In this document: piece by piece, positions 1 through 50,987 of the stretch
How positions within the stretch are numbered: position 1 is the first letter of the stretch
How the letters are laid out: each line of letters opens with the position of its first letter
Sequence record: OK272486.1
Length of the DNA stretch: 50,987 bases
Source of the DNA: Escherichia phage JLBYU10
Reading direction: 5' to 3' (one strand)
Notes under the pieces: model-generated
Database searches by the model: none
The model's input: only the letters and a program-made list of their open reading frames with translations
What the model was told of the DNA's origin: nothing
Position numbers and translations under genes: made by a program

Positions 1-1
1 T

Positions 2-931
2 TTATAGCAGTGATTCGGGCTTGTAGAGTTTTCTTTCTACGCCCTGTTTAAAATTATCGTTAACAGGCATCATTATGTCAAGCCCTCTTTCCTCTGCCGC
101 GATTATCACATCACGATCATCTTTCCGGCAGACTACGCGCATTCTTCTTTCTCCTTTATATCTATGCGCAACCATTTCAAGATTTGAAGGAGTAAAACAG
201 GCCCACACCTCTTGACCAGTTGATAAATGAACATGCTGAGAATCAACCCAATCAAGGCACAAATAGATCGTCTTATCTGTGCTACCTGTTTTAACAACAG
301 ATCCGCGCGTGTAGTCGCGAGCTAAAAACCAATCCTTTCCATCCTCATCAATGAAAAGCACGTTACACATTTCATCATCCAGCCCGTCATCATGCACCAG
401 GTGACAAGGTAGCGCGTGAATGTATCGACCATCCTTGACGCCGCAATCATAATGACAATCTTCCGGCGGATATATCCCTTCATAAACACTTAAAGGTGTG
501 CGATCGAATTTTAATGTTTTTGCCATCACTTTTTCGCAGCATTCATGACTTGCCTGTTTCCCGAACGAGTAACCAGAAGAACGCGAAGCGCGTTTGTTTG
601 CTCTGATCCTGTAATCCTGCGGCACTTTTCCGAGGAAGCGGCCCAAAATGTTGATGGCCTCGCTGTAAGGTTCGCCAGTTAATTTCATTAACCAACCGAT
701 CCCCGTGTCGTTGCCGCATACGTTGCAGATCGCGCCGCCGTCGCCCTCTTCATTTAGCTTATCAGTCCATCTAAAACGATCCTTACCGCCGCAGTGTGGG
801 CAAGGTTGATGCTTTTTGTTGAAAACATCGCTATGCAGTCCGCAAATGCTTTGTAGTGCTTCACGCCATAACCCCTTCATATATGGCAAAACATCTTCTT
901 TCTGATAGGTCATAAAGTTTTCAGTATTCAT
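2..931 (-). CDS. DNA primase (zinc-ribbon plus TOPRIM-like domain)
   Basis: ORF 2..1009 trimmed to internal Met with GAGG RBS; CPHCGG...CNVCG zinc ribbon; YEG and FIDEDGKD acidic motifs resembling TOPRIM. Confidence 0.55.
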   Translation of the reverse strand: MNTENFMTYQKEDVLPYMKGLWREALQSICGLHSDVFNKKHQPCPHCGGKDRFRWTDKLNEEGDGGAICNVCGNDTGIGWLMKLTGEPYSEAINILGRFLGKVPQDYRIRANKRASRSSGYSFGKQASHECCEKVMAKTLKFDRTPLSVYEGIYPPEDCHYDCGVKDGRYIHALPCHLVHDDGLDDEMCNVLFIDEDGKDWFLARDYTRGSVVKTGSTDKTIYLCLDWVDSQHVHLSTGQEVWACFTPSNLEMVAHRYKGERRMRVVCRKDDRDVIIAAEERGLDIMMPVNDNFKQGVERKLYKPESLL

Positions 932-986
932 GGCAAACCTCAATAAAAAAGCCCAGCAAATATTATCATTTCGCTGAGCCTTATCA

Positions 987-1463
987 TTAGCTATTTGTGC
1001 TGTTATCACCTTTGTAGAATCGTCCGCCTGGTTCGTAGTCTGAATTTTTGACTACGCGCAACATCTCGTATTTGTCGCAACGGGTAGTAAGAGGCTTACC
1101 GTTAGAATCAAACCGCAGATCTGGACGACAAAATGATGCGCGGTATCCTTTGCATCCATTATATTTGTAGTCGTTATGCACCTTTTGTGCTCCAGCGGCT
1201 GAAATCATACCACGCTTTCGCCATTGGTTAACGACTTGCTGAGATACGCGTAGACGTCGAGCCATAGCAGGAACACCGCCATAATACTCGATCAGAATAT
1301 CCAAGCGAGATTTCAGGCTTGCTTTTACCTCATCTCGCAGGATAAGAAATCCGGTTCGGTGTTTTCGTGGCTTTTTGTCTTTACCTCGTCGCGTTCCGTT
1401 GTTACCGTTAATAGTGCGCTTGTCGATCTCACCCGTAGAAACCGCAATTCGTGCATCTTTCAT
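987..1463 (-). CDS. HTH DNA-binding protein (Cro/YdaS-like helix-turn-helix)
   Basis: ORF track; segment GGVPAMARRLRVSQQVVNQWRKRG looks like an HTH; basic N-terminus. Confidence 0.45.
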   Translation of the reverse strand: MKDARIAVSTGEIDKRTINGNNGTRRGKDKKPRKHRTGFLILRDEVKASLKSRLDILIEYYGGVPAMARRLRVSQQVVNQWRKRGMISAAGAQKVHNDYKYNGCKGYRASFCRPDLRFDSNGKPLTTRCDKYEMLRVVKNSDYEPGGRFYKGDNSTNS

Positions 1464-1474
1464 CTAGTCACCTC

Positions 1475-1518
1475 ATAGCATTTTTTGTTAAAACAGTTTA
1501 TTGTAATGAGTCTATTAT
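1475..1518 (+). promoter_or_regulatory. Motif-type promoter-like unit: ATAGCATTTTTTGTTAAAAC, 22-bp spacer, TATTAT
   Basis: Conserved motif copy in divergent intergenic region upstream of helicase gene; -10-like hexamer 22 bp after TTGTTA. Confidence 0.45.
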
Positions 1519-1550
1519 ATACTCCAAATGGCATTTTTTAAAGGTTTAAG

Positions 1551-3548
1551 ATGATTCCAAATATCGAAAAACAAATATCAGCGTTAGGCGAGGCAGTAAT
1601 AAAAAGCATCCAAGAGCGATTCACGGTTGGCAATATAGTGCCTTATCCTTATCAGTGCGTTGCGTATGCCGAGATCGCAAAGCGCATGAAAAACTATGAG
1701 CATCCTTTCTTTGTTAAGGCTTCTGTGTCGGCTGGCAAAACATTGATGTTTGCGATGGTTGCGGCGCAATGCCGAAAAATGGGATTGAAAATGATGGTCC
1801 TTGCTCGCCAGGCTGAAATTGTTGATCAGGATTCGGAAGAGATCAGCAATCTTGGAGTGCCAAACTCAATCTATTGCGCCGGACTGAAAACAAAAAGCGC
1901 ATACTTTCCGATCGTGGTCGGTTCTGAGGGCACTGTAGTAAACGGATTGTTTAAGTCGTTAGGTGATTATGTTCCGCACGTTATCGGTATTGATGAATGT
2001 CACCAGGTGGATTGGGAGGATCTCGCGGACGCGATAGAAAATAATGAATCTTACCAGCAGATGACCACTAAGAAGGATTTGCCTGTACTGATTGGAGAAG
2101 AACAGCAATTTGATTCCAATGGCGATCCAATGTTCGGAACAGGGCGCACACAGTACACCGTAATAATCATGGAAATGATGCGCAGGTGTCGCGAGGCATA
2201 CGGGCACGAATTGCGAATATTCGGTATGACTGGATCTGAGTTTCGCGGCGTGGTTCCAATACTGGTTGAAGATAAGAACAAAAAGGGATTCTGGCGTGAG
2301 CAGGTGACTAACATAGACACAAACTACTTAATCAAATTTGGTTCGGTAGTGCCAACAAATTTCGGCGACGTAGGCGACCTGGGGTATGACCTTTCAGAGT
2401 TCGAAGCCAGTAGCGAGGATGGCGTTTCAGACTTTGACGCTAAAACATTGCGCAAGATGGAAGAAAAGATCCATCAAGACGCAACAATGACACAGAAAAT
2501 CATGGCTAAAGTCCATGAGATATGCAAAGACAGGAACGGAGTTTTAGTTACATGCGCAGGGGAAAGGCACTGCAATGAGGCCGCCGCCGCACTGCCGCCA
2601 GGCGTTGAATACAGGATCATAACTGGCAAGACTGGAGATAATCAGCGTAAAGAGTGGCTGAGGGAGGCATACGAGGGAAAAGTAAAATACATCTTCCAGG
2701 TACAGGCGCTTACCACTGGCGTTAACGTTCCGTTTTGGGATACTTCGGTAATACTGAGAAAGATAGGATCTCTAACATTGCTTATCCAGCTTTTGGGGCG
2801 CGGCATGCGACTGCTTAAGCAATGGCACATTGAGCAGGGATTCAAGAAAAAAGATCATCTTGTATTGGATTTTGCAGGTACTATGGATGAGTTAGGTGAT
2901 TTGTATTTCGATCCAATCCTTGAGCAAGCGCAATTTCAAAAGAGATTTACAAACGGGAAAGAGCCTAAGACTTGCCCGATATGTGGAACGCTAAACAGCT
3001 TTTACGCTCGCCGATGTATGCAAGTAGACGATAACGGGAAGCGATGTGAGCATTTTTGGACTTACAGAATTTGCGAGGACCAGGTAGATCCGAGAACGAA
3101 AAAGATAATCAAGCGCGGCTGCGGAACAAAAAACGACGTAGTGGCGAGAGTATGCCGTTGTTGCGATATTTCTCTTATCGATCCTAACGAGAAGTTAAGC
3201 GGTAAGCACTACACCAAAAACGATTGGTGCAACGTTAAATCTTTCCGCGTTGATATGACGAAAAACCAGAAAGGAATTATTTTTTGCTATGAGCTTGAGG
3301 CCAACGGCGACACGTTCAAGGCATACGAAAGATTTTTCCCTGAGTCAGAAAGCAACATTTGCCGGACGATATGGAGAAAAATAGCATTGCAGCACATACC
3401 GGATCGCAAGATTGCTGGTATGGTGGCGAGCTATAGAAATGCTCGTAAAATAATGTCATACGCTCATCACATCATGCCGCCTGTACGCGTAACGCATCGC
3501 AAAAACGGCAAAGGTGAGGATAACATTGCAAAACGGGAGTTTGTTTAA
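1551..3548 (+). CDS. SF2 DNA helicase with C-terminal Cys-rich zinc-binding region
   Basis: Walker A-like SAGKT, motif II IDECH, helicase C-terminal-like region, multiple CxxC near C-terminus. Confidence 0.65.
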   Translation: MIPNIEKQISALGEAVIKSIQERFTVGNIVPYPYQCVAYAEIAKRMKNYEHPFFVKASVSAGKTLMFAMVAAQCRKMGLKMMVLARQAEIVDQDSEEISNLGVPNSIYCAGLKTKSAYFPIVVGSEGTVVNGLFKSLGDYVPHVIGIDECHQVDWEDLADAIENNESYQQMTTKKDLPVLIGEEQQFDSNGDPMFGTGRTQYTVIIMEMMRRCREAYGHELRIFGMTGSEFRGVVPILVEDKNKKGFWREQVTNIDTNYLIKFGSVVPTNFGDVGDLGYDLSEFEASSEDGVSDFDAKTLRKMEEKIHQDATMTQKIMAKVHEICKDRNGVLVTCAGERHCNEAAAALPPGVEYRIITGKTGDNQRKEWLREAYEGKVKYIFQVQALTTGVNVPFWDTSVILRKIGSLTLLIQLLGRGMRLLKQWHIEQGFKKKDHLVLDFAGTMDELGDLYFDPILEQAQFQKRFTNGKEPKTCPICGTLNSFYARRCMQVDDNGKRCEHFWTYRICEDQVDPRTKKIIKRGCGTKNDVVARVCRCCDISLIDPNEKLSGKHYTKNDWCNVKSFRVDMTKNQKGIIFCYELEANGDTFKAYERFFPESESNICRTIWRKIALQHIPDRKIAGMVASYRNARKIMSYAHHIMPPVRVTHRKNGKGEDNIAKREFV

Positions 3549-3967
3549 TGGCTATAACTGATAAAGGAGATTATCTTGAGTTTTACGAAAGAGATCCAAC
3601 CGACACGAGAAAGGAAGTTAATCACCAGATAGATAGCTTTCAGTGGTTGACTTATGCTCATCCTTATTTGCTAGCGTGGCATACGGTAAACGAGAATGAG
3701 AAGTCGAAAGTAACGGCGATGATTGATCAGCAGTCCGGCTTGGTTAAGGGGGTAAGCGATTTCATCATCCTGATTGGTTCAAACGGAAAATACCCCTTTG
3801 CAGCGATTGAGATCAAACGAGTGAATAAATCAGGCAAGGGGAAAGCATCACCAGTCAGCGATGAACAAAAGGCTTTTTTGCGTCGCGTTCGCAGCTTAGG
3901 AGGATTCGCTGCGGTCGCCTACGGATTTAATCAGTTTAAGTTAGCTATTGAATACATGCTTAAATAG
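3548..3967 (+). CDS. VRR-NUC domain nuclease
   Basis: ATGA start-stop overlap with helicase; SDFIIL...AIEIKR...DEQKAF...GG.AAVAYG pattern typical of VRR-NUC. Confidence 0.6.
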   Translation: MAITDKGDYLEFYERDPTDTRKEVNHQIDSFQWLTYAHPYLLAWHTVNENEKSKVTAMIDQQSGLVKGVSDFIILIGSNGKYPFAAIEIKRVNKSGKGKASPVSDEQKAFLRRVRSLGGFAAVAYGFNQFKLAIEYMLK

Positions 3968-4007
3968 CACTTTTTGTTAAAACTGGCGCGATGGATTGCG
4001 CCATAAT
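3964..4007 (+). promoter_or_regulatory. Motif-type promoter-like unit: ATAGCACTTTTTGTTAAAAC, hairpin in 22-bp spacer, CATAAT
   Basis: Motif overlaps TAG stop of VRR-NUC gene; GGCGC..GCGCC stem in spacer; -10-like hexamer at fixed distance. Confidence 0.5.
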
Positions 4008-4020
4008 TCAATAACACGAG

Positions 4021-4773
4021 ATGGCTTTTAATAGCGGAGAAATGAAAATGGCTAAAGATATTTTAGATAAAGACACCCATGACGCATTTGTTAGCTTTGA
4101 GCAGTTGGAGAGAGAAACGTTTATAGGAAATGCTCTTGCAACTGGAGGCCATTACCAGGCAGTAAAGCCAAATCAATATTATAAGGTAAGCGGCAACCGA
4201 TACGCTGGAAGCACTACGCCGGACGTTGTGCGCGATATGTGGAGCACACCTCAAGAGATCGTGGAGTGGATGGAATCAGAATTTGGCGAATACGATCTCG
4301 ACGCGGCAGCAAGCCAGGAAAACGCAGTTTGCGAGAAGTTCTATAGCAAGGAAACAAACTGCTTAAAGAGTTGGTGGGGTAGCAACAAGCACGTATGGCT
4401 TAACCCGCCGTACAGCAACCCAACTCCATTTATCAAGAAAGCAATTGAGCAAATGGAGCACAACAACCAAATTGATGTTTTGTTGCCATCCGACAACTCT
4501 ACAGCATGGTTTTATGAGGCGCAGCAAAACGCGGCTGAAATCATCTGGATCACTGGCGAGGTTTACGAAGAGGGGGGAGTGGAATATTCCCGCACCGGAA
4601 GAATCGCCTTTGTGTCTGGATTGACTGGCGAGCCTGTACAGGGCAACAATAAGGGAAGCGTGATTTTTGTCATGCGCAAACTTAAAGAAGGCGAGGAGCA
4701 GAAAACGCGATACGTTAAGATCAGCGATATTTGCCCCTCTGTAAACGAACGCCGCGCGCGCAAACGGAGCTAA
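4021..4773 (+). CDS. DNA N6-adenine methyltransferase (Dam-like, NPPY motif)
   Basis: WLNPPYSNP catalytic motif; alternative start at 4045 has better RBS. Confidence 0.65.
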   Translation: MAFNSGEMKMAKDILDKDTHDAFVSFEQLERETFIGNALATGGHYQAVKPNQYYKVSGNRYAGSTTPDVVRDMWSTPQEIVEWMESEFGEYDLDAAASQENAVCEKFYSKETNCLKSWWGSNKHVWLNPPYSNPTPFIKKAIEQMEHNNQIDVLLPSDNSTAWFYEAQQNAAEIIWITGEVYEEGGVEYSRTGRIAFVSGLTGEPVQGNNKGSVIFVMRKLKEGEEQKTRYVKISDICPSVNERRARKRS

Positions 4774-4777
4774 CACG

Positions 4778-5035
4778 ATGAAAAAAGAGAGAAGCGTTTA
4801 TTTAAATGAAACTGGCGAGTGGTTGTTATTTCGCGCTATGGTGTGCGATGCACTTGATAAAAACCCTAACGTGAAAAAGATGATTGATTGCGATCCGTGG
4901 GAATTTTCAAGCGCATTAGATATGAGCTTTGATGAGACAAGAAAACTCCCTCTTGAAAAATGGCACGAACAAATCAGAAATGATATGCAAGAGTTTGTAG
5001 ATTCGTGGAATTTTCAGAACGGAATGATCCACTAA
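4778..5035 (+). CDS. hypothetical protein
   Basis: ORF track; ACGGAG RBS; tightly packed. Confidence 0.45.
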   Translation: MKKERSVYLNETGEWLLFRAMVCDALDKNPNVKKMIDCDPWEFSSALDMSFDETRKLPLEKWHEQIRNDMQEFVDSWNFQNGMIH

Positions 5036-5078
5036 TGGCACTTTTTGTTAAAACGCCCGGCATTTTGTCGGGCATAAT
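5036..5078 (+). promoter_or_regulatory. Motif-type promoter-like unit: TGGCACTTTTTGTTAAAAC, hairpin GCCCGGC..CGGGC, CATAAT
   Basis: Motif immediately after TAA stop; 22-bp spacer with stem-loop; -10-like hexamer. Confidence 0.5.
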
Positions 5079-5104
5079 TATTTCATCGAAACGAACGTGA
5101 GGAA

Positions 5105-5290
5105 ATGAAAATGGTAGTATATAGCAAGAAAGCATTTGACCAGGCGCAACAAGCCGCACGCGAGGCGGTAAAAGGTGGAACGAAAAACAATATGCAGCTT
5201 GATTGGGGCGCTGCAATGATTCTACTTCGCGTTGCATATGGTCACTACCCATTAGAATTTGCGGAGGCATATTATAAGCATGAAGGTTGA
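5105..5290 (+). CDS. hypothetical protein
   Basis: ORF track; GAGGAAATGAAAATG RBS context. Confidence 0.4.
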   Translation: MKMVVYSKKAFDQAQQAAREAVKGGTKNNMQLDWGAAMILLRVAYGHYPLEFAEAYYKHEG

Positions 5291-5522
5291 ACAAGGTAGA
5301 GAGGCGGTATGGAATCACGCTAAAGAATGCGGAATAGCCGACGATATAAAGAAGATCGCGCAATACTTTGATATTGCAGATGTGAGCATAATTAGCGGCG
5401 ACAAGATGACTTTCCTCAAGGAAAGGCCGCGAAAAATGGTAAGAGTTCCAGCAGTTCCAACAAAAATTGATTTCAAAGAGGCAATGGCTAAAATCCGAGA
5501 GCCTCGCAAATATTATAAATGA
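5280..5522 (+). CDS. hypothetical protein
   Basis: ORF 5259..5522 trimmed to Met overlapping upstream stop. Confidence 0.35.
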   Translation: MKVEQGREAVWNHAKECGIADDIKKIAQYFDIADVSIISGDKMTFLKERPRKMVRVPAVPTKIDFKEAMAKIREPRKYYK

Positions 5523-5616
5523 GGATAGTTATCATGTGGCGCTTGTTTGTTCTACCGTTACCCGTTATCATCGCTGTTACAGTTATGTACCATATAGTGA
5601 TGAGATAGGTAGCAGA

Positions 5617-6732
5617 ATGAAAAATGTAAAAATTACAGATGAGCAATTCAAGATCGAACGGGCGGCGGGTAAGACATATAAACAGATCGCTCAAGAGTAC
5701 GGAATGAATGTTAGAAGCGTCGAGCGTCGCGCGGCGCGTCTTGCAAAGCAAGGCCAGGTATCCACCATTGGAGCGCCTGGTTTTGGCGTTCATGGTGAGT
5801 CAGTAATGACTGACAAAGAAGGCAACATAATCCTAAAGTGGACTAAAACCAGCAAGGATAAAGAGCAATTAGAAGCATTAATGCGCGCAGCAATGGAGGC
5901 ATTTAGCGAGGAAGTGCCGCGATTAGATCCGGTTCCATTACAGGAGCGCGACTATAACGAAACGCTTTCCTTGTATCCGATCTTTGACATGCACTTAGGC
6001 GCTATGGCCCATAAGCACGAATGCGGCGAAAATTGGGATACTGCCACGGCAGAGCGCGTTATGAATAACTTTATCGACTATGCTTTAATGTGCGCACCGG
6101 ATAGCGAAAAGGCTGTCATCCTGATTGGTGGCGATATGCTGCATAGCGACGGCCTGGAGGCGGTTACACCTGCAAGCGGTCACGTACTGGATCAAGATAG
6201 TCGATATGCAAAATTGGTTTACGTTGCCATCCGTGCAATGCGACGCGCAATCAATAAAATGTTGTTAAAGCATAAACATGTTGAAGTCCAGATCGTAGAG
6301 GGAAATCATGACCAATCAGGAATGATTTGGCTGCGCGCAGCAATGGCGGCAGCATATGAAAACGAGCCGCGCGTTTACGTTGATGTTTCACCTCGCGTTG
6401 TGCACCACACGCAATACGGAAAAACTTTCCTTGCGTACCATCACGGGCACACAGTGCGTAAACCGGAGACTTTGCTAATGATGTGCGCGTCAGATTGGCG
6501 GGAGGACTTCGGAAACTCAAAAACGATGTATGCGCACGTAGGGCACTGGCATCACCAGACCGTGACAGAAACGTCGCTTGGCATCGTTGAGGTGCATAGC
6601 ACCCTGGCGGCAAAAGACGCATACGCCGCGCGCGGTGGCTGGAGATCTCGACGCCGTGCGGCGGTTATCATTTACGACAAAGAGCATGGAGAGGTGGGGA
6701 GATTTGTTCACTATCCAGAAATGATGAATTGA
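5617..6732 (+). CDS. calcineurin-like metallophosphoesterase with N-terminal HTH
   Basis: GDMLHSD and VEGNHD phosphoesterase-type motifs; N-terminal YKQIAQEYGMNVRSVERRAARL HTH-like; start chosen inside ORF 5467..6732. Confidence 0.45.
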   Translation: MKNVKITDEQFKIERAAGKTYKQIAQEYGMNVRSVERRAARLAKQGQVSTIGAPGFGVHGESVMTDKEGNIILKWTKTSKDKEQLEALMRAAMEAFSEEVPRLDPVPLQERDYNETLSLYPIFDMHLGAMAHKHECGENWDTATAERVMNNFIDYALMCAPDSEKAVILIGGDMLHSDGLEAVTPASGHVLDQDSRYAKLVYVAIRAMRRAINKMLLKHKHVEVQIVEGNHDQSGMIWLRAAMAAAYENEPRVYVDVSPRVVHHTQYGKTFLAYHHGHTVRKPETLLMMCASDWREDFGNSKTMYAHVGHWHHQTVTETSLGIVEVHSTLAAKDAYAARGGWRSRRRAAVIIYDKEHGEVGRFVHYPEMMN

Positions 6733-6778
6733 TGAATTTTTATTTAAATCAATGACAAATTAAATCAAAAACTTGCAA

Positions 6779-6808
6779 AGGGGCGGCGTTTGTCGCCTCT
6801 TTTTTTTG
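6779..6808 (+). terminator. rho-independent terminator
   Basis: GC stem AGGGGCG/CGCCTCT followed by run of 8 T. Confidence 0.55.
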
Positions 6809-6878
6809 TTTAATTTTTTTACCATGTACGTTTATCATGCGGTCAATATATTGACTTTAATTAATATGGAGAATAAAA

Positions 6879-7094
6879 ATGAAAGATTTTATTAACGCAG
6901 CTACCGCCGGATCTGGCGGTTCATCTATCGCAAGCGCCGCTACAGGGCAGTTAACCATTGCTATTGCCAGCTTTGTTTTAATGGCTGCATTCGGTGCATG
7001 GGGCGCTTACCTTCGCTGGCGTGATAGTAAAAAATTCCACGAGGCGATCGAAAAAGGTGATATTCAAAAAGCTATTGAGATCAGGGGCAAGTAA
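6879..7094 (+). CDS. holin
   Basis: 71 aa, hydrophobic helix [20 protein letters not shown], charged C-terminus, directly upstream of endolysin. Confidence 0.55.
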
Positions 7095-7588
7095 TGAGCA
7101 TAAAGAACAGGGTAGCGGCTGCGGCCTTTGGCGTTGCGGTTGCCTTGACTTCTCCACTTCTTGAAGAGATCGAAGGGGTAAGATACAAGCCATACAAAGA
7201 TATTGCGGGGGTATGGACGGTTTGCGCAGGAATCACCGGACCCGATGTTATCCTGGGGAAAACGTACACTAAAAAAGAGTGTGATGCTTTGTTGGCTAAG
7301 CATATCCAGGTTGCTAAAAAGGAAGTTGACAAGCAAGTTAAGGTTGACATTCCTGATAGTATGCGTGCAGCAATGTACTCATTCACTTACAATGCAGGTG
7401 TGGGAGCTTTCAGAAATTCAACAATGCTGAAACTCATCAATCAGGGGAAATTAAACGAGGCTTGCGATCAGCTTTATCGTTGGACTTATTACCATAACCC
7501 AAAAACAGGAAAGCGCGAGAAGTCTAAAGGCTTACTTAACAGGCGCAAGGTCGAATACAAATATTGCACAATGGATCTTAAATTATGA
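7094..7588 (+). CDS. endolysin, lysozyme-type with N-terminal signal-anchor-release (SAR) segment
   Basis: E...C/D...T catalytic spacing EG..YKPYKD..G.WT.C.GIT as in phage lysozymes; hydrophobic N-terminus [13 protein letters not shown]. Confidence 0.7.
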
Positions 7589-7977
7589 AGAAATTTTTAC
7601 TTACACCAATCGCAATGGCGGTGATCTTGTCTGGATGTTCAAGCGTTACGCCACTGACCGGATTAATCGGCAGTAAGCCGGAAATCACAGCGCAGGCTGG
7701 CGCGGAGAACGTGAAGCAGACAGTTGGCATTACAGCAAGGCAGGACGCCAGCACAAAACAGGAAACCACAATAAAGGAATCTGCGGTTGACAAGGTGGAC
7801 ACGTCCAGCAAGAAGGATTTCACAACATCAACCATTCAGGCCAATACCATCAAGGCAGACAAAATTCAGGTCGTGCAGGGTAATAACGGCAGATGGTACG
7901 ATCCAGTAATCATATGCGTGGTTGTGTTTCTTGTGCTGATTTGTCTTTACTGGATAGAAAAGAAAAAGGAGGCTTAA
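7585..7977 (+). CDS. unimolecular spanin (u-spanin)
   Basis: N-terminal lipobox ILSGCSS plus C-terminal transmembrane helix [16 protein letters not shown]; ATGA overlap with endolysin; architecture of T1 gp11. Confidence 0.6.
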
Positions 7978-7995
7978 CGCCTCCTTTATTTTTAT
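7960..7995. terminator. bidirectional rho-independent terminator between convergent genes
   Basis: AGGAGGC/GCCTCCT stem flanked by A-run and T-run. Confidence 0.5.
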
Positions 7996-8216
7996 GCGTC
8001 GGGCCACATATGGCTTTCGTTTGTTGGCTTGTTCGATTCGTCGTACTGCCTTACTTCAATGCTGCAAGTGTCGCCGTATAGTCCTGCAATCTTGCGCTCA
8101 TTTTCAACCGCCGATTGCTCACTCCAGCCTGAATCCTTATCGTAAACTGTCGGGATTTCAGAAGAAGATCCATTTGCATGATTGTATACGCGAACTACTA
8201 AAAACTTGCTGGACAT
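7992..8216 (-). CDS. hypothetical protein
   Basis: ORF 7992..8267 trimmed to Met with AAAGGAAAA RBS downstream of motif promoter. Confidence 0.4.
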   Translation of the reverse strand: MSSKFLVVRVYNHANGSSSEIPTVYDKDSGWSEQSAVENERKIAGLYGDTCSIEVRQYDESNKPTNESHMWPDA

Positions 8217-8253
8217 AATTTTTCCTTTTTGGTTGTTTCGTTTCGATGAAACA

Positions 8254-8297
8254 AATATACCCGACACTAGGCCGGGCGTTTTAACAAAAAATGCTAT
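8254..8297 (-). promoter_or_regulatory. Motif-type promoter-like unit (minus strand): ATAGCATTTTTTGTTAAAAC, 22-bp spacer, TATATT
   Basis: Reverse-complement motif overlapping TAG stop of upstream minus-strand ORF. Confidence 0.45.
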
Positions 8298-8488
8298 TCA
8301 ATACGCTTTAACGTAACCAGTAATACACCATCATCATTGCATAAAACATGTTCAGTGGTGCTAAAAGCGCGCATATCTGAATAAAGCAGCGTAAGTAACG
8401 CATGAATAAAATCCTCATGTGAGATTGAATTTACGGCGCAGTGCTTCAAGATCTTGTCTATTAGCTTTTGCCTGGAACAATTCATCAT
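8294..8488 (-). CDS. hypothetical protein (overlaps upstream gene by ~74 bp)
   Basis: ORF track; GGGGAG RBS; stop embedded in motif like other real genes. Confidence 0.3.
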   Translation of the reverse strand: MMNCSRQKLIDKILKHCAVNSISHEDFIHALLTLLYSDMRAFSTTEHVLCNDDGVLLVTLKRIE

Positions 8489-8810
8489 CGCCCATCTCCC
8501 CTATTCTAGCCATATCCCTGATCCAGTCGTTGCGCATACCATCCAGGCTATACAATTCGAATCCGAAAGGCCGCTTTGACGATCCTTTGGACCAGTATTT
8601 TCCGCAGACTCCATCTATATAACCAGCCGTCATCATTCTTGCGCAAAATTCCTTAGATGCAAGGCTGGCGAACATTCGCGGCGTAAGTCCGGCGGCCCGT
8701 GCGAGCCGCTCACATTCTCTATGCTGATAGATAAATTTGGCTATGTGCTGCCTGTTAAACCAGTCGTATGACTCACACCATTTATACAGATCAAGCAAAA
8801 ACATAATCAT
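8415..8810 (-). CDS. hypothetical protein
   Basis: ORF track; ATGA overlap with upstream 526-aa gene. Confidence 0.45.
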   Translation of the reverse strand: MIMFLLDLYKWCESYDWFNRQHIAKFIYQHRECERLARAAGLTPRMFASLASKEFCARMMTAGYIDGVCGKYWSKGSSKRPFGFELYSLDGMRNDWIRDMARIGEMGDDELFQAKANRQDLEALRRKFNLT

Positions 8811-10387
8811 CCCAGCAGTATTGGATTGACAAAAATAACACCATTAATCACACAAACATAATTTCTTTCTTCCAGCATTGGCAGCAAGTGCCCTTCTATC
8901 CTCTTCATTACGCCAGCCTGACCAACGAAAGGTTTTACCTTTCTCGCTGATTCGTACAGGGCGCGAATATTCAGGATTCCTTTGTTCGCCTTGCCGTGCC
9001 TCGTGATCAATTCAATCAATTTACCCATTTCAGCATCATCACCAGCATAACCAGAAGCATTGGCGGCGCTAATGTATGTTTTGCTCAATTCCTGAAACAT
9101 GATCAACGCCTCTTGCATTGTTTCCACGTCGATCTCTTTCGACTTCTGCGGGTATCCGGCAGGATTAAACCAGTTACGGATAACATGCAGGACGGAAGCA
9201 AGCCTGATCACCTGTTTATCCATTTTACCCAGCGCACCGCGTAACATTGTATGAGAATACTTTCCTCCGTCTGCAAGATGCGGTTCCATATCCTGGCGAG
9301 CAATGTTGAGCACTCGCATAGCTGAACGGCTTATTTTCAGCGATATATTTGATTCGCTCATGATGTTATGCACCAATTGATAATATTGGGCTTTCAATTC
9401 AGAATCCACCGCCTCATAGGTAGAATCACCATTTTCATCAATGAATGAGCGACGGCCTAAGAATGATTCCTCTCGGACCAACAAAAAACGCTCACTAACA
9501 CCGATGCCTCGCGATCCAGCGTCCATTATTCCGCTTATCGTTTCATCCTGGGCTATAACGCTCATACATCCAAGCGCGCGAAAACTCATATTATTGTCAG
9601 CATTAGCGCGGGCAATTGATACGTGACCATTATCCCACGCCTTAAGCACTAACTCACTGTTAGTCTTCCTTTCGCTATTTGCATAGGTCAAGCCTAACAG
9701 ACTGTTAATACTTGTTGCTTCATCAGATATTACGGCAAAGTTACCTTGCTTGTTGTTGATTTTCGCCAAGCCTTCTGGAGTTGTATCTGAAACAGGAAAA
9801 GTTATATCACACATTTTTTCCAGCTTTTCCTCCAGATCCTCTTTTTCCTGGTATAGAGATTCCATATCAGCGCCGGATCTTTCGCTTTTCATCTCCTTTG
9901 CAAGACCTGCCAGCTTTGCCTGTATTTTCTTTCTTTCCTTGCGGCGTTGCTCGTTGATCTTCTCAACTTCCGCAATCATCGGAGCAATAGCCATGCTGTT
10001 GATCGCAGATTTACCAGTTGACGGCGGCTGGCTTGTAACGACGTAAAGCGCAGTCGGCTGATCTGTTCCGTGATAGTCAACCGTAAAGCGTCCAAGCATA
10101 GCGGCAGAAATGCAGCCGATAAAGTGCATGTAAGCCGATGATTCAGGGAATTGAACGGATCGCGCAATGCTGCGTGATAACTTGCCGACAACATCAATAT
10201 CATTACCAAGAGAAATAACGGGGTAGCGATCGTGACCGCTATTCACATCCTTTACGTCGCCCCAAAAGCTGGACGACTGGCGATAGCCGTTAGCCTGAAT
10301 TGATACGCGAACTGGCGAAAGGTTCTGGCTTTCAGCCATAGCGATTATTTGCTGTGGAGTTAATTTGTTCGTTTCTAATGAAAACAT
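8807..10387 (-). CDS. large hypothetical protein with P-loop-like motif
   Basis: 526 aa; PPSTGKS Walker-A-like; AAGGAGA RBS; coiled-coil-like KEDLEEKLEK segment. Confidence 0.55.
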   Translation of the reverse strand: MFSLETNKLTPQQIIAMAESQNLSPVRVSIQANGYRQSSSFWGDVKDVNSGHDRYPVISLGNDIDVVGKLSRSIARSVQFPESSAYMHFIGCISAAMLGRFTVDYHGTDQPTALYVVTSQPPSTGKSAINSMAIAPMIAEVEKINEQRRKERKKIQAKLAGLAKEMKSERSGADMESLYQEKEDLEEKLEKMCDITFPVSDTTPEGLAKINNKQGNFAVISDEATSINSLLGLTYANSERKTNSELVLKAWDNGHVSIARANADNNMSFRALGCMSVIAQDETISGIMDAGSRGIGVSERFLLVREESFLGRRSFIDENGDSTYEAVDSELKAQYYQLVHNIMSESNISLKISRSAMRVLNIARQDMEPHLADGGKYSHTMLRGALGKMDKQVIRLASVLHVIRNWFNPAGYPQKSKEIDVETMQEALIMFQELSKTYISAANASGYAGDDAEMGKLIELITRHGKANKGILNIRALYESARKVKPFVGQAGVMKRIEGHLLPMLEERNYVCVINGVIFVNPILLG

Positions 10388-10415
10388 TCGTTAGCTTCTC
10401 CTTTGTGGGCCGTAA

Positions 10416-10459
10416 ATTTTAACGGCCCAATACTACCCCGTTTTGTCAAAAAGTGCTAT
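10416..10459 (-). promoter_or_regulatory. Motif-type promoter-like unit (minus): ATAGCACTTTTTGACAAAAC, hairpin GGGCCG..CGGCCC, TAAAAT
   Basis: Motif overlaps TAG stop of upstream gene; -10-like hexamer in hairpin loop 22 bp after TTGACA. Confidence 0.5.
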
Positions 10460-10677
10460 TTGATCCGCTCTATTGCAACCAGAAGTCGATCAGGCTGGCG
10501 GTCGCTGTAGCATTCTCCTGTAATCCCATCCTTAAACGTAAAGTAAAGCGCCTTATGATATGAAAAACCAATCAGCCAACCTACCGCCGTTTTTTTGATG
10601 GGCCTAACTATATCGCCAGGCTTGAAAGTCTTTGTGGTAGAATGCGTTACTTTATAACGGTTTTCACTGTTTATCAC
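10456..10677 (-). CDS. hypothetical protein
   Basis: ORF track. Confidence 0.45.
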   Translation of the reverse strand: MINSENRYKVTHSTTKTFKPGDIVRPIKKTAVGWLIGFSYHKALYFTFKDGITGECYSDRQPDRLLVAIERIK

Positions 10678-11060
10678 AGATATTTGCCCTCAAACAGATA
10701 ACAGCCGCCAGCAGAGAATCCGACCTCTTCACGGTACAGGTTCCAGCGGTCGCCGCACTCATCAAAAACATAACCCGCAACGCTTCCAAGCGGTCGCCCT
10801 TTCTCGATCTGGTATCGCTTGCCCTGCTTAAAGTGCTTTTTGCACGGCATGTTATGATCTACAAACGTGCAAAGAACGGTTTTTGTGTTAATGGCGCGGT
10901 AATCATCTCGGTTTGCTGGAAGCCAGCGGCTACCCTTAACAAGCGTCTTAACCTGGAATTCTTCCACCTCGATCACATCATCACTTCCTGCAATCTTCTG
11001 ATAAACCGTTTTAAAACGGCCTTTCATCAATACGTTGGTTTCATTACAGATAACATTCAT
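10674..11060 (-). CDS. hypothetical protein
   Basis: ORF track; AAGGAGATC RBS. Confidence 0.5.
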   Translation of the reverse strand: MNVICNETNVLMKGRFKTVYQKIAGSDDVIEVEEFQVKTLVKGSRWLPANRDDYRAINTKTVLCTFVDHNMPCKKHFKQGKRYQIEKGRPLGSVAGYVFDECGDRWNLYREEVGFSAGGCYLFEGKYL

Positions 11061-11089
11061 GATTAGATCTCCTTTGTTTGTTCGATGTG

Positions 11090-11133
11090 ATTATGCCAGG
11101 TTTTTACACCTGGCTTTTAACAAAAAGTGCTAT
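11090..11133 (-). promoter_or_regulatory. Motif-type promoter-like unit (minus): ATAGCACTTTTTGTTAAAAG, hairpin CCAGG..CCTGG, CATAAT
   Basis: Motif overlaps TAG stop of methyltransferase-like gene; fixed 22-bp spacer. Confidence 0.5.
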
Positions 11134-11870
11134 TTTGAATTTGACTCAAAGACGGCGCGAGCAAATCCGCGCGGAGTGAGGGAGCGTAGTTGCTTTGTTC
11201 TGGCAGACTTACCGCCTAAAAACTTCCAACCCCAAAAGAACATTACGCCATCATCATTGGATAACGGCTTGCGTTCCGGTTCGGTAAATCCGTTGCCGCA
11301 CCAGATAGCCGTCCTTTTAGTGTAGCCATCCTTTAGCGGCATTTTGGGGTGAAATGACCCATCGGATTCGTCCAAGTAGTTACCAAAATCGCGCGGATTG
11401 AAATAAAAATCCGGCTTGCGCCATAGCGTTGATAGTCGGCCTACCGGATTCTCAGCCATCCAGGGAACACCGAAATGATTTCCGACTTTTTCAACCATGA
11501 TTGCATTTTGGAGCGCGATATGAATATCGTCTTCGCTGCGCACATGCTTACTTCCTGATTGGGCGAACATGGTGCAGTCTGGAAAGCCAAATACAATATC
11601 AGGTTTTGGAATATCCATCTTAATGATGTTTTCAATGAAATTTTCATCAATCCACATATTCACATAATGCAGATTTTCATGCTTCATTTTGATGAAATAT
11701 TCTCCGTGATTGCCTTCGTCAGCGTTAAAGCAATAGCATTGATAACCAGCCTTCGCATATTCAAGCAACATGATTCCAGATCCATCAAACATTGAGTAAG
11801 CAACTTTATTTCCCATGATTTTTATGATACCCCAATTCATTCTCGGCTTTACGTTTTGCGGCAACAGCAT
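11130..11870 (-). CDS. DNA cytosine methyltransferase-like protein
   Basis: FDGSG (motif I-like), GFPDC (Pro-Cys-like), ENP motifs; start uncertain (overlaps HNH gene end). Confidence 0.5.
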   Translation of the reverse strand: MLLPQNVKPRMNWGIIKIMGNKVAYSMFDGSGIMLLEYAKAGYQCYCFNADEGNHGEYFIKMKHENLHYVNMWIDENFIENIIKMDIPKPDIVFGFPDCTMFAQSGSKHVRSEDDIHIALQNAIMVEKVGNHFGVPWMAENPVGRLSTLWRKPDFYFNPRDFGNYLDESDGSFHPKMPLKDGYTKRTAIWCGNGFTEPERKPLSNDDGVMFFWGWKFLGGKSARTKQLRSLTPRGFARAVFESNSK

Positions 11871-12333
11871 CTCCAAAACTGGAGAAACAACCTATATAAA
11901 TCCTACTTCCTCGCTTTCCGCTTCCAACCCTTACAATCCACTTGCCATGTTTATTTTTATGCACGCCTGGTATGCCACTTGTATTGTTTTTCTGCTTTGA
12001 TGTGTTTCGCATATTTCCTTTGTGATCTTTTAACTCAAAGTTTATTGCTCTGTTATCAGTCGTAATGTGATTTACGTGATCAACCTCCATTCCTTCCGGT
12101 ATAGGCCCATAGTGCATTTCATAGCATATTCTATGAACTTTCAGGTTATAACGTTTTCCGTTTACAGTAAGTGCGGTTTCTAAATATCTGCCACCACTAC
12201 CCAAAGAGCCAACCTCATTACCAGCATTACAAGCATTCCATTGTTTAACTCTTGATTGGTGAATATCTTTTCTTTCTTTCCAGAACAGCTTTCCGGTTTC
12301 TGGATTGTATGTAAAGTAATCGTGCCAATTCAT
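11806..12333 (-). CDS. HNH homing endonuclease (HNH plus AP2-like DNA-binding region)
   Basis: VDHVNHITTDNR HNH signature; GIPGV...KW...VG; paralogous to ORF at 39518..39994. Confidence 0.65.
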   Translation of the reverse strand: MNWHDYFTYNPETGKLFWKERKDIHQSRVKQWNACNAGNEVGSLGSGGRYLETALTVNGKRYNLKVHRICYEMHYGPIPEGMEVDHVNHITTDNRAINFELKDHKGNMRNTSKQKNNTSGIPGVHKNKHGKWIVRVGSGKRGSRIYIGCFSSFGDAVAAKRKAENELGYHKNHGK

Positions 12334-12341
12334 TCATTACC

Positions 12342-12566
12342 TCAAAACGGAAAACAGCGCGCACAACCAGGATCGAAATCGCATCCACAATCATTAACAA
12401 TCATAGTGGGATCTGCAAATATTGCGCTTGATTCAAGATCCATATCCATATCACCTAAAGCCTCATCAAGAGTCTTAATTTTATATGCCACTTCAAGCGC
12501 CGCCTCTTTATTTAGTCCGGCATCTTCTGCCATTTGAAGGCGCTCAAAAAATCCGTCTTGACTCAT
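12342..12566 (-). CDS. hypothetical protein
   Basis: ORF track. Confidence 0.4.
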   Translation of the reverse strand: MSQDGFFERLQMAEDAGLNKEAALEVAYKIKTLDEALGDMDMDLESSAIFADPTMIVNDCGCDFDPGCARCFPF

Positions 12567-12679
12567 CGCATAATCCCCTTAATAACAGCCAAGATAATAG
12601 CCAGGCCAGCAGCAGTAACCAAAAAGCCAACCGCGCCAATAATCGAATAAAAAAAGAAATCAATAGCCTTATCTATCAT
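12563..12679 (-). CDS. small hydrophobic protein (38 aa), not in ORF track
   Basis: Hand translation MIDKAIDFFFYSIIGAVGFLVTAAGLAIILAVIKGIMR; GAGGTGG RBS; TGA overlapping ATG of next gene. Confidence 0.3.
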   Translation of the reverse strand: MIDKAIDFFFYSIIGAVGFLVTAAGLAIILAVIKGIMR

Positions 12680-12721
12680 TTTCCACCTCATTTAAAAGGC
12701 GGCAAAACGCCGCCAGATTAA

Positions 12722-12949
12722 TTAAAGAGCACGCCAACTTTGAATATAGAAAGCGTTTTCTTCCAGTAATTCTTTTAACTGATCTTTATTGTATTTGCGC
12801 ACCTTACCGCCTGGATGGATACCAATAAGATAGCCGCCTTTGCCCTCGGTGATAGTGATTTGGCTAATTCCACAAGACTTATCAAGTTTTACAGCAACGC
12901 GGTGATGAGCGTCAATAGTTGACATAATGTTTAAAACTTTTGCTTTCAT
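12722..12949 (-). CDS. hypothetical protein
   Basis: ORF track. Confidence 0.45.
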   Translation of the reverse strand: MKAKVLNIMSTIDAHHRVAVKLDKSCGISQITITEGKGGYLIGIHPGGKVRKYNKDQLKELLEENAFYIQSWRAL

Positions 12950-13057
12950 TTAAATATCCTCAATTGAAATATGAATGACGTGGCGCTCTTTTTCCGTCGC
13001 CGCCGTAATGGTCATTTGCAACCGCCACCATCCAAGCGTTTTTGAAAATAAATAGCC

Positions 13058-13270
13058 TCATTTCTTATTTTTCAGCTTAAATTTATGACCTGGAACACCA
13101 GCGCCAATATACCCATCGTTGTATTCCATTAAATAAAGGTGAAGACCATTATCTGAAATTACATGAGGATCTTCTTTGAGATTTCCCATTAGTGGATATT
13201 CTTTTCCGCGCGTAAATTTCCAAATTGAGTTATAAGTTTCTACGCATTTAAGTTTTAATTGCTTTGCCAT
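13058..13270 (-). CDS. hypothetical protein
   Basis: ORF track. Confidence 0.4.
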   Translation of the reverse strand: MAKQLKLKCVETYNSIWKFTRGKEYPLMGNLKEDPHVISDNGLHLYLMEYNDGYIGAGVPGHKFKLKNKK

Positions 13271-13551
13271 TATGCGATCCCAGTTACGTTAAAACTTACA
13301 GCCTTTGTTGCGCTAAATACATAAGCATCAACAGCGCCGCCAAATACACGAATTTTACCCTGGCCGTACTGCGCATTCATATTTCGCCAAACCGTTCTAT
13401 TAGAGCAGAATGCGCTACCAGTCTTAATAAGCGTATCCATATCTTTTCTTAGATCGCGATAGTCCAGCCAGAATCTAAAGGCACGCTGTTTAATTCGCGC
13501 CGCCTTGATTTTTTCTCTTGCGCTATTGAAATCATTCTTTTCGTATGCCAT
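13270..13551 (-). CDS. hypothetical protein
   Basis: ORF track; start-stop overlap with neighbours. Confidence 0.45.
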   Translation of the reverse strand: MAYEKNDFNSAREKIKAARIKQRAFRFWLDYRDLRKDMDTLIKTGSAFCSNRTVWRNMNAQYGQGKIRVFGGAVDAYVFSATKAVSFNVTGIA

Positions 13552-13748
13552 TAAATGATCTCCATGTATGTTTCAAAGCCATTTAACTTGAACAGTCCGT
13601 TTTCACATTTGCGCACGTTCCAAGTTAGCCCTGAGTGGTACGCCTCCATATCATCAAGGTCAATGGTGATTTCAGCACCTTTCTTAAACAAACCTTTTTC
13701 GTGAGACTTGTCGCGCTTAACAACTTTAACATCAACCTGATTTTCCAT
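13551..13748 (-). CDS. hypothetical protein
   Basis: ORF 13551..13799 trimmed to ATG with GAGGA RBS so that the motif promoter lies upstream. Confidence 0.4.
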   Translation of the reverse strand: MENQVDVKVVKRDKSHEKGLFKKGAEITIDLDDMEAYHSGLTWNVRKCENGLFKLNGFETYMEII

Positions 13749-13779
13749 CTTTAAATCCTCGTTTGTTGTCGATGGGTGT

Positions 13780-13823
13780 AATATACCATTCAGGAGCACA
13801 TCGTTTTTAACAAAAAGTGCTAT
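13780..13823 (-). promoter_or_regulatory. Motif-type promoter-like unit (minus): ATAGCACTTTTTGTTAAAAA, 22-bp spacer, TATATT
   Basis: Motif overlaps TAG stop of upstream gene. Confidence 0.45.
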
Positions 13824-14110
13824 TCAACAACTTTTCCAGTTAAAGAGATAAGTTGCCTTGTAATCTTGTGGCGGCGATACTTACGCGCAACAACAGGAAG
13901 GCTTTCACCGCTTTGATGGCCAAAGCAGATCGGCAATTCACCTTCAAGGGAGCGGAAGCCACCAAATTCAAGATCCCGCACTGGCTTCGTGCGCCAGGCT
14001 TCAATAAATCCTCGCTCGTCACGAGTGATATAGCGGTATATGTTCGGGAGGGGCAATTGTATCCCCTCAAAATCCACGGTGTCGGTATAGCTATAAAACT
14101 TAGAACTCAT
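13820..14110 (-). CDS. hypothetical protein
   Basis: ORF 13820..14161 trimmed to Met coupled to upstream small ORF. Confidence 0.4.
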   Translation of the reverse strand: MSSKFYSYTDTVDFEGIQLPLPNIYRYITRDERGFIEAWRTKPVRDLEFGGFRSLEGELPICFGHQSGESLPVVARKYRRHKITRQLISLTGKVVE

Positions 14111-14252
14111 AGTCAACAACTCCAAACTCATTGACGATTTGGGCCTTGTAGAAGCCGCCATTTTTCGCCAGGTTGTAACAAGCGGCTACGGTTTCAAATT
14201 CGCGCGCTTCCGGCTGGCTGTTTTCGTGTTCCCAGGTAATCAGAGTAACCAT
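14100..14252 (-). CDS. small hypothetical protein (50 aa), not in ORF track
   Basis: Hand translation MVTLITWEHENSQPEAREFETVAACYNLAKNGGFYKAQIVNEFGVVDYEF; GAGGA RBS. Confidence 0.3.
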   Translation of the reverse strand: MVTLITWEHENSQPEAREFETVAACYNLAKNGGFYKAQIVNEFGVVDYEF

Positions 14253-14285
14253 TTTAAAATCCTCGCATTCGTTGTCGATGCGTGT

Positions 14286-14329
14286 AATGTACAGGAATGC
14301 GAGGATTGAGTTTTAACAAAAAGTGCTAT
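14286..14329 (-). promoter_or_regulatory. Motif-type promoter-like unit (minus): ATAGCACTTTTTGTTAAAAC, 22-bp spacer, TACATT, 10-bp inverted repeat CCTCGCATTC/GAATGCGAGG around it
   Basis: Motif adjacent to TAA stop of upstream gene; long stem flanks the -10-like hexamer. Confidence 0.45.
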
Positions 14330-14593
14330 TTAGTCCAGGAATTCGATTTCACGCTCTCCAGTTAACGGATCCACAAGCCAGAATCCGAGCGGTTCGCCGT
14401 GAACACCGCCATAGAATCCAAGCGCCGTCAGATCTTCACCTTTAACAAATACCAGTTTTCCGCTACGGCCTACGTGAGACACGTTAACGATAACCGGAAA
14501 TGTGCGATCCTTAAATGCAGGACGCAGGGCGTAACATCCGTTGTTGAGCAAACGTGCTTTGCGCTTAACTGGAATAGGTGCATTAATTTTCAT
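14330..14593 (-). CDS. hypothetical protein
   Basis: ORF track; AAGGAG RBS. Confidence 0.5.
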   Translation of the reverse strand: MKINAPIPVKRKARLLNNGCYALRPAFKDRTFPVIVNVSHVGRSGKLVFVKGEDLTALGFYGGVHGEPLGFWLVDPLTGEREIEFLD

Positions 14594-14819
14594 GGTTATT
14601 ACTCCTTATCGTAAAGATTTAAAGACGTATAGTTTATTGCGGTAACTATATATCCGCATTGTTATTTCTCGCAGTGCAATATATTCCTTCCTGTTTTCCG
14701 GCAGACTGGCGAGCAACAACAGGCAGTATTTATAAGCGCGGTCAAGATTTCTTTCCGTGCCCCTGCAATATCCCTTGTTGCGCCTGGAACGGTACAGCCA
14801 TAACAATTTCTTGAACATT

Positions 14820-15029
14820 TCAGATACGCCCATACAGATCACAGACTTCGTTGATAAAACAGCGTTGAGACTCTTTATCGTCACGCTCAAAAATTGCGCG
14901 GCATTCAAACTTAAGATTATGCACGATGACTACAACCATATTTTCAGGCATTGAGCGGTTATAGCGTCGCGCGTCAGTGATTAAAACATCCATACCCATC
15001 TCATGTGCTTTCTTGATCACATCCAACAT
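14820..15029 (-). CDS. hypothetical protein
   Basis: ORF 14820..15053 trimmed to ATG with GGAGAAG RBS. Confidence 0.4.
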   Translation of the reverse strand: MLDVIKKAHEMGMDVLITDARRYNRSMPENMVVVIVHNLKFECRAIFERDDKESQRCFINEVCDLYGRI

Positions 15030-15283
15030 TTTTTCTTCTCCTGCAATAAGCAAACATCATTGATAAAATCAGCACGGCCCTTAATGTTGCTGATGTGGAA
15101 CGTCTTTTCAGCGTACAGGCCATCACCTTCAATCACGATCATTACGCGAGTCGGTTTATTCACGGGCGCACACGAAAAGAGTGGTCGCGCCGGAAGAAAT
15201 TTAGTAGCCACATCCAGGTTAGCCCTGGCGGCCCTGCAAAATGCCTCCGCCAGATCCAAATCATTTTCGGTAATCACCGCCAT
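15017..15283 (-). CDS. hypothetical protein
   Basis: ORF track. Confidence 0.4.
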   Translation of the reverse strand: MAVITENDLDLAEAFCRAARANLDVATKFLPARPLFSCAPVNKPTRVMIVIEGDGLYAEKTFHISNIKGRADFINDVCLLQEKKKCWM

Positions 15284-15555
15284 TACTTCTTGATCTCCTC
15301 ACTGATAAATTTCAGCACCTGACGCAAGAAAACCTCGTTGTTGATAGTCGCTGGCAATTCTTCCTTCACTTCTTGCGGCAGATAGATATTGCCATGCCAG
15401 GTCAAGCAATCGTAGTTGATACGATAAGAGCAAAGCCACTCGCAATCGTTATCTGCTTCCCAAATGCAGAGTTGCAGAACATCGCCAAAATCTTCAACAG
15501 TCAGATCCAGACCGTGACGCTTAGCGAAATTGAAAGTGGTTTTGCTGATGTTCAT
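15283..15555 (-). CDS. hypothetical protein, first gene of leftward block
   Basis: ORF track; CAGGAGATAGC RBS. Confidence 0.5.
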   Translation of the reverse strand: MNISKTTFNFAKRHGLDLTVEDFGDVLQLCIWEADNDCEWLCSYRINYDCLTWHGNIYLPQEVKEELPATINNEVFLRQVLKFISEEIKK

Positions 15556-15589
15556 TGCTATCTCCTGAGCGGTTCGTTTTGATGTGTGT

Positions 15590-15633
15590 AATGTACCCGA
15601 TCAGACGGCCTGAGTTTTAACAAAAAGTGCTAT
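15590..15633 (-). promoter_or_regulatory. Motif-type promoter-like unit (minus): ATAGCACTTTTTGTTAAAAC, 22-bp spacer, TACATT
   Basis: Only motif copy heading the leftward gene block; not preceded by a gene. Confidence 0.5.
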
Positions 15634-15660
15634 TTGACGGTTAGCGCCAGGATTGTGATC

Positions 15661-15752
15661 GAAATAATCAAAAGTAATCATTCGTAATCAAATAACGTCA
15701 AAATGATGATTGCCTTTGCAAACTTGATGAGAAAAGTAATCACGTTTAATCA
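15661..15752. repeat. Phased short direct repeats (TAATCA at 10-bp spacing, then GTAATCA/TTAATCA)
   Basis: Three TAATCA copies exactly one helical turn apart, two more related copies ~50 bp downstream; upstream of leftward promoter. Confidence 0.5.
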
Positions 15753-15899
15753 TTGGTTGCAGGGGAGATAGTGAAACCCTCCCCTCTTGCCTCACTTTTC
15801 CGCCTGGCTGTCAGTGGTTGTTATGTTCCGTTCCCGCCTGTTCTTTTGTTGACCTTCCGCAAAATACGATAACAAAAAATAACAAACAATACCTATATA

Positions 15900-16165
15900 A
15901 TACATTGAAAAATAAGGATTATTTATTTATATGTATCTATATATTCTCTTTTGTTATCTTGGTTATTGTGGTATTTGGTGGGGGTATATAGTTTTTGTGT
16001 ATCTGTATGTGTGTATGGGTATGTAGGGGCATATATATCTATATGGCACTTTCCGCGAGAAAACTTCGATAACAGGCAATGATAACATTGATTTATAAGG
16101 AAAAATAACGCCAATATTGTTATTGTGCCACCATGTAAAATTGATAAAACACGCGGGAACAAGAA
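15900..16165. repeat. TG/TA-rich non-coding element, copy 1 (homologous to 45000..45240)
   Basis: Shares TTATTTATTTAT-TGTAT...CTTTTGTTATCT...TTGTGGT..TTTGGT and GGGAACAAGAAAAA blocks with copy 2. Confidence 0.6.
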
Positions 16166-16172
16166 AAAACAG

Positions 16173-16201
16173 TTGACACATTAAATAGCATTATTGATAA
16201 T
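16173..16201 (+). promoter_or_regulatory. sigma70-type promoter (TTGACA, 17 bp, GATAAT)
   Basis: Canonical hexamers with 17-bp spacer ~30 bp upstream of first rightward early gene. Confidence 0.6.
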
Positions 16202-16230
16202 GCCGACACCTAACAACCAGGAGGTAGAAA

Positions 16231-16695
16231 ATGAGCGAGCAATCATTCACTGACACGCTGCGCCGTGCCGCTATTATGCTGGCTAATGGCGAGGAAGAGA
16301 CGATCAAGATTCCTGACGCGTATTTGCAGGTCCACATGTTCGGCAAGAAGTCGGCAAGCAATCCGGCGGCCTACATTCGCCAGATCATGAGTCGAGTGCC
16401 AGAAGTCGCCGAGCGGGGGAGCGTATCCGTTACCCGTGGCGTTTACGGGCCGGAAGATGAAAACTTCGGTAGCACTTTCTACGAGGTGCGCATTGTTGAA
16501 GGCCGTCGCAAGGTTTACAACAAAGATGCACTGGAAAGGGCAGTACGCCAGGCTAAGCGCAAGGTTGCAGAGGCGATCATTGATATGTCACCAAACCTGG
16601 CAAACTATGCGCCGGAAGAGTATGAAACATTATCAAAGGCCGTCGCTGACTTTCACGCGATGATCAAAAAAACTTTCCTGGAGGATGAGCAATGA
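16231..16695 (+). CDS. hypothetical early protein
   Basis: ORF track; AGGAGG RBS; first gene after strong promoter. Confidence 0.55.
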   Translation: MSEQSFTDTLRRAAIMLANGEEETIKIPDAYLQVHMFGKKSASNPAAYIRQIMSRVPEVAERGSVSVTRGVYGPEDENFGSTFYEVRIVEGRRKVYNKDALERAVRQAKRKVAEAIIDMSPNLANYAPEEYETLSKAVADFHAMIKKTFLEDEQ

Positions 16696-16964
16696 AAAAG
16701 GCGTTAATCGGCGTTTTGGTGGCAATGGCATTCCTGACCGGATGCGAAGAAGATGGCGCGCATGTTGGCAATGTGCAGATGGCTAACCCTGGCGATGACT
16801 ACAGCGTAAGGGAGCTATTCACCGCCGATGGTTGCACTGTTTACCGATTCTATGACGGTCGCACTGTTTACTTCACCAACTGCAAGGGAACGACTAGCTG
16901 GGAAGTGTCGAAAAGCAACGGCAAAGGCACGAAAACAGAATACATGACCGTTGAGACAAAATAG
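16692..16964 (+). CDS. lipoprotein (possible superinfection-exclusion type)
   Basis: Signal peptide with lipobox FLTGC; ATGA overlap with upstream gene. Confidence 0.5.
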   Translation: MKKALIGVLVAMAFLTGCEEDGAHVGNVQMANPGDDYSVRELFTADGCTVYRFYDGRTVYFTNCKGTTSWEVSKSNGKGTKTEYMTVETK

Positions 16965-17003
16965 CACTTTTTGTTAAAACTCAAATGTGGGGCCAGGTAT
17001 AAT
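16961..17003 (+). promoter_or_regulatory. Motif-type promoter-like unit: ATAGCACTTTTTGTTAAAAC, hairpin GGGCC..GGCCC, TATAAT
   Basis: Motif overlaps TAG stop of lipoprotein gene; TATAAT in hairpin loop 21 bp after TTGTTA. Confidence 0.5.
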
Positions 17004-17033
17004 GGCCCTACTTTCAACGAAGGAGATAAAACG

Positions 17034-17255
17034 ATGTACATTAAAAAGAAGATGAAATGCGTTTCCGTTAACTATGCTTGCTCCGGCATGTTCAAGCCTG
17101 GCGAAATCTATACGGCGCAAAAACTGAAATCATCAACCGGATCTTTTTACGTGAGCAATAGTAAGGGGCATCGCATGTTCCTGAACGGCGGCGAAGGCAC
17201 TAAGGTTATGGCACACGCTATGGTAATGGCTGAATTTGAGGAAGTGAAACAATGA
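17034..17255 (+). CDS. small hypothetical protein, paralog A
   Basis: ORF 16971..17255 trimmed to Met with AAGGAGA RBS; shares FxLNGxEGTK..A...V.AEFExV with next ORF. Confidence 0.45.
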   Translation: MYIKKKMKCVSVNYACSGMFKPGEIYTAQKLKSSTGSFYVSNSKGHRMFLNGGEGTKVMAHAMVMAEFEEVKQ

Positions 17256-17485
17256 TCATTGAAAACAATTTTCTTTGCGTTAAGAGCAATAGACCATTCT
17301 TCACGCCTGGCAAGGTGTACCAGGGCAAGAAGGACAAAAGAGATGGTCACTCTTATCATGTTTACTGCAACAACGGATACAAGTTTTACCTTAACGGCGA
17401 GAATGGAACTAAGATCGTTGCGTTTGAAAACGTAGTTGCAGAGTTCGAGCAGGTTACAGACGCTGAATTTGAGGAAGTGCAATAA
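17252..17485 (+). CDS. small hypothetical protein, paralog B
   Basis: ORF track; tandem paralog of previous gene. Confidence 0.45.
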   Translation: MIIENNFLCVKSNRPFFTPGKVYQGKKDKRDGHSYHVYCNNGYKFYLNGENGTKIVAFENVVAEFEQVTDAEFEEVQ

Positions 17486-17667
17486 TGGATGATTTTACTC
17501 GGCTTGTTCTAGGCTGGATTGTTTTTCTTTTTGCGTGGCTTATCCACTGTGCGAGGCATAAATTCAGACTGAGCTATGATAATTCATTCGTTATGACCTG
17601 CTTCAGTATTCCAGGATGGATCATTTTGCTTGTGGCTACTGCTGAATACATCCATAAAACATTTTAA
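17485..17667 (+). CDS. small membrane protein
   Basis: ORF track; two hydrophobic segments. Confidence 0.4.
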   Translation: MDDFTRLVLGWIVFLFAWLIHCARHKFRLSYDNSFVMTCFSIPGWIILLVATAEYIHKTF

Positions 17668-17677
17668 GGATTAATAT

Positions 17678-18217
17678 ATGAAAAAATACACTTTCGAACT
17701 ATGGGGCAAGAAATACGAATTAATGACCAGCAAGCCGATTGTTGTGTGCGATCTCGACGGCACGCTATCGGACGGATCGCATCGTTTGCATTTGCTGCCA
17801 ACTGAAAACTTGCACCTTACGGAATCGTGGAGCGAATTTAACAGGGCCGCCGCCGGAGATTCACCGATTAAAAGCACGATCGCGGTTATTAACGGTTTAT
17901 GGGTGTCGGGATTTGCCATCGTCATCTTGACCGGACGCAGCGACGAGGTTCGCTATGAAACCTGCAAATGGTTGAATGAGAACGGCGTGAAGTTTGACGA
18001 AATCATCATGCGCCGCCAGGAGGACAACCGAAAGGATACTGTTATTAAAGAAGAAGCCTTGCGCGCTATTGGCCTGGACAACATTGTTTGCGCCTTTGAC
18101 GATTCGCCGAACGTGGTTAAGCACTTCCGCAGCTTGGGGATCACAACCTATCAGGTCACGGAATACGACAAGCCACACGCTCACCTGCAATCTCACGGCG
18201 TGGAGTGTTTAAAATGA
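17678..18217 (+). CDS. HAD-family phosphatase (polynucleotide 3'-phosphatase-like)
   Basis: DLDGTL motif I of HAD superfamily near N-terminus; further acidic motifs. Confidence 0.55.
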   Translation: MKKYTFELWGKKYELMTSKPIVVCDLDGTLSDGSHRLHLLPTENLHLTESWSEFNRAAAGDSPIKSTIAVINGLWVSGFAIVILTGRSDEVRYETCKWLNENGVKFDEIIMRRQEDNRKDTVIKEEALRAIGLDNIVCAFDDSPNVVKHFRSLGITTYQVTEYDKPHAHLQSHGVECLK

Positions 18218-18375
18218 CTTGGTTGCTTTTAATCTTTGTCACAAGTTACAACTCCGCAGCTATTGAGTCGCAGGAGTTCCACGGCGAATCAAGATGCCAG
18301 GAAGCGCGAAAGCAAGTTGTTCTCCACATGTCAGATAGTGGTAAGGATGTAACAGCGTTATGCGTTCGTAAATAG
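18214..18375 (+). CDS. small hypothetical protein (53 aa), not in ORF track
   Basis: Hand translation MTWLLLIFVTSYNSAAIESQEF...; ATGA overlap upstream; TAG stop embedded in motif. Confidence 0.3.
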   Translation: MTWLLLIFVTSYNSAAIESQEFHGESRCQEARKQVVLHMSDSGKDVTALCVRK

Positions 18376-18415
18376 CACTTTTTGCAAAAACAGATTATCG
18401 GGCTTGCGGTATAGT
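18372..18415 (+). promoter_or_regulatory. Motif-type promoter-like unit: ATAGCACTTTTTGCAAAAAC, hairpin GGGCTT..AAGCCC, TATAGT
   Basis: Motif overlaps TAG stop; -10-like hexamer in hairpin loop, 22-bp spacer. Confidence 0.5.
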
Positions 18416-18446
18416 AAGCCCATAAACAACAAACGAGGATTAAATC

Positions 18447-18710
18447 ATGGCTAACAAGATTGAGTTTTTTAAAGCGGTGGACGTTATCGACGGCGAGCCT
18501 AGCTTCTTTGCTATCCATTCTATTGACGGCAAGGATATTGGGTACGACGTTATCCGTCGAGATGGAATCTCAAAACTTAGTGACCTGGTAGGCTATATTG
18601 TGTCAAACGGAAAATGCGCATGGCCCGATTCGCCACGAGAGCCACGCCGCCGCAACATGATTGATCCTGAATTGCTTTACACGCTGGTAGTAGAGGGAGA
18701 AAATAAATGA
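18447..18710 (+). CDS. hypothetical protein
   Basis: ORF track; ACGAGGA RBS. Confidence 0.45.
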   Translation: MANKIEFFKAVDVIDGEPSFFAIHSIDGKDIGYDVIRRDGISKLSDLVGYIVSNGKCAWPDSPREPRRRNMIDPELLYTLVVEGENK

Positions 18711-18892
18711 TTTGGTTACTTGCTTTTTTGGTTGTTTTTCTTTACATTTCAGGCTTGTTTACGTTCCGTGCGTTGGTGAAATATTCTGACGCGACAGACA
18801 AGGACGATAAAATCGTTCTCGCTTTCTGGTTTGTTTGGGTATGGTTAGCAATTTACGAGATCATCAGAGACAAACAGAAATTTGAGTGGTGA
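18707..18892 (+). CDS. small membrane protein
   Basis: ORF track; hydrophobic. Confidence 0.4.
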   Translation: MIWLLAFLVVFLYISGLFTFRALVKYSDATDKDDKIVLAFWFVWVWLAIYEIIRDKQKFEW

Positions 18893-18950
18893 TTCTTGCT
18901 ATGGCGCATTCATGCAGTGCGCCATGTTGAGAAAACCTAAAGGGGGGGGA

Positions 18951-19103
18951 ATGATGCGTAACTTTGAAAAAATCATTACCAAAAAGAAGCGTCGCGGGTA
19001 CGATGAGCATGTGGAGCTTGTGAAAAAGCAACGCAAGAAGCGCAACGAAGACAAGAAGCGCGGGAAAAAAATTAATGCGATTTTTCGCTATGGAGATCAT
19101 TAA
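18951..19103 (+). CDS. small basic protein
   Basis: ORF 18882..19103 trimmed to Met after G-rich RBS; Lys/Arg-rich. Confidence 0.3.
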   Translation: MMRNFEKIITKKKRRGYDEHVELVKKQRKKRNEDKKRGKKINAIFRYGDH

Positions 19104-19105
19104 TC

Positions 19106-19696
19106 ATGAAACGAGACATTATCATCCTTAATGGGCCGCCAGGTTGCGGGAAGGACACTATTGCAGCTTACCTAACGGGCCATCGTTACCCAGCGGTCAA
19201 GGCGTCATTCAAACAGCCGATGTTCGATATTGCTTTTTCTATGCTGGGCGTGTACCGATACGATGAATTTATGGACCTGTACAACGACCGAGAGCAAAAA
19301 GAAAAGCCTCAAGTTATCTTAGGCGGCAAGTCACCTCGACAATTCATGATCTGGATTAGTGAGGATGTAATGAAGCCAGTTTTTGGGGAGCAGTATTTCG
19401 GGCGTCGAATGGTTGAAGAGATTCACGAGATGTACCGAGATTTGGCGGTTGTGATCAGTGATGGCGGATTCCCCGAAGAAATCAAGCCGCTTGTTAAGGC
19501 AGGGCATGAAGTGCATATTTGCCGATTGCATCGCGACGGCTTCACGTTTGCTGGCGATTCGAGAGACTACATTGACCTGAGCGGTTATCACTATCGAATC
19601 CATCACTATGACTTCCACTTGCAGGACGGCAAGCCGGAACTGGCTGTAAACGAGATCGTCAATACTGTCAAATGGAAGCACACACAGATTAAATAG
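19106..19696 (+). CDS. P-loop nucleotide/polynucleotide kinase-like protein
   Basis: Walker A GPPGCGKDT at N-terminus, adenylate-kinase-like. Confidence 0.55.
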   Translation: MKRDIIILNGPPGCGKDTIAAYLTGHRYPAVKASFKQPMFDIAFSMLGVYRYDEFMDLYNDREQKEKPQVILGGKSPRQFMIWISEDVMKPVFGEQYFGRRMVEEIHEMYRDLAVVISDGGFPEEIKPLVKAGHEVHICRLHRDGFTFAGDSRDYIDLSGYHYRIHHYDFHLQDGKPELAVNEIVNTVKWKHTQIK

Positions 19697-19736
19697 CACG
19701 AATTGCTAAACGCGGGGTTATCGGCCCCGCTATAAT
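19693..19736 (+). promoter_or_regulatory. Motif-type promoter-like unit (degenerate motif ATAGCACGAATTGCTAAAC), hairpin GCGGGG..CCCCGC, TATAAT
   Basis: Motif overlaps TAG stop of kinase gene; 22-bp spacer. Confidence 0.45.
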
Positions 19737-19766
19737 GCGCACATCAACAATCAAGAGGAAATCACA

Positions 19767-20147
19767 ATGGTTAACATCAGAAAAATTCGCGTCGGCACTA
19801 AATTCTTAGTTACTTACGCAATTCCAGATAGCGGAATGAAGAAGGGCCAGATTGTTAAGGTTGATAGCAAAAGATTCGGAATCCCTGGCATCAATGGCTA
19901 TCTAATCAATAAAGATCTTGGATTCGGCGGCTTCGCTATCCGTTCGCTTGATGGTATTGTTGCTACCCTCAAGCAAATCACTAACCATCGCGGCTGCCCA
20001 ATCAAGACGATTAAAGCGCCAACCAATTACGGCAAACTGGATAATCGTCGAATCCGCCGCCTGGCGCGTAACGCGTTAAAATTCCGTGGCGTAGGCGATG
20101 ATTTCTACTATGGTTACAAGAGGATCGCGCGCAATGCTGGGAAATAA
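19767..20147 (+). CDS. hypothetical protein
   Basis: ORF track. Confidence 0.45.
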   Translation: MVNIRKIRVGTKFLVTYAIPDSGMKKGQIVKVDSKRFGIPGINGYLINKDLGFGGFAIRSLDGIVATLKQITNHRGCPIKTIKAPTNYGKLDNRRIRRLARNALKFRGVGDDFYYGYKRIARNAGK

Positions 20148-20174
20148 CAATAACGCAACGAATCCTAAGCCACC

Positions 20175-20209
20175 TTTTGATTTTCATTCCGCAATGATTG
20201 CGGTATTAT
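20175..20209 (+). promoter_or_regulatory. Promoter-like unit without the motif: TTGATT, 21-bp spacer containing perfect palindrome CCGCAATGATTGCGG, TATTAT
   Basis: Same hairpin-in-spacer design as motif units. Confidence 0.35.
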
Positions 20210-20246
20210 CAATGCTACTTTTTCTTTATAGCATGAGGGCGCTACT

Positions 20247-20495
20247 ATGGTTTTTAACGCATTGAAACGACTGTTTAAGCCGGAATACCGGATCGTATTT
20301 TGCCGAGACTGTTCTACTTATCATGTGCAGCGACGCAGCTTAGGCGGCAATTGGCACTATGTTACAGACGACTTTTTCGGCATTATTGCCACTGAATTTA
20401 AGTATTACAGCGATGCTTATATGTACGTCAAGAAGCGCCACCGCTTACGCAAGTGTCGTTTTTCCGTGCTGATTCACGTTAATGATTGTTACTGA
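20247..20495 (+). CDS. hypothetical protein
   Basis: ORF track. Confidence 0.4.
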   Translation: MVFNALKRLFKPEYRIVFCRDCSTYHVQRRSLGGNWHYVTDDFFGIIATEFKYYSDAYMYVKKRHRLRKCRFSVLIHVNDCY

Positions 20496-20502
20496 GGTTA
20501 AA

Positions 20503-20685
20503 ATGAAAACTGGTATTATTATTCTTTTCCTGATCCTTTTCGGCAGTCATTTAACCATTAACTATGAGGGCATTATGGCCTTTTGGGGCAACTTGATGGT
20601 TTTTGCCGCTGGTTCAATTACTGGCTACTCTGACGGGAAAAAGGACGGCGTTCGCAAGATGCTGATGGGACTTAAACAAAAATAA
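20503..20685 (+). CDS. small membrane protein
   Basis: ORF 20482..20685 trimmed to Met with GAGG RBS. Confidence 0.35.
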   Translation: MKTGIIILFLILFGSHLTINYEGIMAFWGNLMVFAAGSITGYSDGKKDGVRKMLMGLKQK

Positions 20686-20696
20686 GGGGATCTGAA

Positions 20697-20987
20697 ATGG
20701 CAAACAAAACTTACCGCAAACTACTGGTTAACGCTTTTGAAAACATCGCGCAGTGTAACAAGTGGAACGACTCTAAACACTCGCCAGTCACAATGAAGCG
20801 CGCCGGATTCAAAAATGCTCGTTCATGGGCGCGAGCTTTCGCAGCTTGCTATATGCCGGATGGCGGACTAGGGGCGATGAACGATTTTTTGATCAATATG
20901 ATAGAGGAAGCGGCGCGAGAGGATCGACCGCTGACACAGCGAGATTTTGACGACTTCGCGCGCGATGAGCTTTACTATCTGAGCTAA
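20697..20987 (+). CDS. hypothetical protein
   Basis: ORF track. Confidence 0.45.
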   Translation: MANKTYRKLLVNAFENIAQCNKWNDSKHSPVTMKRAGFKNARSWARAFAACYMPDGGLGAMNDFLINMIEEAAREDRPLTQRDFDDFARDELYYLS

Positions 20988-21030
20988 TAGCACTTTTTGT
21001 TAAAACTTCCGCAAGGGCATTTGGTAAAGT
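20987..21030 (+). promoter_or_regulatory. Motif-type promoter-like unit: ATAGCACTTTTTGTTAAAAC, hairpin AAGGGCA..TGCCCTT, TAAAGT
   Basis: Motif abuts TAA stop; -10-like hexamer inside hairpin, 22-bp spacer. Confidence 0.45.
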
Positions 21031-21062
21031 GCCCTTATTGAAGCGAAACAGAGGAAAGCGCA

Positions 21063-21275
21063 ATGAAAATCAAAATCACCAAAATCGACACTATCAACGG
21101 CGACGGATCAATCACTCTTGAGCAATGTGGCCTGGTTGTTGGTGATGTGCTGGAAGTTGACGGACATTTCAGCGACGGATCTTATTGTGTTATTGCGCCG
21201 CGTAACAGCGAGTTTATCAAGGCTGGCGATAATATTAGTGTTAACCATGACGAATGCGAGGTAGTAGAAGAATGA
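21063..21275 (+). CDS. hypothetical protein
   Basis: ORF track. Confidence 0.45.
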   Translation: MKIKITKIDTINGDGSITLEQCGLVVGDVLEVDGHFSDGSYCVIAPRNSEFIKAGDNISVNHDECEVVEE

Positions 21276-21535
21276 TCACGATTAACCTGTCAGAGCAGCA
21301 AGCGCGCATTATGTTGTCGGCCTTCGGTTGGCGAGACAATGACGGTTTACAGGCTACAGTTAAAATTTATGAGCCAGTGGCGCGTGAAGTTTTCAGCCAG
21401 CTAGAACACGCATTTGATCCTGCTGGGACTGAGCAAGCGGAAACTGCCGCTTGGTTCGGAGAGAACGGATACAGAGATCAGCAAGTCGAAAACTGGAAGC
21501 GAATAAACGAGACTATGGAGGAATCAGGTTTATGA
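21272..21535 (+). CDS. hypothetical protein
   Basis: ORF 21254..21535 trimmed to Met overlapping upstream stop. Confidence 0.4.
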   Translation: MITINLSEQQARIMLSAFGWRDNDGLQATVKIYEPVAREVFSQLEHAFDPAGTEQAETAAWFGENGYRDQQVENWKRINETMEESGL

Positions 21536-21846
21536 TTTACATTCACTACTACCAAATCGGAACTAACGAGAACAAAAAAGAGCATCGTTTCATCCACGAT
21601 GATTTGGACAAGGCAAAGGCCCAGCAACAGGTTTTAGGCGGCGTTATTCAGGCTTTTGAGCCTGTGGAAGATATTGAGCACCGCGAGCATTTAAAAGATG
21701 TTGTTATTGATGAGATCTCTTGCTTGATTGATGATATGACAAATCACGGCCCTGGTTCCCCGTGGGAAGACGCAGGATCTGTAACGTGGGACAAGGCCAA
21801 AATTAAGACGCTAAACAACTTTCGAGAGATTCTCGACGGTTTTTAA
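21532..21846 (+). CDS. hypothetical protein
   Basis: ORF 21451..21846 trimmed to Met with GGAGGAA RBS, ATGA overlap. Confidence 0.4.
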   Translation: MIYIHYYQIGTNENKKEHRFIHDDLDKAKAQQQVLGGVIQAFEPVEDIEHREHLKDVVIDEISCLIDDMTNHGPGSPWEDAGSVTWDKAKIKTLNNFREILDGF

Positions 21847-22044
21847 TTAAAAACGCATAGCCGTTAGAGCGCCCAAATCGCATTCTAACGAGCTATTTTT
21901 CTGGTAAGGTGATTTAATGGATGAGTACAAACAACCTTCGCAGTGGTGCAAAGAGAAGCAAGAAGAGGCACTGGAGCGCGGAGATGTGGAAGAAGCTATG
22001 AACTATTTCAAACTTGCGGAAGAATGGAAGGGGAGAGGATACTG

Positions 22045-22275
22045 ATGTTCGGCATGAATGAGGCGCAATTCAACGCAGCTAAACGCCAGGCTAAAAAGTG
22101 CGGCGAGGCGATGAAAGCGGATGTGGAAAAGCGCGGGAAGTATGTTGATGAAGTAATGAAGGGCATCATTGCAGAACACTACCAGCCAATCGCGCCAATG
22201 TTGACGATCACTCAATTCATTTGGCTATGTGGTTACTTGCGTGGACGTTGGGGGAACGCTTTCGACAGGGAATGA
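22045..22275 (+). CDS. hypothetical protein
   Basis: ORF 21943..22275 trimmed to Met with GGGAGAGGA RBS. Confidence 0.35.
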   Translation: MFGMNEAQFNAAKRQAKKCGEAMKADVEKRGKYVDEVMKGIIAEHYQPIAPMLTITQFIWLCGYLRGRWGNAFDRE

Positions 22276-22437
22276 TTGACAACTCTTTCCTGATTGGTTA
22301 GCATGGCGTCGTTTACATAAGAGCGGCTTAGTCCGAACGCGTGACGCGATAGTCACACAACAACGGCGATATGCAGGAGGTTTTTGCATTGCAAAATAAT
22401 CCGTAAGACGTATCGCCTTTTTTAATGGAGATCCAAA

Positions 22438-22671
22438 ATGATTAAATACGAATTAACCGTTTCTTTCCGTGATACCGTTATTCATCCTTTCCTCAAGAGC
22501 TTTGTTAAATGCTTTACGGTAGAAGTTACAGAGGATCAGCTAGACGGTGACGAAACTTGCATTTCTATCGGCAATGTTGCTTATCCGATTCACAACATTA
22601 CCAGCATTAAGCGTGAGGTTGTCGCTGATGAATTACAAAGTGAAGATGACGATCCGGCGAATGGGGCGTAA
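22438..22671 (+). CDS. hypothetical protein
   Basis: ORF track. Confidence 0.4.
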   Translation: MIKYELTVSFRDTVIHPFLKSFVKCFTVEVTEDQLDGDETCISIGNVAYPIHNITSIKREVVADELQSEDDDPANGA

Positions 22672-22813
22672 TTGCCAATCATGCAAACAGGAATATGAAT
22701 GCGTAGTTGATGCTCTTGATGAACTGGAAGCAGTAGCAAAAGCAAAAGAGCAATCGGGCGCTAATCCTGAAACACATCAATTTTCAATTAACCTTGTGAG
22801 GACTTTACAATGA
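22661..22813 (+). CDS. small Cys-rich hypothetical protein
   Basis: ORF 22547..22813 trimmed to Met; CQSCKQEYEC. Confidence 0.25.
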   Translation: MGRNCQSCKQEYECVVDALDELEAVAKAKEQSGANPETHQFSINLVRTLQ

Positions 22814-23034
22814 TCGCATTATCTTTCTGCATTGGTTTTATCATGGCTATCATTATCTTTTCCGTTGTCATGCGCTTTGCTTATAAGTTCGTTATTAATA
22901 AAGGCTGGTACGCTTCTGCAATCTGGAGCGAAAAACAAAAGAAATGGCTTGTCCGTGGTCAATACCTGACAATCGGTAGCAAGATCCTTAATTCCATTCG
23001 AGCCAAAGATGGAAAAGTAAAATACACAGCTTAA
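22810..23034 (+). CDS. small membrane protein
   Basis: ORF track; hydrophobic N-terminal helix. Confidence 0.4.
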   Translation: MIALSFCIGFIMAIIIFSVVMRFAYKFVINKGWYASAIWSEKQKKWLVRGQYLTIGSKILNSIRAKDGKVKYTA

Positions 23035-23036
23035 AA

Positions 23037-23064
23037 ATCACCCGCCGAACGGCGGGTTTTTTTA
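23037..23064 (+). terminator. rho-independent terminator ending the early block
   Basis: CCCGCC..GGCGGG stem followed by T7. Confidence 0.6.
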
Positions 23065-23076
23065 TTGCCCGTTGTC

Positions 23077-23085
23077 TGGTATAAT
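23077..23085 (+). promoter_or_regulatory. extended -10 promoter-like element (TGGTATAAT) before terminase genes
   Basis: TGnTATAAT match ~29 bp upstream of TerS start. Confidence 0.35.
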
Positions 23086-23113
23086 CAGGTATCTAACCAA
23101 AGGAGGATTAACA

Positions 23114-23641
23114 ATGGCTAAAAACGTTGAGCCTGCTGTAAAGGCATTAAATTTCAAAGAGTTATACAATAAAACTTATGGCGATATTGTTACGCTAAAT
23201 AACCGCCACAAGTACACGCCGGAACAGGTTTTTGATATGGCGATCCGCTATTTCACTTGGGCCGAAGAGAATCACATCCAGGCGGCTGAAACTGCTTCCT
23301 TTCAGGGTGACGTGTACGAGAGCAGAGTTTACAAGCCTCGCGTTTTCACGGTTAACGGATTCAGCTTGTATCTAGGCGTTACCGAGGCGGCTGTAAGCAA
23401 GTGGCGTAAAGAGCCTGGATTCTGCGATGTGATGGAGTTTGTTGATAAAGTAATTTACGAGCAAAAATTCCAGCTTGCGGCAAACAACATGATTAACGCT
23501 GGATTCATCGGTAAAGAGATCGGAGTAGAGAAGCCAGCGACAGTGAGCGTTGAGGCGAGCGCGGCAGCTAATGCAAGCATTGACGCAGTAACTGCCGATG
23601 AGGTGAAAGAGGCCGTGATTGATATTCTGGAGCAACTTTAA
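23114..23641 (+). CDS. terminase small subunit (putative)
   Basis: ORF 23072..23641 trimmed to Met with AAAGGAGG RBS; directly upstream of TerL. Confidence 0.5.
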   Translation: MAKNVEPAVKALNFKELYNKTYGDIVTLNNRHKYTPEQVFDMAIRYFTWAEENHIQAAETASFQGDVYESRVYKPRVFTVNGFSLYLGVTEAAVSKWRKEPGFCDVMEFVDKVIYEQKFQLAANNMINAGFIGKEIGVEKPATVSVEASAAANASIDAVTADEVKEAVIDILEQL

Positions 23642-25209
23642 TGATCATATGGGAAGATTTGACGGCGGCGCAAAAGCGAGCCATTAAAGAAATCAGTGAG
23701 CATTCATTCGAAAAGATGATCAGAATCTGGTTCCAATTATTGCAGGGGCAAAAATTCCAGAGCAACTGGCATTTTAGCTTATTGTGCAGTGAGGTAGAGA
23801 AGATCATCAATGGAGAGTCGCAGAATGTGATTTTCAACATTACGCCAGGTAGCGGCAAGACTGAGATTTTCTCGATCCACATGTCACCCTACGCGTCATT
23901 GAAAAGCCGGAAAGTGAGAAACCTTAACCTTTCGTTTAGTGATGGCCTTGTCCAGCAAAACAGCAACCGGATAAAGGAGATTATTGGTTCTCCTGAGTGG
24001 CAAGAGCTATGGCCTGGAAAACTGGCAAAGGCGAGCGCTAAAGATCTGATAGTCACCGAAGGCGGCAAGGTTAAATTGCAGGTTAACTCACGTTCTATTG
24101 GCGGCCAGGTAACAGGTTTGCGTGGCGGCTATATGGATGATGGTTTTACTGGTATGCTGGTTCTTGACGATCCAGACAAGCCGTATGATATGCTTTCTAA
24201 GGTCAAGCGCGAGGCTATTCACATGCGGTTAAAAAACACAGTGCGATCGCGTCGAATGAAAGACACCACGCCGATTGTTATGGTGCAACAGCGACTACAC
24301 GTTAATGATTCCACCTGGTTCATGCTTAATGGCGGAATGGGTGGTATTGAGTTTAAAGTCGTGAGCATTCCGGCGCTGGTTACGAAAGAATACCGCGAAA
24401 CGCTTCCTGATTGGTTGAAGCCTGAATTTGATCGTGATGTGCTGTCAAGTAAGCCAGTGATGATAGATGGCGTTGCTCATTATTCATTTTGGCCTGCGAA
24501 GGAAAGCGCGGAGGAATTGCTTGCATTGCGCAATGCAGATCCTTATACGTTCGCCAGTCAGTACCAACAGCAGCCAATCGCGCTGGGCGGGAACGTGTTT
24601 AAAACAGAGTGGTTCCAGTATTACGGCAGCGGCGAAAAATGCGCACTTCCTAAACCGGATCGCTTTGAATACACATTTATCACTGGAGATACCGCACAGA
24701 AGGCCGGAGAGCTTAACGACTATTCGGTTTTTTGTTATTGGGGGATGTATAAGAATCGCGTTTACTTCATTGATGGCATTCGCGGAAAGTGGGAAGCGCC
24801 GGATCTTGAATTAAATTTTATTGCCTTCGTTAACCAGTGCTGGAAGCGCAATAAGGAGTGTGGCAGCTTGCGACGTATCCACATTGAGGATAAGGCCAGC
24901 GGCACGGGTTTGATTCAGGGGGCCAAAAAGAAGATCCCGATTGATATAAATCCCGTTCAGCGAAGCAATGACAAGGTGACGCGAGCAATGGACGCCGCGC
25001 CAGTAATGAGGGCCGGACGTGTGGCACTGCCAGAAAATCACCCCATGCTGCCTGAGATACTGGCAGAGGTTGCAGCATTCACTTTTGATGATTCTCATCC
25101 CCATGATGATATTGTCGATAATATAGTTGATGCTGTTAACGTCGAAATGAACTTGGCAGATGATCCGGTGGCAAGGATGAAAAAGCTGGCTGGTCTACGC
25201 AATAAATAG
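23641..25209 (+). CDS. terminase large subunit
   Basis: 522 aa; Walker A-like PGSGKTE, Walker B-like LVLDDPD; position before portal. Confidence 0.75.
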   Translation: MIIWEDLTAAQKRAIKEISEHSFEKMIRIWFQLLQGQKFQSNWHFSLLCSEVEKIINGESQNVIFNITPGSGKTEIFSIHMSPYASLKSRKVRNLNLSFSDGLVQQNSNRIKEIIGSPEWQELWPGKLAKASAKDLIVTEGGKVKLQVNSRSIGGQVTGLRGGYMDDGFTGMLVLDDPDKPYDMLSKVKREAIHMRLKNTVRSRRMKDTTPIVMVQQRLHVNDSTWFMLNGGMGGIEFKVVSIPALVTKEYRETLPDWLKPEFDRDVLSSKPVMIDGVAHYSFWPAKESAEELLALRNADPYTFASQYQQQPIALGGNVFKTEWFQYYGSGEKCALPKPDRFEYTFITGDTAQKAGELNDYSVFCYWGMYKNRVYFIDGIRGKWEAPDLELNFIAFVNQCWKRNKECGSLRRIHIEDKASGTGLIQGAKKKIPIDINPVQRSNDKVTRAMDAAPVMRAGRVALPENHPMLPEILAEVAAFTFDDSHPHDDIVDNIVDAVNVEMNLADDPVARMKKLAGLRNK

Positions 25210-25226
25210 CACTAATTGCCAAAAAG
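25206..25226 (+). repeat. degenerate motif copy (ATAGCACTAATTGCCAAAAAG) followed by terminator
   Basis: Overlaps TAG stop of TerL; lacks -10 at canonical spacing. Confidence 0.4.
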
Positions 25227-25236
25227 TTATATAATC

Positions 25237-25263
25237 AAGGCTGGATTTTTCCAGCCTTTTTTA
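25237..25263 (+). terminator. rho-independent terminator
   Basis: GGCTGG..CCAGCC stem followed by T-run. Confidence 0.55.
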
Positions 25264-25279
25264 TTATGGAGATTTGACG

Positions 25280-26572
25280 ATGAGTGAAAAAACAAGGCTA
25301 GTTAAGGCCGATGGATACAACGAGATTTTCAAGGGCAGCAAGGGCAATGGGCGTGTGGAGTTGCCTTTCTTTATGCAAGGGTTCGAATACACCACGCACG
25401 CTGATTTTTACATTCGCGACGGCCTAGCAAAACGAATCATCGACGTTGTTCCAGAAGAAATGGTGACGCCTGGATTTAATATTGACGGCGTGGAAGACGA
25501 GGAAAGTTTTAGATCTTTGTGGGATGAGAAGCGACTAAACGATAAAATCATTGATGCGCTTTGCTGGTCGCGTCTTTTTGGTGGCGCTGCAATCGTGGCA
25601 ATCGTTCAGGATGGCAGGGCATTAAAGTCACCTGTAGCGCCTGGTGCAATCCTTGAAGATGTTCGCGTTTACGATCGCTTTCAGGTTCGCGTAGAAAAGC
25701 GAGAAACCAATCCGCGCAAGGTGCGATATGGTGAGCCATTGATTTACACCATTACACCTGGTGCTGACCTGCCAGAATACCAGGTTCACTATTCGCGAGT
25801 CTGTATTATCGACGGTGAGCGGCTACCAAATCAGCGACGTCAGTCAAATGATGGTTGGGGTGAGTCGATCCTGAATAAGCGACTTGTTGAGGCCATTTGT
25901 GATTATAACTACTGCGAAAACTTAGCAACTCAATTGTTGCGACGTAAGCAACAGGCGGTATGGAAAGCTAAAGGTCTTGCTGATCTTTGTGATGATGATG
26001 ATGGTGTTAGCGCCGCACGTTTGCGCCTTGCTCAAGTTGATGATGAGGGTGGCGTGGGCCGTGCGATCGGCATTGATGCGGAAGATGAGGAATATGATGT
26101 TTTAAATTCTGATATTTCCGGCGTCGATTCATTCCTTGAAAAGAAGATGGATCGCATTGTATCTCTTTCCGGCATCCATGAAATCATCCTCAAAAACAAG
26201 AACGTTGGCGGTGTTAGTGCGAGCCAAAACACGGCGCTTGAAACCTTCTACAAGCTGATCGACCGAAAGCGAAAGGAAGAATACAAACCAATCCTTGAAT
26301 TTCTGATCCCGTTCCTGATTCAAGAACAAGAATGGAGTATTCATTTTGCGCCGTTAAGCGTTCCCAGCGAAAAGGACCAGGCCGAGATCTTGAACAAGAA
26401 TATTGATTCTTTGAGCAAGGCTATTGACGGTCAATTCATGGATACAGAGGAGGCGCGCGACACATTGCGAGCCATTGCGCCTAACGTTAAACTAAAAGAC
26501 GGCAATAACATTAAATTACCTGAGCAGGACGTAGAGCCGGAGCCAGGAACAACCGAGGGTAACGATCAATGA
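25280..26572 (+). CDS. portal protein
   Basis: ORF 25274..26572 trimmed to ATG; ~430 aa with acidic C-terminus; follows TerL. Confidence 0.6.
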   Translation: MSEKTRLVKADGYNEIFKGSKGNGRVELPFFMQGFEYTTHADFYIRDGLAKRIIDVVPEEMVTPGFNIDGVEDEESFRSLWDEKRLNDKIIDALCWSRLFGGAAIVAIVQDGRALKSPVAPGAILEDVRVYDRFQVRVEKRETNPRKVRYGEPLIYTITPGADLPEYQVHYSRVCIIDGERLPNQRRQSNDGWGESILNKRLVEAICDYNYCENLATQLLRRKQQAVWKAKGLADLCDDDDGVSAARLRLAQVDDEGGVGRAIGIDAEDEEYDVLNSDISGVDSFLEKKMDRIVSLSGIHEIILKNKNVGGVSASQNTALETFYKLIDRKRKEEYKPILEFLIPFLIQEQEWSIHFAPLSVPSEKDQAEILNKNIDSLSKAIDGQFMDTEEARDTLRAIAPNVKLKDGNNIKLPEQDVEPEPGTTEGNDQ

Positions 26573-27324
26573 TAGTGAAAGGCGTCGTTAAACAATGGCG
26601 CTTTCCTGAAGCAAGCGAGCGGCAATTGCGCCGCTCAATTCAGGAGGCGATAAGGGATCTTGTTGTGCTGATGCGCAGCAAAACAAAGGAAATGAAATTT
26701 GACGCGGACACCGAAGAAATCAACGCCGCAGAGGATGAGATTAGTAGCTTCGTGTTAAAGCTAATAGCTGGCATCGCCGCATCGCTTCCGGCTATCGGTC
26801 TTGCTGTTTATAAATTCAACGCGAAGCAATTTATTAACGTAGCCAAATCAACGGGAGGCAAGTCAAATTCCGCCGTTATCATCCTTATGGCTATTGGGGC
26901 CAATGCGAATGAGAGTTGGTATAGGACGCTATACGGTCAATGGCATGACATGACGATCGCATCTCTTCAAAAACTATTTGGAAACATCGTGTCTGACTGG
27001 TCAACCAATATTAGATTGGCAAACTTTCGCGGAATGAGAGATAGCCAGGTCAATGAATTGGCTGGTAAGAGATTTGCAGTGTATAGCTCTTGGGGTAAGA
27101 CCAGGGCGGAAAACATCATAGGCGCTTGGAATAGTAGACTCATGCGCCAGCGTCTGTATGATGCAAAAGTAACTCATTATTTTTGGCATGGTATGCTTGA
27201 TGACAGAGAGCGATTGCAGCATGTACAATGGGAAGGTAAGCGCATTGCGCTAGATTCTGAACATGATTTTCCTGGTGAGCCTTTCGGTTGTCGTTGTTGG
27301 GCCATACCAGATTGGAACAGTTAA
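26569..27324 (+). CDS. head morphogenesis protein (Mu F / SPP1 gp7-like)
   Basis: ORF track; position after portal. Confidence 0.45.
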   Translation: MIVKGVVKQWRFPEASERQLRRSIQEAIRDLVVLMRSKTKEMKFDADTEEINAAEDEISSFVLKLIAGIAASLPAIGLAVYKFNAKQFINVAKSTGGKSNSAVIILMAIGANANESWYRTLYGQWHDMTIASLQKLFGNIVSDWSTNIRLANFRGMRDSQVNELAGKRFAVYSSWGKTRAENIIGAWNSRLMRQRLYDAKVTHYFWHGMLDDRERLQHVQWEGKRIALDSEHDFPGEPFGCRCWAIPDWNS

Positions 27325-27334
27325 GAGGTGTTAA

Positions 27335-28450
27335 ATGAAGGCAAAACAAAGATTTGATAGCGCCAAAGTAAAGGCGCACTTTGATGATAACGGGTTTTTA
27401 GTTGATCGCCCTATCGTGGCGCGAATTGGTTTACAAGTCTATCAGACTCCTTTCGGTGAGCGCAGAGAATTTCGTCCGGCGTCCGAAGTATTCAAGGCCG
27501 ACTCGCTCGCCACCTTCGCAGGTAAGCCAGTCACGGTTGGTCACGTCACGGTAACGCCAGAAAACGCCGAAAAGGTTGTAGTTGGTTCTTGTGCTGGCGC
27601 TGGTGTGCCGAACGGGATCGGCGTAGAGGTTCCGTTAAGCATTTACTCAAAACGAGCAATCGAAAGCGCAAAGAAGCGAGACACGGCGGAAATTTCAGTT
27701 GGTTATACATCGGTTGATATTGATAAACCAGGCTGGGGCAATAATAAAACTGGTGAGTACGTTTTCGATGAGGACGTTAGCGAAGACTGGAAACCTGATT
27801 CTCCTGATTGGGTTAAGTTTGATGCAATCCAGACTGAAATCAAGGTAAACCACATCGCGTTAGTTTTCCGAGGTCGAGCTGGCATTGCAAAATTAAACCT
27901 TGATAGCCAGCAAGATTTTCCGTATAGTGACGACGTTATTAACAACAAAGAGGATCAAATCATGACTGTAAAAATTAAACTGGATGGCGCTGTAGAGTTT
28001 GACGTGCCGAAAGCGGTTGCGGATCACATTGAATCACTGAAAGCTGATGCCAAAGCGCAGAAAGAAAAGGCGGACGGCCTGGAAGCTGAGCGAGATGCAC
28101 TGCAAACCAAAGTAGATGGCATTCAGGATCAGATTGATGCCGCAGTCAAGAAAGCCAAAGAAGATGCCGCGCAACATGCTCAATTAGTGGCAGACGCTAA
28201 AGAGTTAGGCATCAAGTGCGACGGCCTGGATGCGAAAGCAATCAAGGTTGCATACATCAAGGAAGTTATGGGCAATGACGTTTCTGATAAAACTGATGCC
28301 TATATCGAAACAGCTTTCGACATCGCCAAAAACTCTGATAAAATGGCGGCGCAGCGTAAGAGCATTAAAGGTGACTCTTTCGCGAATGAAAAGCAGGATG
28401 ACGCAGGTTCTAAGCTGAATCCTAACGCTCGTTTTGAGAAACTGAAATAA
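27335..28450 (+). CDS. head scaffolding protein (coiled-coil C-terminal half)
   Basis: ORF track; Ala/Lys/Asp/Glu-rich helical C-terminus; before capsid genes. Confidence 0.45.
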   Translation: MKAKQRFDSAKVKAHFDDNGFLVDRPIVARIGLQVYQTPFGERREFRPASEVFKADSLATFAGKPVTVGHVTVTPENAEKVVVGSCAGAGVPNGIGVEVPLSIYSKRAIESAKKRDTAEISVGYTSVDIDKPGWGNNKTGEYVFDEDVSEDWKPDSPDWVKFDAIQTEIKVNHIALVFRGRAGIAKLNLDSQQDFPYSDDVINNKEDQIMTVKIKLDGAVEFDVPKAVADHIESLKADAKAQKEKADGLEAERDALQTKVDGIQDQIDAAVKKAKEDAAQHAQLVADAKELGIKCDGLDAKAIKVAYIKEVMGNDVSDKTDAYIETAFDIAKNSDKMAAQRKSIKGDSFANEKQDDAGSKLNPNARFEKLK

Positions 28451-28462
28451 GGAGTAATTAAA

Positions 28463-28972
28463 ATGGCTAAAATTGGAGCAAGTTATTTTGACACTATGGC
28501 GCGTGCGCTTCCTGGTCAGGTATCCGATACTTCGGCATATAACATCGACGGCGCTTGTGTTCTTGACAAGGAAGACGGCATCCCAATCCTGGTTGGCGTG
28601 GCTGTTAAGCTAAAAGGCGTTGACTCAATGGGTAATAAGCTGATCGACGCTATTTCTGGTAGTGGTGATGTTCCTTATGGCGTTGGCATCCGTTCGCACT
28701 TTCAAACTACGGCTGATAATGGACGAATGGTTTATGAGGCTGGCGGCGGAATCAACGTTATGACAGAGGGCCGCGTTTGGATGGTTGGCGATGATACCGA
28801 CAAGAGCAAAAAACCATCGTATCGTGATCCTGTAAAAATTGATGAAAACACTGGCAAGGTGAAAAGTGCTGGCACTATCAATACCAACTGGATTTACACG
28901 GGAGATAAAACCACATTTGGAACTGGCGATGATGTGTTGACTTTGTTTGAAGTTCAGGTCTTCCCAAGCTAA
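28463..28972 (+). CDS. capsid-associated protein, paralog 1
   Basis: ORF track; shares AYNIDG and VWMVGDD-like blocks with next ORF. Confidence 0.4.
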   Translation: MAKIGASYFDTMARALPGQVSDTSAYNIDGACVLDKEDGIPILVGVAVKLKGVDSMGNKLIDAISGSGDVPYGVGIRSHFQTTADNGRMVYEAGGGINVMTEGRVWMVGDDTDKSKKPSYRDPVKIDENTGKVKSAGTINTNWIYTGDKTTFGTGDDVLTLFEVQVFPS

Positions 28973-28976
28973 AATT

Positions 28977-29003
28977 AAGGCGCTCGCTTGAGCGCCTTTT
29001 TTA
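28977..29003 (+). terminator. rho-independent terminator
   Basis: GGCGCTC..GAGCGCC stem followed by T6. Confidence 0.55.
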
Positions 29004-29022
29004 TTATGTAAGGAGAAATGAA

Positions 29023-29805
29023 ATGGCTAAAGATTATTCATCTGTTATGGGTCTTTCTTGCCCTGGTTGTTTGGTTGATTCTACTCGCTACAATATTGAT
29101 GGAACTGGCGTTTGCGGATCTGAGTCGATCATTGCTGGCAAAGTTGTTTTCTTCAAAGAGAGAGCGGAAGGTTATAACATATTTGTTGATCATAAAGAGT
29201 ATGATGCTGTGGTTGCTGGCGTCGCGCTAAGGAGCAACATAACAACGACAGTTAACGAGGAAGACGGGTATTCAGACTACAAGGAAGGAGACGCCATCAA
29301 CATTTTGACAAGAGGTGTTGTATGGTGTGTAACTCAAACAATTGAATCTCCTCCTGAACATGGCGATCTTGTTTATGTTAACAATGATGGCTTTGTAGCA
29401 AAGAGTGACGGGGATGAAATCGTCGATGGCTGGATTTTTACTGGTGACTTCTACAAGTTTGATGAAACAATAAACATAGTAGGAGTAAGGATAACGCCGC
29501 TTCATCATAGAAAATACCTTCTTACTGGTGCGATAATTGAGGCTGAAAATGGCTACATAGAGGGAACAGAGACGGTTAATAACGTTCAATTAAAGGTAAC
29601 GGTTGTTCCTACTTGGGCTGATGACAAAACTGGTCAGTGGACAATTACAAACGAGCAAGATCCAAAGGTTGCCAGCGTTAGCCGTACAGGTCTTGTTGTT
29701 CCTACTGGTGTAGGAGGCAGAGTTAACGTCAACTGGACTGCTAATGATGGTTCTGGAGTTGCTGACCAGTTTGATATTGTATTTACGAGAACAGCTGGCG
29801 AATAG
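29023..29805 (+). CDS. capsid-associated protein, paralog 2
   Basis: ORF track; paralogous N-terminus to 28463..28972. Confidence 0.4.
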   Translation: MAKDYSSVMGLSCPGCLVDSTRYNIDGTGVCGSESIIAGKVVFFKERAEGYNIFVDHKEYDAVVAGVALRSNITTTVNEEDGYSDYKEGDAINILTRGVVWCVTQTIESPPEHGDLVYVNNDGFVAKSDGDEIVDGWIFTGDFYKFDETINIVGVRITPLHHRKYLLTGAIIEAENGYIEGTETVNNVQLKVTVVPTWADDKTGQWTITNEQDPKVASVSRTGLVVPTGVGGRVNVNWTANDGSGVADQFDIVFTRTAGE

Positions 29806-29829
29806 CTAATAGCATAAAAAAACATTGCA

Positions 29830-29848
29830 CGTTTAACAAAAAGTGCTA
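29830..29848 (-). repeat. motif copy in inverted orientation (GTTTAACAAAAAGTGCTAT) upstream of capsid gene
   Basis: Reverse complement of motif inside a rightward operon, next to a terminator. Confidence 0.45.
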
Positions 29849-29853
29849 TCATC

Positions 29854-29882
29854 TAGGCCGTTACATTTAACGGCCTTTTTTA
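29854..29882 (+). terminator. rho-independent terminator
   Basis: AGGCCGTT..AACGGCCT stem followed by T-run. Confidence 0.55.
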
Positions 29883-29895
29883 TGGAGGAAGCAAA

Positions 29896-30867
29896 ATGGC
29901 TAAAAAATATGATGAACTAGATGCTACGATTGTAGCGAATCATTTGCAGATTCAGGGTGTCAAGACCGACGCTTCTGATATGGGTATTTGGACCGCTCAA
30001 GAGCTACACAAGATCCGCTCTACCGCATACGAGAAAGAGTATCCGGCAGGTTCCGCGCTTCGCGTATTCCCCGTAACAAACGAGCTTTCTGATACTGACA
30101 AGACTTTCGAGTATCAGACTTTTGATAAGGTTGGCTACGCGAAAATTATCGCAGACTACACCGATGATCTGCCAACTGTGGACGCGCTGATGACTTCTGA
30201 GTTTGGCAAAGTGTTCCGCCTGGGTAACGCTTTCCTGATCTCAATTGACGAAATCAAAGCAGGTCAGCGAACTGGTAAAAGCCTTTCTACTCGCAAGGCT
30301 AACGCAGCGCAGAATGCACATGATCAGCTTATTAACTTCCTGGTTTTCAAAGGTTCCAAGCCTCATAAGATCGTTTCCGTTTTCGATCATCCAAACCTGA
30401 CTAAAATCACGTCAAAAGGATGGCTGAGTAACGACGGAAACACCAAGTTTCCAGAAGTTGCAAGCGATGAACTGGAGGCCGCAATCGAAACGATCGAGGA
30501 AGTAACAAAAGGCCAGCACCGCGCGACTAACATCCTGATCCCGCCGTCCATGCGCAAAGTCCTGACGGTTCGAATGGAAAATACCACTGAAAGTTATCTG
30601 GAATACTTCCAGAAGCAAAACGGCGGTATCACTATCGACTCTATCGCAGAGCTTGAGGATATTGACGGCAAAGGTACGAAAGGTTGCTTGGTTTACGAAA
30701 AAGATCCAATGAACATGAGCATTGAGATTCCAGAAGCGTTTAACATGCTTCCGGCGCAGCCAAAAGACCTTCACTTAAAGGTTCCTTGCACTTCCAAGTG
30801 TACTGGCCTTACGATTTACCGTCCGTTTACGATGGTGCTTATTACTGGCTTGAAAAAGTCAGCTTAA
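29896..30867 (+). CDS. major capsid protein
   Basis: 323 aa ORF with strong GGAGGAAGC RBS, flanked by terminators, downstream of scaffold. Confidence 0.65.
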   Translation: MAKKYDELDATIVANHLQIQGVKTDASDMGIWTAQELHKIRSTAYEKEYPAGSALRVFPVTNELSDTDKTFEYQTFDKVGYAKIIADYTDDLPTVDALMTSEFGKVFRLGNAFLISIDEIKAGQRTGKSLSTRKANAAQNAHDQLINFLVFKGSKPHKIVSVFDHPNLTKITSKGWLSNDGNTKFPEVASDELEAAIETIEEVTKGQHRATNILIPPSMRKVLTVRMENTTESYLEYFQKQNGGITIDSIAELEDIDGKGTKGCLVYEKDPMNMSIEIPEAFNMLPAQPKDLHLKVPCTSKCTGLTIYRPFTMVLITGLKKSA

Positions 30868-30877
30868 TTAGATAACA

Positions 30878-30907
30878 TGGGGAGCCTTAAGGGTTCCCCT
30901 TTTTTAT
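30878..30907 (+). terminator. rho-independent terminator after capsid gene
   Basis: GGGGAGCC..GGGTTCCCC stem followed by T-run. Confidence 0.6.
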
Positions 30908-30923
30908 TTATGGAGTACACAAA

Positions 30924-31190
30924 ATGAGCAAAACTTTAAAACTTAAAGTAACTGGCGTTTGCATGATTATTATGGACGGTAAGCGTTATCATCCTGGTGA
31001 TGAAATTGAAATTGAATCAGATCGCATTAATGATTCCGCAATTGAATACCTGATCGCTCGCGGCGATGTGGAAGTTAAAGACAATTCCGAAATTAACGAG
31101 CAAATCAAGGAGAAAGCGGAGAAGAAGCGCAAAAAAGATCCTACCGAGGGCAAGAGCCGCAAAGAGCTAGAGGATGGCGGCGAATATTAA
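30924..31190 (+). CDS. hypothetical head protein
   Basis: ORF track. Confidence 0.4.
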
Positions 31191-31195
31191 TAATT

Positions 31196-31214
31196 GGGGC
31201 GCTTATGCGCCCCT
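31196..31214 (+). terminator. hairpin GGGGCGC-TTAT-GCGCCCC (weak terminator/attenuator), part of repeated hairpin-RBS cassette
   Basis: Near-identical cassette at 47395..47435. Confidence 0.35.
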
Positions 31215-31236
31215 TGTCATATCTGGAGAAAACAAA

Positions 31237-31656
31237 ATGGTAGATGAATTTTATACAGACGCTGAAATCGTTCAGCAAATCGTAAAGTTGGCCCCACCAA
31301 TGCAGCAGGTTGATCCCGATTTAATTGTGGCATGGATTGAGCTTGCTAAAGAATTTGTTTGCAAAAAACGGTTTAAAAACTCATACCCTAAAGCGGTTGC
31401 GCTTTACACTCTTCACCTTATGACCTTAGACGGGGCAATGAAACAGGAAGGTGAAAGCGTAGAAAGCTATTCCCGCCGCGTTGCATCGTTCACTCTGACT
31501 GGTGAGTTTAGTCAGACGTTTGATCGAATTTCTTCCGATACAAGCGGAAAGCAGATCCGACAAACGCCGTGGGGCAAAATGTACGAAGTGTTAAACCGTA
31601 AGCACGGTGGCGGCTTTGGCCTTGTGACTGGATTGCGCCGGAGATGCTGCCGATGA
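31237..31656 (+). CDS. head-tail connector/adaptor protein (putative)
   Basis: ORF 31174..31656 trimmed to Met with GGAGAAAACAAA RBS; position. Confidence 0.4.
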
Positions 31657-32027
31657 ACTACAATGAGATTGCAAGAATGGCTACGGATGGGATTAACTTT
31701 TTCAGCGATGCTAACGGTATGTTTAAGTGCATCACGCAGCAGGGAGGGGTTGAGATTATCGGCGGAGAGGAAGTTACCAAGCCGGAGATTTCAGTGATGA
31801 TAAAGGGGCTTGTTAGATCTCCGAGGACTAGAGAGGTTGACGGTGAAACAATCCGAGTAACCGACAAGTTGGGGATATTCACCAATGAAACTGAGATCAA
31901 AAATGGTTATCAGATTGAAATTGATGGCGATCGTTACGTTGTCGTTGAAGCAAGACCAGTCAGGCAGACTAACATCACGGCAGCTTATCGTCCGATATTA
32001 AGGAGGATTGCAGTGCATGGCGGATAA
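31644..32027 (+). CDS. head-tail joining protein (putative)
   Basis: ORF track; position. Confidence 0.4.
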
Positions 32028-32460
32028 TTATAAGATCAGGGAATTTCACGGTGATATAAGCAGGTGGATTGATTCAGTAAGCAGCGGCCTTGTTGATTGC
32101 GTTGAAATGTTCGCGACAAACGTCCACGAGGATCTTGTAAAGCGTTCGCCAGTTGATACGGGCCGATATAAAGCTAACTGGCAGGTAACAGCAAACAAGC
32201 CGCCGCTATATGCTCTCAATCAATACGATCGCGATGGTAGTAAAACCATTGCAGAAGGCAAGCGAGCAATATATGCAATCATGCGGGGCGGTGGCGCGGT
32301 GCGGTCAATCTATTTTTCAAACATGCTTATTTACGCCAATGCGCTTGAATACGGGCATTCAAAACAAGCGCCGTCCGGCGTGCTGGGAATCGTGGCGGTA
32401 AAGCTGCGATCCTATATGACTAAGGCAATAAAGGATTCGAGGGCAAAAAATGCACTATGA
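32008..32460 (+). CDS. neck/tail terminator protein (putative)
   Basis: ORF track; position. Confidence 0.4.
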   Translation: MQCMADNYKIREFHGDISRWIDSVSSGLVDCVEMFATNVHEDLVKRSPVDTGRYKANWQVTANKPPLYALNQYDRDGSKTIAEGKRAIYAIMRGGGAVRSIYFSNMLIYANALEYGHSKQAPSGVLGIVAVKLRSYMTKAIKDSRAKNAL

Positions 32461-32851
32461 TTTAATGTTATCGGCAAGAAAGGCGCTGGCGGAGGAATAT
32501 GAATCACGATTCAAGATCGCCTATGAAAACGTTGATTTTGTTCCGCCTGGTGATGGTTCGATGTGGTTAAAATTTGACTACATGGAAGCCGACACAGATC
32601 GCATATCTCTTGATAGAAAATGCGTTTCTTATATCGGATTGGTTCAGGTTGGAATTGTTATGCCTCCTGGCGGCGGCACTGATAAAGCGCGTTTGCTGGC
32701 TAAAGAGATTGCGAGATTTTTCTATGATGGTAGAATGTTTGAAACTGGCTATATTAGCGAGGGGGCAAACGTCCACGCATTACTAAAAAGTGAAACAGGT
32801 TGGTTCTTACCGATCCGTTTCAGTGTTAGGCTTGACACAAAGGAGGAATAA
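32450..32851 (+). CDS. tail completion protein (putative)
   Basis: ORF track; position. Confidence 0.4.
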   Translation: MHYDLMLSARKALAEEYESRFKIAYENVDFVPPGDGSMWLKFDYMEADTDRISLDRKCVSYIGLVQVGIVMPPGGGTDKARLLAKEIARFFYDGRMFETGYISEGANVHALLKSETGWFLPIRFSVRLDTKEE

Positions 32852-32853
32852 TC

Positions 32854-33516
32854 ATGCACTTGCCTAATGGTTCTCAAATTTTCATCGGCGTTAATATGGG
32901 TGAGCCAATTAGCGCGACTCAAATCAGCAATGCTGATAATCCTGTTTTTACAACCGAAAACACTCAAAGCATCAAAAAAGGCGCTTATGTTCTTATTGAA
33001 ACATCTTCTTGGGGCAAACTTGTTAGTCGAGTGCTTCGAGTTAAGGAAGTATCAGATAATGTAAGTGTTACTCTTGAGGGTGTTAGCACTAAAGATACAA
33101 ACGTATTTCCAGAAGGACAGAACACAGCAACCTTCCGAGAAGTAAAATCATGGGTAGAGATTCCTTGCGTGCAGGATCTTGCGCAGGACGGCGGCGAGCA
33201 ACAGTATTACACTTATCAGTGTTTGGCTGACGACCAGGAGCAGCAGTTACCGACCTATAAGAGCGCCGTTTCTCTTACCTACACTTTCGCGCATGAATAT
33301 GATAACCCGATTTATCCGATCTTGCGCGAGGCTGAGGAATCCGGCGACGTAACAGCTTTGCGTATGTACGTGCCGAAAGCTAAAGAGATGCGTTGCTGGG
33401 CTGGCGTATTGTCTTTTAATGACATTCCGCAAACAACTATGAACGAAATGGAAACTGTTTCCCTTTCTGTATCTCTGAAAGTCCGATTCACGTTCTTACC
33501 TTCCGACGTTAAGTAA
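32854..33516 (+). CDS. major tail protein
   Basis: 220 aa; followed by terminator then chaperone/tape measure genes. Confidence 0.55.
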   Translation: MHLPNGSQIFIGVNMGEPISATQISNADNPVFTTENTQSIKKGAYVLIETSSWGKLVSRVLRVKEVSDNVSVTLEGVSTKDTNVFPEGQNTATFREVKSWVEIPCVQDLAQDGGEQQYYTYQCLADDQEQQLPTYKSAVSLTYTFAHEYDNPIYPILREAEESGDVTALRMYVPKAKEMRCWAGVLSFNDIPQTTMNEMETVSLSVSLKVRFTFLPSDVK

Positions 33517-33543
33517 AACAAGGGGCGTTGCGCCCCTTTTTTC
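33517..33543 (+). terminator. rho-independent terminator after major tail gene
   Basis: GGGGCG-TTG-CGCCCC stem followed by T-run. Confidence 0.6.
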
Positions 33544-33581
33544 ATTCCTGTAAAATCAATCTATCAAATAAATTAATTCCA

Positions 33582-33601
33582 CTTTTAACAAAAAGTGCTA
33601 T
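33582..33601 (-). repeat. motif copy in inverted orientation (CTTTTAACAAAAAGTGCTAT) abutting RBS of chaperone gene
   Basis: Reverse complement of motif followed immediately by AAGGAG and ATG at 33616. Confidence 0.45.
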
Positions 33602-33615
33602 AAGGAGATCTTAAG

Positions 33616-33933
33616 ATGGCAAAGATGAAACTAACGTTAGGCCCACTTCCTGATTTTAAGCTGCCTGTTTCTTTCGTGCTTCCAAATGGTGATGAGCAAG
33701 TTATTGTTTTTACCGTGCGCCACAAGAAGGCAAGCGAAATTCACGAACGATACACGGCAGAAAAGCCGATGAGCGACGTAGAAATGATCACCTTCCTTGC
33801 TTCCGGTTGGGATTTGGAAGATGAATTTAACGAGGAAAACGTTGCTAAATTGCTGGATTATTACCCGTCTGCGTCATTATCGCTGACTGGTCATTATATG
33901 AAAGCACTTGCGGGGCAGCGGGTAAAAAACTAA
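33616..33933 (+). CDS. tail assembly chaperone (lambda G-like)
   Basis: ORF immediately upstream of tape measure gene; ends 3 nt after slippery heptamer. Confidence 0.55.
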   Translation: MAKMKLTLGPLPDFKLPVSFVLPNGDEQVIVFTVRHKKASEIHERYTAEKPMSDVEMITFLASGWDLEDEFNEENVAKLLDYYPSASLSLTGHYMKALAGQRVKN

Positions 33934-34250
33934 AGCGGGCGGTTTACCTGTTTTACCTCAAGCCGCCAACTGACGCACAATTAGAGGCCGTCGGCCTATC
34001 CCGTTCAGACTACGAAGGGGAGGATCCGCCGGAGGTAATTTTTGATGAATCAATGTTTCAATCTTGGGATCTGTTTTGCGCTATGCAGACGCAATGGAGA
34101 TCGACTAGCGGCAGTGTGTATGGGTTCGACTATAACGTTTTGCCTATGCTTTTTGACATTTACAAGATTGAGGATCGGGAGATGGCGCTAAATGATTTGC
34201 GCATCATGGAACAAAAGGCGCTAGAAATGATTCATTCAAACAAAACATAA
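33616..34250 (+). CDS. tail assembly chaperone frameshift product (lambda GT-like fusion, ~211 aa)
   Basis: -1 frame after heptamer joins ORF 34053..34250 with no stop; conserved arrangement before tape measure genes. Confidence 0.45.
33924..33930 (+). other. candidate -1 programmed ribosomal frameshift site A_AAA_AAC
   Basis: X_XXY_YYZ heptamer just before stop; -1 frame open to 34250. Confidence 0.5.
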
Positions 34251-34271
34251 GCGCCGCGAGGCGCTTTTTTA
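34250..34271 (+). terminator. rho-independent terminator/attenuator
   Basis: GCGCC-GCGA-GGCGC stem followed by T6. Confidence 0.5.
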
Positions 34272-34289
34272 ATATCTGGAGGTTTTAAA

Positions 34290-36971
34290 ATGGCTGAAAA
34301 ATACGCTGGCCTAACGCTAGGCGTTGACGTGTCGCAGGTCAACAATGCTGTTAAATCATTGCAGCAATTCAAGAAGGCAAACGACGACGCAAAAAAAAGC
34401 GTTAATGAATTTGTTGATTCTGAGGTTGTGGCCCGACAGCAAGCAAAACAGCTTGCCGAAGAACTGGCGCGCCAGAAAGCAGAATTTAAGAAAATCCAGG
34501 AGTCAATTGATCCCACTGCATCAAAGATGGATAAGCTGCGAAAGGCAGCGACACAGCTTGATGCGCTATGGAAAAAGGGCGTTGTTCCTGATCAGACTTT
34601 TTTTGAGCTTGGATCAATTCTTGAGACGCAGCAAAACAAGCTGATCGCAACAAAAAAAGCGATGACGGAGGAAGGCCGCGCGGCGCTTGAGGAATCAAAG
34701 AACAAAGCGCGTGCAGCGGAAGAGGCTAAAAAATTCGTCCAGGCTTTGCGTGAGCAGGAAGAAGCAGCCGGAAAAAGCAAGTCTGAATTGCTGGAAATGA
34801 AAGCGGCACAGCTTGGTGTTAGCCAGGAGGCAGCGCCTTACATCGCAAGGCTGAAAGAGCAGGAAAAGCAGATCCAAAAACTTGGAATTTCTACGGGCCA
34901 ATACAAACAAGCAATGGCGCAATTGCCAATGCAGATCACAGACGTGGTGACTTCACTTGCTTCTGGAATGCCTGTTTGGTTGGTCGCAATCCAGCAGGGC
35001 GGACAGATTAAGGATTCTTTTGGTGGCGCATCCAATGCTTTAAAAGCGTTGCTATCTTTCCTGAATCCGGTAAACGTGGCGTTTGGCTTGCTTTCCGGTA
35101 CGCTGGCAATTGCTGCATATAATGCCTACAAAACACAGACAGAGTTTGAGGCAATTAAAAAAACCGTTCAGGAAACAACTGGCTTGACTGGTGATTTTGC
35201 CGAAAAGATTGCTACCGGAATACAGGAGCTTTCCGACAAAACAGGCGAAAGCGCCGAAGATCTGGCAAAGGCTTACATCACAACGAAAGACGGCGCGAGC
35301 GAGGCGATTAAAAAACTGGTTGACGTTGGCATGACTTATGATGACGCAAAAAAGAAAGTCAACGAGTACAAGGGCGCGTCTAGCTTTGTCAGCTTGAATA
35401 ACGAAATTGCAAACCACAAAAACAAAGTCCTTGAGTTGGGCGATTCGTGGTATGAGGTTTTGAAAGCGAAGCGTGATTACGCTTCCCCGTCCGGCGGCCT
35501 GTTAGGTAAGGAGCTTGGCTATGTTAACCCTATGCTTAAGTTTGCACTTAACACTTATGAAGACATTGGAAAGGTCGTAAAAGATGCGAATAAGGACATG
35601 GCGGAACGAGCGGAGCGAATCGACAAAGAAAACCTGGCCTTAAACAGAGTGCGCGCAGCACAGGAGGCTTTAAACAAAGCTATTGAGGATCAGAAAAATG
35701 TGGCGCGTTCGGCTGATGAAGAACTGAAAAAGCGCGCGGCTGAAAACGTGGAGTTTAGGCGCAAAGAGCTTGAGGAAATCAAGAAGCAGGAGCAGAAAAA
35801 GAAAGAGGCTAAAGGTGGAATAGTTCGCGGCCCGACTGAGCAGCTTGATAAAGAGTTGTACGTTTTAAAAGCGCAACTGGAGATGCTTAAAGAGCATCGC
35901 ACTGTTAACGATGTTATTTCTCGCCAGCGTAAATCATTATGGAGTATCGAAAAGCAGATCGAGATCCTGGAGGAAGCGCAGAGCAAGCGTAAATTGACCG
36001 GAGCGGAACAGGCGCTACTAAACGAGCAAAAAGCCGTTCTTGAAATGGCAAGGCAAAAAGCGGAGCTAGGGGATCAGATTGTTTTGCAGGAGCGCAAAAA
36101 CAAGCTGGAGCAAGATAGCATTAAGTTTATCCGTGAAACTCAGGCGGCTATTGATGTGCTTGGCCTTAAGCAACTTGGCTACACTGAAAAGCAGATCGAG
36201 CGTGAGCTAGAGTTACGCAAGCTGCGCACCGACTACGAGTCGCAAGGCGGAAGCGTTAGCGATGAAGTTTTTCAGCAAATGGAGGCGAAACTTAAGCAGT
36301 ATTATCAGACACAGGATGAGGTTCAAGGCAACTGGTTGGCAGGAGCAAAAAACGCATGGGAGATGTTCGCGGAAGATGCAAACAATGCCTATGGCAATGT
36401 TCAGCAGATCGCAAGCGAGGCGTTAAACGGCCTTACAAACCAATTAGCGAATTTTATCGCTACTGGCAAGGCAAACTTTAAAGACTTCTCGACGGCTATC
36501 ATCAAAATGATTATTCAGATGATCACGAAAATGGTCGTCTTTAATGCGTTATCTGGTCTGATGGGTGGTCAAACCTGGACGATGGGGAGCTTGCTTAAGA
36601 ATATTGGCGGATTTGCTGGCGGTGGATACACTGGCGACGGCGGGAAGTATGAGCCAGCCGGAATTGTCCATAAAGGTGAATTTGTCATGACGAAGGAGGC
36701 GACTCAGCGTATTGGGGTAGGAAACTTGTACCGCATGATGCGAGGCTATGCTAACGGCGGCGTTGTTGGTAGTTCCGGCTATACTGGCGGTGGCGCTGTA
36801 ACTGGTGGAGCACCTCAATTTAACATCGGCGGGATTGATGTTAGCATCACTAACGGAAACGATCCGAAGGGCATCGAAACTGGTGTTAAGATGATCTTTA
36901 CTGATATGATTAAACGTTCCTGTATGCAGGGCGGCGAGGTTTACGAATTTGTTATGAGCAAGCGAGGTTGA
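34290..36971 (+). CDS. tail tape measure protein
   Basis: 893 aa, long coiled-coil-rich, Gly-rich C-terminal region; after chaperone pair. Confidence 0.75.
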   Translation: MAEKYAGLTLGVDVSQVNNAVKSLQQFKKANDDAKKSVNEFVDSEVVARQQAKQLAEELARQKAEFKKIQESIDPTASKMDKLRKAATQLDALWKKGVVPDQTFFELGSILETQQNKLIATKKAMTEEGRAALEESKNKARAAEEAKKFVQALREQEEAAGKSKSELLEMKAAQLGVSQEAAPYIARLKEQEKQIQKLGISTGQYKQAMAQLPMQITDVVTSLASGMPVWLVAIQQGGQIKDSFGGASNALKALLSFLNPVNVAFGLLSGTLAIAAYNAYKTQTEFEAIKKTVQETTGLTGDFAEKIATGIQELSDKTGESAEDLAKAYITTKDGASEAIKKLVDVGMTYDDAKKKVNEYKGASSFVSLNNEIANHKNKVLELGDSWYEVLKAKRDYASPSGGLLGKELGYVNPMLKFALNTYEDIGKVVKDANKDMAERAERIDKENLALNRVRAAQEALNKAIEDQKNVARSADEELKKRAAENVEFRRKELEEIKKQEQKKKEAKGGIVRGPTEQLDKELYVLKAQLEMLKEHRTVNDVISRQRKSLWSIEKQIEILEEAQSKRKLTGAEQALLNEQKAVLEMARQKAELGDQIVLQERKNKLEQDSIKFIRETQAAIDVLGLKQLGYTEKQIERELELRKLRTDYESQGGSVSDEVFQQMEAKLKQYYQTQDEVQGNWLAGAKNAWEMFAEDANNAYGNVQQIASEALNGLTNQLANFIATGKANFKDFSTAIIKMIIQMITKMVVFNALSGLMGGQTWTMGSLLKNIGGFAGGGYTGDGGKYEPAGIVHKGEFVMTKEATQRIGVGNLYRMMRGYANGGVVGSSGYTGGGAVTGGAPQFNIGGIDVSITNGNDPKGIETGVKMIFTDMIKRSCMQGGEVYEFVMSKRG

Positions 36972-37324
36972 TAATGAAGCTGGATCAGTTTAAGTGGTGC
37001 ACGCAGGTTCAGAACGGTGGCGGGTCCATGACGTCATCAAATAACGATCGAGAGATTGCATTCGGTAACGGATACACACAGGTAGCATCTGGAGGCTTTA
37101 ACACAATCCGGCGAGAGTTTAGCATTGTTTACGCTGGGCTTGATTACAGAGATGTTGTCAAGTTCCTAAATGAGCACAGACTAAAACCTTTCTTGTGGAT
37201 TATGCCTGATGGAAGCCCTGGATTGTTCAGAGTGAAAAGCGGTAGCGTCGGCCTTACTCCATTGTCGCCAACCGTTCAGGAAGTAAAAGCCACTTTTACG
37301 GAGCAATTTACATCAATGCAGTAA
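36968..37324 (+). CDS. minor tail protein (lambda M-like)
   Basis: ~118 aa ORF directly after tape measure gene. Confidence 0.5.
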   Translation: MIMKLDQFKWCTQVQNGGGSMTSSNNDREIAFGNGYTQVASGGFNTIRREFSIVYAGLDYRDVVKFLNEHRLKPFLWIMPDGSPGLFRVKSGSVGLTPLSPTVQEVKATFTEQFTSMQ

Positions 37325-37327
37325 TTT

Positions 37328-37353
37328 AAAGCCGCCTTTGTGCGGCTTTTTTC
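37328..37353 (+). terminator. rho-independent terminator
   Basis: AGCCGC..GCGGCT stem followed by T-run. Confidence 0.5.
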
Positions 37354-37386
37354 TTGATGTTACAATGAGCAAAAAGGAGGTAGAAA

Positions 37387-38148
37387 ATGGCTAATAAAGA
37401 ATCAGGTAGAGTTGAATTTGAGAACTGCCTACAAAGTTTGTACCCAGGTGAAATTATAACGCTTGTAGAGATTGACGGGACGAAGTTCGGGGCAAATATT
37501 TACCGATTTCACAATGAGAACATCTCTTATACTGCCGAAGAATTAATGCAAGCGCAGCAAACCGGAATCTTGCCGCCGAAAGATATTATTTTTCAGGGTG
37601 AGGTTTACGGAGCGCGGCCTTTCGGTGTGAGCGGGATTAACTTCACAAGTAACGGCAGGGCAGATAAGCCTCAGCTTATAGTGTCAAACCTTGACAGCAG
37701 GGTTAGCGCCATGATCAGAAACTACAATGGCATGATGCAAGCAAAGGTGACTTTCTGGATTACGGCAAAGGAATTTATAGGAGAAGGCGGAGCAATCAAA
37801 GATGGCGCTTACAGAAAATTGGTTTATTACATTGAGCGCCCAAGCCAGTATAATAGAGAGGTGGCGAAATTTGATCTGACATCGCCTTACGATATGGATG
37901 GATTAATGATCCCGCCGCGCATCACTCAAAGCGTTTGCTATTGGGCGCAAAGGGGGTGGTACAGGAGCGGAAAGGGTTGCTCTTATAACGGATCGGCAAT
38001 GTTCGATAAAGACAATAAGCCAGTAACAGATCCATCACAAGACTATTGCGCAGGAACTGTAACGGCTTGCAAATTGAGATTCGGTCAGCAAAACGAGTTG
38101 GATTTCGGCGGCTGTGCGGTGGCATCACTGCTACGGAGGAATCAATAA
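37387..38148 (+). CDS. minor tail protein (lambda L-like, C-terminal Cys cluster)
   Basis: 253 aa with C-terminal cysteines CYWAQ...GCSYNG...YCAGTVTAC. Confidence 0.55.
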   Translation: MANKESGRVEFENCLQSLYPGEIITLVEIDGTKFGANIYRFHNENISYTAEELMQAQQTGILPPKDIIFQGEVYGARPFGVSGINFTSNGRADKPQLIVSNLDSRVSAMIRNYNGMMQAKVTFWITAKEFIGEGGAIKDGAYRKLVYYIERPSQYNREVAKFDLTSPYDMDGLMIPPRITQSVCYWAQRGWYRSGKGCSYNGSAMFDKDNKPVTDPSQDYCAGTVTACKLRFGQQNELDFGGCAVASLLRRNQ

Positions 38149-38879
38149 TGATTAGTGCAAAAATTAAACTTGAAATAATGCAGCACGTTAAAGAGGAATA
38201 CCCTAAAGAGGCTTGCGGCGTCATAACTCAAAAGTCACGGGTACAGAAATATCACCGCATAACCAACGTTCATGACGATCCAGAAAATCATTTTGAAATG
38301 GACGCCGTAGAATACGCTGAATCGCTCGACAAAGGCGAATTAATCGCGGTGGTGCATTCCCATTGCGGGGATGGTGCTAGCACGATACCGAGCGCGCACG
38401 ACTCATGTATGTGCGATGAAATGGGTGTGTCGTGGATTATAGTGTCATGGCCCGAAGGTGATATGAGAATTGTCGAGCCGCAGGAGAGGCCGCTTATCGG
38501 TCGCCCGTGGTCGCTGGGGTCGTTCGATTGCTGGGGTCTTATCATGGCATGGCATAAACAGCACGGAGTAGTATTGAATGACTTCCGAAAGCCTTACGAG
38601 TGGTGGAGGTCAGAATATGGTGAAAATCTTTACCAGGATAATTATTTGAAAGAGGGATTTGTTGAAACTAACGAGCCTCCAAAACCTGGTGATATGGTGA
38701 TTATGCAGCTATCATCGCCAGTCTGGAATCATGCGGGGATTTATTTGGGTAACAATCAGCTATTACATCATGCGTTTGGAAAGCTATCTCGCATTGACTT
38801 GTATTCTGGATGGTATCAGGAGCACACTGTAAAAATTTGCCGACATAAGGATCTGAAATATGACATTGAAAGTAATTAA
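38148..38879 (+). CDS. tail assembly protein (lambda K-like, MPN/JAMM plus NlpC/P60-like)
   Basis: ORF 38046..38879 trimmed to Met with GGAGG RBS; EACGV and HSHCGDGASTIPSAHD JAMM-like motif. Confidence 0.55.
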   Translation: MISAKIKLEIMQHVKEEYPKEACGVITQKSRVQKYHRITNVHDDPENHFEMDAVEYAESLDKGELIAVVHSHCGDGASTIPSAHDSCMCDEMGVSWIIVSWPEGDMRIVEPQERPLIGRPWSLGSFDCWGLIMAWHKQHGVVLNDFRKPYEWWRSEYGENLYQDNYLKEGFVETNEPPKPGDMVIMQLSSPVWNHAGIYLGNNQLLHHAFGKLSRIDLYSGWYQEHTVKICRHKDLKYDIESN

Positions 38880-39456
38880 GCTATCTGGTTCCCTGGGGCG
38901 TAGATTTGGCGTCTTTCACAAAATGGCGGTTGACTCATACCCCGAAGCAATACGCGCGTTATCTTCCCAGGTTGAAGGGTTCAAAGACTACATGCAAAGC
39001 GAAGTAGGATCGCGCATGAAATACGCTGTATTCGTTGATGGAAAAAACATTGGTCAGCATGATGAAAAATCATGGAAGTGCGCGCGAGAGGTTCGAATAG
39101 TTCCTGTTCCAACTGGTTCTAAGTCCGGCGGCCTGTTCAATGTTGTTTTTGGTGCTGTAATTATGGCTACTGCGTTCATTACTGGCGGTGGAAGCCTGGC
39201 GCTTATGGGCGCTTTTGCATCTTCCGCATTTATGATGGGTGGTGCTATAGCGCTTGGCGGTGTCATGCAAATGATCTCACCGCAGCAGGGCGGAATGAAA
39301 CTGCAAAGCCAATCAGCGGAAAACAAGCCTTCTTACGCTTTCGGCGGTGCAGTAAATACCACGGCGGCAGGTTATCCGGTTCCGTTGCCATATGGATATA
39401 GGACAGTCGGCGGCGCGATCTGGTCGGCTGGCAGCTACGCAGAGGACAAAGCATAA
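38860..39456 (+). CDS. tail assembly protein (lambda I-like)
   Basis: ORF between K-like and J-like genes; Gly/Ala-rich hydrophobic C-terminal half. Confidence 0.5.
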   Translation: MTLKVIKLSGSLGRRFGVFHKMAVDSYPEAIRALSSQVEGFKDYMQSEVGSRMKYAVFVDGKNIGQHDEKSWKCAREVRIVPVPTGSKSGGLFNVVFGAVIMATAFITGGGSLALMGAFASSAFMMGGAIALGGVMQMISPQQGGMKLQSQSAENKPSYAFGGAVNTTAAGYPVPLPYGYRTVGGAIWSAGSYAEDKA

Positions 39457-39500
39457 ATAGCACAATATGTTAAAGCGAAAACGGATTTTCGCTTTACAAT
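39457..39500 (+). promoter_or_regulatory. Motif-type promoter-like unit (ATAGCACAATATGTTAAAG), hairpin GCGAAAA..TTTTCGC, TACAAT
   Basis: Motif adjacent to TAA stop of I-like gene; precedes HNH gene inserted in tail module. Confidence 0.45.
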
Positions 39501-39517
39501 TAATTAAGGAGGTGATC

Positions 39518-39994
39518 ATGTGGCGTGATATTTTTTATTATAATGACGGTAAGTTATTTTGGGCTGTAGACGTAGGAAGAAGGATAAAGAAAGGAAGTGA
39601 GGCAGGAAGCGTAAGCAAAAGCAAGAAGAGTGGAGAAAGGGTTAGAATATCAATTGATGGAGAAAGATACTACAGGAGCAGGATAGTTTGGGAAATTCAT
39701 AATGGAGAAATACCGCATGGAATGCAAGTTGATCACATAGATCACAACACAATGAACGACAATATTTCAAACTTAAGACTTGTTAGAATGAGTGTTAACA
39801 ACAAGAATAAGTCGCTTTACAGGAACAGCAAGACGGGAATTACTGGGGTAAACTTTAGTCGCGGAAAATGGATTGCAAGAGCAAAGATTGATGGTGTTAG
39901 GCATGAATTTTACTTTGATTCATTTCAGGATGCGGCAGAAAAGAGGATAGAGATTGAAGTTTTAAACAAATTCCACATAAACCACGGAAAGTAG
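39518..39994 (+). CDS. HNH homing endonuclease (paralog of 11806..12333)
   Basis: ORF 39467..39994 trimmed to Met with AAGGAGG RBS; VDHIDHNTMNDN HNH signature; shared C-terminal ...HGK. Confidence 0.65.
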   Translation: MWRDIFYYNDGKLFWAVDVGRRIKKGSEAGSVSKSKKSGERVRISIDGERYYRSRIVWEIHNGEIPHGMQVDHIDHNTMNDNISNLRLVRMSVNNKNKSLYRNSKTGITGVNFSRGKWIARAKIDGVRHEFYFDSFQDAAEKRIEIEVLNKFHINHGK

Positions 39995-39997
39995 ATT

Positions 39998-40023
39998 TAA
40001 CCAGCATTGCGCTGGTTTTTTTG
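39998..40023 (+). terminator. rho-independent terminator after HNH gene
   Basis: CCAGC..GCTGG stem followed by T7. Confidence 0.55.
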
Positions 40024-40071
40024 TGCATTTATAATGTGCAAACCAAGAAACAGCACAAAAGGTTAAAAGTC

Positions 40072-43000
40072 ATGGCTAAATATATGATAAGCGGCAGTAA
40101 GGGCGGAAGCAAAAAGCCATACGTGCCAAAAGAGATGGAAGATAACCTGATCTCGATAAACAAGATTAAAGTTTTGCTGGCTGTATCTGATGGCGAGTGC
40201 GATCCAGATTTCACGTTGCGTGATCTTTATCTTGATGATGTTCCGGTTATTGCCAGCGATGGCACTGTTAACTATGAGGGGGTAACGGCTGAATATAGAC
40301 CAGGCACACAGACGCAAGATTACATCCAGGGGTTTACTGACACATCAAGCGAGGTGACAGTTTCGCGAGACATTACAACAGACAATCCCTATATTATCTC
40401 TGTGACAAACAAAAATCTTTCTGCAATAAGAATCAAGATTCTGATGCCAGTTGGCATAAAACAGGAGGATAACGGCGATCTTGTTGGCGTAAGGGTTGAG
40501 TATGCCGTAGATATGGCTATTGATGGCGGTTCTTATAGCGAGGTTATGAGAGATGTAATTGACGGCAAGACAAGATCAGGATACGACCGCAGCAGAAGGA
40601 TTGATCTTCCTAAGTTTGATGAGCGCGTTTTAATCCGAGTAAAGCGACTGACTCCAGACAGCACATCTTCAAAGGTGACTGATAAAATCAAGCTGCAAAG
40701 TTACGCTGAGGTTGTTGATGCAAAATTCCGTTATCCTCTGACTGGCCTTGTATTCGTAGAATTTGACAGCGAATTGTTTCCTACGCAAATCCCTAACATT
40801 TCTATAAAAAAGAAATGGAAGATTATTAATGTGCCAAGCAACTATGATCCAATATCAAGAGAATATCACGGGTCATGGGATGGGACTTTTAAAAAAGCGT
40901 GGTCAAATAATCCCGCTTGGGTTCTTTATGATCTGGTGACAAATCAGCGTTATGGACTTGATCAGCGAGAGTTAGGAATACAGATCGACAAGTGGAGCTT
41001 ATACGAGGCGGGCGTTTACTGTGATCAGAAAGTTCCAGACGGTAAGGGCGGTACAGAGCCTCGCTACCTATGCGATGTAGTTATCCAGAATCAGGTTGAG
41101 GCTTATCAGCTAATCCGTGACATTTGCTCAATCTTTCGCGGAATGAGCTTTTGGAATGGTGAGAGCTTATCAATCGTGATTGATAAGCCGCGCGATCCAT
41201 CATACGTGTTTACTAATGAAAACGTCATCAACGGTGATTTTCAGTACACAACCGCAAGCGAAAAAAGCATGTACACGCAATGTAATGTGACGTTTGACGA
41301 CGAACAAAACATGTATCAACAGGACGTCGAGGGGGTTTTTGATACTGAGGCGGCATTACGATTTGGATACAATCCAACAAGCATTACAGCGATCGGATGT
41401 ACACGCAGGAGTGAAGCGAATCGTCGCGGTCGGTGGGTTTTGAAAACAAACCTTAGAAGCACTACTGTAAACTTTGCTACCGGACTAGAGGGGATGATTC
41501 CATCCATAGGTGATGTGATTGCTATCGCTGATAATTTTCAGAGCAGCAATCTAACGTTAAATCTTTCGGGCCGAGTAATGGAAGTTTCAGGCTTGCAAGT
41601 TTTCGTTCCGTTTAAAGTTGATGCGCGTCCTGGTGATTTTATTATCATCAATAAGCCGGACGGCAAGCCAGTTAAGCGAACGATCTCAAAGGTGAGCGCA
41701 GACGGAAAAACCATTGAGTTAAATATTGGCTTTGGTTTTGATGTTAAGCCTGATACTGTTTTTGCGATTGACCGTACTGACCTTGCGTTGCAGCAATACG
41801 TTGTGACAACTATCAGCAAGGGTGATGACGAAAACGAGTTTACCTATTCAATCACGGCTGTAGAGTACGATCCGAACAAATACGACGAGATTGATTATGG
41901 AGTAAACATTGATGACAGGCCAACTTCAATTGTTCAGCCTGACGTGATGGCAGCGCCTGAGAACGTGCAGATCTCATCTTATTCTCGCGTCGTGCAGGGC
42001 GTCAGCGTTGAAACTATGGTTGTGTCGTGGGAAAAAGTGCCTTATGCGTCACTGTATGAAATGCAATGGCGAAAAGGTGATGGCAACTGGCTGAATACGC
42101 CGCAGACAGCTAACAAAGAGATAGAGGTAGAAGGAATTTATTCTGGTAACTACCAAGTAAGGGTTAGATCTGTTTCTGCAAGCGGTAACACTTCCCCGTG
42201 GTCAAAGATTGCAACCGCAACCCTGACAGGTAAAGTTGGCGAGCCAGGAGCGCCGATTAATCTTACAGCTTCTGATAATGAAGTTTTTGGCATTCGTGTC
42301 AAATGGGGTATGCCGGAAGGATCAGGCGATACGGCTTACATTGAGCTTCACCAATCGCCAGACGGAACGGTTGAAAACTCAAGCCTGCTTACGCTGATTC
42401 CATATCCTCAATATGAGTATTGGCATAGCACGTTACCAGCGGGTCAAGTTGTATGGTATAGAATCCGTAGCGTTGACAGGATCGGCAACGTTTCCGGCTG
42501 GACTGACTTTGTTCGCGGCATGGCGTCAGATGATGTTGAATCTGTTTTAGGCGACATTCTGGACAAGATTTTTGATACCGAAGCGGGTCAAGAAATCAAA
42601 GAGAACGCCATAGACAGTGCAAACAAAATCAAAGACCAGGCGCAATCAATCATCCAGAACGCATTGGCAAACGATGCTGATGTGAAGTGGACGCGAGTAC
42701 AAAACGGAAAGCGTAAGGCTGAATATGGTCATGCACTGGAGCTTATTGCTACCGAAACGGAGGCGCGAGTAACTCAAATCGAAGAGTTAAAGGCGTCAAT
42801 TGATGAAGATATAGTTTCAAGTATCAAAACCGTTCAGGAAGCGATTGCCAACGAATCAGAGACGCGAGCTACTCAAGTGCAGCAACTTGATTCTAAATTT
42901 ACGAAGGAAATAGACGGCGTAAAACAAGATACGGCTGCAAGCATTGGCGAGGTAAGGCAAACCATTACCAATGAATCAGAAGCGCGTGCGCAAGCCGTTC

Positions 43001-43650
43001 AGCAGCTTGACGCTAAGTTTTCGAAAGAGATTAATGACCTTAACGATGCAATCAAGGTTGATGTTGAGGCGAACATATCAGAAGTAAGACAGGCTATCGC
43101 TAATGAGACAGAGGCAAGGGTTCAGGCTGACCAGGCTTTAACAGCCAAATTCGGAGACGTTGAATCAGCACTAGCCGAAAAACTTGATTCGTGGGCTAAC
43201 GTTGATTCGGTTGGCGCTAAGTACGCTATGAAATTGGGCCTTACTTACAAGGGGCAGAAGTACAGCGCAGGCATGATCATGCAGTTGTCGCAATCTTCTC
43301 AAGGCCTGATCTCGCAAATCTTGTTCGATGCTAACAGGTTCGCGATCATGACTAGCTCTACTGGCGGTACGTTTACATTGCCGTTTGTAGTAGAAAATAA
43401 CCAGGTGTTTATCAACAGTTTGTTGGTGAAAAACGGGTCCATTACTAACGCAATGATTGGTAACGTGATTCAGTCAAATAACTTTGTTCAGAATCAGCAA
43501 GGATGGAGGCTTGATAAAAATGGTAACTTTGAGAACTACGGAACTAGAGCGGGAGAAGGAGCTACAAAATTCACTAACGAAGGCTTAAAGGTGAAAGATG
43601 CAAATGGACGATTGAGAGTTGAGATAGGGAGAATAACCGGAAGTTGGTAA
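40072..43650 (+). CDS. tail tip / host specificity protein (lambda J-like)
   Basis: ORF 40021..43650 trimmed to Met; ~1190 aa; last large gene of tail module. Confidence 0.7.
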   Translation: MAKYMISGSKGGSKKPYVPKEMEDNLISINKIKVLLAVSDGECDPDFTLRDLYLDDVPVIASDGTVNYEGVTAEYRPGTQTQDYIQGFTDTSSEVTVSRDITTDNPYIISVTNKNLSAIRIKILMPVGIKQEDNGDLVGVRVEYAVDMAIDGGSYSEVMRDVIDGKTRSGYDRSRRIDLPKFDERVLIRVKRLTPDSTSSKVTDKIKLQSYAEVVDAKFRYPLTGLVFVEFDSELFPTQIPNISIKKKWKIINVPSNYDPISREYHGSWDGTFKKAWSNNPAWVLYDLVTNQRYGLDQRELGIQIDKWSLYEAGVYCDQKVPDGKGGTEPRYLCDVVIQNQVEAYQLIRDICSIFRGMSFWNGESLSIVIDKPRDPSYVFTNENVINGDFQYTTASEKSMYTQCNVTFDDEQNMYQQDVEGVFDTEAALRFGYNPTSITAIGCTRRSEANRRGRWVLKTNLRSTTVNFATGLEGMIPSIGDVIAIADNFQSSNLTLNLSGRVMEVSGLQVFVPFKVDARPGDFIIINKPDGKPVKRTISKVSADGKTIELNIGFGFDVKPDTVFAIDRTDLALQQYVVTTISKGDDENEFTYSITAVEYDPNKYDEIDYGVNIDDRPTSIVQPDVMAAPENVQISSYSRVVQGVSVETMVVSWEKVPYASLYEMQWRKGDGNWLNTPQTANKEIEVEGIYSGNYQVRVRSVSASGNTSPWSKIATATLTGKVGEPGAPINLTASDNEVFGIRVKWGMPEGSGDTAYIELHQSPDGTVENSSLLTLIPYPQYEYWHSTLPAGQVVWYRIRSVDRIGNVSGWTDFVRGMASDDVESVLGDILDKIFDTEAGQEIKENAIDSANKIKDQAQSIIQNALANDADVKWTRVQNGKRKAEYGHALELIATETEARVTQIEELKASIDEDIVSSIKTVQEAIANESETRATQVQQLDSKFTKEIDGVKQDTAASIGEVRQTITNESEARAQAVQQLDAKFSKEINDLNDAIKVDVEANISEVRQAIANETEARVQADQALTAKFGDVESALAEKLDSWANVDSVGAKYAMKLGLTYKGQKYSAGMIMQLSQSSQGLISQILFDANRFAIMTSSTGGTFTLPFVVENNQVFINSLLVKNGSITNAMIGNVIQSNNFVQNQQGWRLDKNGNFENYGTRAGEGATKFTNEGLKVKDANGRLRVEIGRITGSW

Positions 43651-43680
43651 AAAAAGGGGGCATAGCCCCCTTTAATTTTA
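43651..43680. terminator. bidirectional rho-independent terminator
   Basis: GGGGGC-ATA-GCCCCC stem flanked by A-run and T-run between convergent genes. Confidence 0.6.
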
Positions 43681-44292
43681 ATCATAGTGTGATGAATTTA
43701 TAACCAAAACAGATGAAGCCGTGTAAATACCAACAGGACCAGAAGTTTGTGCAACCTGCCTAGATAAAGAATATACCCCGTTGCCATACGCGGCAGCTTG
43801 AGACTCAAATATCATGAATCCACCTAAAGACGGATTACGCACAGAGTTTAAAGCTGTTAGTGACGGCATGATGGCGCAAGGGTATCCCAAGTTAACGTCA
43901 AAAGTGATCCCGCTTACAGATACAAGTTTTGCATCTAAAGGCTTCATCTTTCCATGATAAACCATCTCACCATTAGCATTATAAAAAGCTATTCCGTGAC
44001 TGCCAGGAGGAGTAACCATATTGCTAAAAGCATAAACAAATACCTCACCTTGATTGTCGGACTTTTCTATCTTTATTGCGTGCTTCCCACCATTATTAAA
44101 TTGAGTAAATGCTATGTATGATTTTGATGTTAACCTTACAAAAAAGAAGCACGGTCTATTTATTGGTATAGAAGTATTAAAAACGGTTCCTGTTTTTGCT
44201 GATATTTTACCTTTATCTATAAGGTTAACAGGAGTGAAATCTGGACTTAACCACAATGATCCGTCTGGTTTTTTTATGCTCATCCCGTACAT
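43678..44292 (-). CDS. putative receptor-binding protein
   Basis: ORF 43678..44304 trimmed to Met with GGGGG RBS; leftward locus directly after J-like gene, co-transcribed with lipoprotein. Confidence 0.35.
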   Translation of the reverse strand: MYGMSIKKPDGSLWLSPDFTPVNLIDKGKISAKTGTVFNTSIPINRPCFFFVRLTSKSYIAFTQFNNGGKHAIKIEKSDNQGEVFVYAFSNMVTPPGSHGIAFYNANGEMVYHGKMKPLDAKLVSVSGITFDVNLGYPCAIMPSLTALNSVRNPSLGGFMIFESQAAAYGNGVYSLSRQVAQTSGPVGIYTASSVLVINSSHYD

Positions 44293-44294
44293 TA

Positions 44295-44573
44295 TTACCC
44301 CCAAAAAGTATATATATATCTTGAGTCAGATCCAGAAAGTCCGCTCCATGTAACGGTATCACCACTTACACCTAAACTTGGAGCGCCAGGATCTCCTCCG
44401 CGCCACGAATTCATTCCAACATATATTGCTTTCAACGACTTACCTGGCGGCCTGTTTGAGTAGGTCTTACTGCCAGATGATTGAGTAAATTTATCCAAGA
44501 AAAAAACTGGAGTTAAAAGGCCAGTAACATTTCTACCTTGCTCATCATATATTGCATACCCATATTCAGCCAT
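44295..44573 (-). CDS. hypothetical protein in receptor-binding locus
   Basis: ORF track; GAGGTG RBS. Confidence 0.4.
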   Translation of the reverse strand: MAEYGYAIYDEQGRNVTGLLTPVFFLDKFTQSSGSKTYSNRPPGKSLKAIYVGMNSWRGGDPGAPSLGVSGDTVTWSGLSGSDSRYIYTFWG

Positions 44574-44841
44574 TTTTGCACCTCAAATCAATGAATTTTC
44601 TTTCATCTTGCCAACGGTTGATAAATTTAACTTCTTTATTGTCAACGCTCAACCTGTATTGCTTTTGGCTGAATCTGTTTTCGCGTACCGCATTAATTTT
44701 AACTTCATGGAATCCGTTAACAGGGAATGTTTTAACGTTAAATTTTGCCGTGCAATCGATCTCCTTGAAGTTGCCAGTAGGCGAAGAAGAACATCCGGTC
44801 AGGGCGGCTACGGTGGCGATAACTGCGATTAATTTTTTCAT
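44566..44841 (-). CDS. lipoprotein (Cor/Llp-like superinfection exclusion candidate)
   Basis: ORF 44566..44847 trimmed to ATG; signal peptide with lipobox ALTGCSS; AAGGGG RBS. Confidence 0.5.
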   Translation of the reverse strand: MKKLIAVIATVAALTGCSSSPTGNFKEIDCTAKFNVKTFPVNGFHEVKINAVRENRFSQKQYRLSVDNKEVKFINRWQDERKFIDLRCKNG

Positions 44842-44872
44842 CTTCAATACCCCTTAGTTGTTGTTGGCTGTA

Positions 44873-44915
44873 ACTATACACGATCCGGCAAGCCGAGTTT
44901 AGCAAAAAGTGCTAC
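44873..44915 (-). promoter_or_regulatory. Motif-type promoter-like unit (minus): GTAGCACTTTTTGCTAAAC, 21-bp spacer, TATAGT
   Basis: Reverse-complement motif heading leftward lipoprotein/receptor-binding operon. Confidence 0.5.
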
Positions 44916-44999
44916 TTGTTATTTTTTGTTTTCCGGTGCTATCGGATTTAAGACGGCGTAAATTTAGCGCAAATTTTAGCCAACATAAGAACAATAAAT

Positions 45000-45240
45000 A
45001 ATCAATAAAATATGTATATACATATAAAATCAATAGTTTATTTATTTATGTATGTGTATTTGTTTTTTTCTTGTTATCTGTGTTTCTTGTGGTTTTGGTT
45101 GTTTGTGGTGATTTTTCTTTCTGAGTATCTGTATGTGCCATCATTCATGTGTATGTATATAATCCGGCGTATCTGAGAGAACAAGGGAACAAGAAAAATA
45201 ACACATATTAATCATTAACTTACGCGTCAAATTTGTTTTA
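45000..45240. repeat. TG/TA-rich non-coding element, copy 2 (homologous to 15900..16165)
   Basis: Shares TTTATTTATTTATGTATGTGTATTTGT...CTTGTTATCTGTGTTTCTTGTGGTTTTGGT and GGGAACAAGAAAAA blocks with copy 1. Confidence 0.6.
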
Positions 45241-45285
45241 TTGCCATCTGAGAACGCTTAGAAAACAGAAAAAACAAAACAACTA

Positions 45286-45313
45286 TTGACTAAATCAATC
45301 AAATGGCTACAAT
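45286..45313 (+). promoter_or_regulatory. sigma70-type promoter (TTGACT, 16 bp, TACAAT)
   Basis: Near-canonical hexamers ~30 bp upstream of exonuclease gene. Confidence 0.55.
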
Positions 45314-45343
45314 GCACACACAAAGCAACGAGGAGCATTAAAG

Positions 45344-46399
45344 ATGAGTGATTTTAACGCCTATACTAGCGAAGAAATGAGCAATGAGCTTTATCATGAT
45401 CCTAACGCGTGGACGGCTGAATACGTCAGCGGTTCCAGCCTGGCGGAGATTTACAGCACTTGCCCTGCCTACTGGAAGTACAAGCCTCGCCAGGAAACCA
45501 AAGCACTTGTTTTCGGTACGCAGTCGCATACCAATTTTGAAAGCAAGGAGTTATTCGAAAAAACATATCGCCGCGCACCGTCGCAGGATGATTTTAAAGA
45601 TCTGATCACAAGTCAAACGGCGTTGGCCTCAAAGCTGAAATCTTTTGGCCTGAAAGGTACAACGGGTAAGCAATACCCCGAATTGCTGGAAATGCTGTAC
45701 AAGTGCGGTGAGGATCTCAATGTATGGTGGCTTATCGAAATGATGGCAGAATGCCAGGCCGCAGCGGACGGCGTGCAGTTAATCGACGCGAAAGATTATG
45801 ATGCCTGTGTAGCGATGCGGCGCGTACTTGAGGCAATACCTGAGCATAATGCTTGCATGAATAGCCCAACCGCGCAGCGTGAAATGTCAATATTCGGGAT
45901 CATTAATGGCGTAAAAGTTAAAGTGCGCCTTGATCACGTTGACGTAAACAAGGATGTAAAGGCCACAATCATTAACGGTTACGACGAAAAAGGCCGACCG
46001 ATTTATGAAGAAGTCATCTATCCAGAAGCTGTGATTATAACTGACTATAAAACAACGGTTAGCGCAAATCCGATTGACTTCCAGCGCCTGGCTTACAATC
46101 ACGGCTATTATCTCAAAATGGCTTTGCAACATGATTTATTCAAAAAGGCGTATCCAGACGAGGAAAGACCAGTAATTGTGAGATTGCTTGCTCAAGAGAA
46201 GAAAGAGCCTTACTTGCCGCTCGCATTCCGAATGAATATTGAGCAATTGAAGATCGGGCGTATCCAGTACATGAGCGTGATCAACAAGTTCAACGTTTGC
46301 CAACAGTTAGATGAATGGCCTTCGTATGCAAACGGACAACCAGAAATTGATCTTGATACTCCTGATTGGGTGCGCGCTCAATTCAGGCAGTATCTATAA
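45344..46399 (+). CDS. recombination exonuclease (PD-(D/E)XK fold, putative)
   Basis: D...ITDYKT acidic-Lys motif; position upstream of Erf and SSB. Confidence 0.5.
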   Translation: MSDFNAYTSEEMSNELYHDPNAWTAEYVSGSSLAEIYSTCPAYWKYKPRQETKALVFGTQSHTNFESKELFEKTYRRAPSQDDFKDLITSQTALASKLKSFGLKGTTGKQYPELLEMLYKCGEDLNVWWLIEMMAECQAAADGVQLIDAKDYDACVAMRRVLEAIPEHNACMNSPTAQREMSIFGIINGVKVKVRLDHVDVNKDVKATIINGYDEKGRPIYEEVIYPEAVIITDYKTTVSANPIDFQRLAYNHGYYLKMALQHDLFKKAYPDEERPVIVRLLAQEKKEPYLPLAFRMNIEQLKIGRIQYMSVINKFNVCQQLDEWPSYANGQPEIDLDTPDWVRAQFRQYL

Positions 46400-46474
46400 C
46401 AAACTAAACAAATAGCTAAACTTTTATAATGGTTGGTGATATAATTCGCCAACCAGATAACAGGAGAATGAGAA

Positions 46475-46732
46475 ATGACAGACAAAGACAATGCCACATT
46501 GTTGCATTTAGAACGATTCATTGATCGAGTAACCATTGCAATGAAAGAATTTATTAAGCCGATGAACATTAAAGAGTCGGAAGAAATGAAGACTTACATC
46601 AAGGACGTGGTTGCATCCATTGACAACGTTATCCTTGTTGCAACGATGAGCAAGGGAAACAAAGAGCGCGAGAGGTTGGTTGTTGAATCAACAGAAGAAT
46701 TTATTAAAATGCTTGAAAGCGAGAAGGAATAA
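46475..46732 (+). CDS. hypothetical protein
   Basis: ORF track; CAGGAGAA RBS. Confidence 0.45.
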   Translation: MTDKDNATLLHLERFIDRVTIAMKEFIKPMNIKESEEMKTYIKDVVASIDNVILVATMSKGNKERERLVVESTEEFIKMLESEKE

Positions 46733-47389
<657 letters not shown>

Positions 47390-47432
47390 TAAACGGGGCG
47401 CTTGCGCCCCTTTTGTCATAGGAGAAAACAAA

Positions 47433-47885
47433 ATGCACGTTATTACAGGTGAGATTCGAAAAGAGCCAAAAGTAAAGCAAATGCCTAACGGCAGCACGCT
47501 ATATGTTATTGAGCTTTCCGAGCGATACAAAGACCGAGAGGGAAATTGGCAGTATACAAACTATGTGTTTTTCTTTAACGCGAAAACAGACGGCCTGAAT
47601 GGTTGGTATGCCGAGGCGTTCCAGGTAGGCAAGGTTGTTTCTGTTTCCTGCGATACCTTGCGAGTAGAAACGCGAGAATACAACGGAAAGATTTACAGCA
47701 CCGTGCAGCCTGGCGGATTTGCAAACTTGCTATTTAGCCAGAGAGGTGAAAGCCAGCAACAATATCAGCAGCGAACGCAAGGAGGCTGGGGGCAACCACA
47801 ACAGCAACAGCAACAAAATACTCAACAGCAGCCGCAGCAAAGCAATCAGCCTCCGATTGACTTTGACGACGATATACCATTCTGA
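47433..47885 (+). CDS. ssb: single-stranded DNA-binding protein
   Basis: ORF 47382..47885 trimmed to Met with GGAGAAAACAAA RBS; Gly/Gln-rich linker and acidic tail DFDDDIPF. Confidence 0.75.
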   Translation: MHVITGEIRKEPKVKQMPNGSTLYVIELSERYKDREGNWQYTNYVFFFNAKTDGLNGWYAEAFQVGKVVSVSCDTLRVETREYNGKIYSTVQPGGFANLLFSQRGESQQQYQQRTQGGWGQPQQQQQQNTQQQPQQSNQPPIDFDDDIPF

Positions 47886-47887
47886 TA

Positions 47888-47919
47888 ACAAAAAGCCCCG
47901 CATATGCGGGGCTTTTTTT
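47888..47919. terminator. bidirectional rho-independent terminator
   Basis: GCCCCGCAT-ATGCGGGGC stem flanked by A-run and T-run between convergent genes. Confidence 0.6.
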
Positions 47920-48322
47920 AGTCTAACGTGGTTGGTTTGTTTACCAGTGCCGCTACAACCGCTTTTAGCTCGTCAATTTCTTTTCTCATCTCATCGTTTT
48001 CCGCTTTCAGTTTCTTAACGTGGTGAATCAGTGGAACAGTGAGGCGGTCATACATAACGCCTTCCGCCACCATGCCATTACTTGAAGCAATGGCAGGATC
48101 TTCTCCTTCTTGCAGCGGCCGCCAGTGAACGTACTCCGGCGCAATTTCTCCAACCTCTTCCGCGATTAGCCCGTACCATCCCCAATCTTTACGGTCGCTT
48201 TCACAGGTTGACCGATACCACACAGGACGCATTTCAAGCATCAGATCCGCATATTCATCAATAACCGATTCTACGCTGCGCTTATAACGAGAAGAGGAAG
48301 TGGAGCGTAAAACTTGCGACAC
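47918..48322 (-). CDS. peptidase S74-like intramolecular chaperone domain protein (possibly C-terminal part of a split tail-fibre gene)
   Basis: SDRKDW...YGLIAEEVGEIAPEYV...coiled-coil tail, resembling tail-fibre auto-cleaving chaperone domains; frame open upstream of annotated start. Confidence 0.4.
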   Translation of the reverse strand: MSQVLRSTSSSRYKRSVESVIDEYADLMLEMRPVWYRSTCESDRKDWGWYGLIAEEVGEIAPEYVHWRPLQEGEDPAIASSNGMVAEGVMYDRLTVPLIHHVKKLKAENDEMRKEIDELKAVVAALVNKPTTLD

Positions 48323-48615
48323 TCCAGCATTTGGATCAAGCCATAAGTTTGCTGATTGAGCGGGGTTGTGTTTAGTCTAAACAAATAAAATGCCTCGTTA
48401 CCAGTCAGGGGGTAAAAATTGCCACCATACCTTCCGCTATCCAACTCGGACGATAGATCATTTTGTTTTAGATACGGTTTCAACTTATTGTCAACATCAG
48501 CAGTTGATGCTTTTCCGGCAACATCCTGTTTTAGTGTCGAAACATCCTGTTTTATCGTAGAAACATCATTTTTCAGCTTCGTTATATCACTAGGTATAAC
48601 AGTGACTGTAGCCAT
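48271..48615 (-). CDS. tail-fibre-like coiled-coil protein fragment
   Basis: ORF track; heptad-like KLKNDVSTIKQDVSTLKQDV; overlaps next ORF out of frame by ~50 bp. Confidence 0.3.
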   Translation of the reverse strand: MATVTVIPSDITKLKNDVSTIKQDVSTLKQDVAGKASTADVDNKLKPYLKQNDLSSELDSGRYGGNFYPLTGNEAFYLFRLNTTPLNQQTYGLIQMLECRKFYAPLPLLVISAA

Positions 48616-48627
48616 TTTCCTAACTCC

Positions 48628-48906
48628 TTAAGCCCATTCTCTAATCGGCTGATCTAACTCAACCACGTAGCCGTTAAAAATTACGGCATCAAACTTATCA
48701 TCAATGATTCGCACATTGACGAAATAGCCGTCGTTCTTTCGCGCAATCTCATCGCCATCGTCAGATCGTGCAATTACTGTGTAAGTATTGCCGATTACAT
48801 CGAGCAGGATTGCATCCTGAATGGATTCGTTTTCGTTCCATTCAATTTCTTCCAGAAAGGCGGAAAACTCCGCCTTGTCTAAAAATTTCAGTGTTAAATC
48901 ACGCAT
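48628..48906 (-). CDS. hypothetical protein (tail-fibre accessory?)
   Basis: ORF 48628..48951 trimmed to ATG overlapping stop of tail-fibre gene. Confidence 0.4.
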   Translation of the reverse strand: MRDLTLKFLDKAEFSAFLEEIEWNENESIQDAILLDVIGNTYTVIARSDDGDEIARKNDGYFVNVRIIDDKFDAVIFNGYVVELDQPIREWA

Positions 48907-50882
48907 TATACAATTTCCCCCAATTGATGATCTGTTAGTGCCTTGTGCCATATACGGAAGTTTCTAACGTGCCCGAAAAGATGGCGTTCGCCCGTAGTTG
49001 TTTGTCCGCCAATCCTTATAGTAGCCGTTGATTTTATGTATCTCCATTCCGTTTTTGTTTCGCTTGATATTCTGGCATTACTTACACAGCAATTATTGTA
49101 ATCACTCTTTACTCTCATTCCCATGATCATCTTTTTTAGTTTTGCATTCTCGTAAACCCTTCTTTTTGATCCACCTATATCGCAATAAGGGAATCCATCA
49201 TTATCTCCCTCGGCAGATCCGAAAGCAAGAATAATTGCCGCACCAGATTGATGACCTACAGTATCAAAAACACGAGGCGCAGCATTTGGCGTTATACTCC
49301 AGTTTTTATTAGCTTCCACAAGAACTGTAAACGGCAAATTGTAAAGGTTGTTTTTTATTGGCACTGTAACCATATCGCTTGCCCTTGTTACTGGATTTTC
49401 TTCTGTAATTATGAAAGAAGAGGCACAAGATCCTCCCTCAACTTGTGGAGTTGCAATATAAATGTAATCATCCGCGCCAGTGCCCACTCCTTTTGCCGGG
49501 GCATACTGAACCATTCCACCTATCATATTTTCTGTATCAAGTGCCTTAATTGTCGCCTCAAAAAAGATCCATTTGCTTGCTTCATCTTTAACAGCCCTTG
49601 CAGTAATACGATTTGCAGCGACGCCAGTTTTTTCAATTGATAAATCTGTCAGATTTACGTAAGCATCACCCAAAAATGCATAAGCAGATCCATCGTAGTT
49701 TTCAAATCGTAATCGGCATCTTAAATTTGGAGTCCCACTTTGCGCCCTGCATGATATGGTTACATACTTTTCATTTCCTGTTACATCAAAACCTCTACTG
49801 CCGGAAACGGTTACTATGTTAATCTCTGAAATTTGCCCTACCATTTCTGGTTTTAATGTAAATTTTGCGTACTGGAATCCGAAATTATCCACACCTGATC
49901 TATCTAAGATCATATTTGATGACTTGTTCCATTTTGAAGGATTGACGCTATTTATAAGAAGGTTTGTTCTTTGCCCCTCAATGAGCAGACCATCCTTTTC
50001 AAATCTAGGTTCATCAATAGCAGCATTAGTAAGCACCCCAGACTTATTAATGTAAGTAGCGGTTGATGCGCGTTTAAACTTAACAATCTTGTCACCTGGC
50101 ATCGTGATCTCATCGTCACCTATAACAATCTTTTTATATGACGGAGAGAATCCGGTGATCATATCCAGGGAATCATTAAACGGTATCCACACGTCCGGCA
50201 ACGGTTGCAATAAATCTTTGTAAGGTTCTGCGGCCTGCTTTGCGTATTCCTCCGCTTGATCTCGCGCACTTTCAGCTCCTGCCTTTGCAGTGTTCGCAGC
50301 GTCACGCGCGGATTCAGCGCCTTTTCTTGCAGTTTCAGCGCCAGTCTTTGCAGTGTTTGCAGCGTCGCGCGCGGATTCAGCGGCAGCCTTTGCAGTGTCA
50401 GCACCTTTCTTGCTATTCTCTGCATTTGTTGCGCTTGTCTTTGCGTTATTCTCGCTAGTTTTAGCTGCCTTCTGGCTTGCTGCGGCTGCGTCAGCATTTG
50501 TCTTTACGTCTTCCTGGATCTTCTGTAGCTTATCCCAATCAAAATCCTTGATGATCTCAATAAATCCAGCAAGCTCCGACTCCTTTCCCTGGTAATAACG
50601 CAACGTTTCCGCTACGTCTTGCGCAAGACCGTCAACCGTTAACGAGTCATGAAGCAAGATCAGGTAATTTGTCTTCTGGACTACCGCGCCGCCAGTAGTA
50701 ATTGCGCGAATGCTTGTATCGCTAATCACTTCCGTAATCACAGCAGCTTGCAAAGGTTGAGCAAGAAAGAAAATAGTTGCACCTGGGCGAATCAAGGTTA
50801 ATTGCTCACGCCATTTTGTACCGTAACCAGTTACATAACCTTGCGCGTCCATAGACGCTTGGCCTTGTCTGTAAATCGCCAT
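48906..50882 (-). CDS. side tail fibre protein
   Basis: ORF 48906..50906 trimmed to ATG with AGGAGGA RBS; Ala-rich repeats AAESARDAANTAKTGAETARKGAESARDAANTAKAGAESARD typical of fibre shafts. Confidence 0.55.
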   Translation of the reverse strand: MAIYRQGQASMDAQGYVTGYGTKWREQLTLIRPGATIFFLAQPLQAAVITEVISDTSIRAITTGGAVVQKTNYLILLHDSLTVDGLAQDVAETLRYYQGKESELAGFIEIIKDFDWDKLQKIQEDVKTNADAAAASQKAAKTSENNAKTSATNAENSKKGADTAKAAAESARDAANTAKTGAETARKGAESARDAANTAKAGAESARDQAEEYAKQAAEPYKDLLQPLPDVWIPFNDSLDMITGFSPSYKKIVIGDDEITMPGDKIVKFKRASTATYINKSGVLTNAAIDEPRFEKDGLLIEGQRTNLLINSVNPSKWNKSSNMILDRSGVDNFGFQYAKFTLKPEMVGQISEINIVTVSGSRGFDVTGNEKYVTISCRAQSGTPNLRCRLRFENYDGSAYAFLGDAYVNLTDLSIEKTGVAANRITARAVKDEASKWIFFEATIKALDTENMIGGMVQYAPAKGVGTGADDYIYIATPQVEGGSCASSFIITEENPVTRASDMVTVPIKNNLYNLPFTVLVEANKNWSITPNAAPRVFDTVGHQSGAAIILAFGSAEGDNDGFPYCDIGGSKRRVYENAKLKKMIMGMRVKSDYNNCCVSNARISSETKTEWRYIKSTATIRIGGQTTTGERHLFGHVRNFRIWHKALTDHQLGEIV

Positions 50883-50899
50883 TTGTAAAATCCTCCTAA

Positions 50900-50920
50900 A
50901 TAGCACTTTTTGCTAATGAC
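50900..50920 (+). repeat. motif copy (ATAGCACTTTTTGCTAATGAC) upstream of, and inverted relative to, the tail-fibre gene
   Basis: No -10 at canonical spacing on plus strand; adjacent to RBS of minus-strand gene. Confidence 0.4.
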
Positions 50921-50947
50921 AATGCAGATAATAGCATTTTCAAGTGC

Positions 50948-50975
50948 AAAAAAAAACCCCGCATAAGCGGGGCAA
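50948..50975 (-). terminator. rho-independent terminator for leftward transcription
   Basis: CCCCGCATAAGCGGGG stem with T9 on minus strand; would terminate primase operon if genome is circularly permuted. Confidence 0.5.
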
Positions 50976-50987
50976 TACTAGCGGAGT

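What the first reader, a model, noticed from the sequence alone, without database searches (positions are those of the whole stretch)
17034..17485. Tandem paralogous small genes in the early block
ORFs 17034..17255 and 17252..17485 overlap by ATGA and share a C-terminal block (F.LNG.EGTK..A...V.AEFE.V) while the N-terminal halves differ, suggesting recent duplication and divergence, a pattern often seen in phage specificity or anti-defence factors.
Basis: seen in the sequence. Interest (0 to 1): 0.4.

Follow-up and report, generated by a model that had tools for sequence, protein, structure and literature searches.

The report
Two old paralogous small phage genes
Two adjacent small genes of a T1-like coliphage are real but anciently diverged relatives of unknown function, placed side by side by cassette shuffling at a conserved junction rather than by recent duplication, which is ordinary phage mosaicism.

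Summary
ORF A (17034..17255, 73 aa) and ORF B (17252..17485, 77 aa) overlap by ATGA and are homologous: BLASTP 38% identity, E 6e-16. The similarity runs over the whole length, not only the C-terminal block. The interpretation of a recent duplication fails: dN is 0.58, synonymous sites are saturated, and nucleotide identity is 53%. Each type has its own orthologues under purifying selection.

The window is a Warwickvirus-like (Drexlerviridae, Tempevirinae) coliphage. About 100 phage records carry the family in one slot upstream of the PNKP-like phosphatase gene: A or a third allele A' alone (about 70), A/A'+B (27), or B alone (Henu8).

Gene B is bracketed by a 26-nt direct repeat, and every allele ends in its 15-nt core TTTGAGGAAGTGAAA. 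That sequence encodes FEEVK, carries a GAGG Shine-Dalgarno-like element, and leads into the next start codon. It precedes at least six different downstream genes. B's extra tail (TDAEFEEVQ) is a second copy of this junction.

The proteins model as small six-stranded beta-barrels with no Pfam family and no significant PDB match. They may be remotely related to the DUF7244 SH3-like proteins of T1. A third distant paralogue lies at 13058..13270(-). Function is unknown; an accessory host-interaction binding module is my inference. Interest is low to moderate.

The parts
16971..17008 (+). Conserved upstream block with a sigma-70-like promoter match (TTAAAA-18 nt-TATAAT, 16974-17003). The -10 element is flanked by the 5-bp inverted repeat GGGCC/GGCCC.
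   Evidence: Promoter scan, 10/12 matches. The 38-mer is unique in the window. The block is almost identical in AV105, tunus and Henu8, whether A or B follows it. Promoter activity itself is inferred.
17020..17025 (+). Shine-Dalgarno AAGGAG, 8 nt upstream of the ATG of gene A.
   Evidence: Read directly from the sequence. Conserved in the alignment. It supports ATG 17034 as the start rather than the upstream TTG 16971 used in some GenBank records.
17034..17255 (+). Gene A: 73 aa, pI 9.5, small beta-barrel protein. This is the widespread allele of the slot.
   Evidence: ORF. Orthologues at 86-100% identity in about 84 of 100 phage records. dN/dS is about 0.16-0.3 in the more divergent pairs. 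The BFVD model of the tonn orthologue superposes on the B model. pI.
17229..17254 (+). Junction repeat, copy 1 (GCTGAATTTGAGGAAGTGAAACAATG). It holds the last codons of A (AEFEEVKQ), a GAGG Shine-Dalgarno-like element, and the ATG of B.
   Evidence: Direct repeat D1, motif search, junction census.
17252..17485 (+). Gene B: 77 aa, pI 5.6, diverged paralogue of A. It is an accessory gene, present in 27 of about 100 family-bearing records.
   Evidence: ORF, BLASTP to A, census by tblastn. dN/dS is about 0.1 against the Henu8 orthologue. The AF2 model has pLDDT 88, with six strands and a low-confidence C-terminal helix.
17456..17482 (+). Extra C-terminal tail of B (TDAEFEEVQ). It is a second copy of the A-type 3' end, beyond B's own AEFEQV strand.
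   Evidence: Alignments. The last block of the model has mean pLDDT 66. It is 18/18 nt identical to the end of A, whereas B's own internal motif differs from it at synonymous sites. Divergent family members P0028, P0029, P0033 and P0039 lack it.
17462..17487 (+). Junction repeat, copy 2 (GCTGAATTTGAGGAAGTGCAATAATG). It holds the end of B, a GAGG element, and the ATG of the next gene (TAATG overlap).
17485..17667 (+). A 60-aa hydrophobic (two-segment) protein, translationally coupled to B. It is one of at least six alternative genes that follow the junction in related phages.
   Evidence: ORF. The same gene directly follows A in the tunus isolate and follows B in brachmannus. Alternatives are listed.
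17678..18217 (+). HAD-type phosphatase (PNKP phosphatase-domain-like, 179 aa). It is the conserved downstream anchor of the variable slot.
   Evidence: Pfam HAD_PNKP 9.9e-21 and PHROG 415 1.8e-66. It directly follows A in morffagbaw.
13058..13270 (-). Distant third paralogue C: 70 aa, pI 9.4. It lies in the leftward small-gene block.
   Evidence: hmmsearch with the A/B profile gives E 0.009 among 602 window ORFs. Profile-profile hhalign gives probability 91.9%, E 7e-7 over the N-terminal 44 columns. The AF2 model has six strands and pLDDT 80. Its BFVD neighbours overlap those of B.

Best explanation
Shown: A and B are two anciently diverged members of a small beta-barrel protein family. At sequence level the family is essentially confined to Tempevirinae T1-like phages. 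Both are real genes under purifying selection. They sit in a single variable slot between a conserved promoter/RBS block and the PNKP-like phosphatase gene. Across related phages the slot holds A, A' or B alone, or A/A' followed by B. Every allele ends in the nearly invariant sequence TTTGAGGAAGTGAAA, followed by a stop/start overlap. That sequence is followed by at least six different downstream genes. In the window it occurs twice, as a 26-nt direct repeat that exactly brackets B.

Inferred, evolutionary part: the tandem arose by recombination at this junction, which stacked an old B allele behind A. B can be lost again by recombination between the two repeat copies. The junction is held constant at synonymous positions for two reasons: it supplies the Shine-Dalgarno (GAGG, 7-10 nt before the next ATG) and the coupling site for whatever gene follows, and it is the crossover point.

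Inferred, expression: A, B, the 60-aa membrane protein and the phosphatase are translated as a coupled string from one transcript (ATGA and TAATG overlaps).

Inferred, weakest part, function: the proteins are dispensable accessory binding modules. They are standalone SH3-like barrels without catalytic motifs, and they probably bind a host or phage macromolecule during infection. A is basic and B is acidic-tailed, which suggests different partners or modes. I put about 0.85 on the evolutionary and anatomical part and about 0.35 on the host-interaction binding-module part.
For: Homology: BLASTP E 6e-16; same fold, TM 0.85-0.89.

Old divergence and purifying selection: dN 0.58 with dS saturated for A against B; B from Henu8 against the others 0.12/1.16; A from L014 against the window 0.06/0.38.

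One slot: the upstream block is identical before A or before B alone. Census with B as query: 99 records, 27 with B at 90% or more (the listed ones each hold two places), Henu8 with B only, 70 with A-type only. Census with A as query: 100 records, including a 58% allele A'. NorthRox is A'+B.

Junction: the 26-nt repeat brackets B. There are 25 instances in 20 loci, 24 of them with at most one mismatch, before B, MDDFTR, MKTNKR, M[DE]QNKT, MIIYVV and pnk. B's internal AEFEQ[VI] varies at synonymous sites, which serves as an internal control.

Dispensability and ongoing rearrangement: JLBYU19, the closest genome (97.4%), has a deletion that fuses the lipoprotein N-terminus to the last 25 residues of A. 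Tonnikala has A fused to the next gene by a 1-nt deletion. P0019 and P0027 are fused or internally deleted forms.

Patchy presence of B among genomes that are about 97% identical.

Narrow family with no cellular homologues: an exhaustive profile search of 1.84 billion representatives gave only about 11 genuine small proteins (including fragments) among 20 hits.

Structure: B model pLDDT 88, six strands.
Against: No experiment or characterised homologue bears on function. There is no Pfam or NCBIfam hit, no significant PDB fold match (best E 0.64), and the PDB sequence hits are spurious repeat proteins.

All B-type proteins, including the 79%-identical Henu8 one and P0019, already carry the double motif. 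The tail is therefore older than the present stacking, and the order of events (tandem first, or replacement first) is not resolved.

The GAGG-to-ATG spacer before B is 10 nt, at the long end for a Shine-Dalgarno. With stop/start overlap the element may not be needed. Nucleotide constancy could come from recombinational homogenisation alone.

Promoter and timing ('early') rest on a consensus match only.
Confidence: 0.6

Rival explanations
1. Recent tandem duplication followed by rapid, positively selected divergence in an arms race.
For: The genes are adjacent, co-oriented and overlapping, with the same fold and length. A direct repeat flanks the second copy. The closest B pairs have somewhat raised dN/dS of about 0.35, but on very few substitutions.
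Against: dS between A and B is saturated and nucleotide identity is 53%. TRF finds nothing. A, A' and B each have conserved orthologues across many genomes. B alone occupies A's place in Henu8. dN/dS is about 0.1 over the longer B comparison.
Confidence: 0.05
2. A and B are divergent members of the DUF7244 standalone SH3 family of T1-like phages. Like that family (as proposed for KanT1/T1), they would assist cell lysis or peptidoglycan binding.
For: Foldseek places DUF7244 proteins among the BFVD neighbours of B (E 0.065, TM 0.56-0.63) and of C. Profile-profile A6 against a DUF7244 alignment gives probability 49%, E 1.7e-4 over the N-terminal 38 columns, with shared KC[IV], IY and LNG features. 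The divergent member P0033 scores 13.4 bits on PF23896. Tempevirinae lack the SH3 gene, according to PMC13164509.
Against: Pfam finds no DUF7244 hit for A or B at E up to 0.1. The lysis cassette is at 5467-7977, 9 kb away and in another transcription unit, whereas DUF7244 is reported exclusively next to the lysis module. A and B have no signal peptide. The lysis role of DUF7244 is itself only a hypothesis.
Confidence: 0.15
3. A and C are small nucleic-acid-binding barrels (Sso7d- or Sm-like in style) that modulate host or phage DNA/RNA. B would be an acidic-tailed variant that regulates or mimics this.
For: A has pI 9.5 (+5.7) and C has pI 9.4, with a lysine-rich N-terminus. B has pI 5.6, owing to the acidic tail. 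The barrel is small and has no catalytic motifs. The genes are adjacent to nucleotide-metabolism genes: the phosphatase and the dNMP kinase.
Against: There is no sequence or fold match to any nucleic-acid-binding family. Charge alone is weak evidence.
Confidence: 0.15
4. One or both ORFs are not genes, and the antisense 111-aa ORF (17147..17482, minus strand) or an RNA is the real feature.
For: The antisense ORF is long. There is one weak Rfam match (snR76, E 0.45, far below gathering).
Against: Purifying selection acts in the plus-strand frames. The proteins are conserved across about 100 genomes. The fold prediction is confident. The antisense frame is broken by three stops in L004. No Rfam family reaches threshold.
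Confidence: 0.02

Closest known systems
PHROG 9122 (and more weakly PHROG 10169): phage protein families of unknown function
   Same: B matches phrog_9122 end to end (E 3.3e-10) and A matches it more weakly (E 1.8e-4). Both match phrog_10169 weakly.
   Different: The PHROG carries no function, so membership names the family but explains nothing.
Pfam DUF7244 (PF23896, SH3 clan): the standalone SH3 protein next to the lysis cassette of T1/KanT1 (PMC13164509)
   Same: It is a small all-beta protein of Drexlerviridae with the shared sequence features KC[IV]...IY...LNG...EF. It is a fold-level neighbour in BFVD, and the profile-profile probability is 49%.
   Different: It falls below Pfam thresholds. 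A/B have an extra beta-hairpin (GEGTKVMAHAMV) and are 15-20 residues longer. The genomic position is different, upstream of the phosphatase rather than at the lysis module. The subfamily is different: Tempevirinae against Tunavirinae, Braunvirinae and Rogunavirinae.
Mosaic gene exchange at short conserved boundary sequences in tailed phages. This is the modular-evolution and 'linker' idea from lambdoid phages, cited from my own knowledge and not checked in a paper here.
   Same: A short, nearly invariant sequence at a gene boundary is shared by otherwise unrelated neighbours. It coincides with the points where gene content changes between genomes.
   Different: Here the boundary sequence lies inside the coding region of the upstream gene (its last five codons). 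It is also plausibly the ribosome-binding site of the downstream gene. It appears twice in one genome, flanking a stacked paralogue.
SH3-like small beta-barrels in the PDB (Pif1 2B domain, Lck/Sho1 SH3, FeoA)
   Same: These are the top-ranked PDB Foldseek hits.
   Different: None is significant: best E 0.64, TM at most 0.39, rmsd 6-12 A. The resemblance is only at the level of 'small beta-barrel'.

Membership tests
Paralogous pair (homology of A and B) | Significant pairwise sequence similarity over most of the length | tested here: met
   BLASTP gives 38% identity over 71 residues, E 6e-16.
Paralogous pair (homology of A and B) | Same three-dimensional fold | tested here: met
   The B model against the BFVD model of the A orthologue of phage tonn gives TM 0.85/0.89 and rmsd 1.2 A over 73 columns.
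Recent tandem duplication | Low synonymous divergence and a detectable DNA-level tandem repeat | tested here: not met
   dS is saturated, dN is 0.58 and nucleotide identity is 53%. TRF reports no array. Only the 26-nt junction is repeated.
PHROG 9122 | Full-length HMM match | tested here: met
   B gives E 3.3e-10 (residues 9-68 on profile 5-63 of 64). A gives E 1.8e-4 (residues 6-71 on profile 2-63).
Pfam DUF7244 (SH3 clan) | Score at or above the Pfam gathering threshold (27 bits) | tested here: not met
   A and B give no hit at E up to 0.1. The divergent relative P0033 scores 13.4 bits.
Pfam DUF7244 (SH3 clan) | Remote homology by profile-profile comparison | tested here: inconclusive
   hhalign of A6 against A5 (T1 ST14 and relatives) gives probability 49%, E 1.7e-4 over 38 columns. 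C against DUF7244 gives probability 0.3%.
Pfam DUF7244 (SH3 clan) | Location immediately beside the holin-endolysin-spanin cassette (PMC13164509) | tested here: not met
   The exonuclease, endolysin and spanin lie at 5467-7977. A/B lie at 17034-17485 in a different block.
SH3 fold (solved structures) | Significant structural match to an SH3 or SH3-like domain in the PDB | tested here: inconclusive
   SH3-like domains rank at the top, but the best E is 0.64 and TM is at most 0.39.
Known anti-defence or host-takeover protein families | Homology to a characterised inhibitor, or experimental inhibition of a defence system | not testable with these tools
   No anti-defence HMM library was available. 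Pfam, NCBIfam and PHROGs give no functional name. The literature search found nothing on this family.
Expressed protein-coding genes | Purifying selection in the proposed frame and conservation across genomes | tested here: met
   dN/dS is 0.1-0.4. About 100 records carry the family. The antisense frame is not conserved.

The most novel reading that the evidence does not exclude
A, A', B, C, T1 gp58/gp68-like proteins and DUF7244 would together form one large, fast-diversifying superfamily of standalone SH3-like barrels in Drexlerviridae. Its members would be interchangeable target-binding modules, for example inhibitors or decoys for host defence or host-takeover targets. The FEEVK/GAGG junction would be a dedicated plug-and-play cassette site: it lets new alleles be stacked or swapped while automatically supplying translation signals for the next gene.
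Probability: 0.12. Interest if true: 0.6.

Novelty: new member of a known kind. Interest (0 to 1): 0.25.

Why it matters
As it stands this is a well-documented but ordinary case of phage mosaicism. An accessory small-gene family of unknown function shows presence/absence and allele polymorphism among near-identical genomes. Its modest value lies in three points. First, it corrects a tempting misreading: a tandem arrangement does not mean a recent duplication. Second, it gives a clean natural example of a coding 3' end that doubles as a ribosome-binding and recombination junction for whatever gene follows. Third, it defines a tractable set of natural variants (A, A', B, A+B, A'+B, a truncation and fusions) for testing what these barrels do. 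If they turn out to be defence-related binding modules, the allele series would map onto host range.

Tried and rejected
1. Word-indexed protein search with an A/B profile found only close T1-like relatives (27 hits).
2. The exhaustive profile search of 1.84 billion representatives gave 20 hits. The nine large ones are repeat proteins (those scanned carry Ig, PA14, PEGA or beta-propeller domains) that score by summing many weak stretches, so I rejected them as spurious.
3. The PDB sequence search hit only the designed 'Cake' propellers, with no stretch passing on its own. Rejected.
4. PDB Foldseek found nothing significant.
5. Pfam and NCBIfam gave no family for A, B or C.
6. IMG/VR yielded only 8 loci, so the census rests on the INPHARED tblastn searches.
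7. hhalign of the A/B profile against other small window ORFs (21063, 19767, 13551, 14330, 12722 and others) gave probabilities of 9% or less. Only 13058..13270(-) held up.
8. My first all-ORF hhalign script timed out.
9. Rfam and TRF on the region found nothing.
10. Literature searches for Drexlerviridae anti-defence, Warwickvirus and gp54 gave no functional data on this family.
11. Toxin-antitoxin-like or obligate heterodimer idea: rejected, because A and B each occur alone in viable phages.
12. I considered whether the 16971 TTG start used by some annotators is right. I rejected it in favour of ATG 17034, because the extension would run through the promoter-like -10 element and the AAGGAG sits 8 nt before ATG 17034. 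This is an inference.

Full report
**1. The observation**

The window carries ATG 17034 to TGA 17255 (gene A, 73 aa) and ATG 17252 to TAA 17485 (gene B, 77 aa) on the + strand. They share the four bases ATGA at 17252-17255. BLASTP of A against B gives 27/71 identities (38%), 58% positives, three gapped positions and E 6e-16, so the similarity is real.

It is not confined to the C-terminal block. The alignment runs from residue 1 to 71. The N-terminal half contains family-invariant positions: C9, F20, G23, Y26 and K30 in A numbering. The antisense 111-aa ORF (17147..17482, - strand) is interrupted by three stops in a related locus, so it is not a gene. No Rfam family reaches threshold.

**2. 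Where the window comes from**

The window is a T1-like coliphage of Drexlerviridae, Tempevirinae, close to Warwickvirus. Over 10-30 kb it is 96.5-97.4% identical to JLBYU19, JLBYU07, AV105, tonnikala and tunus. At 50,987 bases it is about the size of a whole genome of this group.

A and B lie in a rightward block of small genes, in this order:
- a DUF7174 protein (16231..16695);
- a DUF4884 lipoprotein (16692..16964);
- A, then B;
- a 60-aa hydrophobic protein (17485..17667);
- a HAD phosphatase of the PNKP type (17678..18217);
- further on, a dNMP kinase (19106..19696) and the terminase.

The lysis cassette (exonuclease, endolysin, spanin) is at 5467-7977, which is not adjacent.

**3. Not a recent duplication**

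Codon-aligned, A and B are 53% identical at the nucleotide level, with dN 0.58 and dS too saturated for NG86 to compute. Tandem Repeats Finder sees no array.

Each type has its own orthologues:
- B in Henu8 is 79% identical to the window's B, with dN/dS of about 0.1 (0.12-0.13 over 1.2-1.7).
- A orthologues show 0.06/0.38, 0.04/0.31 and similar values.

Both are therefore protein-coding genes under purifying selection, and their split is old.

**4. One slot, several alleles, optional stacking**

tblastn with B finds 99 phage records:
- 27 have B at 90% or more; those listed each hold two places (the A or A' gene and B);
- the two Henu8 records have B only;
- 70 have only an A-type gene.

tblastn with A finds 100 records. 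These include a third allele, A', at about 58% identity to A, in tunus RefSeq, atuna, XY3, BEK12A and NorthRox. NorthRox is A'+B.

The DNA alignment of the window, AV105, tunus and Henu8 shows the same upstream block, AAATAGCAC...TTGTTAAAACTCAAATGTGGGGCCAGGTATAATGGCC...AAGGAGATAAAACG. This block holds the promoter-like match and the RBS. It precedes A in three genomes and B alone in Henu8, so B there sits exactly in A's place.

Among genomes about 97% identical to the window, B is present in some (AV105, JLBYU01, tuinn) and absent in others (JLBYU07, tonnikala, tunus, tonijn). Gain or loss of B is therefore recent, even though the gene is old.

**5. The junction**

The repeat finder reports one direct repeat in the region: 17229-17254 GCTGAATTTGAGGAAGTGAAACAATG and 17462-17487 GCTGAATTTGAGGAAGTGCAATAATG. 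It is 92% identical, with 18 nt exact and a spacing of 233, so it exactly brackets gene B. A 17-nt version occurs nowhere else in the window, against 0.06 expected by chance.

Across 20 loci I found 25 ends of A, A' or B. In 24 of them the 15-mer TTTGAGGAAGTGAAA is present with at most one mismatch. This holds even though A' differs in the codons just upstream (ATFEEVK against AEFEEVK).

The gene that follows differs between genomes:
- B (window, AV105, brachmannus, L004, NorthRox);
- the MDDFTR membrane protein (window, brachmannus, tunus isolate);
- the MKTNKR protein (AV105, Henu8, phiE31-2 and others);
- a diverged M[DE]QNKT variant (JLBYU07, tunus RefSeq);
- an unrelated 61-aa MIIYVV protein (L006);
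- the phosphatase itself (morffagbaw).

The 15-mer encodes FEEVK and contains GAGG 7-10 nt before the next ATG. It is followed by a stop/start overlap (ATGA, TAATG, or an ATG inside the last codons).

B's own internal homologue of the motif (AEFEQ[VI]) varies at synonymous sites between genomes: TTC/TTT, CAG/CAA, GTT/ATT/ATC. The terminal copy does not vary in this way. This is an internal control showing an extra constraint, or homogenisation, on the terminal copy. I infer that the constraint is ribosome binding and translational coupling for the next gene, and that the same sequence is the crossover point for cassette exchange.

**6. B's tail**

All B-type proteins end ...AEFEQ[VI]-TD-AEFEEV..., that is, their own last strand plus a second copy of the A-type end. 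Divergent family members (P0028 = A', P0029, P0033, P0039) stop after the first motif. The tail is the lowest-confidence part of the model, with pLDDT 66.

I read the tail as a relic of the recombination that placed a B-type body in front of an A-type 3' end. Even Henu8 and P0019 carry it, so that event predates the present distribution. I cannot say whether the tandem or the replacement came first.

**7. Ongoing rearrangement and dispensability**

- JLBYU19, the closest genome, has a deletion that fuses the lipoprotein signal peptide to the last 25 residues of A. It removes the promoter block and two-thirds of A.
- Tonnikala gp36 is A fused in frame to the MKTNKR protein by a 1-nt deletion in an A-run.
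- Metagenomic variants include a leader-B fusion (P0019) and an internally deleted A (P0027).

The genes are therefore accessory, at least on laboratory hosts.

**8. What the proteins are**

AlphaFold2 with a 12-sequence alignment gives B a mean pLDDT of 88 and pTM of 0.75. The model has six strands, and only the relic tail is helical. The conserved AEFE[EQ]V is the last strand.

- BFVD Foldseek recovers the A orthologue (TM 0.85-0.89). Beyond that it finds only uncharacterised small proteins of siphoviruses, many from Drexlerviridae, with TM 0.6-0.76. DUF7244 proteins appear lower down, at E 0.065.
- PDB Foldseek has no significant hit. The best E is 0.64, with SH3-like domains at TM of 0.39 or less.
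- Pfam and NCBIfam give nothing. PHROGs gives phrog_9122 and phrog_10169, both of unknown function.
- The exhaustive search of 1.84 billion representatives returns about eleven genuine small proteins, several of them fragments, plus spurious repeat proteins and no cellular homologue.
- One divergent member (P0033) sits two genes upstream of a 179-aa gene the size of the phosphatase, so synteny is kept.
- A is basic (pI 9.5). B is acidic (pI 5.6), largely because of the tail.

**9. Wider family**

A third, distant paralogue lies at 13058..13270 on the - strand (70 aa).
- hmmsearch with the A/B profile gives E 0.009 among 602 ORFs.
- Profile-profile comparison gives probability 91.9% and E 7e-7 over the N-terminal 44 columns.
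- The model has six strands and pLDDT 80.
- Its BFVD neighbours overlap those of B.

In T1 itself, gp58 and gp68 give weak hits to the A/B profile.

The named family nearest to all of this is DUF7244. It is the standalone SH3 protein recently described beside the lysis cassette of T1 and KanT1, and it is absent from Tempevirinae (PMC13164509). I built a DUF7244 alignment from T1 ST14 and its relatives. Comparison with the extended A/B alignment gave probability 49% and E 1.7e-4 over 38 columns. This is suggestive but not established. By Pfam's own threshold A and B are not members, and their genomic position differs.

**10. Mechanism, with the status of each step**

Shown:
- paralogy, old divergence, purifying selection and a single slot with alleles;
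- the repeat bracketing B, the junction shared by all alleles and followed by different genes, and accessory status.

Inferred:
- the junction acts as Shine-Dalgarno/coupling site and as recombination site;
- stacking, and loss of B, occur through the repeat;
- A, B, the membrane protein and the phosphatase are co-transcribed from the 16974-17003 promoter-like site.

Inferred and weak:
- the barrels are binding modules that act on a host or phage macromolecule (host takeover, defence evasion or nucleic-acid binding).

Nothing here tests the weak inference.

**11. Verdict**

The locus is an ordinary though neatly resolved example of phage cassette mosaicism involving an uncharacterised, lineage-restricted small beta-barrel family. 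Interest is low to moderate.

Noticed in passing
window 13551..13799 (- strand): An 82-aa ORF matches Pfam PF25180 'Phage antiviral trigger protein Gp54' at E 3.6e-38 (129.6 bits) and phrog_7421 at 1e-31. It therefore belongs to a family named as a trigger of a bacterial defence system, and it sits next to the distant paralogue C.
   Followed up: partly
window 13058..13270 (- strand): A third, distant member of the A/B family (hhalign probability 91.9%) lies in the leftward small-gene block. It shares the N-terminal two-thirds and then diverges, ending in a lysine-rich tail.
   Followed up: yes
L016 (JLBYU19) 913..1030; window equivalent about 16692..17180: The closest relative has a deletion joining the lipoprotein signal peptide to the C-terminal 25 residues of A. 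The breakpoint lies at a short similar sequence (TCCTGA.CGG...GCGAAG) present in both genes.
   Followed up: partly
L017 (JLBYU07) 1928..2242; window equivalent 17678..18710: In JLBYU07 the phosphatase gene is truncated after about 33 residues and fused to the C-terminal part of the 87-aa protein that the window encodes at 18447..18710. The PNKP-like phosphatase is therefore also dispensable in that isolate.
   Followed up: no
window 16692..16964 (+ strand): A 90-aa protein has a lipobox (LTGC) and a Pfam DUF4884 match (5.2e-8) immediately upstream of the A promoter block. In other Tempevirinae it is replaced, together with DUF7174, by a protein of about 296 aa. The region left of the promoter block is therefore also a variable slot.
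   Followed up: partly
window 16988..17008: The -10-like TATAAT upstream of A is embedded in a perfect 5-bp inverted repeat (GGGCC AGGTATAAT GGCCC). The repeat is kept in the window and AV105 but carries one or two substitutions in its right arm in tunus and Henu8. It could be an operator or just a conserved promoter context.
   Followed up: no
(database hits to window 16200-18300 and 10000-30000): Eleven to 22 records labelled Campylobacter phage (host C. jejuni) match this T1-like coliphage at megablast level, yet none carries A/B. This looks like mislabelled or contaminating coliphage sequence in those records.
   Followed up: no
window 19767..20147 (+ strand): BFVD neighbours of both B and C include proteins of about 127-135 aa from T1-like phages (Jahat_MG145, atuna, ADB-2, ESCO41, NBD2). 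The window's 126-aa ORF has an N-terminal segment of similar sequence style, so it might carry the same barrel. However, hhalign gave only 1% probability, and I could not model it.
   Followed up: partly
L022 (phage T1) 7387..7590 and 3619..3993: T1 gp58 (67 aa, ending ...GQFEIND) and gp68 (124 aa) give weak hits to the A/B profile (E 3.5e-4 and 4.5e-5 in a 22-protein search). This hints that the barrel superfamily is multi-copy in Tunavirinae too.
   Followed up: partly

What the first reader, a model, noticed from the sequence alone, without database searches (positions are those of the whole stretch)
17678..19696. HAD phosphatase and P-loop kinase as separate genes: a split polynucleotide kinase/phosphatase?
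A HAD-type phosphatase (DLDGTL; 17678..18217) and an adenylate-kinase-like P-loop protein (GPPGCGKDT; 19106..19696) lie ~1 kb apart in the early block. Together they mirror the two activities of phage polynucleotide kinase/phosphatase end-healing enzymes used to repair cleaved tRNA or DNA ends, but here in reversed order and as separate genes. No RNA ligase was recognised, so the partner activity is open.
Basis: inference. Interest (0 to 1): 0.5.

Follow-up and report, generated by a model that had tools for sequence, protein, structure and literature searches.

The report
Phage phosphatase plus dNMP kinase pair
Two early genes of a T1-like coliphage encode a stand-alone phosphatase related to the repair enzyme PNKP and a small kinase of the deoxynucleotide-kinase type; they are already annotated in relatives, are a conserved linked pair, and most likely handle DNA building blocks rather than forming a split RNA-repair enzyme.

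Summary
Both ORFs are real and sit at the stated coordinates. The window is a nearly complete Warwickvirus (T1-like, Drexlerviridae) genome. Close relatives already annotate these genes as 'polynucleotide kinase' and 'dNMP kinase'.

- **The two genes are linked.** The phosphatase lies upstream of the kinase on the same strand in 73 of 80 related viral loci. In several phage families they are directly adjacent behind a metallophosphoesterase 'exonuclease', and in rare phages they are fused.
- **Other contexts point to nucleotide metabolism.** These include nrdB, ThyA/RNR, dUTPase, an analogous pairing of the kinase with an NT5C-type nucleotidase, and T5 Dmp and Dnk belonging to the same two families.

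Best reading: a deoxynucleotide or DNA-end processing pair used for precursor supply. A non-orthologous DNA end-healing cassette remains possible. Interest is modest.

The parts
17678..18217 (+). Stand-alone PNKP-type HAD (DxDxT) phosphatase, 179 aa. Motif I DLDGT lies at nt 17750-17764. Catalytic and essential residues D25, D27, T29, R36, T85, R87, K124, D141 and D142 correspond to T4 Pnkp D165, D167, T169, R176, S211, R213, K258, D277 and D278. It has no kinase domain.
19106..19696 (+). Compact P-loop kinase of the T4 gp1 / T5 Dnk dNMP-kinase family, 196 aa. The P-loop GPPGCGKDT lies at nt 19133-19159. Invariant R78, D119 and E125 align with T5 R130/D170/E176 and T4 gp1 R132/D175/E181. It lacks the ~45-aa insert found in the T4 and T5 enzymes.
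18205..19103 (+). Four small ORFs (56, 87, 61 and 63 aa) between the two genes. Function is unknown. This spacer is variable: relatives have 0 to ~2.2 kb here.
5617..6732 (+). phrog_704 'DNA repair exonuclease': a protein with metallophosphoesterase motifs and an N-terminal HTH. In other phage families it sits immediately next to the HAD-kinase pair. In this window it is dispersed about 11 kb away.
16173..16201 (+). Sigma-70-like promoter (TTGACA-17-GATAAT, 11 of 12 positions) at the head of the + strand block that contains both genes. This is weak evidence, because the number of promoter-like sites is not above the shuffled expectation.

Best explanation
These are two separate enzymes of a T1-like phage that work on deoxynucleotides and/or DNA ends to feed phage DNA synthesis. 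They are not the two halves of a PNKP RNA-repair enzyme.

- **Gene 1** is a Mg2+-dependent DxDxT acyl-phosphatase of the PNKP phosphatase clade, with Asp25 as nucleophile and Asp27 as acid-base. By analogy with T4 Pnkp, it most likely removes 3'-phosphates from deoxynucleotides or DNA ends. A 5'-dNMPase activity like that of T5 Dmp, which belongs to the same PHROG, is not excluded.
- **Gene 2** is a compact dNMP kinase that converts dNMPs to dNDPs.
- **Linkage.** The two form a conserved, co-transcribed pair, always in the order phosphatase then kinase. In other phages the pair sits beside a metallophosphoesterase nuclease.
- **Proposed role.** T1-like phages have no DNA polymerase or dNTP-synthesis genes and re-use host DNA. 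The module probably processes host-DNA breakdown products into usable precursors and trims the dNMP pool.

Shown here: family membership, folds, catalytic residues, linkage and gene contexts. Inferred: the substrates and the physiological role.
For: - **Phosphatase family:**
- **Nucleotide-metabolism contexts:**
  - The stand-alone HAD overlaps nrdB in a T4-like phage that also has PseT and RnlA.
  - The kinase lies between a ligase and dUTPase in phiEcoM-GJ1.
  - In Vequintavirus the kinase overlaps a non-orthologous NT5C-type deoxyribonucleotidase upstream of ThyA and NrdAB.
  - T5 encodes both families as Dmp (a 5'-dNMPase) and Dnk.
- **Linkage:** the HAD lies upstream on the same strand in 73 of 80 loci and is directly adjacent in 20. 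HAD-kinase fusions exist with a conserved linker.
- **Phage biology:** T1 and TLS degrade host DNA and re-use its nucleotides, and the genes responsible are unidentified (PMC11447400). A Drexlerviridae survey proposed that these two genes enhance nucleotide supply (PMC13164509).
- **Absent partner:** no ligase in the window.
Against: - No member of this compact kinase subfamily or of this stand-alone HAD clade has been assayed. I found no such paper.
- The kinase misses Pfam DNMK, and a locally built family HMM separates gp1/Dnk from PseT only weakly.
- A 3'-phosphatase has no obvious substrate if host DNA is degraded to 5'-dNMPs.
- A 5'-dNMPase fused to a dNMP kinase would be a futile cycle unless the two differ in specificity.
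- The recurrent neighbours are an Mre11-like metallophosphoesterase and, in Autographiviridae, a DNA ligase. That combination fits DNA-end repair equally well.
- Most of the synteny data come from one phage family, so part of the signal reflects shared descent.
Confidence: 0.55

Rival explanations
1. Non-orthologous DNA end-healing cassette. The HAD removes 3'-phosphates and the gp1-fold kinase has been recruited to phosphorylate DNA 5'-OH ends. Together with the Mre11-like metallophosphoesterase (and a DNA ligase where one is present, or host LigA otherwise), they repair or process broken phage DNA. Functionally this would be a PNKP built with a different kinase fold, in phosphatase-then-kinase order.
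For: - The HAD's closest solved structures are polynucleotide 3'-phosphatases.
- A tight three-gene cassette (phrog_704 metallophosphoesterase, HAD, kinase) recurs in Drexlerviridae, Guernseyvirinae and Autographiviridae, and as a HAD-kinase fusion next to the same nuclease.
- In two Autographiviridae the next gene is an ATP-dependent DNA ligase.
- The compact kinase lacks the ~45-aa insert of T4 gp1 and T5 Dnk, so its acceptor site could differ.
Against: - The kinase family contains two enzymes shown to act on dNMPs.
- Similarity to the Pnkp kinase domain does not extend beyond the P-loop, and 1LTQ is not among the top 60 fold matches.
- No conserved Asp follows strand 2, where polynucleotide kinases carry their general base (alignment A1; the placement of that general base is from my own knowledge).
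- The kinase also pairs with an NT5C-type mononucleotidase next to ThyA and RNR.
- In T7-like genomes a ligase and a nucleotide kinase lie in the same replication block anyway (my own knowledge).
- There is no ligase in this window.
Confidence: 0.2
2. One reading: a split PNKP that heals tRNA cleaved by host anticodon nucleases, with sealing done by an unrecognised or host ligase.
For: The phosphatase domain is PNKP-type, and such domains also remove 2',3'-cyclic phosphates (PMC3592404). The two genes are linked.
Against: - No RNA ligase is present in the window or in relatives.
- The kinase is dNMP-kinase type.
- Krischvirus keeps this HAD in its nrd operon in addition to a complete PseT-RnlA system.
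- The ligases adjacent to the pair in other phages are DNA ligases.
Confidence: 0.05
3. No functional coupling. The two are independent accessory early genes, and their shared order in T1-like phages is inherited synteny.
For: Each gene occurs without the other. The kinase occurs alone in Maculvirus and phiEcoM-GJ1, and the HAD alone after nrdB in Krischvirus. In this window 888 nt and four ORFs separate them. Most of the 80 loci examined belong to one phage family.
Against: The pair recurs as overlapping genes in at least three different phage families, including as an isolated island between tail genes in Kagunavirus. It also occurs as fusion proteins found on several independent metagenomic contigs; two representatives share only 37% identity yet keep a conserved linker.
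Confidence: 0.15

Closest known systems
T4 polynucleotide kinase-phosphatase (PseT/Pnkp; PDB 1LTQ, 5UJ0) and Capnocytophaga Pnkp1 (4XRP)
   Different: There is no fused PNK-type kinase domain. A ~10-residue insert follows motif I (HRLHLLPTENLHLTESW) that T4 lacks. The neighbouring kinase belongs to a different family, and there is no partner RNA ligase.
T4 gp1 (PDB 1DEK) and T5 Dnk deoxynucleoside monophosphate kinases
   Different: The window protein is 196 aa against 241-250 aa. It lacks the ~45-aa insert, is only 23-27% identical, and misses Pfam DNMK. Its substrate range is untested.
T5 Dmp, deoxynucleoside-5'-monophosphatase
   Same: Same PHROG (415) as the window HAD. Both share DLDGT(x4)HR and an insert after motif I.
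   Different: Pairwise similarity is confined to the N-terminal third (E 0.013; hhalign probability 62%). The C-terminal core is closer to T4 Pnkp.
Yeast Tpp1 and mammalian PNKP (from my own knowledge, not tested here)
   Same: Tpp1 is a stand-alone DxDxT DNA 3'-phosphatase without a kinase. Mammalian PNKP has the phosphatase N-terminal to the kinase, the same order as this pair and its fusions.
   Different: Both are eukaryotic DNA-repair proteins, and the PNKP kinase domain is PNK-type rather than gp1-type.
Vequintavirus kinase + NT5C-type deoxyribonucleotidase pair
   Same: The same compact kinase family overlaps a HAD nucleotidase gene in a dNTP-synthesis block.
   Different: That HAD belongs to another family (PF06941), not HAD_PNKP.

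Membership tests
Bifunctional T4-type PNKP | DxDxT HAD 3'-phosphatase domain with the catalytic Asp pair, Ser/Thr, Lys, Mg-binding Asp and two essential Arg residues | tested here: met
Bifunctional T4-type PNKP | PNK-type P-loop 5'-kinase domain (N-terminal half of phrog_505 / AAA_33) | tested here: not met
Bifunctional T4-type PNKP | Kinase and phosphatase on one polypeptide | tested here: not met
   In the window they are separate ORFs 888 nt apart. Rare fusions exist elsewhere (P0257, P0387, P0262), but they carry the gp1-type kinase.
Bifunctional T4-type PNKP | Partner RNA ligase in the genome | tested here: not met
   No ligase is annotated in the 96%-identical phage tunus. No ligase domain was found in the window ORFs that were scanned.
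dNMP kinase (T4 gp1 / T5 Dnk) | Sequence membership in the family that holds the characterised enzymes | tested here: met
   phrog_139 scores: window 1e-51, T5 Dnk 1.4e-51, T4 gp1 1.8e-65. BLASTP to T5 Dnk gives E 2e-6.
dNMP kinase (T4 gp1 / T5 Dnk) | Pfam DNMK (PF21448) match | tested here: not met
   There is no DNMK hit at E<=1. T4 gp1 scores 357.9 bits, and T5 Dnk scores 43.4 bits on its C-terminal part only.
dNMP kinase (T4 gp1 / T5 Dnk) | gp1-like fold | tested here: met
dNMP kinase (T4 gp1 / T5 Dnk) | ATP-dependent phosphorylation of dNMPs | not testable with these tools
   This requires an enzyme assay. No published assay of this subfamily was found.
T5 Dmp-type 5'-deoxyribonucleotidase | Close homology to Dmp over the full length, including the cap region | tested here: inconclusive
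   Both fall in phrog_415. However, BLASTP gives only E 0.013 over 17 residues, and hhalign gives 62% probability over 67 N-terminal columns.

The most novel reading that the evidence does not exclude
The phosphatase and kinase, together with the phrog_704 metallophosphoesterase, form a mobile three-gene DNA end-processing cassette. In it, a dNMP-kinase-fold protein has replaced the PNK-type kinase, giving a non-orthologous, reversed-order PNKP (fused in some phages, and followed by a DNA ligase in Autographiviridae). Such a cassette would heal 3'-P/5'-OH DNA breaks. Alternatively, it could carry out a new salvage route that turns 3'-phosphorylated breakdown products into dNDPs.
Probability: 0.2. 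Interest if true: 0.65.

Novelty: already known. Interest (0 to 1): 0.3.

Why it matters
As given, the finding is ordinary. Both genes are annotated in dozens of T1-like phage records and belong to known enzyme families.

Three points go beyond that:
1. The widespread label 'polynucleotide kinase' for phrog_415 proteins is a misnomer. These proteins have no kinase domain, and the family also contains the T5 5'-dNMPase.
2. The phosphatase-kinase pair, often with a metallophosphoesterase nuclease, is a conserved and mobile module, and it is occasionally a fusion protein.
3. The genes responsible for T1's host-DNA breakdown and nucleotide re-use have never been identified. This trio is a concrete, testable candidate for part of that pathway.

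Tried and rejected
- **PDB sequence searches, kinase:** single-sequence and profile searches gave only P-loop matches to AAA ATPases and NMP kinases, so they were uninformative.
- **Pfam, kinase:** no family above threshold.
- **Local family HMM:** a profile built from 256 kinase homologues scored T5 Dnk at 23 bits, T4 gp1 at 15 and T4 PseT at 10. That separation is too weak to use as evidence.
- **Promoter and terminator scan:** site counts were not above the shuffled expectation, so the single-operon claim rests only on gene packing and one near-consensus promoter.
- **PDB searches, phrog_704 protein:** sequence and profile searches found nothing beyond a weak HTH match. Its nuclease nature rests on the PHROG label and the metallophosphoesterase motifs.
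- **Literature:** searches for biochemical work on these T1-like proteins, or for an anti-defence role, found only genome-annotation statements.
- **Start-codon artefact idea:** I considered whether the 236-aa homologues reflect a mis-called start and rejected it. They carry a C-terminal extension that this window lacks.
- **T5 Dmp as closest relative:** I considered this on the basis of shared PHROG membership, then downgraded it after pairwise and profile comparisons.

Full report
**What the window is.** The 50,987-bp window is an almost complete genome of a T1-like phage (Drexlerviridae, Tempevirinae, genus Warwickvirus). The region 17000-20200 is about 96% identical to Escherichia phage tunus and many sister phages. 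Their records already annotate the two genes as 'polynucleotide kinase' (or '3'-phosphatase, 5'-polynucleotide kinase', 'acid phosphatase') and as 'deoxynucleoside monophosphate kinase' (or 'ATP-binding protein', 'P-loop NTPase').

**Observation.** Both ORFs exist exactly as described.
- ORF 17678-18217 (+, 179 aa) carries DLDGTL at residues 25-30.
- ORF 19106-19696 (+, 196 aa) carries GPPGCGKDT at residues 10-18.
- Both have Shine-Dalgarno-like sequences upstream.
- They are 888 nt apart, separated by four small ORFs of unknown function.
- They lie in a block of same-strand small genes headed by a near-consensus sigma-70 promoter at 16173-16201. The promoter scan as a whole is not above chance.
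- No ligase was found. None is annotated in tunus, and no ligase domain appears in the larger non-structural ORFs scanned.

**The phosphatase.**
- It matches Pfam HAD_PNKP (PF25109) at 74.8 bits against a cut-off of 27.6.
- Its sequence hits in the PDB are the phosphatase domains of Pnkp1 (4XRP) and T4 Pnkp (1LTQ, 5UJ0).
- Aligned with T4 PseT, it conserves D25/D27 (T4 Asp165 nucleophile and Asp167 acid-base), T85 (Ser211), K124 (Lys258), D141/D142 (Asp277/278), R36 and R87. The roles of the T4 residues are taken from PMC3592404.
- It has no kinase domain, so 'polynucleotide kinase' is a misnomer.
- The stand-alone clade carries a ~10-residue insert after motif I (HRLHLLPTENLHLTESW) that T4 lacks.
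- The PHROG that holds it (415) also holds T5 Dmp, the 5'-deoxyribonucleotidase, at 3.6e-57. T4 PseT belongs to phrog_505.
- Direct comparison shows that Dmp resembles the window protein only in the motif I and insert region. The C-terminal core is closer to PseT.
- Whether the enzyme prefers 3' or 5' phosphates, and mononucleotides or polynucleotide ends, is therefore unresolved.
- Stand-alone proteins of this type are common in phages.

**The kinase.**
- Pfam and PDB sequence searches see only the P-loop.
- PHROGs places it in phrog_139 at 1e-51, with T5 Dnk (1.4e-51) and T4 gp1 (1.8e-65), both characterised dNMP kinases.
- BLASTP to T5 Dnk gives E 2e-6 over 121 residues.
- hhalign to gp1 aligns 74 columns beyond the P-loop, whereas PseT aligns over 23 P-loop columns only.
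- A multiple alignment shows collinear motifs: GKDT, an invariant Arg (R78), D119, E125 and a lid D-S/T motif. It also shows that this subfamily lacks the ~45-residue insert of the T4 and T5 enzymes.

**Linkage of the two genes.**
- Of 80 viral contigs carrying the kinase, 73 have the HAD gene 6-2171 nt upstream on the same strand, always in the order HAD then kinase. In 20 of them the two are directly adjacent.
- In Webervirus the two genes overlap by 4 nt, follow a phrog_704 'DNA repair exonuclease', and are followed by a terminator.
- The same tight trio occurs in several other settings:
  - as an island between tail genes in a Kagunavirus;
  - in two Autographiviridae, where an ATP-dependent DNA ligase follows;
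  - as a genuine HAD-kinase fusion protein next to the same nuclease in metagenomic phages. These are P0257, P0387 and P0262, which share the linker motif GPELHG.
- In the window the nuclease homologue is at 5617-6732. It has the metallophosphoesterase motifs DxH, GDxxH, GNHD, HHGH and GHxHH, plus an N-terminal HTH.

**What the pair does.** Gene contexts outside Drexlerviridae favour nucleotide metabolism.
- A T4-like Krischvirus that already has full PseT and RnlA keeps a 46%-identical stand-alone HAD overlapping the end of nrdB.
- The phiEcoM-GJ1 kinase lies between a DNA ligase and dUTPase.
- In Vequintavirus the kinase overlaps a different HAD, an NT5C-type 5'(3')-deoxyribonucleotidase (PF06941 above threshold), just upstream of ThyA and NrdAB.
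- T5 carries both families as Dmp and Dnk.
- T1-type phages lack a DNA polymerase and degrade host DNA for re-use, and the responsible genes are unidentified (PMC11447400).
- A 2026 survey of Drexlerviridae suggested that these two genes extend the replication module to enhance nucleotide supply (PMC13164509).

I therefore favour a deoxynucleotide or DNA-end processing role in precursor supply (confidence 0.55). The main rival (0.2) is that the nuclease-phosphatase-kinase(-ligase) cassette is a DNA end-healing system with a recruited gp1-fold kinase. A tRNA-repair role is unlikely (0.05). Independent, uncoupled functions remain possible (0.15).

**Verdict.** The genes are already known and annotated. 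The pair and cassette architecture and the fusion proteins are a modest addition, and the substrates need biochemistry.

Noticed in passing
Alignment A1 (homologues P0181, P0186, P0213, P0216, P0222, P0229, P0232, P0235, P0238, P0240); absent from window 19106-19696: A subset of kinase homologues end in an acidic tail, DD(I)IPW, resembling the SSB C-terminal tip (DDDIPF). This hints at recruitment to SSB-binding partners or the replisome. The window's copy lacks the tail.
   Followed up: no
window 5617-6732 (+); L004 2341-3471, L098 2410-3540, L097 2297-3421, L094 1762-2886, L008 10482-11642: The phrog_704 'DNA repair exonuclease' (metallophosphoesterase motifs plus an N-terminal HTH) forms a tightly packed, apparently mobile three-gene cassette with the HAD and kinase in several phage families. 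In this window the three genes are dispersed. No solved structure matches it by sequence.
   Followed up: partly
L095 (Escherichia phage WalterGehring) 5998-7199: The compact kinase overlaps an NT5C-type HAD deoxyribonucleotidase gene annotated as hypothetical. ThyA and class I RNR follow. This is an analogous kinase-plus-nucleotidase pair built with a non-orthologous phosphatase.
   Followed up: partly
PHROG 415 (all phage annotation pipelines that use it): The family label 'polynucleotide kinase' is misleading. Its members, including the window protein and T5 Dmp, are phosphatase-only HAD proteins. True PseT is phrog_505.
   Followed up: yes
window 18205-18375, compared with homologues P0001 and P0003 (236-237 aa): In many close relatives the HAD ORF continues into a 57-aa C-terminal extension. 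Here it stops at 179 aa and is followed by a different small ORF, so this is a variable junction.
   Followed up: partly
one search hit list: Fourteen records named 'Campylobacter phage' (host C. jejuni) match this T1-like coliphage DNA by megablast. They are probably mislabelled or contaminant records.
   Followed up: no
window 11806-12333 (-): An HNH endonuclease ORF (Pfam HNH_3, 9.5e-15) overlaps the 5' end (N-terminal coding part) of the minus-strand DNA methyltransferase ORF at 11130-11876. It is likely a homing-type insertion.
   Followed up: no
window 17678-17737 (HAD residues 1-20): The window's HAD has a confidently predicted N-terminal beta-hairpin (residues 2-17, pLDDT ~94). This is absent from the Webervirus, Krischvirus and fusion versions, which start just before DxDGT.
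   Followed up: no

Follow-up and report, generated by a model that had tools for sequence, protein, structure and literature searches.

Tandem cement genes flanked by the prohead protease and major capsid genes

The window analysed here is the whole 50,987-nucleotide stretch of Escherichia phage JLBYU10 (OK272486.1), which groups by sequence with the T1-like siphophages, as a Warwickvirus of the subfamily Tempevirinae, family Drexlerviridae. Its 3.5-kb head module is 97.7% identical at the nucleotide level to that of Escherichia phage vB_EcoS_XY3, and 95-97% identical to those of tunus, JK16, FritzSarasin and others. Within this module lie two open reading frames, here called genes A and B, at 28463-28972 (169 aa) and 29023-29805 (260 aa). 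As the original prediction proposed, they sit between the DUF2213 prohead protease/scaffold gene and the gene that encodes the major capsid protein (MCP), and the following features make up the locus:

27335..28450, + strand: prohead protease/scaffold gene, DUF2213 (Pfam DUF2213, 6.9e-25; PHROG 530 head maturation protease, 6e-110)
28450..28454, + strand: ribosome-binding site of A, AGGAG, overlapping the protease stop codon (read from sequence)
28463..28972, + strand: gene A, cement (decoration) protein, 169 aa (Pfam Phage_cement, 2.3e-24)
28977..29006, + strand: intrinsic terminator separating A from B, with its hairpin at 28977-28998 and a T-run (terminator scan)
29010..29015, + strand: ribosome-binding site of B, AAGGAG (read from sequence)
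29023..29502, + strand: B, beta-tulip domain at the N-terminus, predicted to bind the capsid, aa 1-160 (Phage_cement, 5.5e-22, aa 4-147)
29503..29805, + strand: B, linker and C-terminal Big_2 Ig-like domain, aa 161-260 (Pfam Big_2, 4.8e-06)
29896..30867, + strand: MCP gene, HK97 fold (Pfam Major_capside, 1.3e-52)

An AGGAG-type ribosome-binding site precedes each of the two genes, and the terminator that separates them is a 9-bp GC-rich hairpin followed by a T-run, both in agreement with the earlier description. Gene A is probably carried on one transcript with the protease gene upstream. The MCP, which matches 9KMG_A/9KZJ_A among the PDB sequences with an E-value of about 1e-156, would be the platform bound by A and B. 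When the whole window was searched by tblastn, no further copies of the cement fold were found beyond A and B, nor any other copy of the Ig domain of B. Public records name A variously as 'putative zonula occludens toxin', 'HtjA', 'beta-galactosidase' or 'capsid decoration protein', and B as 'putative scaffolding protein' or 'hypothetical protein'.

A and B are paralogs

The relatedness of the two proteins had been proposed from two short blocks of residues. One of these, VW.V, is present in both proteins (RVWMV in A, VVWCV in B). The other has to be amended: the N-terminal block reads AYNIDGACV in A and RYNIDGTGV in B, such that YNIDG..V is common to both, but the form YNIDG.GV fits B only. 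The relationship itself is clear from BLASTP, which pairs the full length of A with residues 1-159 of B at 32% identity over 171 aa (E=4e-15). Furthermore, 1000 shuffles gave Smith-Waterman scores of 36 +/- 6.3, with a maximum of 77, whereas the pair itself scores 156 (z=18.9).

Both proteins score far above the cut-off of 27 bits for the Pfam family Phage_cement, PF22758 (86.6 bits for A and 78.9 bits for B). Both also match PF23982, the family of XM1 gp53, and both are contained in PHROG 1989. An identity of 32% is modest, and this is the one observation that would favour a chance or compositional resemblance between unrelated proteins. Given the alignment statistics, and given that A and B independently match the same Pfam and PHROG families and the same solved structures, such a coincidence is extremely improbable. 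As aligned, A and B are true paralogs, and the suggestion that a decoration protein was duplicated, one copy being the longer, is supported: each copy belongs to the Phage_cement family and matches solved cement chains of phages T1 and FCWL1, while the extra length of B is accounted for by its Big_2 Ig-like domain.

Domain structure of the two proteins

Among the PDB sequences, A matches a 158-aa chain named 'decoration protein / cement protein II' (9KMG, 9KMH, 9KZJ) with an E-value of 1.8e-37 and about 50% identity. This match to 9kmg_a/9kzj, together with a bootstrap value of 100% for the clade of first-gene proteins described below, identifies A by sequence as the ortholog of T1 gp49. The identity of about 50% to the solved gp49 likewise assigns the beta-tulip fold to A.

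In B, the corresponding match is to a 255-aa chain named 'BIG2 domain-containing protein / decoration protein gp29' (9KZJ/9KMH; E=6.5e-15), and extends over residues 10-245. The Big_2 match itself spans aa 186-246 (nt 29578-29760), with a score of 26.9 bits where the cut-off is 22.8. For B, an AlphaFold2 model was built on a 74-sequence alignment, single-sequence input having given a pLDDT of only 33. The resulting model has a mean pLDDT of 85 and contains two domains: a beta-rich N-terminal domain at about residues 11-160 and, following a linker of lower confidence, a set of strands over residues 169-254. Residues of the beta-tulip core are invariant across the 74 A- and B-type sequences.

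The structure prediction that had been proposed as a check on the gene pair, carried out here for B, points in the same direction as the sequence matches. When the PDB was searched with Foldseek, the model of B returned the FCWL1 and T1 cement chains first, with E-values from 3e-11 to 8e-10 and TM scores of 0.76-0.83 normalised to the target. The next matches were the cement proteins of XM1 (7kmx_a), Pam3 (8hdt_G) and Borrelia BB1. For the C-terminal domain, the matches were Big_2-CBM56 and the phage tail-tube proteins T5 pb6 and lambda gpV; at the level of sequence, no likeness between the Ig domain of B and the tail-tube protein in the window was detectable. This domain is homologous to the C-terminus of T1 gp48, with which it shares 42% identity over 60 aa (E=9e-10), and the prediction is that it projects from the capsid.

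The counterparts in phages T1 and FCWL1

The T1 capsid was solved by cryo-EM by Chen et al. (Viruses 2025; PMC11945409; PDB 9KZJ). The entries for phage FCWL1, in which the chains are labelled 'decoration protein' and 'decoration protein gp29', comprise the capsid (9KMG) and the portal vertex (9KMH). The T1 shell is described as a T=7 structure of 415 copies of the MCP gp47, which carries 80 homotrimers of gp49 and 60 heterotrimers of composition gp48:gp49₂, the homotrimers at 80 sites and the heterotrimers at 60 quasi-threefold sites (PMC11945409). These trimer counts correspond to 360 copies of gp49 and 60 of gp48 per head, a ratio of 6:1, and agree with the chain content of 9KZJ, in which there are 7 MCP chains and 1 BIG2 chain. 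The same report assigns the beta-tulip fold to gp49 and to the N-terminal domain of gp48. Residues 154-255 of gp48, which gave weak protruding density, were modelled there with AlphaFold3, and its authors suggest that this C-terminus aids adsorption and propose a weak adhesive role for gp48 (PMC11945409).

Detection in virions was the other check named for the gene pair, and the T1 report provides it through homologs, describing both proteins in the T1 virion (PMC11945409). The co-assembly of the two paralogs into heterotrimers, in place of independent decoration, was published for T1 in 2025 and had not been foreseen in the original prediction.

The legend to Figure 2 of the T1 report states that two of the six trimers surrounding a hexon are heterotrimers (PMC11945409), and in the FCWL1 portal vertex (9KMH) there are five chains of the 255-aa long protein. 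Taken together, these two observations suggest that heterotrimers ring the vertices, five to each. Judging by the counts, the 60 heterotrimers would occupy the five junctions around each of the 12 vertices.

T1 and JLBYU10 belong to the same virus family and share the gene order protease, short cement protein, long cement protein, MCP. T1 gp48 and B are built on the same plan of a beta-tulip domain and, after it, a Big_2 domain, and both domains are detectably homologous. The two phages nevertheless differ in subfamily (Tunavirinae for T1, Tempevirinae for JLBYU10), and the N-terminal domains of B and gp48 are just 26% identical (E=3e-9).

Distribution of the gene pair in Drexlerviridae

A tandem pair of cement genes occupies the same slot, between the prohead protease and MCP genes, in six genera:

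Tunavirus: first gene 158 aa, second gene 255 aa
Warwickvirus: first gene 169 aa, second gene 260 aa
Changchunvirus: first gene 162 aa, second gene 269 aa
Hanrivervirus: first gene 170 aa, second gene 144 aa
Tlsvirus: first gene 159 aa, second gene 146 aa
Jhansiroadvirus: first gene 173 aa, second gene 138 aa

In three of these genera, the Ig domain is absent from the second gene and the N-terminal paralog is still kept. The loss of the one and the retention of the other argue for a separate structural role of the beta-tulip paralog, and for the Ig domain as an accessory. In Webervirus, there is a single cement gene and the second gene is missing altogether; a search for a diverged second paralog in the roughly 110 nt between the cement and MCP genes found none. 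The only PDB matches of the Webervirus cement protein are the T1 and FCWL1 cement chains, along with one marginal match to an unrelated lipoprotein, and this search returned no solved capsid of a family member with a single cement protein.

In a neighbor-joining tree, the first-gene proteins of the six genera form the clade noted above (bootstrap 100%), and the second-gene proteins of five genera form another, with a support of 72%. T1 gp48 falls outside the second-gene clade, at weak support, and is nearer to its own gp49 (43% identity, E=5e-34) than to B (26%). Two histories fit these relationships: an old duplication followed in Tunavirus by gene conversion from A into B, or separate duplications. 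Orthology of B with gp48, in the sense of one shared duplication, is not proven by these sequences. The choice between the two histories, together with the placement of gp48 in the tree and the 26% identity of the N-terminal domains, is the main caveat on transferring the heterotrimer geometry of T1 to JLBYU10.

B is a mosaic hot spot within Warwickvirus

When the window was compared at the nucleotide level with SECphi27 and ityhuna, both members of Warwickvirus, the identities along the head module were as follows:

Protease: 98-99%
A: 99%
B, N-terminal half: 79-80%
B, C-terminal half: 50-53%
MCP: 93-95%

No other gene in the head module varies as much as B, which is 50-80% identical where the flanking genes are 93-99% identical. 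Among the protein relatives of B, there are cases in which the N-terminal domain is 96-99% identical and the Ig domain 74-78%. Furthermore, a frameshift in ityhuna cuts B off shortly ahead of the Ig core, the remainder being readable in the next frame, and B of BEBK14 contains an internal, in-frame tandem duplication of 20 aa. By these comparisons, the genus has a hot spot of mosaicism in B, and above all in the Ig half.

Such variability raises the possibility that B is a decaying or dispensable duplicate of no significant structural importance, expressed in trace amounts or merely helping in assembly without being part of the mature head. The changes in ityhuna and BEBK14 would fit this explanation, as would the lack of the Ig domain in three genera and of the whole gene in Webervirus. 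The GC content at third codon positions is also lower in B (0.34) than in its neighbours A (0.43) and MCP (0.50), and a strong terminator lies upstream. However, six genera have retained an intact second open reading frame with its ribosome-binding site at this position, the residues of the beta-tulip core do not vary between A- and B-type proteins, and even the genera without the Ig domain retain the N-terminal paralog. Moreover, the homologs in T1 and FCWL1 occupy defined sites in the virion. A decaying or dispensable B is, on this evidence, very unlikely.

Terminators and a promoter-like element flank B

The terminator hairpin between A and B has a predicted folding energy of -16.2 kcal/mol (z=-3.8). 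A GC-rich hairpin with a T-run is found 3' of A in all six of the two-gene genera, although the stem sequences differ, and the whole A-B intergenic segment folds with a dG of -13 to -20 across them. In these six genera, merely 10-25 nt, ribosome-binding site included, separate the hairpin from the start of B, which leaves no space for a promoter of its own. A promoter-like match at 28947-28975 (9/12), in the 3' end of A, was considered as a promoter for B and rejected as unsupported, since its -35 element consists of conserved VEV codons, its -10 element includes the stop codon, and the match is not conserved in the other genera.

Two further elements lie between B and the MCP gene:

29825..29852, + strand: promoter-like element before the MCP gene, TTGCAC, 16-nt spacer, TATCAT, with TGC directly before it as a TGn extended -10
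29855..29884, + strand: second hairpin (29855-29876) with T-run, before the MCP ribosome-binding site (terminator scan; dG -13.5 kcal/mol, z=-3.3)

The promoter-like element is found only 3' of B. It is near-identical in T1, aalborv, PaulSarasin, SP126 and Vc1, weaker in Webervirus, and holds one copy of a family-wide 19-nt repeat that had been described, with no function known, in phage TLS. A hairpin follows the element in all six two-gene genera and clearly beats shuffled sequences in five, being weak in aalborv. In Webervirus, the layout is cement gene, terminator, promoter and MCP gene, without the second hairpin. An Rfam scan of 27000-31500 gave sub-threshold chance matches only, to RyhB and the Trp leader, whose scores of about 22 bits lie below the gathering scores of 41-55, and the hairpins accordingly match no known RNA family.

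In the absence of a promoter of its own, and with terminators on either side, B would have to be transcribed by read-through of the terminator behind A, and its dose would accordingly lie below that of A. A low dose of B arising in this manner is consistent with the 1:6 ratio of the B- to the A-type protein in the T1 virion. Alternatively, translation efficiency or mRNA stability, instead of read-through, could set the B:A ratio. The second hairpin starts 1-3 nt past the -10 element, and it may be speculated that transcripts from the MCP promoter begin inside the 5' arm of the hairpin and could thereby escape termination there.

These features can be assembled into a tentative picture, to be regarded as possible but rather doubtful as a whole, in which terminator, B, promoter overlapped by a second terminator, and MCP gene form an insulated slot for low expression. 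Read-through would set the dose of about 1:6 needed for heterotrimers in a ring around the vertices, the slot would also serve as a recombination cassette allowing the Ig adhesion module at the vertices to be swapped, truncated or lost among phages that are nearly identical elsewhere, and an MCP promoter starting in the 5' arm of the hairpin would let only upstream transcripts terminate. The idea of an insulated slot is in general not new, as the late region of T1 has been described in terms of 'transcriptons' flanked by terminators (cited in PMC11447400).

A proposed T1-type arrangement of A and B on the capsid

The explanation that best accounts for these observations, held here with a probability of roughly 80%, is that A and B represent the two cement proteins on the capsid of a T1-like siphophage and are arranged as in T1. 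The beta-tulip domains of both proteins would trimerise at the threefold and quasi-threefold capsomer junctions of a T=7 shell of the HK97 fold, each trimer clamping three capsomers together after expansion. A, like gp49, would be the bulk subunit at about 360 copies, forming 80 homotrimers and also contributing two of the three subunits to each of another 60 trimers. In the role of gp48, B would be the minor subunit, with about 60 copies or one for each asymmetric unit, and would fill the third position in these 60 heterotrimers adjacent to the vertices. From there, its Ig-like domain, borne on a flexible linker, would probably provide weak and non-essential adhesion to glycans of the cell surface or the environment.

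The location in the virion and the stoichiometry have been demonstrated for T1 only, and would carry over to the JLBYU10 proteins by homology. For this Warwickvirus, the shared arrangement, the placement near the vertices, the adhesive role and the origin of the low dose in terminator read-through are inferred.

The principal alternative concerns the company that B keeps. A and B are 32% identical, compared with 43% for gp48 and gp49 of T1, and a mixed interface is correspondingly less assured. B might instead form homotrimers of its own at some sites, for example 20 homotrimers (60 copies) on the strict icosahedral threefold axes, an arrangement that would fit one B per asymmetric unit numerically. 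Against this, the T1 authors built heterotrimers of one gp48 and two gp49 at the 60 quasi-threefold sites (PMC11945409), and the portal-vertex model of FCWL1 contains the long protein five times, as expected of a ring around a fivefold vertex but not of a position on the threefold axes. Separate homotrimers of B are for these reasons unlikely, and mixed trimers of the T1 type are preferred.

The biology of the gene pair is already known, having been published for T1, the type phage of the family, and the T1 and FCWL1 structures date from 2025. The small additions made here are the terminator-bounded slot of B, the mosaicism of B within the genus, and the losses of the Ig domain or of the entire second gene. 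For annotation, the misnamed genes can be given new names, as those of the major cement protein of the capsid and of the minor one with its Ig domain. The comparative results may also be of interest for the engineering of T1-like phages for display or altered adhesion. The Ig domain resembles a display site that nature can swap and that is non-essential, with about 60 positions that would form a ring around the vertices.

Comparison with other cement and decoration proteins

A and B both score above threshold against the two families of trimeric beta-tulip cement proteins, PF22758 (Phage_cement; E217 gp24 and Pam3 gp6) and PF23982 (XM1 gp53). In E217 and Pam3, as in the arrangement proposed here, the cement trimers lie on threefold and quasi-threefold axes. 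However, these two phages are reported with a single cement protein that forms homotrimers (180 in E217 and 140 in Pam3), whereas JLBYU10 and T1 possess two paralogs, and those of T1 form mixed trimers.

Trimeric beta-tulip clamps at capsomer junctions are also formed by lambda gpD, TW1 gp56, P74-26 gp87 and the herpesvirus triplex, a comparison drawn by the T1 authors, according to whom only the general beta-tulip class is shared with lambda gpD (PMC11945409). Neither A nor B gave a Pfam or PDB sequence match to lambda gpD, likeness in sequence to the other three was likewise not detected, and none of these four was among the best 50 Foldseek matches of the B model. The siphophage Sf11 of Shigella was considered as a further comparison and set aside, as its capsid differs, with a cleaved 356-aa MCP and a TW1-like decoration protein. 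The herpesvirus triplex, Tri1:Tri2₂, is a 1:2 heterotrimer, and embodies the same stoichiometric idea as gp48:gp49₂.

With respect to its C-terminal domain, B resembles displays of the T4 Hoc type, in that an Ig-like domain would be exposed at the surface of the capsid, and relatives can do without it. Hoc of T4 is a monomer that consists of Ig-like domains only and sits at the centres of the hexamers. In B, unlike in Hoc, the Ig domain is fused to a paralog of the cement protein, and would thereby be restricted to about 60 sites on the capsid.

A promoter-like element and hairpin before the major capsid protein gene

The short (A) and long (B) capsid cement genes are followed by the major capsid protein (MCP) gene, and immediately before the latter lies a compact arrangement of signals:

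29825-29884: promoter-like TTGCAC-N16-TATCAT, followed at once by a hairpin and T-run that end shortly upstream of the MCP ribosome-binding site

The promoter-like element is retained in all six of the genera that carry two cement genes, and in each it is followed by a hairpin, albeit a weak one in aalborv. In Webervirus, which has a single cement gene, the element is present without the hairpin. As the start of transcription predicted from this element falls inside the 5' arm of the hairpin, the structure could terminate only those transcripts that arrive from upstream, or could alternatively serve as a stabilising 5' stem-loop.

Directly 3' of the MCP gene, the window encodes a small conserved protein of 88 aa with a Lys/Glu-rich C-terminus (30924-31190), which matches Pfam DUF7444 (3e-36) and PHROG 2716 (unknown function). 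A small ORF is annotated in this position at every T1-like locus inspected.

Divergence of the cement genes

Within Warwickvirus, B forms a sharp mosaic patch. Comparison of the window's gene (29023-29805) with its counterparts in SECphi27 (L012 1801-2589) and ityhuna (L013 1801-2674) gave only 50-80% nucleotide identity, against 98-99% for the protease gene and A and 93-95% for the MCP gene. The ityhuna allele carries a frameshift ahead of the Ig core, such that the annotated product is 198 aa long and the rest can be read only on changing frame; the gene may be genuinely truncated, or the shift may be an error of sequencing. The BEBK14 ortholog (L011 1801-2643) contains an in-frame 60-nt tandem duplication, two copies of GVCGSESIIAGKVVFFKERV, within the beta-tulip domain.

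In T1, the N-terminal domain of gp48, the counterpart of B, is 43% identical to gp49, the counterpart of A (E=5e-34; regions 1933-2409 and 2471-2929 of L003 compared). Each resembles the other far more than it does its equivalent in other genera, a pattern suggesting that the tandem pair in Tunavirus has undergone gene conversion or arose by a duplication of its own.

Annotation of related records

Among the T1-like GenBank records matched, the cement genes are systematically misannotated, appearing as 'putative zonula occludens toxin', 'HtjA', 'beta-galactosidase' or 'putative scaffolding protein', and in some the protease gene is named 'major capsid protein'. The phage database matches also include 19 'Campylobacter phage' records (for example A14a, A127 and C4; ~47-50 kb) that carry this Enterobacteriaceae T1-like head module, and their host label, Campylobacter jejuni, looks doubtful. 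In Enterobacter phage N5822, the cement and MCP region is split into many short ORFs (L009 2597-4788), and the record is 78 kb and circular, versus ~50 kb for other family members; together, these features suggest assembly or sequencing problems.

A repeat shared with phage TLS

The 19-nt repeat TTTTAACAAAAAGTGCTAT occurs at 19 sites in the window with at most two mismatches, where 0.23 would be expected. One copy lies upstream of the MCP gene; the other 18 include those at 3964, 11115, 13805, 14311, 15615, 16961, 20987, 25206, 33583 and 50900. The majority, when written as ATAGCAC..TAAAA, run the same way as the adjoining genes. Four copies have the opposite orientation, with a start codon 11-46 nt downstream:

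29831-29849: before the MCP gene
33583: before ORF 33616
50900: before ORF 48906-50906, minus strand
1475: before ORF 987-1463, minus strand

In these four, the motif GTGCTATnnn resembles an extended -10 element. The 19-nt repeat TTTTAACAAAAAGTGCTAT is the reverse complement of aaATAGCACnnnTTGnTAAAA, a 21-nt direct repeat described in phage TLS as being of unknown function (PMC11447400).

Follow-up and report, generated by a model that had tools for sequence, protein, structure and literature searches.

To our knowledge, T1-like phages have neither an RNA polymerase nor a sigma factor of their own. Canonical promoters are few in their genomes, and phage TLS carries 21-nt intergenic direct repeats ('DR' elements, aaATAGCACnnnTTGnTAAAA), which were all described as pointing the way of transcription and preceding start codons by about 76 nt (PMC11447400). 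Their function was left open in 2024, with a stoperator, an enhancer or an UP element as suggestions, and the supplementary table lists one copy upstream of the capsid gene (DR7, negative strand, 15044..15024) (PMC11447400). The stoperators of mycobacteriophage L5 likewise are asymmetric, orientation-biased intergenic sites present in many copies in a phage genome; they are bound by the repressor of a temperate phage and block elongation inside transcription units. In T4 middle promoters an activator box, the MotA box, stands in for the -35 element at a constant spacing from the -10; its centre is at -30, and the phage's own MotA/AsiA recognise it.

In the host, the marbox of E. coli, with the published consensus GCAHWWWWTGYYAAA (PMC6900184), is asymmetric, its GCAC and YAAA elements being separated by about 7 bp. 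It is bound by MarA, SoxS and Rob, stress activators that act as monomers with two HTH motifs. At class II promoters it is forward, overlaps the -35 element and lies at -36 to -55 (PMC12052159), and the micF marbox is found at about -41 (PMC8811837). In the DNA of E. coli K-12, which we checked, micF, the archetype of class II, has the order box ACAGCACTGAATGTCAAAAC, 18 bp, TAGAAT, 7 nt and annotated +1. Marboxes also mediate repression, as at rob, purA and hdeA. At pbpG the marbox lies in the promoter spacer and MarA, SoxS and Rob repress the promoter (PMC12052159), and at flgBP2 a marbox at -16 to -30 in the spacer activates (PMC12781870).

The window analysed here is the whole 50,987-nt sequence of Escherichia phage JLBYU10 (OK272486.1), a Drexlerviridae genome (T1-like, Warwickvirus) with about 19 genuine copies of the 20-bp box ATAGCACTTTTTGTTAAAAC. 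An 18-mer of the motif was found 17 times at up to 3 mismatches over the whole window, far above chance with 0.16 matches expected. The backward copies that a preliminary description had placed before the genes for capsid, tail chaperone and tail fibre are located there. Exact 18/18 matches (TTTAACAAAAAGTGCTAT on the + strand) are found at 29832-29849, beginning 64 nt 5' of the capsid ATG 29896, and at 33584-33601. The TLS repeat consensus has 8 exact matches in the window and 16 within 1 mismatch (0-0.05 expected), and the capsid, chaperone and fibre copies match it with 0-2 mismatches. By its sequence, the JLBYU10 box is the known T1-like 21-nt repeat of phage TLS and belongs to the same family. 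Unlike the repeats described for TLS, these three copies are opposed to the gene downstream, 14-47 nt from its ATG. In relatives the late sites keep position and orientation. The capsid site was seen in T1, TLS and nearly all of 79 IMG/VR loci, the chaperone site in 18 unique relative sequences and the fibre site in 20.

The box is asymmetric, with the family-wide pattern ATAGCAC-N3-TTG-N-TAAAA(C), and it is conserved in two parts, with GCAC and TAAA(A) invariant on either side of a middle that varies among TTT, GAA and TAA classes both within and between genomes. In the window, T1 and a Klebsiella Webervirus, the 5' ATA and the 3' AAAAC are stricter than the host marbox consensus demands. An UP element (alpha-CTD site) was defined as an A/T-rich tract at -40 to -60 without invariant G/C positions; the box, in which GCAC and TTG are invariant and which reaches to -31, does not have this form.

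Fifteen copies are sense copies, oriented with transcription and about 76 nt 5' of a start codon, as the TLS repeats are.

3964-3983, + strand: forward class II-type box, as an example (box, 17-18 bp, -10)
Starts at 5035, 16961, 18372, 19693, 20987 and 39457, + strand: further forward class II-type boxes
Starts at 8278, 10440, 11114, 13804, 14310, 15614 and 44896, - strand: further forward class II-type boxes
1475-1494, + strand: dual-use box, forward class II for the helicase gene (-10 TATTAT 1513-1518, ATG 1551)

All 15 have a -10-like hexamer downstream, at 18 bp in 13 cases and at 17 bp in 2. Of 98 unique contexts from relatives, 57 have TAnnnT at offset 18, and no other offset has it more than 11 times. 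The sense boxes lie at about -50 to -31 of their own predicted promoters, with the centre at about -40.5, and a -35 element is absent. Thus all 15 have the class II features (forward, over the -35, centre about -41, about 18 bp to the -10), which are also present at the chaperone copy when read on the - strand, and are absent from the capsid and fibre copies. The consensus GCAHWWWWTGYYAAA has 15 exact matches in the window and 0.1 in shuffles; the capsid and chaperone copies fit it exactly and the fibre copy with 1 mismatch. At all non-degenerate consensus positions the phage and micF boxes agree (15/20 overall), and the mar marbox is identical to one phage box at 16 of 20 positions. The same box-promoter architecture was found in T1 and the Klebsiella Webervirus.

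In sequence and geometry the box is a marbox, a putative site for MarA/SoxS/Rob. That it should fit a host consensus of independent derivation and also have the micF spacing is unlikely by chance. We infer that early, replication and lysis genes are served by the 15 forward boxes as activator-dependent promoters of class II type. These share consensus, asymmetry, orientation, -35 overlap, the centre at about -41 and the 18 bp with the class II MarA/SoxS/Rob (RamA) promoters known in Enterobacteriaceae, such as micF; unlike the host set, about 15 predicted promoters are gathered in one 51-kb virulent phage genome, driving early genes. Unlike L5, this phage is virulent and shows no sign of such a repressor, and most of its copies are fixed 18 bp from a -10. 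Compared with T4, where the -35 is likewise missing, the box is centred at -41 and matches a host activator site, and there is no recognisable phage activator: no AraC/HTH_18 domain was found in 42 non-structural ORFs, and tblastn with MarA/SoxS queries (approximate query sequences) gave no match. In the literature we found no published binding of MarA/SoxS/Rob to the T1-like repeat. The marbox identity, the backward late-gene copies and their embedding in late promoters are not described in the TLS paper.

Early and late boxes differ in placement, the early ones being forward and 18 bp from the -10, the late ones on top of the promoter core or of the stretch transcribed first. The forward class II copy at 39457 sits within the late tail cluster, so the rule 'forward = early, overlapping = late' is not absolute. 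Many sense boxes come directly after a stop codon. Of the suggestion that the motif is an orientation-independent protein-binding site, the substance, a protein site, is supported, but not the independence: orientation and the exact distance to the -10 are held rigidly constant. For the late copies, a class I Mar/Sox/Rob promoter (backward box, centre -56 to -85) was considered and rejected, because their centres are just 24-56 nt from the ATG, which leaves no space for a promoter plus leader. As placed for the late genes, the backward copies have neither class I nor class II geometry.

At the capsid gene the copy lies inside a predicted promoter.

29816-29852, + strand: sigma-70 promoter predicted for the capsid gene (A-tract 29816-29822, -35 TTGCAC 29825-29830, 16-bp spacer, TGc 29844-29846, -10 TATCAT 29847-29852)
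29830-29849, - strand: backward box (ATAGCACTTTTTGTTAAACG on the - strand), kept in position and orientation in 45 unique relatives
29855-29881, + strand: terminator-like hairpin (29855-29876) and T-run between capsid promoter and SD
29884-29888, + strand: capsid SD GGAGG, ATG at 29896

The box occupies the promoter spacer at about -29 to -10, and TAT is common to box and extended -10. Both the -35 TTGnnn and the TGn are present in 45/45 unique relatives, and the -10 is TATCAT, TATTCT, TATATT or TATTAT in 42 of them, the other 3 being out of register. At the equivalent T1 promoter the scanner called TTGACG-16-TATTAT with TG, and GenBank also annotates a promoter there. In the window the strict sigma-70 scanner called 0/3 late promoters, their -35 elements matching at only 3/6 positions, which is why the capsid promoter is missed. 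In the Webervirus the capsid -35, TGn and -10 are retained although the box is degenerate. The box is therefore dispensable for promoter activity, which favours a modulatory or repressive role. On the opposite strand TATTAG lies at 18 bp from the capsid copy, and its T-7 is not kept in relatives.

The chaperone copy lies between two predicted promoters facing each other.

33520-33545, both strands: bidirectional terminator that follows the gene for the major tail protein (hairpin 33520-33538), called on both strands
33528-33556, + strand: predicted rightward tail promoter (-35 TTGCGC 33528-33533, 17-bp spacer, -10 TAAAAT 33551-33556)
33558-33563, - strand: leftward -10 TAGATT, exactly 18 bp from the box
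33582-33601, - strand: backward box in the predicted chaperone 5' UTR, about +20 to +39 of the rightward promoter, followed by AAGGAG and ATG 33616

The -35 of the tail promoter lies within the loop and stem of the terminator. Among 18 unique relatives its -10 reads TAnAAT in 18/18 and a -35 TTGCnn stands at 17 bp in 17/18; the rightward tail promoter in the window was not called by the strict scanner. In the leftward TAnnnT, all 18 of 18 unique relatives have T at position 1, A at position 2 and T at position 6, and the middle bases vary. Read on the - strand, the chaperone box is thus predicted to serve, in forward orientation, a leftward class II promoter that faces the late promoter. The predicted leftward RNA is about 40 nt long and runs into the bidirectional terminator; an Rfam search with it gave no match. 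Among relatives the gap between box and SD varies from 0 to 12 nt.

At the fibre gene, which most likely starts at ATG 50882 rather than at GTG 50906 of the longest ORF, the box lies over the predicted start site.

50900-50919, + strand: box ATAGCACTTTTTGCTAATGA, backward to the leftward fibre gene, about +2 to +22 of the predicted fibre promoter
50928-50936, - strand: extended -10 TGC TATTAT predicted for the fibre gene, preceding the box by 8 nt
50947-50973, - strand: terminator behind the primase gene, 5' of the predicted fibre promoter (hairpin 50973-50956)

This copy has 2 mismatches to the 18-mer on the - strand (50900-50917) and adjoins the SD (CCTCC 50892-50896, GGAGG on the - strand). 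The TGnTAnAAT-type element is present in 20/20 unique relatives. In T1 the scanner called TTGCAA-17-TAAAAT with TG, and the box begins 3 nt after the -10, at -3 to +17. On the opposite strand no -10 was found at 18 bp from the fibre copy. The terminators reported beside all three late copies are present as the terminator-like hairpins given above. The absence of a -10 at canonical spacing holds for capsid and fibre and fails at the chaperone copy; the tight apposition to the RBS is seen at chaperone and fibre in the window, but with the drifting gap it is not a conserved trait of the chaperone site.

The copy after TerL had been reported as inverted; its orientation is forward.

25206-25225, + strand: forward box at the TerL end, overlapping the TerL stop TAG (25207-25209), kept in 19 unique relatives

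This box ends 4 nt 5' of TATAAT (25230-25235), that is at about -36 to -17 of a predicted portal promoter; hairpin, T-run and SD come after this promoter. With respect to the leftward regulator gene 987-1463, the dual-use box at 1475-1494 is backward and adjoins the SD, a fourth such copy that was missed earlier. A palindromic TATAATA -10 is common to both directions, being kept in most relatives and replaced by ATACTA in a few. The locus has the face-to-face design of the chaperone site, here with a productive class II arm.

We propose, with a probability of roughly 0.55, that the inverted copies are putative DNA operators in late promoters and that one box-binding factor activates early and restrains late promoters. 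The factor is probably host Rob/MarA/SoxS. It would be there as soon as infection begins, most likely as Rob with MarA/SoxS contributing, and would fire the early promoters without -35 through the forward boxes. At late genes the bound protein would overlap the core of an ordinary sigma-70 promoter, lying in the spacer at capsid, over -35 and spacer at portal and over the start site at fibre. For chaperone and tape-measure the box would lie just 3' of the start, with the competing leftward class II promoter leading into the bidirectional terminator. The factor would occlude the late promoters or divert RNA polymerase from them, and its later loss, titration or inactivation would free them. An operator-type (pbpG-like) geometry is found at the predicted capsid, fibre and portal promoters. 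As in pbpG-type repression, the capsid box sits in the spacer of a predicted sigma-70 promoter; unlike pbpG, the fibre and chaperone boxes are 3' of the start and the chaperone site adds the competing promoter. As a spacer marbox is able to activate at flgBP2, the sign of the late regulation is uncertain. Classical T1-resistant mutants map to fhuA/tonB, and we know of no rob, marA or soxS mutants that are T1-resistant. Cells that are not stressed contain little MarA and SoxS, and most of their Rob is sequestered. This makes an absolute dependence on the host factors doubtful.

The box being stricter than the host consensus could point to a dedicated phage-encoded binder. A non-AraC phage protein, with the marbox likeness convergent or incidental and the promoter logic unchanged, is rather unlikely. 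Candidates are the Cro/YdaS-like regulator 987-1463, which has a weak HTH match (PF15943/PF14549) and a box in its own 5' UTR, and the winged-helix-like proteins 8418-8810 and 10677-11060, the former modelled as helical with a beta-hairpin and giving weak MarR/GntR-like matches. That rob/mar/sox mutants are not known to be resistant would also fit such a protein. However, the fold search gave no significant match (best E = 0.46), the asymmetric box without dyad is atypical of Cro-like or winged-helix dimers, its host-consensus match and micF spacing would be improbable by chance, and about 15 promoters without -35 would have no activator at time zero. That the box factor instead activates late promoters, for example by DNA bending or distortion beside the -10 as MarA does at flgBP2, is distinctly unlikely. 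The core of the capsid box, at about -27 to -13, is placed similarly to the active flgBP2 marbox, but the late promoters already have near-consensus extended -10 elements and UP-like A-tracts, activation is implausible from the fibre and chaperone boxes 3' of the start, and the Webervirus keeps the promoter and not the box.

The chaperone site, with its class II arrangement kept in 18/18 relatives and a terminator called on the same strand, would suit inverted copies that serve mainly as leftward promoters, regulating late genes by antisense or short RNAs or by convergent transcription. We consider this very unlikely, as the -10 at 18 bp is not conserved at capsid and missing at fibre, and the chaperone RNA is short and matches no Rfam family. 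The pairing of early motif RNA with late 5' UTRs, put forward in the preliminary description, by which translation or stability would be controlled, is extremely improbable. The fibre and chaperone boxes are predicted to lie in 5' UTRs beside the SD, and read-through could carry sense boxes into RNA, many of them being directly after stop codons. However, the sense boxes lie upstream of their own start sites and would enter RNA only by read-through, and the capsid box in the -29 to -10 spacer would be absent from the mRNA of the capsid promoter. The box-SD distance drifts among relatives, the tie to the -10 is rigid at 18 bp, and the search gave no conserved RNA structure or RNA family. The bipartite, marbox-like conservation is the signature of recognition by a two-helix-turn-helix protein, not of base pairing.

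Reading the box as a marbox would explain the early promoters without -35, the rigid 18-bp spacing and the odd backward late copies. More tentatively, at somewhat less than even odds, Drexlerviridae, a family of virulent coliphages, may run their transcription programme on host Mar/Sox/Rob: about 15 marbox promoters would start early genes at once without a phage factor, and marboxes in the late promoters for capsid, portal, tail and fibre would delay these genes until titration or inactivation of the factor. If this is true, the modules of promoter, terminator and operator would be compact parts for engineering, and the finding would be relevant to phage-antibiotic combinations and to Drexlerviridae in therapy. 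Some Drexlerviridae use TolC, a member of the Mar/Sox/Rob regulon, as receptor. Phage development would be coupled to the antibiotic, oxidative and bile-stress state of the host, and both susceptibility and timing would be tied to the Mar/Sox/Rob antibiotic-stress regulon.

In a megablast search the window is ~96-98% identical to Escherichia phages JLBYU07, tunus and JK16, and JLBYU07 is classified in the genus Warwickvirus (Drexlerviridae, Tempevirinae). Genes are ordered as in T1: leftward and rightward early arms, TerS/TerL, portal, head and tail genes and J, then the recombination genes, a fibre gene read leftward, and the primase gene. Since the latter crosses the window ends, the window represents a whole, circularly permuted genome.

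The 18-mer TTTAACAAAAAGTGCTAT has 17 matches in the window at up to 3 mismatches, compared with 0.16 expected. The inverted copies of the preliminary description, located 5' of the capsid, tail chaperone and fibre genes, are indeed present, non-random and conserved in relatives, and terminator-like hairpins flank all three. The positions of these 18-mers and of a -10 element discussed below are:

29832-29849, + strand: capsid copy, exact; capsid ATG at 29896
33584-33601, + strand: chaperone copy, exact; AAGGAG directly 3', ATG at 33616
50900-50917, - strand: fibre copy, 2 mismatches; adjoins GGAGG of the leftward fibre gene
33558-33563, - strand: leftward -10 TAGATT, 18 bp from the chaperone box

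The degenerate copy at 25206, which had also been described as inverted, is actually in sense orientation, and a fourth backward copy abutting an RBS (1475-1494, before the regulator gene 987-1463) had been missed. The motif is an already known repeat of the T1 family, hitherto unexplained. The 2024 re-annotation of phage TLS lists a 21-nt repeat, aaATAGCACnnnTTGnTAAAA, in 18 intergenic copies, oriented with transcription and located ~76 nt upstream of start codons, and similar repeats in T1, Rtp and Rogue1. Its supplementary table includes the capsid-upstream copy (DR7, negative strand), and the inversion is not discussed in the text.

Every window copy was aligned in the orientation of the box. 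All 15 gene-sense copies carry a -10-like hexamer (TATTAT, CATAAT, TATATT, TAAAAT, TACATT, TATAAT, TATAGT, TAAAGT or TACAAT) 18 bp after the 20-bp box ATAGCACTTTTTGTTAAAAC, or in two copies 17 bp after it, followed by a conserved leader (CATCGAAACGAAC..) and the SD. Among 98 unique box contexts from relatives TAnnnT is found at offset 18 in 57, and in at most 11 at any other offset; the same layout occurs in T1 and in a Klebsiella Webervirus. The box therefore spans ~-50 to -31 with its centre near -40.5, and these promoters are without a -35 element because the AAAAC end of the box sits at that position.

Several further features of the early promoters were observed. The 18-bp stretch between box and -10 is a G+C-rich hairpin at 5055-5072, 8260-8277, 11096-11113, 19713-19730 and 39477-39494, and further hairpins lie at 10423-10439, 16981-17003, 18392-18416 and 21007-21031. 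Some span the -10, and the T-rich -10 and leader come next. The arrangement has the look of a terminator that serves the upstream gene and is embedded in the next promoter. The hairpin is kept while the stem sequences vary between promoters and phages (T1, Webervirus). The conserved leader (A)CAYCGAMAACGAAC lies between -10 and SD in most box-dependent early promoters, ~7-30 nt after the -10 (e.g., 5079-5100 and, on the - strand, 13755-13779), and is also present in T1 and Webervirus; in the Webervirus-like clade it precedes the capsid gene as well. Many boxes overlap or directly follow the upstream stop codon (e.g., 3961-3966, 18369-18374) and are thus packed without spare intergenic DNA. One forward class II-type copy (39457-39476; ATAGCACAATATGTTAAAGC, 18 bp, TACAAT) lies among the late tail genes, 5' of an extra gene (ATG ~39518 to 39994) and of the J-like gene, and is an exception to a simple early/late split of promoter types. 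In T1 the small terminase gene has a forward box (8362-8381) directly against its SD, without a -10 at 18 bp; no equivalent before TerS was found in the window.

The box lacks dyad symmetry; GCAC and TAAA(A), ~7 bp from each other, are invariant, and the A/T-rich stretch between them varies. This pattern is reminiscent of the marbox. The marbox consensus quoted by the Grainger laboratory, GCAHWWWWTGYYAAA (PMC6900184), has 15 exact matches in the window and 0.1 in dinucleotide shuffles. Class II promoters of MarA, SoxS and Rob are defined by a forward marbox overlapping the -35, with its centre between -36 and -55 (PMC12052159), and the site of the archetype micF lies at ~-41, with CACT-7N-AAA reading the same way as transcription (PMC8811837). 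In the E. coli K-12 sequence, micF consists of ACAGCACTGAATGTCAAAAC, 18 bp, TAGAAT, 7 nt and the annotated +1. The box-18-hexamer register is identical in micF and the phage, and the two boxes do not differ at any non-degenerate position. One phage box has 16 of 20 positions in common with the mar marbox, ATGCCACGTTTTGCTAAATC. No paper linking marboxes or Mar/Sox/Rob with T1-like phages was found in a search of the accessible literature. On inspection by eye, resemblances to sigma-54, IHF, Fis, CRP, DnaA and MotA-box sites were dismissed because of their spacing or key bases.

For the capsid copy, a scan of IMG/VR with the capsid protein gave 79 loci of 54-99% identity. The backward box is located 62-82 nt before the capsid ATG in essentially all of them, down to ~56% identity, including TLS and T1. 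On the capsid strand a conserved block consists of an A-tract, a -35, a 16-bp spacer, TGn and a -10. Both the -35 (TTGnnn; TTGCAC in 20, TTGACG in 13, TTGAAC in 5 and TTGACC in 5) and TGn are found in 45 of 45 unique sequences, and the -10 is TATCAT, TATTCT, TATATT or TATTAT in 42, with 3 out of register. As the TAT of the -10 complements the ATA at the box start, the box fills -29 to -10. At the T1 equivalent (15062-15089), where GenBank annotates a promoter, a strict sigma-70 scanner calls TTGACG-16-TATTAT with TG. The same scanner called no promoter at the three late sites of the window, the T1 equivalents being called for capsid and fibre; its silence at the window capsid site is explained by the -35 (TTGCAC), which matches at only 3 of 6 positions. 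In Webervirus-like loci (L050-L081, Klebsiella Weberviruses) the capsid -35, TGn and -10 are kept ~45-65 nt before the ATG around a degenerate box (ATATCACGAATCGTTAAGCC); capsid promoter function therefore does not require the box. In the same genus (Webervirus, L111) early promoters retain perfect boxes. In the region 29853-29881 the predicted capsid start, 6-8 nt after TATCAT, lies at the base of the terminator hairpin 29855-29876 or within its 5' arm. Read-through transcripts would terminate there; transcripts from the capsid promoter would either carry a stem-loop at their 5' end or have an incomplete stem and escape termination.

The fibre site was followed in loci found with the primase protein, together with T1. 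All 20 unique sequences show the order primase terminator, extended -10 (TGnTAnAAT; TGCTATTAT in the window, 50928-50936, - strand), 3-8 nt, backward box, SD and an ATG that opens MAIYR or MALYR. The T1 promoter is called by the scanner as TTGCAA-17-TAAAAT with TG. The box covers ~+2 to +22 in the window and ~-3 to +17 in T1. The longest fibre ORF begins within the box, at GTG 50906; the start that is conserved, ATG 50882, has GGAGG 9 nt upstream and gives MAIYR, and most likely the gene starts there.

The chaperone site is kept in 18 unique sequences, which represent several genera and include T1; its box is absent from TLS-like phages and Webervirus. Here two predicted promoters overlap face to face. 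The + strand carries TTGCGC, which is part of the tail-tube terminator (loop and stem), then 17 bp and TAnAAT (18/18); this places the box at ~+20 to +39. On the - strand TAnnnT follows the forward-read box at exactly 18 bp in 18 of 18 sequences, the middle bases being free. The claim that no inverted copy has a -10 at the canonical spacing thus fails for the chaperone copy, where the -10 is on the other strand, but holds for the fibre copy, which has none at 18 bp on its other strand. The predicted leftward start lies near 33551, and the transcript then meets the hairpin 33520-33538, called by the scanner as a terminator on the - strand too. The distance from box to SD is 0-12 nt among relatives. 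A conserved RNA hairpin formed from the box in the chaperone UTR was dismissed, as its CAC/GTG extension is not conserved in relatives.

The copy at 1475-1494 is designed like the chaperone site, here with a class II arm that is productive: it serves the helicase promoter as its class II box and is at the same time a backward element in the leader of the divergent regulator/primase transcript, and the -10 elements of helicase and regulator share a conserved palindromic TATAATA. At 25206-25225 the forward box is followed after only 4-6 bp by a conserved TATAAT or TACAAT, and then by a hairpin, a T-run, the SD and the portal ATG, so that it occupies ~-36 to -17 of a predicted portal promoter. 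The order -10, hairpin, T-run and SD (25230-25270) is the same as in the capsid promoter. The TAG in the ATAGCAC of this box (25207-25209) is the TerL stop codon.

The preliminary description had offered RNA-RNA pairing between early and late transcripts or an orientation-independent protein-binding site. Pairing does not fit the capsid copy, which lies within the promoter spacer, nor the sense copies, each of which precedes its own start, and the box is conserved in a protein-like pattern. Rfam gave no family at gathering threshold on the whole window, and no conserved RNA fold was found. A protein site, as judged from sequence, is probably correct in substance, but orientation and register clearly matter. 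The sequence is of marbox grade, its register at early genes is that of class II, and at late promoters its overlap with the core or with the initial transcribed region is conserved. On this basis one factor would activate early promoters and interfere with late ones. Operators classically include sites that cover +1. At the chaperone locus the factor would recruit RNA polymerase to the leftward promoter and in this way occlude the rightward one. For the capsid geometry a precedent is found in pbpG, where a marbox in the spacer causes repression by MarA, SoxS and Rob (PMC12052159). The sign of the effect at late promoters is uncertain, because a marbox at -16 to -30 activates the sigma-28 promoter flgBP2 (PMC12781870). 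As the late core promoters are strong and the box is lost in Webervirus, we argue that the box would restrain rather than activate them. Class I activation of late genes by the backward boxes was ruled out on distance.

Most simply, the candidate binding factor would be host Rob, with MarA and SoxS able to substitute. Rob is constitutive and abundant. It is, though, largely inactive in unstressed cells, and classical T1-resistant mutants are fhuA or tonB, which counts against an obligatory dependence on a host factor. A phage-encoded protein that binds the box is a live rival, but the phage has no recognisable AraC-type protein: tblastn of MarA and SoxS against the window gave no match below E = 1, and Pfam searches of 10, then 42 non-structural ORFs gave no HTH_18/AraC domain, the sole HTH match being a weak Cro/YdaS-like one in 987-1463. 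Two ~130-aa proteins, 8418-8810 and 10677-11060 (both - strand), are restricted to Drexlerviridae; they have no Pfam match, no match in a PDB sequence search and no detectable paralogy to each other. The AlphaFold model of 8418-8810 (pLDDT 87) is helical with a beta-hairpin, and Foldseek returned only insignificant winged-helix (MarR/GntR-like) matches. This product is a possible DNA-binding protein, by its model winged-helix-like at best.

New here are the marbox identity of the repeat, together with its class II geometry, and the reading of the "inverted" copies as operator-like boxes built into late promoters, which can be tested with standard reagents.

What the first reader, a model, noticed from the sequence alone, without database searches (positions are those of the whole stretch)
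31196..31239. Duplicated hairpin-plus-RBS cassette and matching hairpins flanking the tail-fibre module
GGGGCGCTTATGCGCCCCTTGTCATATCTGGAGAAAACAAAATG (31196-31239, before the adaptor gene) and GGGGCGCTTGCGCCCCTTTTGTCATAGGAGAAAACAAAATG (47395-47435, before ssb) are ~90 percent identical over ~42 bp, and the terminator at 33521-33537 uses the same stem. Separately, the hairpins at 47895-47912 (GCCCCGCATATGCGGGGC) and 50957-50972 (CCCCGCATAAGCGGGG) bracket the leftward tail-fibre module. Repeated intergenic cassettes of this kind can act as translational-coupling or attenuation elements and as module boundaries for recombination.
Basis: seen in the sequence. Interest (0 to 1): 0.45.

Follow-up and report, generated by a model that had tools for sequence, protein, structure and literature searches.

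The report
Ordinary terminator hairpins in T1-like phage
The repeated hairpins are the usual transcription-terminator stem-loops that divide a T1-like coliphage genome into expression units; two of them are near-identical in this genus, but they are not a mobile or recombining cassette, so the finding is ordinary.

Summary
Every sequence is at the stated coordinates. The A (31188-31239) and B (47387-47435) cassettes match at 45 of 47 aligned bases plus three small indels (self-BLAST E=2.6e-7).

The window is a complete Warwickvirus genome (T1-like, Drexlerviridae). All five hairpins sit at junctions that carry a hairpin across the family, with compensatory stem changes. The TLS phage paper already lists the orthologues of four as predicted rho-independent terminators (T36B, T42, T54/T55A, T56).

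"Hairpin, T-run, SD, ATG" is the generic junction design here, with at least 7 copies. A and B have no promoter after them and weak or variable U-tracts, so they must be leaky.

The A-B identity is fixed across the genus, absent from sister clades, and not currently homogenised. It looks like one old patch transfer, or convergence.

Translational coupling is not supported: the gaps are 43-46 nt, each with its own free SD. The recombination-boundary idea mostly fails. Fibre-module swaps break just after the ssb terminator on one side, but inside the fibre gene, not at the 50957 hairpin, on the other. A and B are not breakpoints. The cassette occurs nowhere else in IMG/VR.

The parts
31188..31193 (+). 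Tandem stop codons TAATAA ending the 88-aa gene (30924-31190). The stop lies 5 nt before hairpin A.
   Evidence: The geometry is the same as at site B.
31196..31213 (+). Hairpin A: 7-bp all-GC stem GGGGCGC/GCGCCCC with loop UUAU.
   Evidence: Centroid fold -16.8 kcal/mol. Positionally conserved in 17 distinct family sequences, 98.3% of cells paired, 3 of 7 pairs with compensatory change, 0/500 shuffles reach the covariation score. Orthologue of TLS terminator T36B.
31214..31239 (+). Tail of cassette A: degenerate U-tract UUGUCAUAUCU, SD GGAG (31225-31228), 8-nt A-rich spacer, and the ATG of the head-tail adaptor gene (31237).
   Evidence: The scan does not call A a + strand terminator because only 4 of the first 8 bases are T. 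TTTGTCATATCTGGAG is conserved at this junction in many Tempevirinae-type relatives, but not in the T1/TLS clade.
33520..33544 (+). Strong terminator T after the major tail protein gene: AAGGGGCG-UUG-CGCCCCUU followed by a T-run.
   Evidence: A T-run is present in 23 of 23 distinct family sequences. Orthologue of TLS T42.
33549..33556 (+). Extended -10-like box TGTAAAAT just after terminator T, the candidate promoter for the tape-measure chaperone and tape-measure genes.
   Evidence: Conserved as TGTAnAAT in nearly all relatives. Promoter function is inferred, not tested.
47387..47392 (+). Tandem stops TAATAA ending erf (46736-47389), 5 nt before hairpin B.
47395..47410 (+). Hairpin B: 6-bp GC stem GGGGCG/CGCCCC with loop CUUG.
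   Evidence: Centroid fold -12.6 kcal/mol. A GGGGCG-type hairpin is present at the erf|ssb junction in all 25 distinct family sequences. Only 8 of 25 have a T-run, and several have GNRA or UUCG loops. TLS Table S1 lists no terminator here.
47411..47435 (+). Tail of cassette B: UUUUGUCAUA, SD GGAG (47421-47424), spacer AAAACAAA, and the ATG of ssb (47433).
   Evidence: (flagged as terminator-like on the + strand). The GTCATA and GGAGAAAACAAAATG state occurs only in the Warwickvirus clade.
47890..47917 (.). Bidirectional terminator between convergent ssb (+) and the lateral-fibre operon (-): A5-GCCCCGC-AUAU-GCGGGGC-T7.
   Evidence: Fold -22.3 (+) and -21.9 (-) kcal/mol, z about -5.9 on both strands. 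Positionally conserved with completely different stems in other clades: 5 of 8 pairs compensatory, 0/500 shuffles. Orthologue of TLS T54/T55A. It is the left junction of fibre-module replacement.
50948..50973 (-). Terminator of the leftward regulator-primase operon (genes at 1463 to 2, continuing across the circular junction): GCCCCGC-UUAU-GCGGGGU followed by U9.
   Evidence: The stem CCCCGC/GCGGGG plus T7-9 is conserved across the family. Orthologue of TLS T56. Homology to relatives runs through it, so it is not a breakpoint.
50928..50936 (-). Extended -10-like box TGCTATTAT, the candidate promoter of the lateral tail-fibre operon. The fibre gene's ATG is at 50882.
   Evidence: Conserved as TGCTATAAT or TGCTATTAT in relatives. 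Promoter function is inferred.

Best explanation
The five elements are the ordinary intergenic terminator-type RNA hairpins of a T1-like phage that uses host RNA polymerase. They come in two classes.

(1) Unit boundaries. These are a GC hairpin plus a long U-run, followed by a promoter or a convergent gene. Examples are 33520 (after the abundant major tail protein), 47890 (bidirectional, between ssb and the fibre operon) and 50957 on the minus strand (end of the regulator-primase operon, just before the fibre promoter).

(2) Compact internal 'hairpin, short U-run, SD, ATG' junctions with no promoter behind them. A and B belong here. A sits after the capsid and 88-aa gene block, B between erf and ssb. 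Essential genes downstream (adaptor through major tail protein; ssb) have no other evident promoter, so A and B must be read through most of the time. Most likely they act as weak attenuators that step transcript abundance down. They probably also act as exonuclease-blocking stem-loops that stabilise the upstream message. The downstream gene is translated independently from its own exposed strong SD.

The near-identity of A and B is a genus-level historical accident, either one short patch transfer or convergence on the same optimum. It is not a functional 'cassette family'.

Shown here: positions, structure conservation and covariation, orthology to published predicted terminators, lineage distribution, breakpoints. 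Inferred: actual termination efficiency, mRNA stabilisation, origin of the similarity.
For: - The window is a Warwickvirus (Drexlerviridae), 97-98% identical to JLBYU07 and tunus.
- Hairpins at A, T, B, the ssb 3' end and the primase 3' end are positionally conserved in 30-45 related loci.
- Covariation: A is 98.3% paired with 8 double-change cells against 2.1 in shuffles (0/500). The ssb 3' hairpin is 92.9% paired with 23 against 8.9 (0/500).
- TLS Table S1 lists the orthologues as rho-independent terminators T36B, T42, T54/T55A and T56. The TLS paper cites T1's late region as terminator-flanked 'transcriptons'.
- At least 7 junctions in the window share the hairpin, T-run, SD, ATG design.
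- T-run present: T 23/23, A 9/18, B 8/25 distinct sequences.
- The SD is unpaired in the centroid folds.
- A and B sequences are fixed in 10 Warwickvirus genomes. Variants at A (JK16, tunus/XY3/SLUR29, Poky/PeterMerian) are never mirrored at B.
- Sister clades have a different B tail, TTTTTTACAGGAGAATGAATAATG.
Against: - No transcript 3'-end data exist for any Drexlerviridae phage in the searchable literature, so termination is predicted, not measured.
- A fails the scan's U-tract criterion on the + strand.
- B lacks a U-tract in two-thirds of lineages. For B in particular, the conserved function may not be termination at all.
- The A-B match (E=2.6e-7) is too good for simple convergence. The proposed patch transfer is not directly demonstrable.
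Confidence: 0.8

Rival explanations
1. PeSL-like recombination linkers. The repeated hairpin-RBS cassettes are short homology patches. The phage's own exo/Erf recombination system would use them to shuffle gene modules, as described for promoter-stem-loop cassettes in T4-type phages.
For: - The PeSL precedent covers stop-codon-to-ATG cassettes with GGGG...CCCC stems.
- The window's extra 85-aa ORF (46475-46732) is flanked by direct repeats of the RBS-ATG region, GAGAAnGA..AGAAATGA.
- The left junction of fibre-module replacement is exactly at the T-run of the ssb terminator in Poky (47918) and at 47892-47918 in more than 20 distant loci.
- The HNH gene insertion at 39467-39994 abuts a terminator.
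Against: - A and B have the same flanking genes in every genome examined.
- The identity step nearest A in L004 is about 230 nt inside the adaptor gene.
- The right fibre junction is inside the fibre gene at about 50567-50590, and homology crosses the 50957 hairpin.
- The cassette pattern occurs in IMG/VR only at orthologous A or B junctions, plus 2 unrelated chance hits.
- There are only two copies and neither contains a promoter.
- A crossover between A and B would delete 16 kb of essential tail genes.
- Variants at A are not copied to B.
- Junctions at gene ends are expected with or without hairpins.
Confidence: 0.1
2. Pure convergence or chance. A and B are unrelated hairpins that look alike only because GC-rich stems, U-runs and A-rich strong RBSs are all constrained.
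For: - The design is generic.
- The exact string GGAGAAAACAAAATG also occurs at the chaperone junction of L012 and L018.
- GGGGCG-type arms are used at A, T and B across the family.
- Other RBS regions in the window are similarly alike, for example 17252/17485 with score 22.
Against: - Self-BLAST E=2.6e-7. The pair score of 33 against 22 or less is an outlier.
- B's GTCATA is a derived state confined to Warwickvirus. It matches what is ancestral at A, while sister and outgroup B tails read ..ACAGGAG...
- Both sites share TAATAA and the same 5-nt stop-to-hairpin spacing.
Confidence: 0.25
3. B is not primarily a terminator. It would be an RNA element specific to ssb expression: a 5' stabilising stem-loop of a processed or separately initiated ssb message, or a translational operator comparable in logic to gene 32 autoregulation in T4.
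For: - A GGGGCG hairpin is always present 4-15 nt before the ssb SD. 17 of 25 distinct sequences lack a U-run, and several have GNRA (GAAA, GCAA, GTAA) or UUCG loops.
- TLS authors did not list a terminator there.
- A promoter-like TTGACA-18-TAAAAT (11 of 12) lies at 47334-47363, 32 nt upstream of B.
Against: - There is no experimental evidence.
- About 0.7 such 11-of-12 promoter matches are expected per genome by chance (my estimate), and its -35 is not conserved in the T1/TLS clade.
- The hairpin is only 6 bp, with no further conserved structure, and Rfam has no match.
- In the window's own clade B does have a U4 run and passes the terminator scan.
Confidence: 0.15

Closest known systems
Predicted rho-independent terminators of T1-like phages (TLS T36B, T42, T54/T55A, T56; T1 'transcriptons')
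   Same: Same genome positions: after the small gene following the capsid gene, after the major tail protein, after ssb, and after primase. Same stem types (GGGCGC, GGGGCG, CCCCGC). All are intergenic and co-directional.
   Different: In the window's clade site A has lost most of its U-run (UUGUCAU against T6 in TLS). Site B is not listed as a terminator in TLS, where it has no U-run. The A-B near-identity through the RBS is specific to Warwickvirus and is not mentioned in the TLS paper.
PeSL mobile regulatory cassettes of T4-type phages (RB49/phi1; PMC2839356)
   Same: Intergenic cassettes running from a stop codon to the next ATG. They contain a GGGG...CCCC stem-loop that terminates or attenuates, plus an SD, and are repeated within a genome.
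   Different: PeSLs contain a strong early promoter, occur in dozens of copies in hyperplastic regions, and sit at indel and replacement junctions. A and B have no promoter, are a single pair in conserved core regions, and are not breakpoints. The window's 21-nt-repeat promoters with stem-loops resemble PeSLs more closely than A or B do.
Leaky internal terminators after highly expressed structural genes, such as T7 T-phi after the major capsid gene (from my own knowledge, not tested here)
   Same: A hairpin placed right after the capsid-gene block (A) or the major tail gene (T), with essential lower-copy genes downstream that depend on read-through or a fresh promoter.
   Different: T7 uses its own RNA polymerase and T-phi has been characterised experimentally. 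Here everything is predicted, and the host polymerase is presumed.

Membership tests
Intrinsic (rho-independent) terminator | Stable GC-rich stem-loop in the transcript | tested here: met
   All five fold as single hairpins, from -12.6 to -22.3 kcal/mol. Structure is conserved with compensatory changes.
Intrinsic (rho-independent) terminator | U-rich tract immediately 3' of the stem | tested here: inconclusive
   Met for T (33520), B (47395, + strand) and 50957 (- strand, U9). Met for 47890 on both strands, although the scan misses it because the T-run is absorbed into the 12-bp stem. Not met for A on the + strand, where only UU adjoins the stem and 4 of 8 bases are T. Across the family: T 23/23, A 9/18, B 8/25.
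Intrinsic (rho-independent) terminator | Intergenic, just downstream of a stop codon, co-directional with the upstream gene | tested here: met
   The stop-to-stem distance is 3-11 nt at all sites.
Intrinsic (rho-independent) terminator | RNA 3' ends generated at the site in vivo or in vitro | not testable with these tools
   No transcript mapping for Drexlerviridae was found in the paper library.
T1/TLS transcripton terminators (orthology) | Same junction and homologous hairpin as a published TLS terminator | tested here: met
   L034/L081 is the 49,902-bp TLS-length genome. Its A, T, ssb 3' and primase 3' hairpins match the Table S1 entries T36B, T42, T54/T55A and T56. There is no entry for the erf|ssb junction.
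PeSL-type mobile regulatory cassette | Contains a sigma-70-like promoter | tested here: not met
   There is no promoter-like site within either cassette. TGTCATATC is a poor extended -10 (my reading of the sequence).
PeSL-type mobile regulatory cassette | Many copies, found at variable junctions and at indel or replacement boundaries between close relatives | tested here: not met
   Two copies only. The IMG/VR scan finds the pattern only at orthologous junctions. The neighbours are the same in all genomes. The L004 identity step is inside the adaptor gene.
PeSL-type mobile regulatory cassette | Recombination products (mini-circles, chimeric cassettes) between copies | not testable with these tools
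   This needs inverse PCR on infected cells.
Translational coupling junction | Stop and start overlapping or within a few nt, with downstream initiation dependent on upstream translation (weak or occluded SD) | tested here: not met
   The gaps are 46 and 43 nt. A strong GGAG lies 8 nt before the ATG and is unpaired in the centroid structures.
Regulated attenuator or riboswitch | Alternative terminator and antiterminator structures, or a known RNA family | tested here: not met
   Only one hairpin is predicted. There are no Rfam matches anywhere in the window.

The most novel reading that the evidence does not exclude
The compact hairpin-RBS junctions of T1-like phages are occasionally copied between unlinked sites by the phage's own Exo/Erf recombination system. 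This would be short-patch gene conversion, and the Warwickvirus A-to-B identity would be a fossil of it. In addition, the erf|ssb hairpin, which is conserved without a U-run and often has GNRA or UUCG loops, would be an RNA stabiliser or operator controlling ssb rather than a terminator.
Probability: 0.1. Interest if true: 0.4.

Novelty: already known. Interest (0 to 1): 0.12.

Why it matters
It matters little beyond annotation.

- It confirms that this Warwickvirus keeps the terminator-punctuated layout described for T1 and TLS.
- It shows which hairpins are true unit boundaries (followed by a promoter) and which are leaky internal ones.
- It shows that lateral-fibre swapping uses the ssb terminator or gene end on one side and the conserved N-terminal anchor of the fibre gene on the other. 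That is useful for anyone engineering host range in these phages.
- It corrects over-extended start codons for the adaptor and ssb genes in some GenBank relatives.

Tried and rejected
- **Rfam and tRNA scans.** Rfam at gathering thresholds found no family in the window. ARAGORN found no tRNA or tmRNA.
- **Fixed-gap tail pattern.** A search allowing 3 mismatches found only A, because B differs by an indel. It was uninformative.
- **Generic promoter and terminator scans.** Counts were not enriched over shuffles (28, 28 and 23 promoter-like sites against about 27-33 expected; 22, 22 and 17 terminator-like against 17-19). Only individual strong hits were used.
- **IMG/VR scan for the cassette pattern.** Six contigs matched. 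Four are orthologous junctions and two are unrelated chance matches. The mobile-element idea was rejected.
- **Alignment of site B hairpins.** MAFFT with RNAalifold failed because an outlier shifted the alignment. It was replaced by a hairpin-anchored tabulation.
- **First ssb query.** It was one base out of frame and was corrected.
- **Cassettes as coding N-terminal extensions.** JLBYU07 and JLBYU16 annotate them this way. Rejected, because the intergenic length differs by non-multiples of 3 among close relatives (A: 46, 44, 47 nt; B: 43, 41 nt).
- **The 88-aa gene as a module swapped at its two flanking hairpins.** Its low identity in L004 (64% aa) fits a fast-evolving gene, 41-64% identical across the family. 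The sharp identity step is inside the adaptor gene.
- **Transcriptomics.** A literature search for Drexlerviridae transcript mapping found nothing.

Full report
**Observation.** There are 45 identities, 2 mismatches and 7 gap columns in three indels. E is 2.6e-7, the fourth-best self-hit in the genome. The stem pattern GGGGCGC-N1-8-GCGCCCC occurs twice, against none expected. The terminator at 33520-33538 shares the GGGGCG/CGCCCC arm, but its match to site B is marginal (E=0.1). The hairpins at 47895-47912 and 50957-50972 differ at one of 16 core bases. Their pair score (14) is only just above other hairpin pairs in the same genome (13, 13, 12, 12), so that resemblance is not clearly more than chance among GC-rich stems.

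**What the window is.** It is a complete, circularly permuted genome of a T1-like siphophage (Drexlerviridae, Tempevirinae, genus Warwickvirus). It is 97-98% identical to phages JLBYU07 and tunus and collinear with JLBYU07. Position 50987 continues into position 1, as the alignment with phage Poky shows.

The five sites are:
- **Site A** lies between an 88-aa gene of unknown function (30924-31190), which follows the major capsid gene, and the head-tail adaptor or virion structural gene (31237-31656).
- **Site T** (33520) follows the major tail protein gene and precedes the tape-measure chaperone.
- **Site B** lies between erf (46736-47389) and ssb (47433-47885).
- **The 47890-47917 hairpin** lies between convergent ssb and the leftward lateral-fibre genes.
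- **The 50957 hairpin**, read on the minus strand, follows the leftward regulator-primase operon and precedes the lateral fibre gene, whose ATG is at 50882.

**Generic design.** The window contains 33 GC-rich hairpins. At least seven late-region junctions share one compact layout of stop codon, GC hairpin, T-run, SD and ATG: 25237, 28977, 29855, 30879, 31196 (A), 34249 and 47395 (B). A second class has a hairpin with a long T-run followed by an extended -10-like box: 23040, 33520, 37328, 39999 and 50957 (-). A and B belong to the first class, with no promoter-like element behind them. Genes downstream of A include the abundant major tail protein, so A must be read through. That step is an inference.

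**Comparative evidence.** I fetched 44 IMG/VR loci anchored on a tail gene and 32 anchored on the regulator gene, plus GenBank slices.

A hairpin is present at each of the five junctions throughout the family. Structure, rather than sequence, is what is kept:
- Site A: 98.3% of cells paired, compensatory changes at 3 of 7 pairs, 0 of 500 shuffles reaching the covariation score.
- ssb 3' hairpin: 92.9% paired, compensatory changes at 5 of 8 pairs, 0 of 500 shuffles. The stems differ completely between clades (GGGGC, GGAGCC, GCCCCC, CCCCGC), but the A-run, GC stem, T-run layout of a bidirectional terminator is kept.

The U-run after the stem is universal at T (23 of 23 distinct sequences), variable at A (9 of 18) and a minority at B (8 of 25). 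At B many lineages have GNRA or UUCG loops followed directly by the ssb SD.

**Literature.** The 2024 re-annotation of phage TLS lists 21 predicted rho-independent terminators, all intergenic. It recalls that T1's late region was described as 'transcriptons' flanked by such terminators. Its Table S1 entries T36B, T42, T54/T55A and T56 are the orthologues of site A, site T, the ssb 3' hairpin and the primase 3' hairpin. None is listed at the erf|ssb junction. No transcript mapping of any Drexlerviridae phage was found, so all of this remains prediction.

**Origin of the A-B similarity.** Both sequences are fixed in ten Warwickvirus genomes. Variants at A are never mirrored at B: AAAGCAAA in JK16, a 2-nt shorter spacer in tunus, XY3 and SLUR29, CCCTTTGTCAC in Poky and PeterMerian, and a stem mismatch in SLUR29. 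There is therefore no ongoing homogenisation.

In the sister clade (L005-L009) and in outgroups, the B tail reads ..TTTTTTACAGGAGAATGAATAATG or lacks a T-run altogether. The motif TTTGTCATATCTGGAG is widespread at A. The A-like state of B is thus derived and confined to one genus. A single short patch transfer from A to B in the genus ancestor fits best, but convergence cannot be excluded. The string GGAGAAAACAAAATG also occurs at the chaperone junction of two other phages, and other RBS regions in the window are comparably alike.

A scan of IMG/VR for the hairpin-plus-GTCATA pattern found only orthologous A or B junctions and two unrelated chance hits. The cassette is not mobile.

**Recombination boundaries.** For the lateral-fibre module:
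- Distant relatives lose homology at 47892-47918 and regain it at about 50580-50590. The close relative Poky breaks at 47918 and 50567.
- The left junction is therefore at the end of ssb and its terminator.
- The right junction lies about 100 codons inside the fibre gene, at the end of its conserved N-terminal part. Homology runs straight across the 50957 hairpin.
- Other close relatives break inside the fibre gene as well (48443, 48937, 49469).

Near A, the identity profile against L004 steps from about 85% to about 99% at 31440-31470, inside the adaptor gene.

Two window-specific insertions give the linker idea some general colour. One is an HNH endonuclease gene (39467-39994) placed between a stop codon and a terminator. 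The other is an 85-aa ORF (46475-46732) flanked by direct repeats of the RBS-ATG region. Neither involves A or B.

**Mechanism.**
- Translational coupling is not supported. The gaps are 46 and 43 nt, and the strong SD is unpaired in the centroid folds.
- No alternative structures or Rfam families are present.
- The best reading is that T, 47890 and 50957 (-) are efficient unit-boundary terminators.
- A and B are leaky internal hairpins that lower downstream transcript levels or stabilise the upstream message.
- In both A and B the stop codon lies 5 nt before the stem, so a terminating ribosome would cover the 5' arm. From general knowledge of ribosome-terminator interference, this could make termination depend on upstream translation. 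This was not tested.
- For B, a non-terminator RNA role in ssb expression remains possible.

**Verdict.** They are orthologues of already published predicted terminators in a well-known phage family. The 'duplicated cassette' is a genus-specific sequence coincidence or an old patch transfer between two ordinary junctions. Interest is low.

Noticed in passing
window, about 19 intergenic sites, e.g. 3964-3982, 5035-5053, 11115-11133(-), 16961-16979, 20987-21005: The dominant repeat of the genome is the 21-nt element aaATAGCACnnnTTGnTAAAA, with 22 matches against 3.0 expected. It is already described in TLS, T1 and Rtp, and its function is unknown (PMC11447400). Here about 14 of 16 co-directional copies are followed after 18-19 nt by a -10-like TAnnnT hexamer, and the start codon lies 74-86 nt from the repeat start. 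In 9 copies the spacer forms a GC stem-loop of -11 to -17 kcal/mol. The element looks like the upstream half of a phage-specific promoter with a PeSL-like stem-loop. The best self-hit of the genome (5034-5095 against 8237-8298, 87%, E=6.5e-13) is such a cassette.
   Followed up: partly
window 29831-29849, 33583-33601, 50900-50918: Three copies of the 21-nt repeat are inverted relative to the adjacent late genes (major capsid, tape-measure chaperone, lateral fibre). They lie between a promoter-like box or hairpin and the SD. This orientation is conserved in many relatives. TLS Table S1 lists the first one's orthologue as DR7 'neg' inside a plus-strand region, although the text says all repeats point in the direction of transcription. 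It may be an operator-like use of the same site in late leaders.
   Followed up: partly
window 39467-39994: An HNH homing-endonuclease gene (phrog_99, E=4e-50) is present in the window and absent from all close relatives examined. It is inserted between the stop codon of the tail assembly gene and the terminator before the central fibre (J-like) gene. The terminator stem carries a compensatory change relative to JLBYU07: CCCGC/GCGGG becomes CCAGC/GCTGG.
   Followed up: partly
window 46475-46732: An 85-aa ORF between the exonuclease and erf genes is present in the window and absent from L052-L054 and L002-L003. It is flanked by direct repeats of the RBS-ATG region, GGAGAATGAGAAATGA and GAGAAGGAATAAGAAATGA. 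The indel was apparently made by recombination between ribosome-binding regions. Its only PHROG hit is labelled 'tape measure', which is doubtful.
   Followed up: partly
window 31174-31236 and 47382-47432: Some GenBank relatives (JLBYU07, JLBYU16) start the adaptor and ssb genes upstream of the hairpins, at the equivalents of 31174 and 47382. Intergenic lengths differ by non-multiples of three among close relatives, and strong SD-ATG starts lie at 31237 and 47433. Those annotations therefore look over-extended.
   Followed up: yes
window 47334-47363: A near-consensus sigma-70 promoter-like site, TTGACA-18-TAAAAT (11 of 12), lies inside the 3' end of erf, 32 nt upstream of hairpin B. If active, B would be a leader hairpin of an ssb transcript. 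The -35 is not conserved in the T1/TLS clade.
   Followed up: no
window 50266-50391: A tandem 63-bp (21-codon) repeat, 81% identical, lies in the N-terminal third of the lateral tail-fibre gene.
   Followed up: no
window 15868-15985 and 44990-45099: Two AT-rich non-coding stretches at divergent-transcription regions resemble each other: 116 columns, 76% identity, E about 1e-5, with TTATTTATTTATATGTATCT-type motifs. They may be regulatory or origin-like regions.
   Followed up: no
window 17229-17254 and 17462-17487: A near-identical 26-nt gene end and RBS, GCTGAATTTGAGGAAGTGnAAnAATG, precedes two consecutive small genes. It is the most similar RBS-region pair in the genome (score 22). This suggests a small tandem gene duplication.
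   Followed up: no
window 48906-50906 (-): The mechanical ORF list starts the lateral fibre gene at a GTG at 50906. The SD (GGAGG, 50896-50892) and the conserved ATGGCnATTTA start place the real start at 50882.
   Followed up: yes
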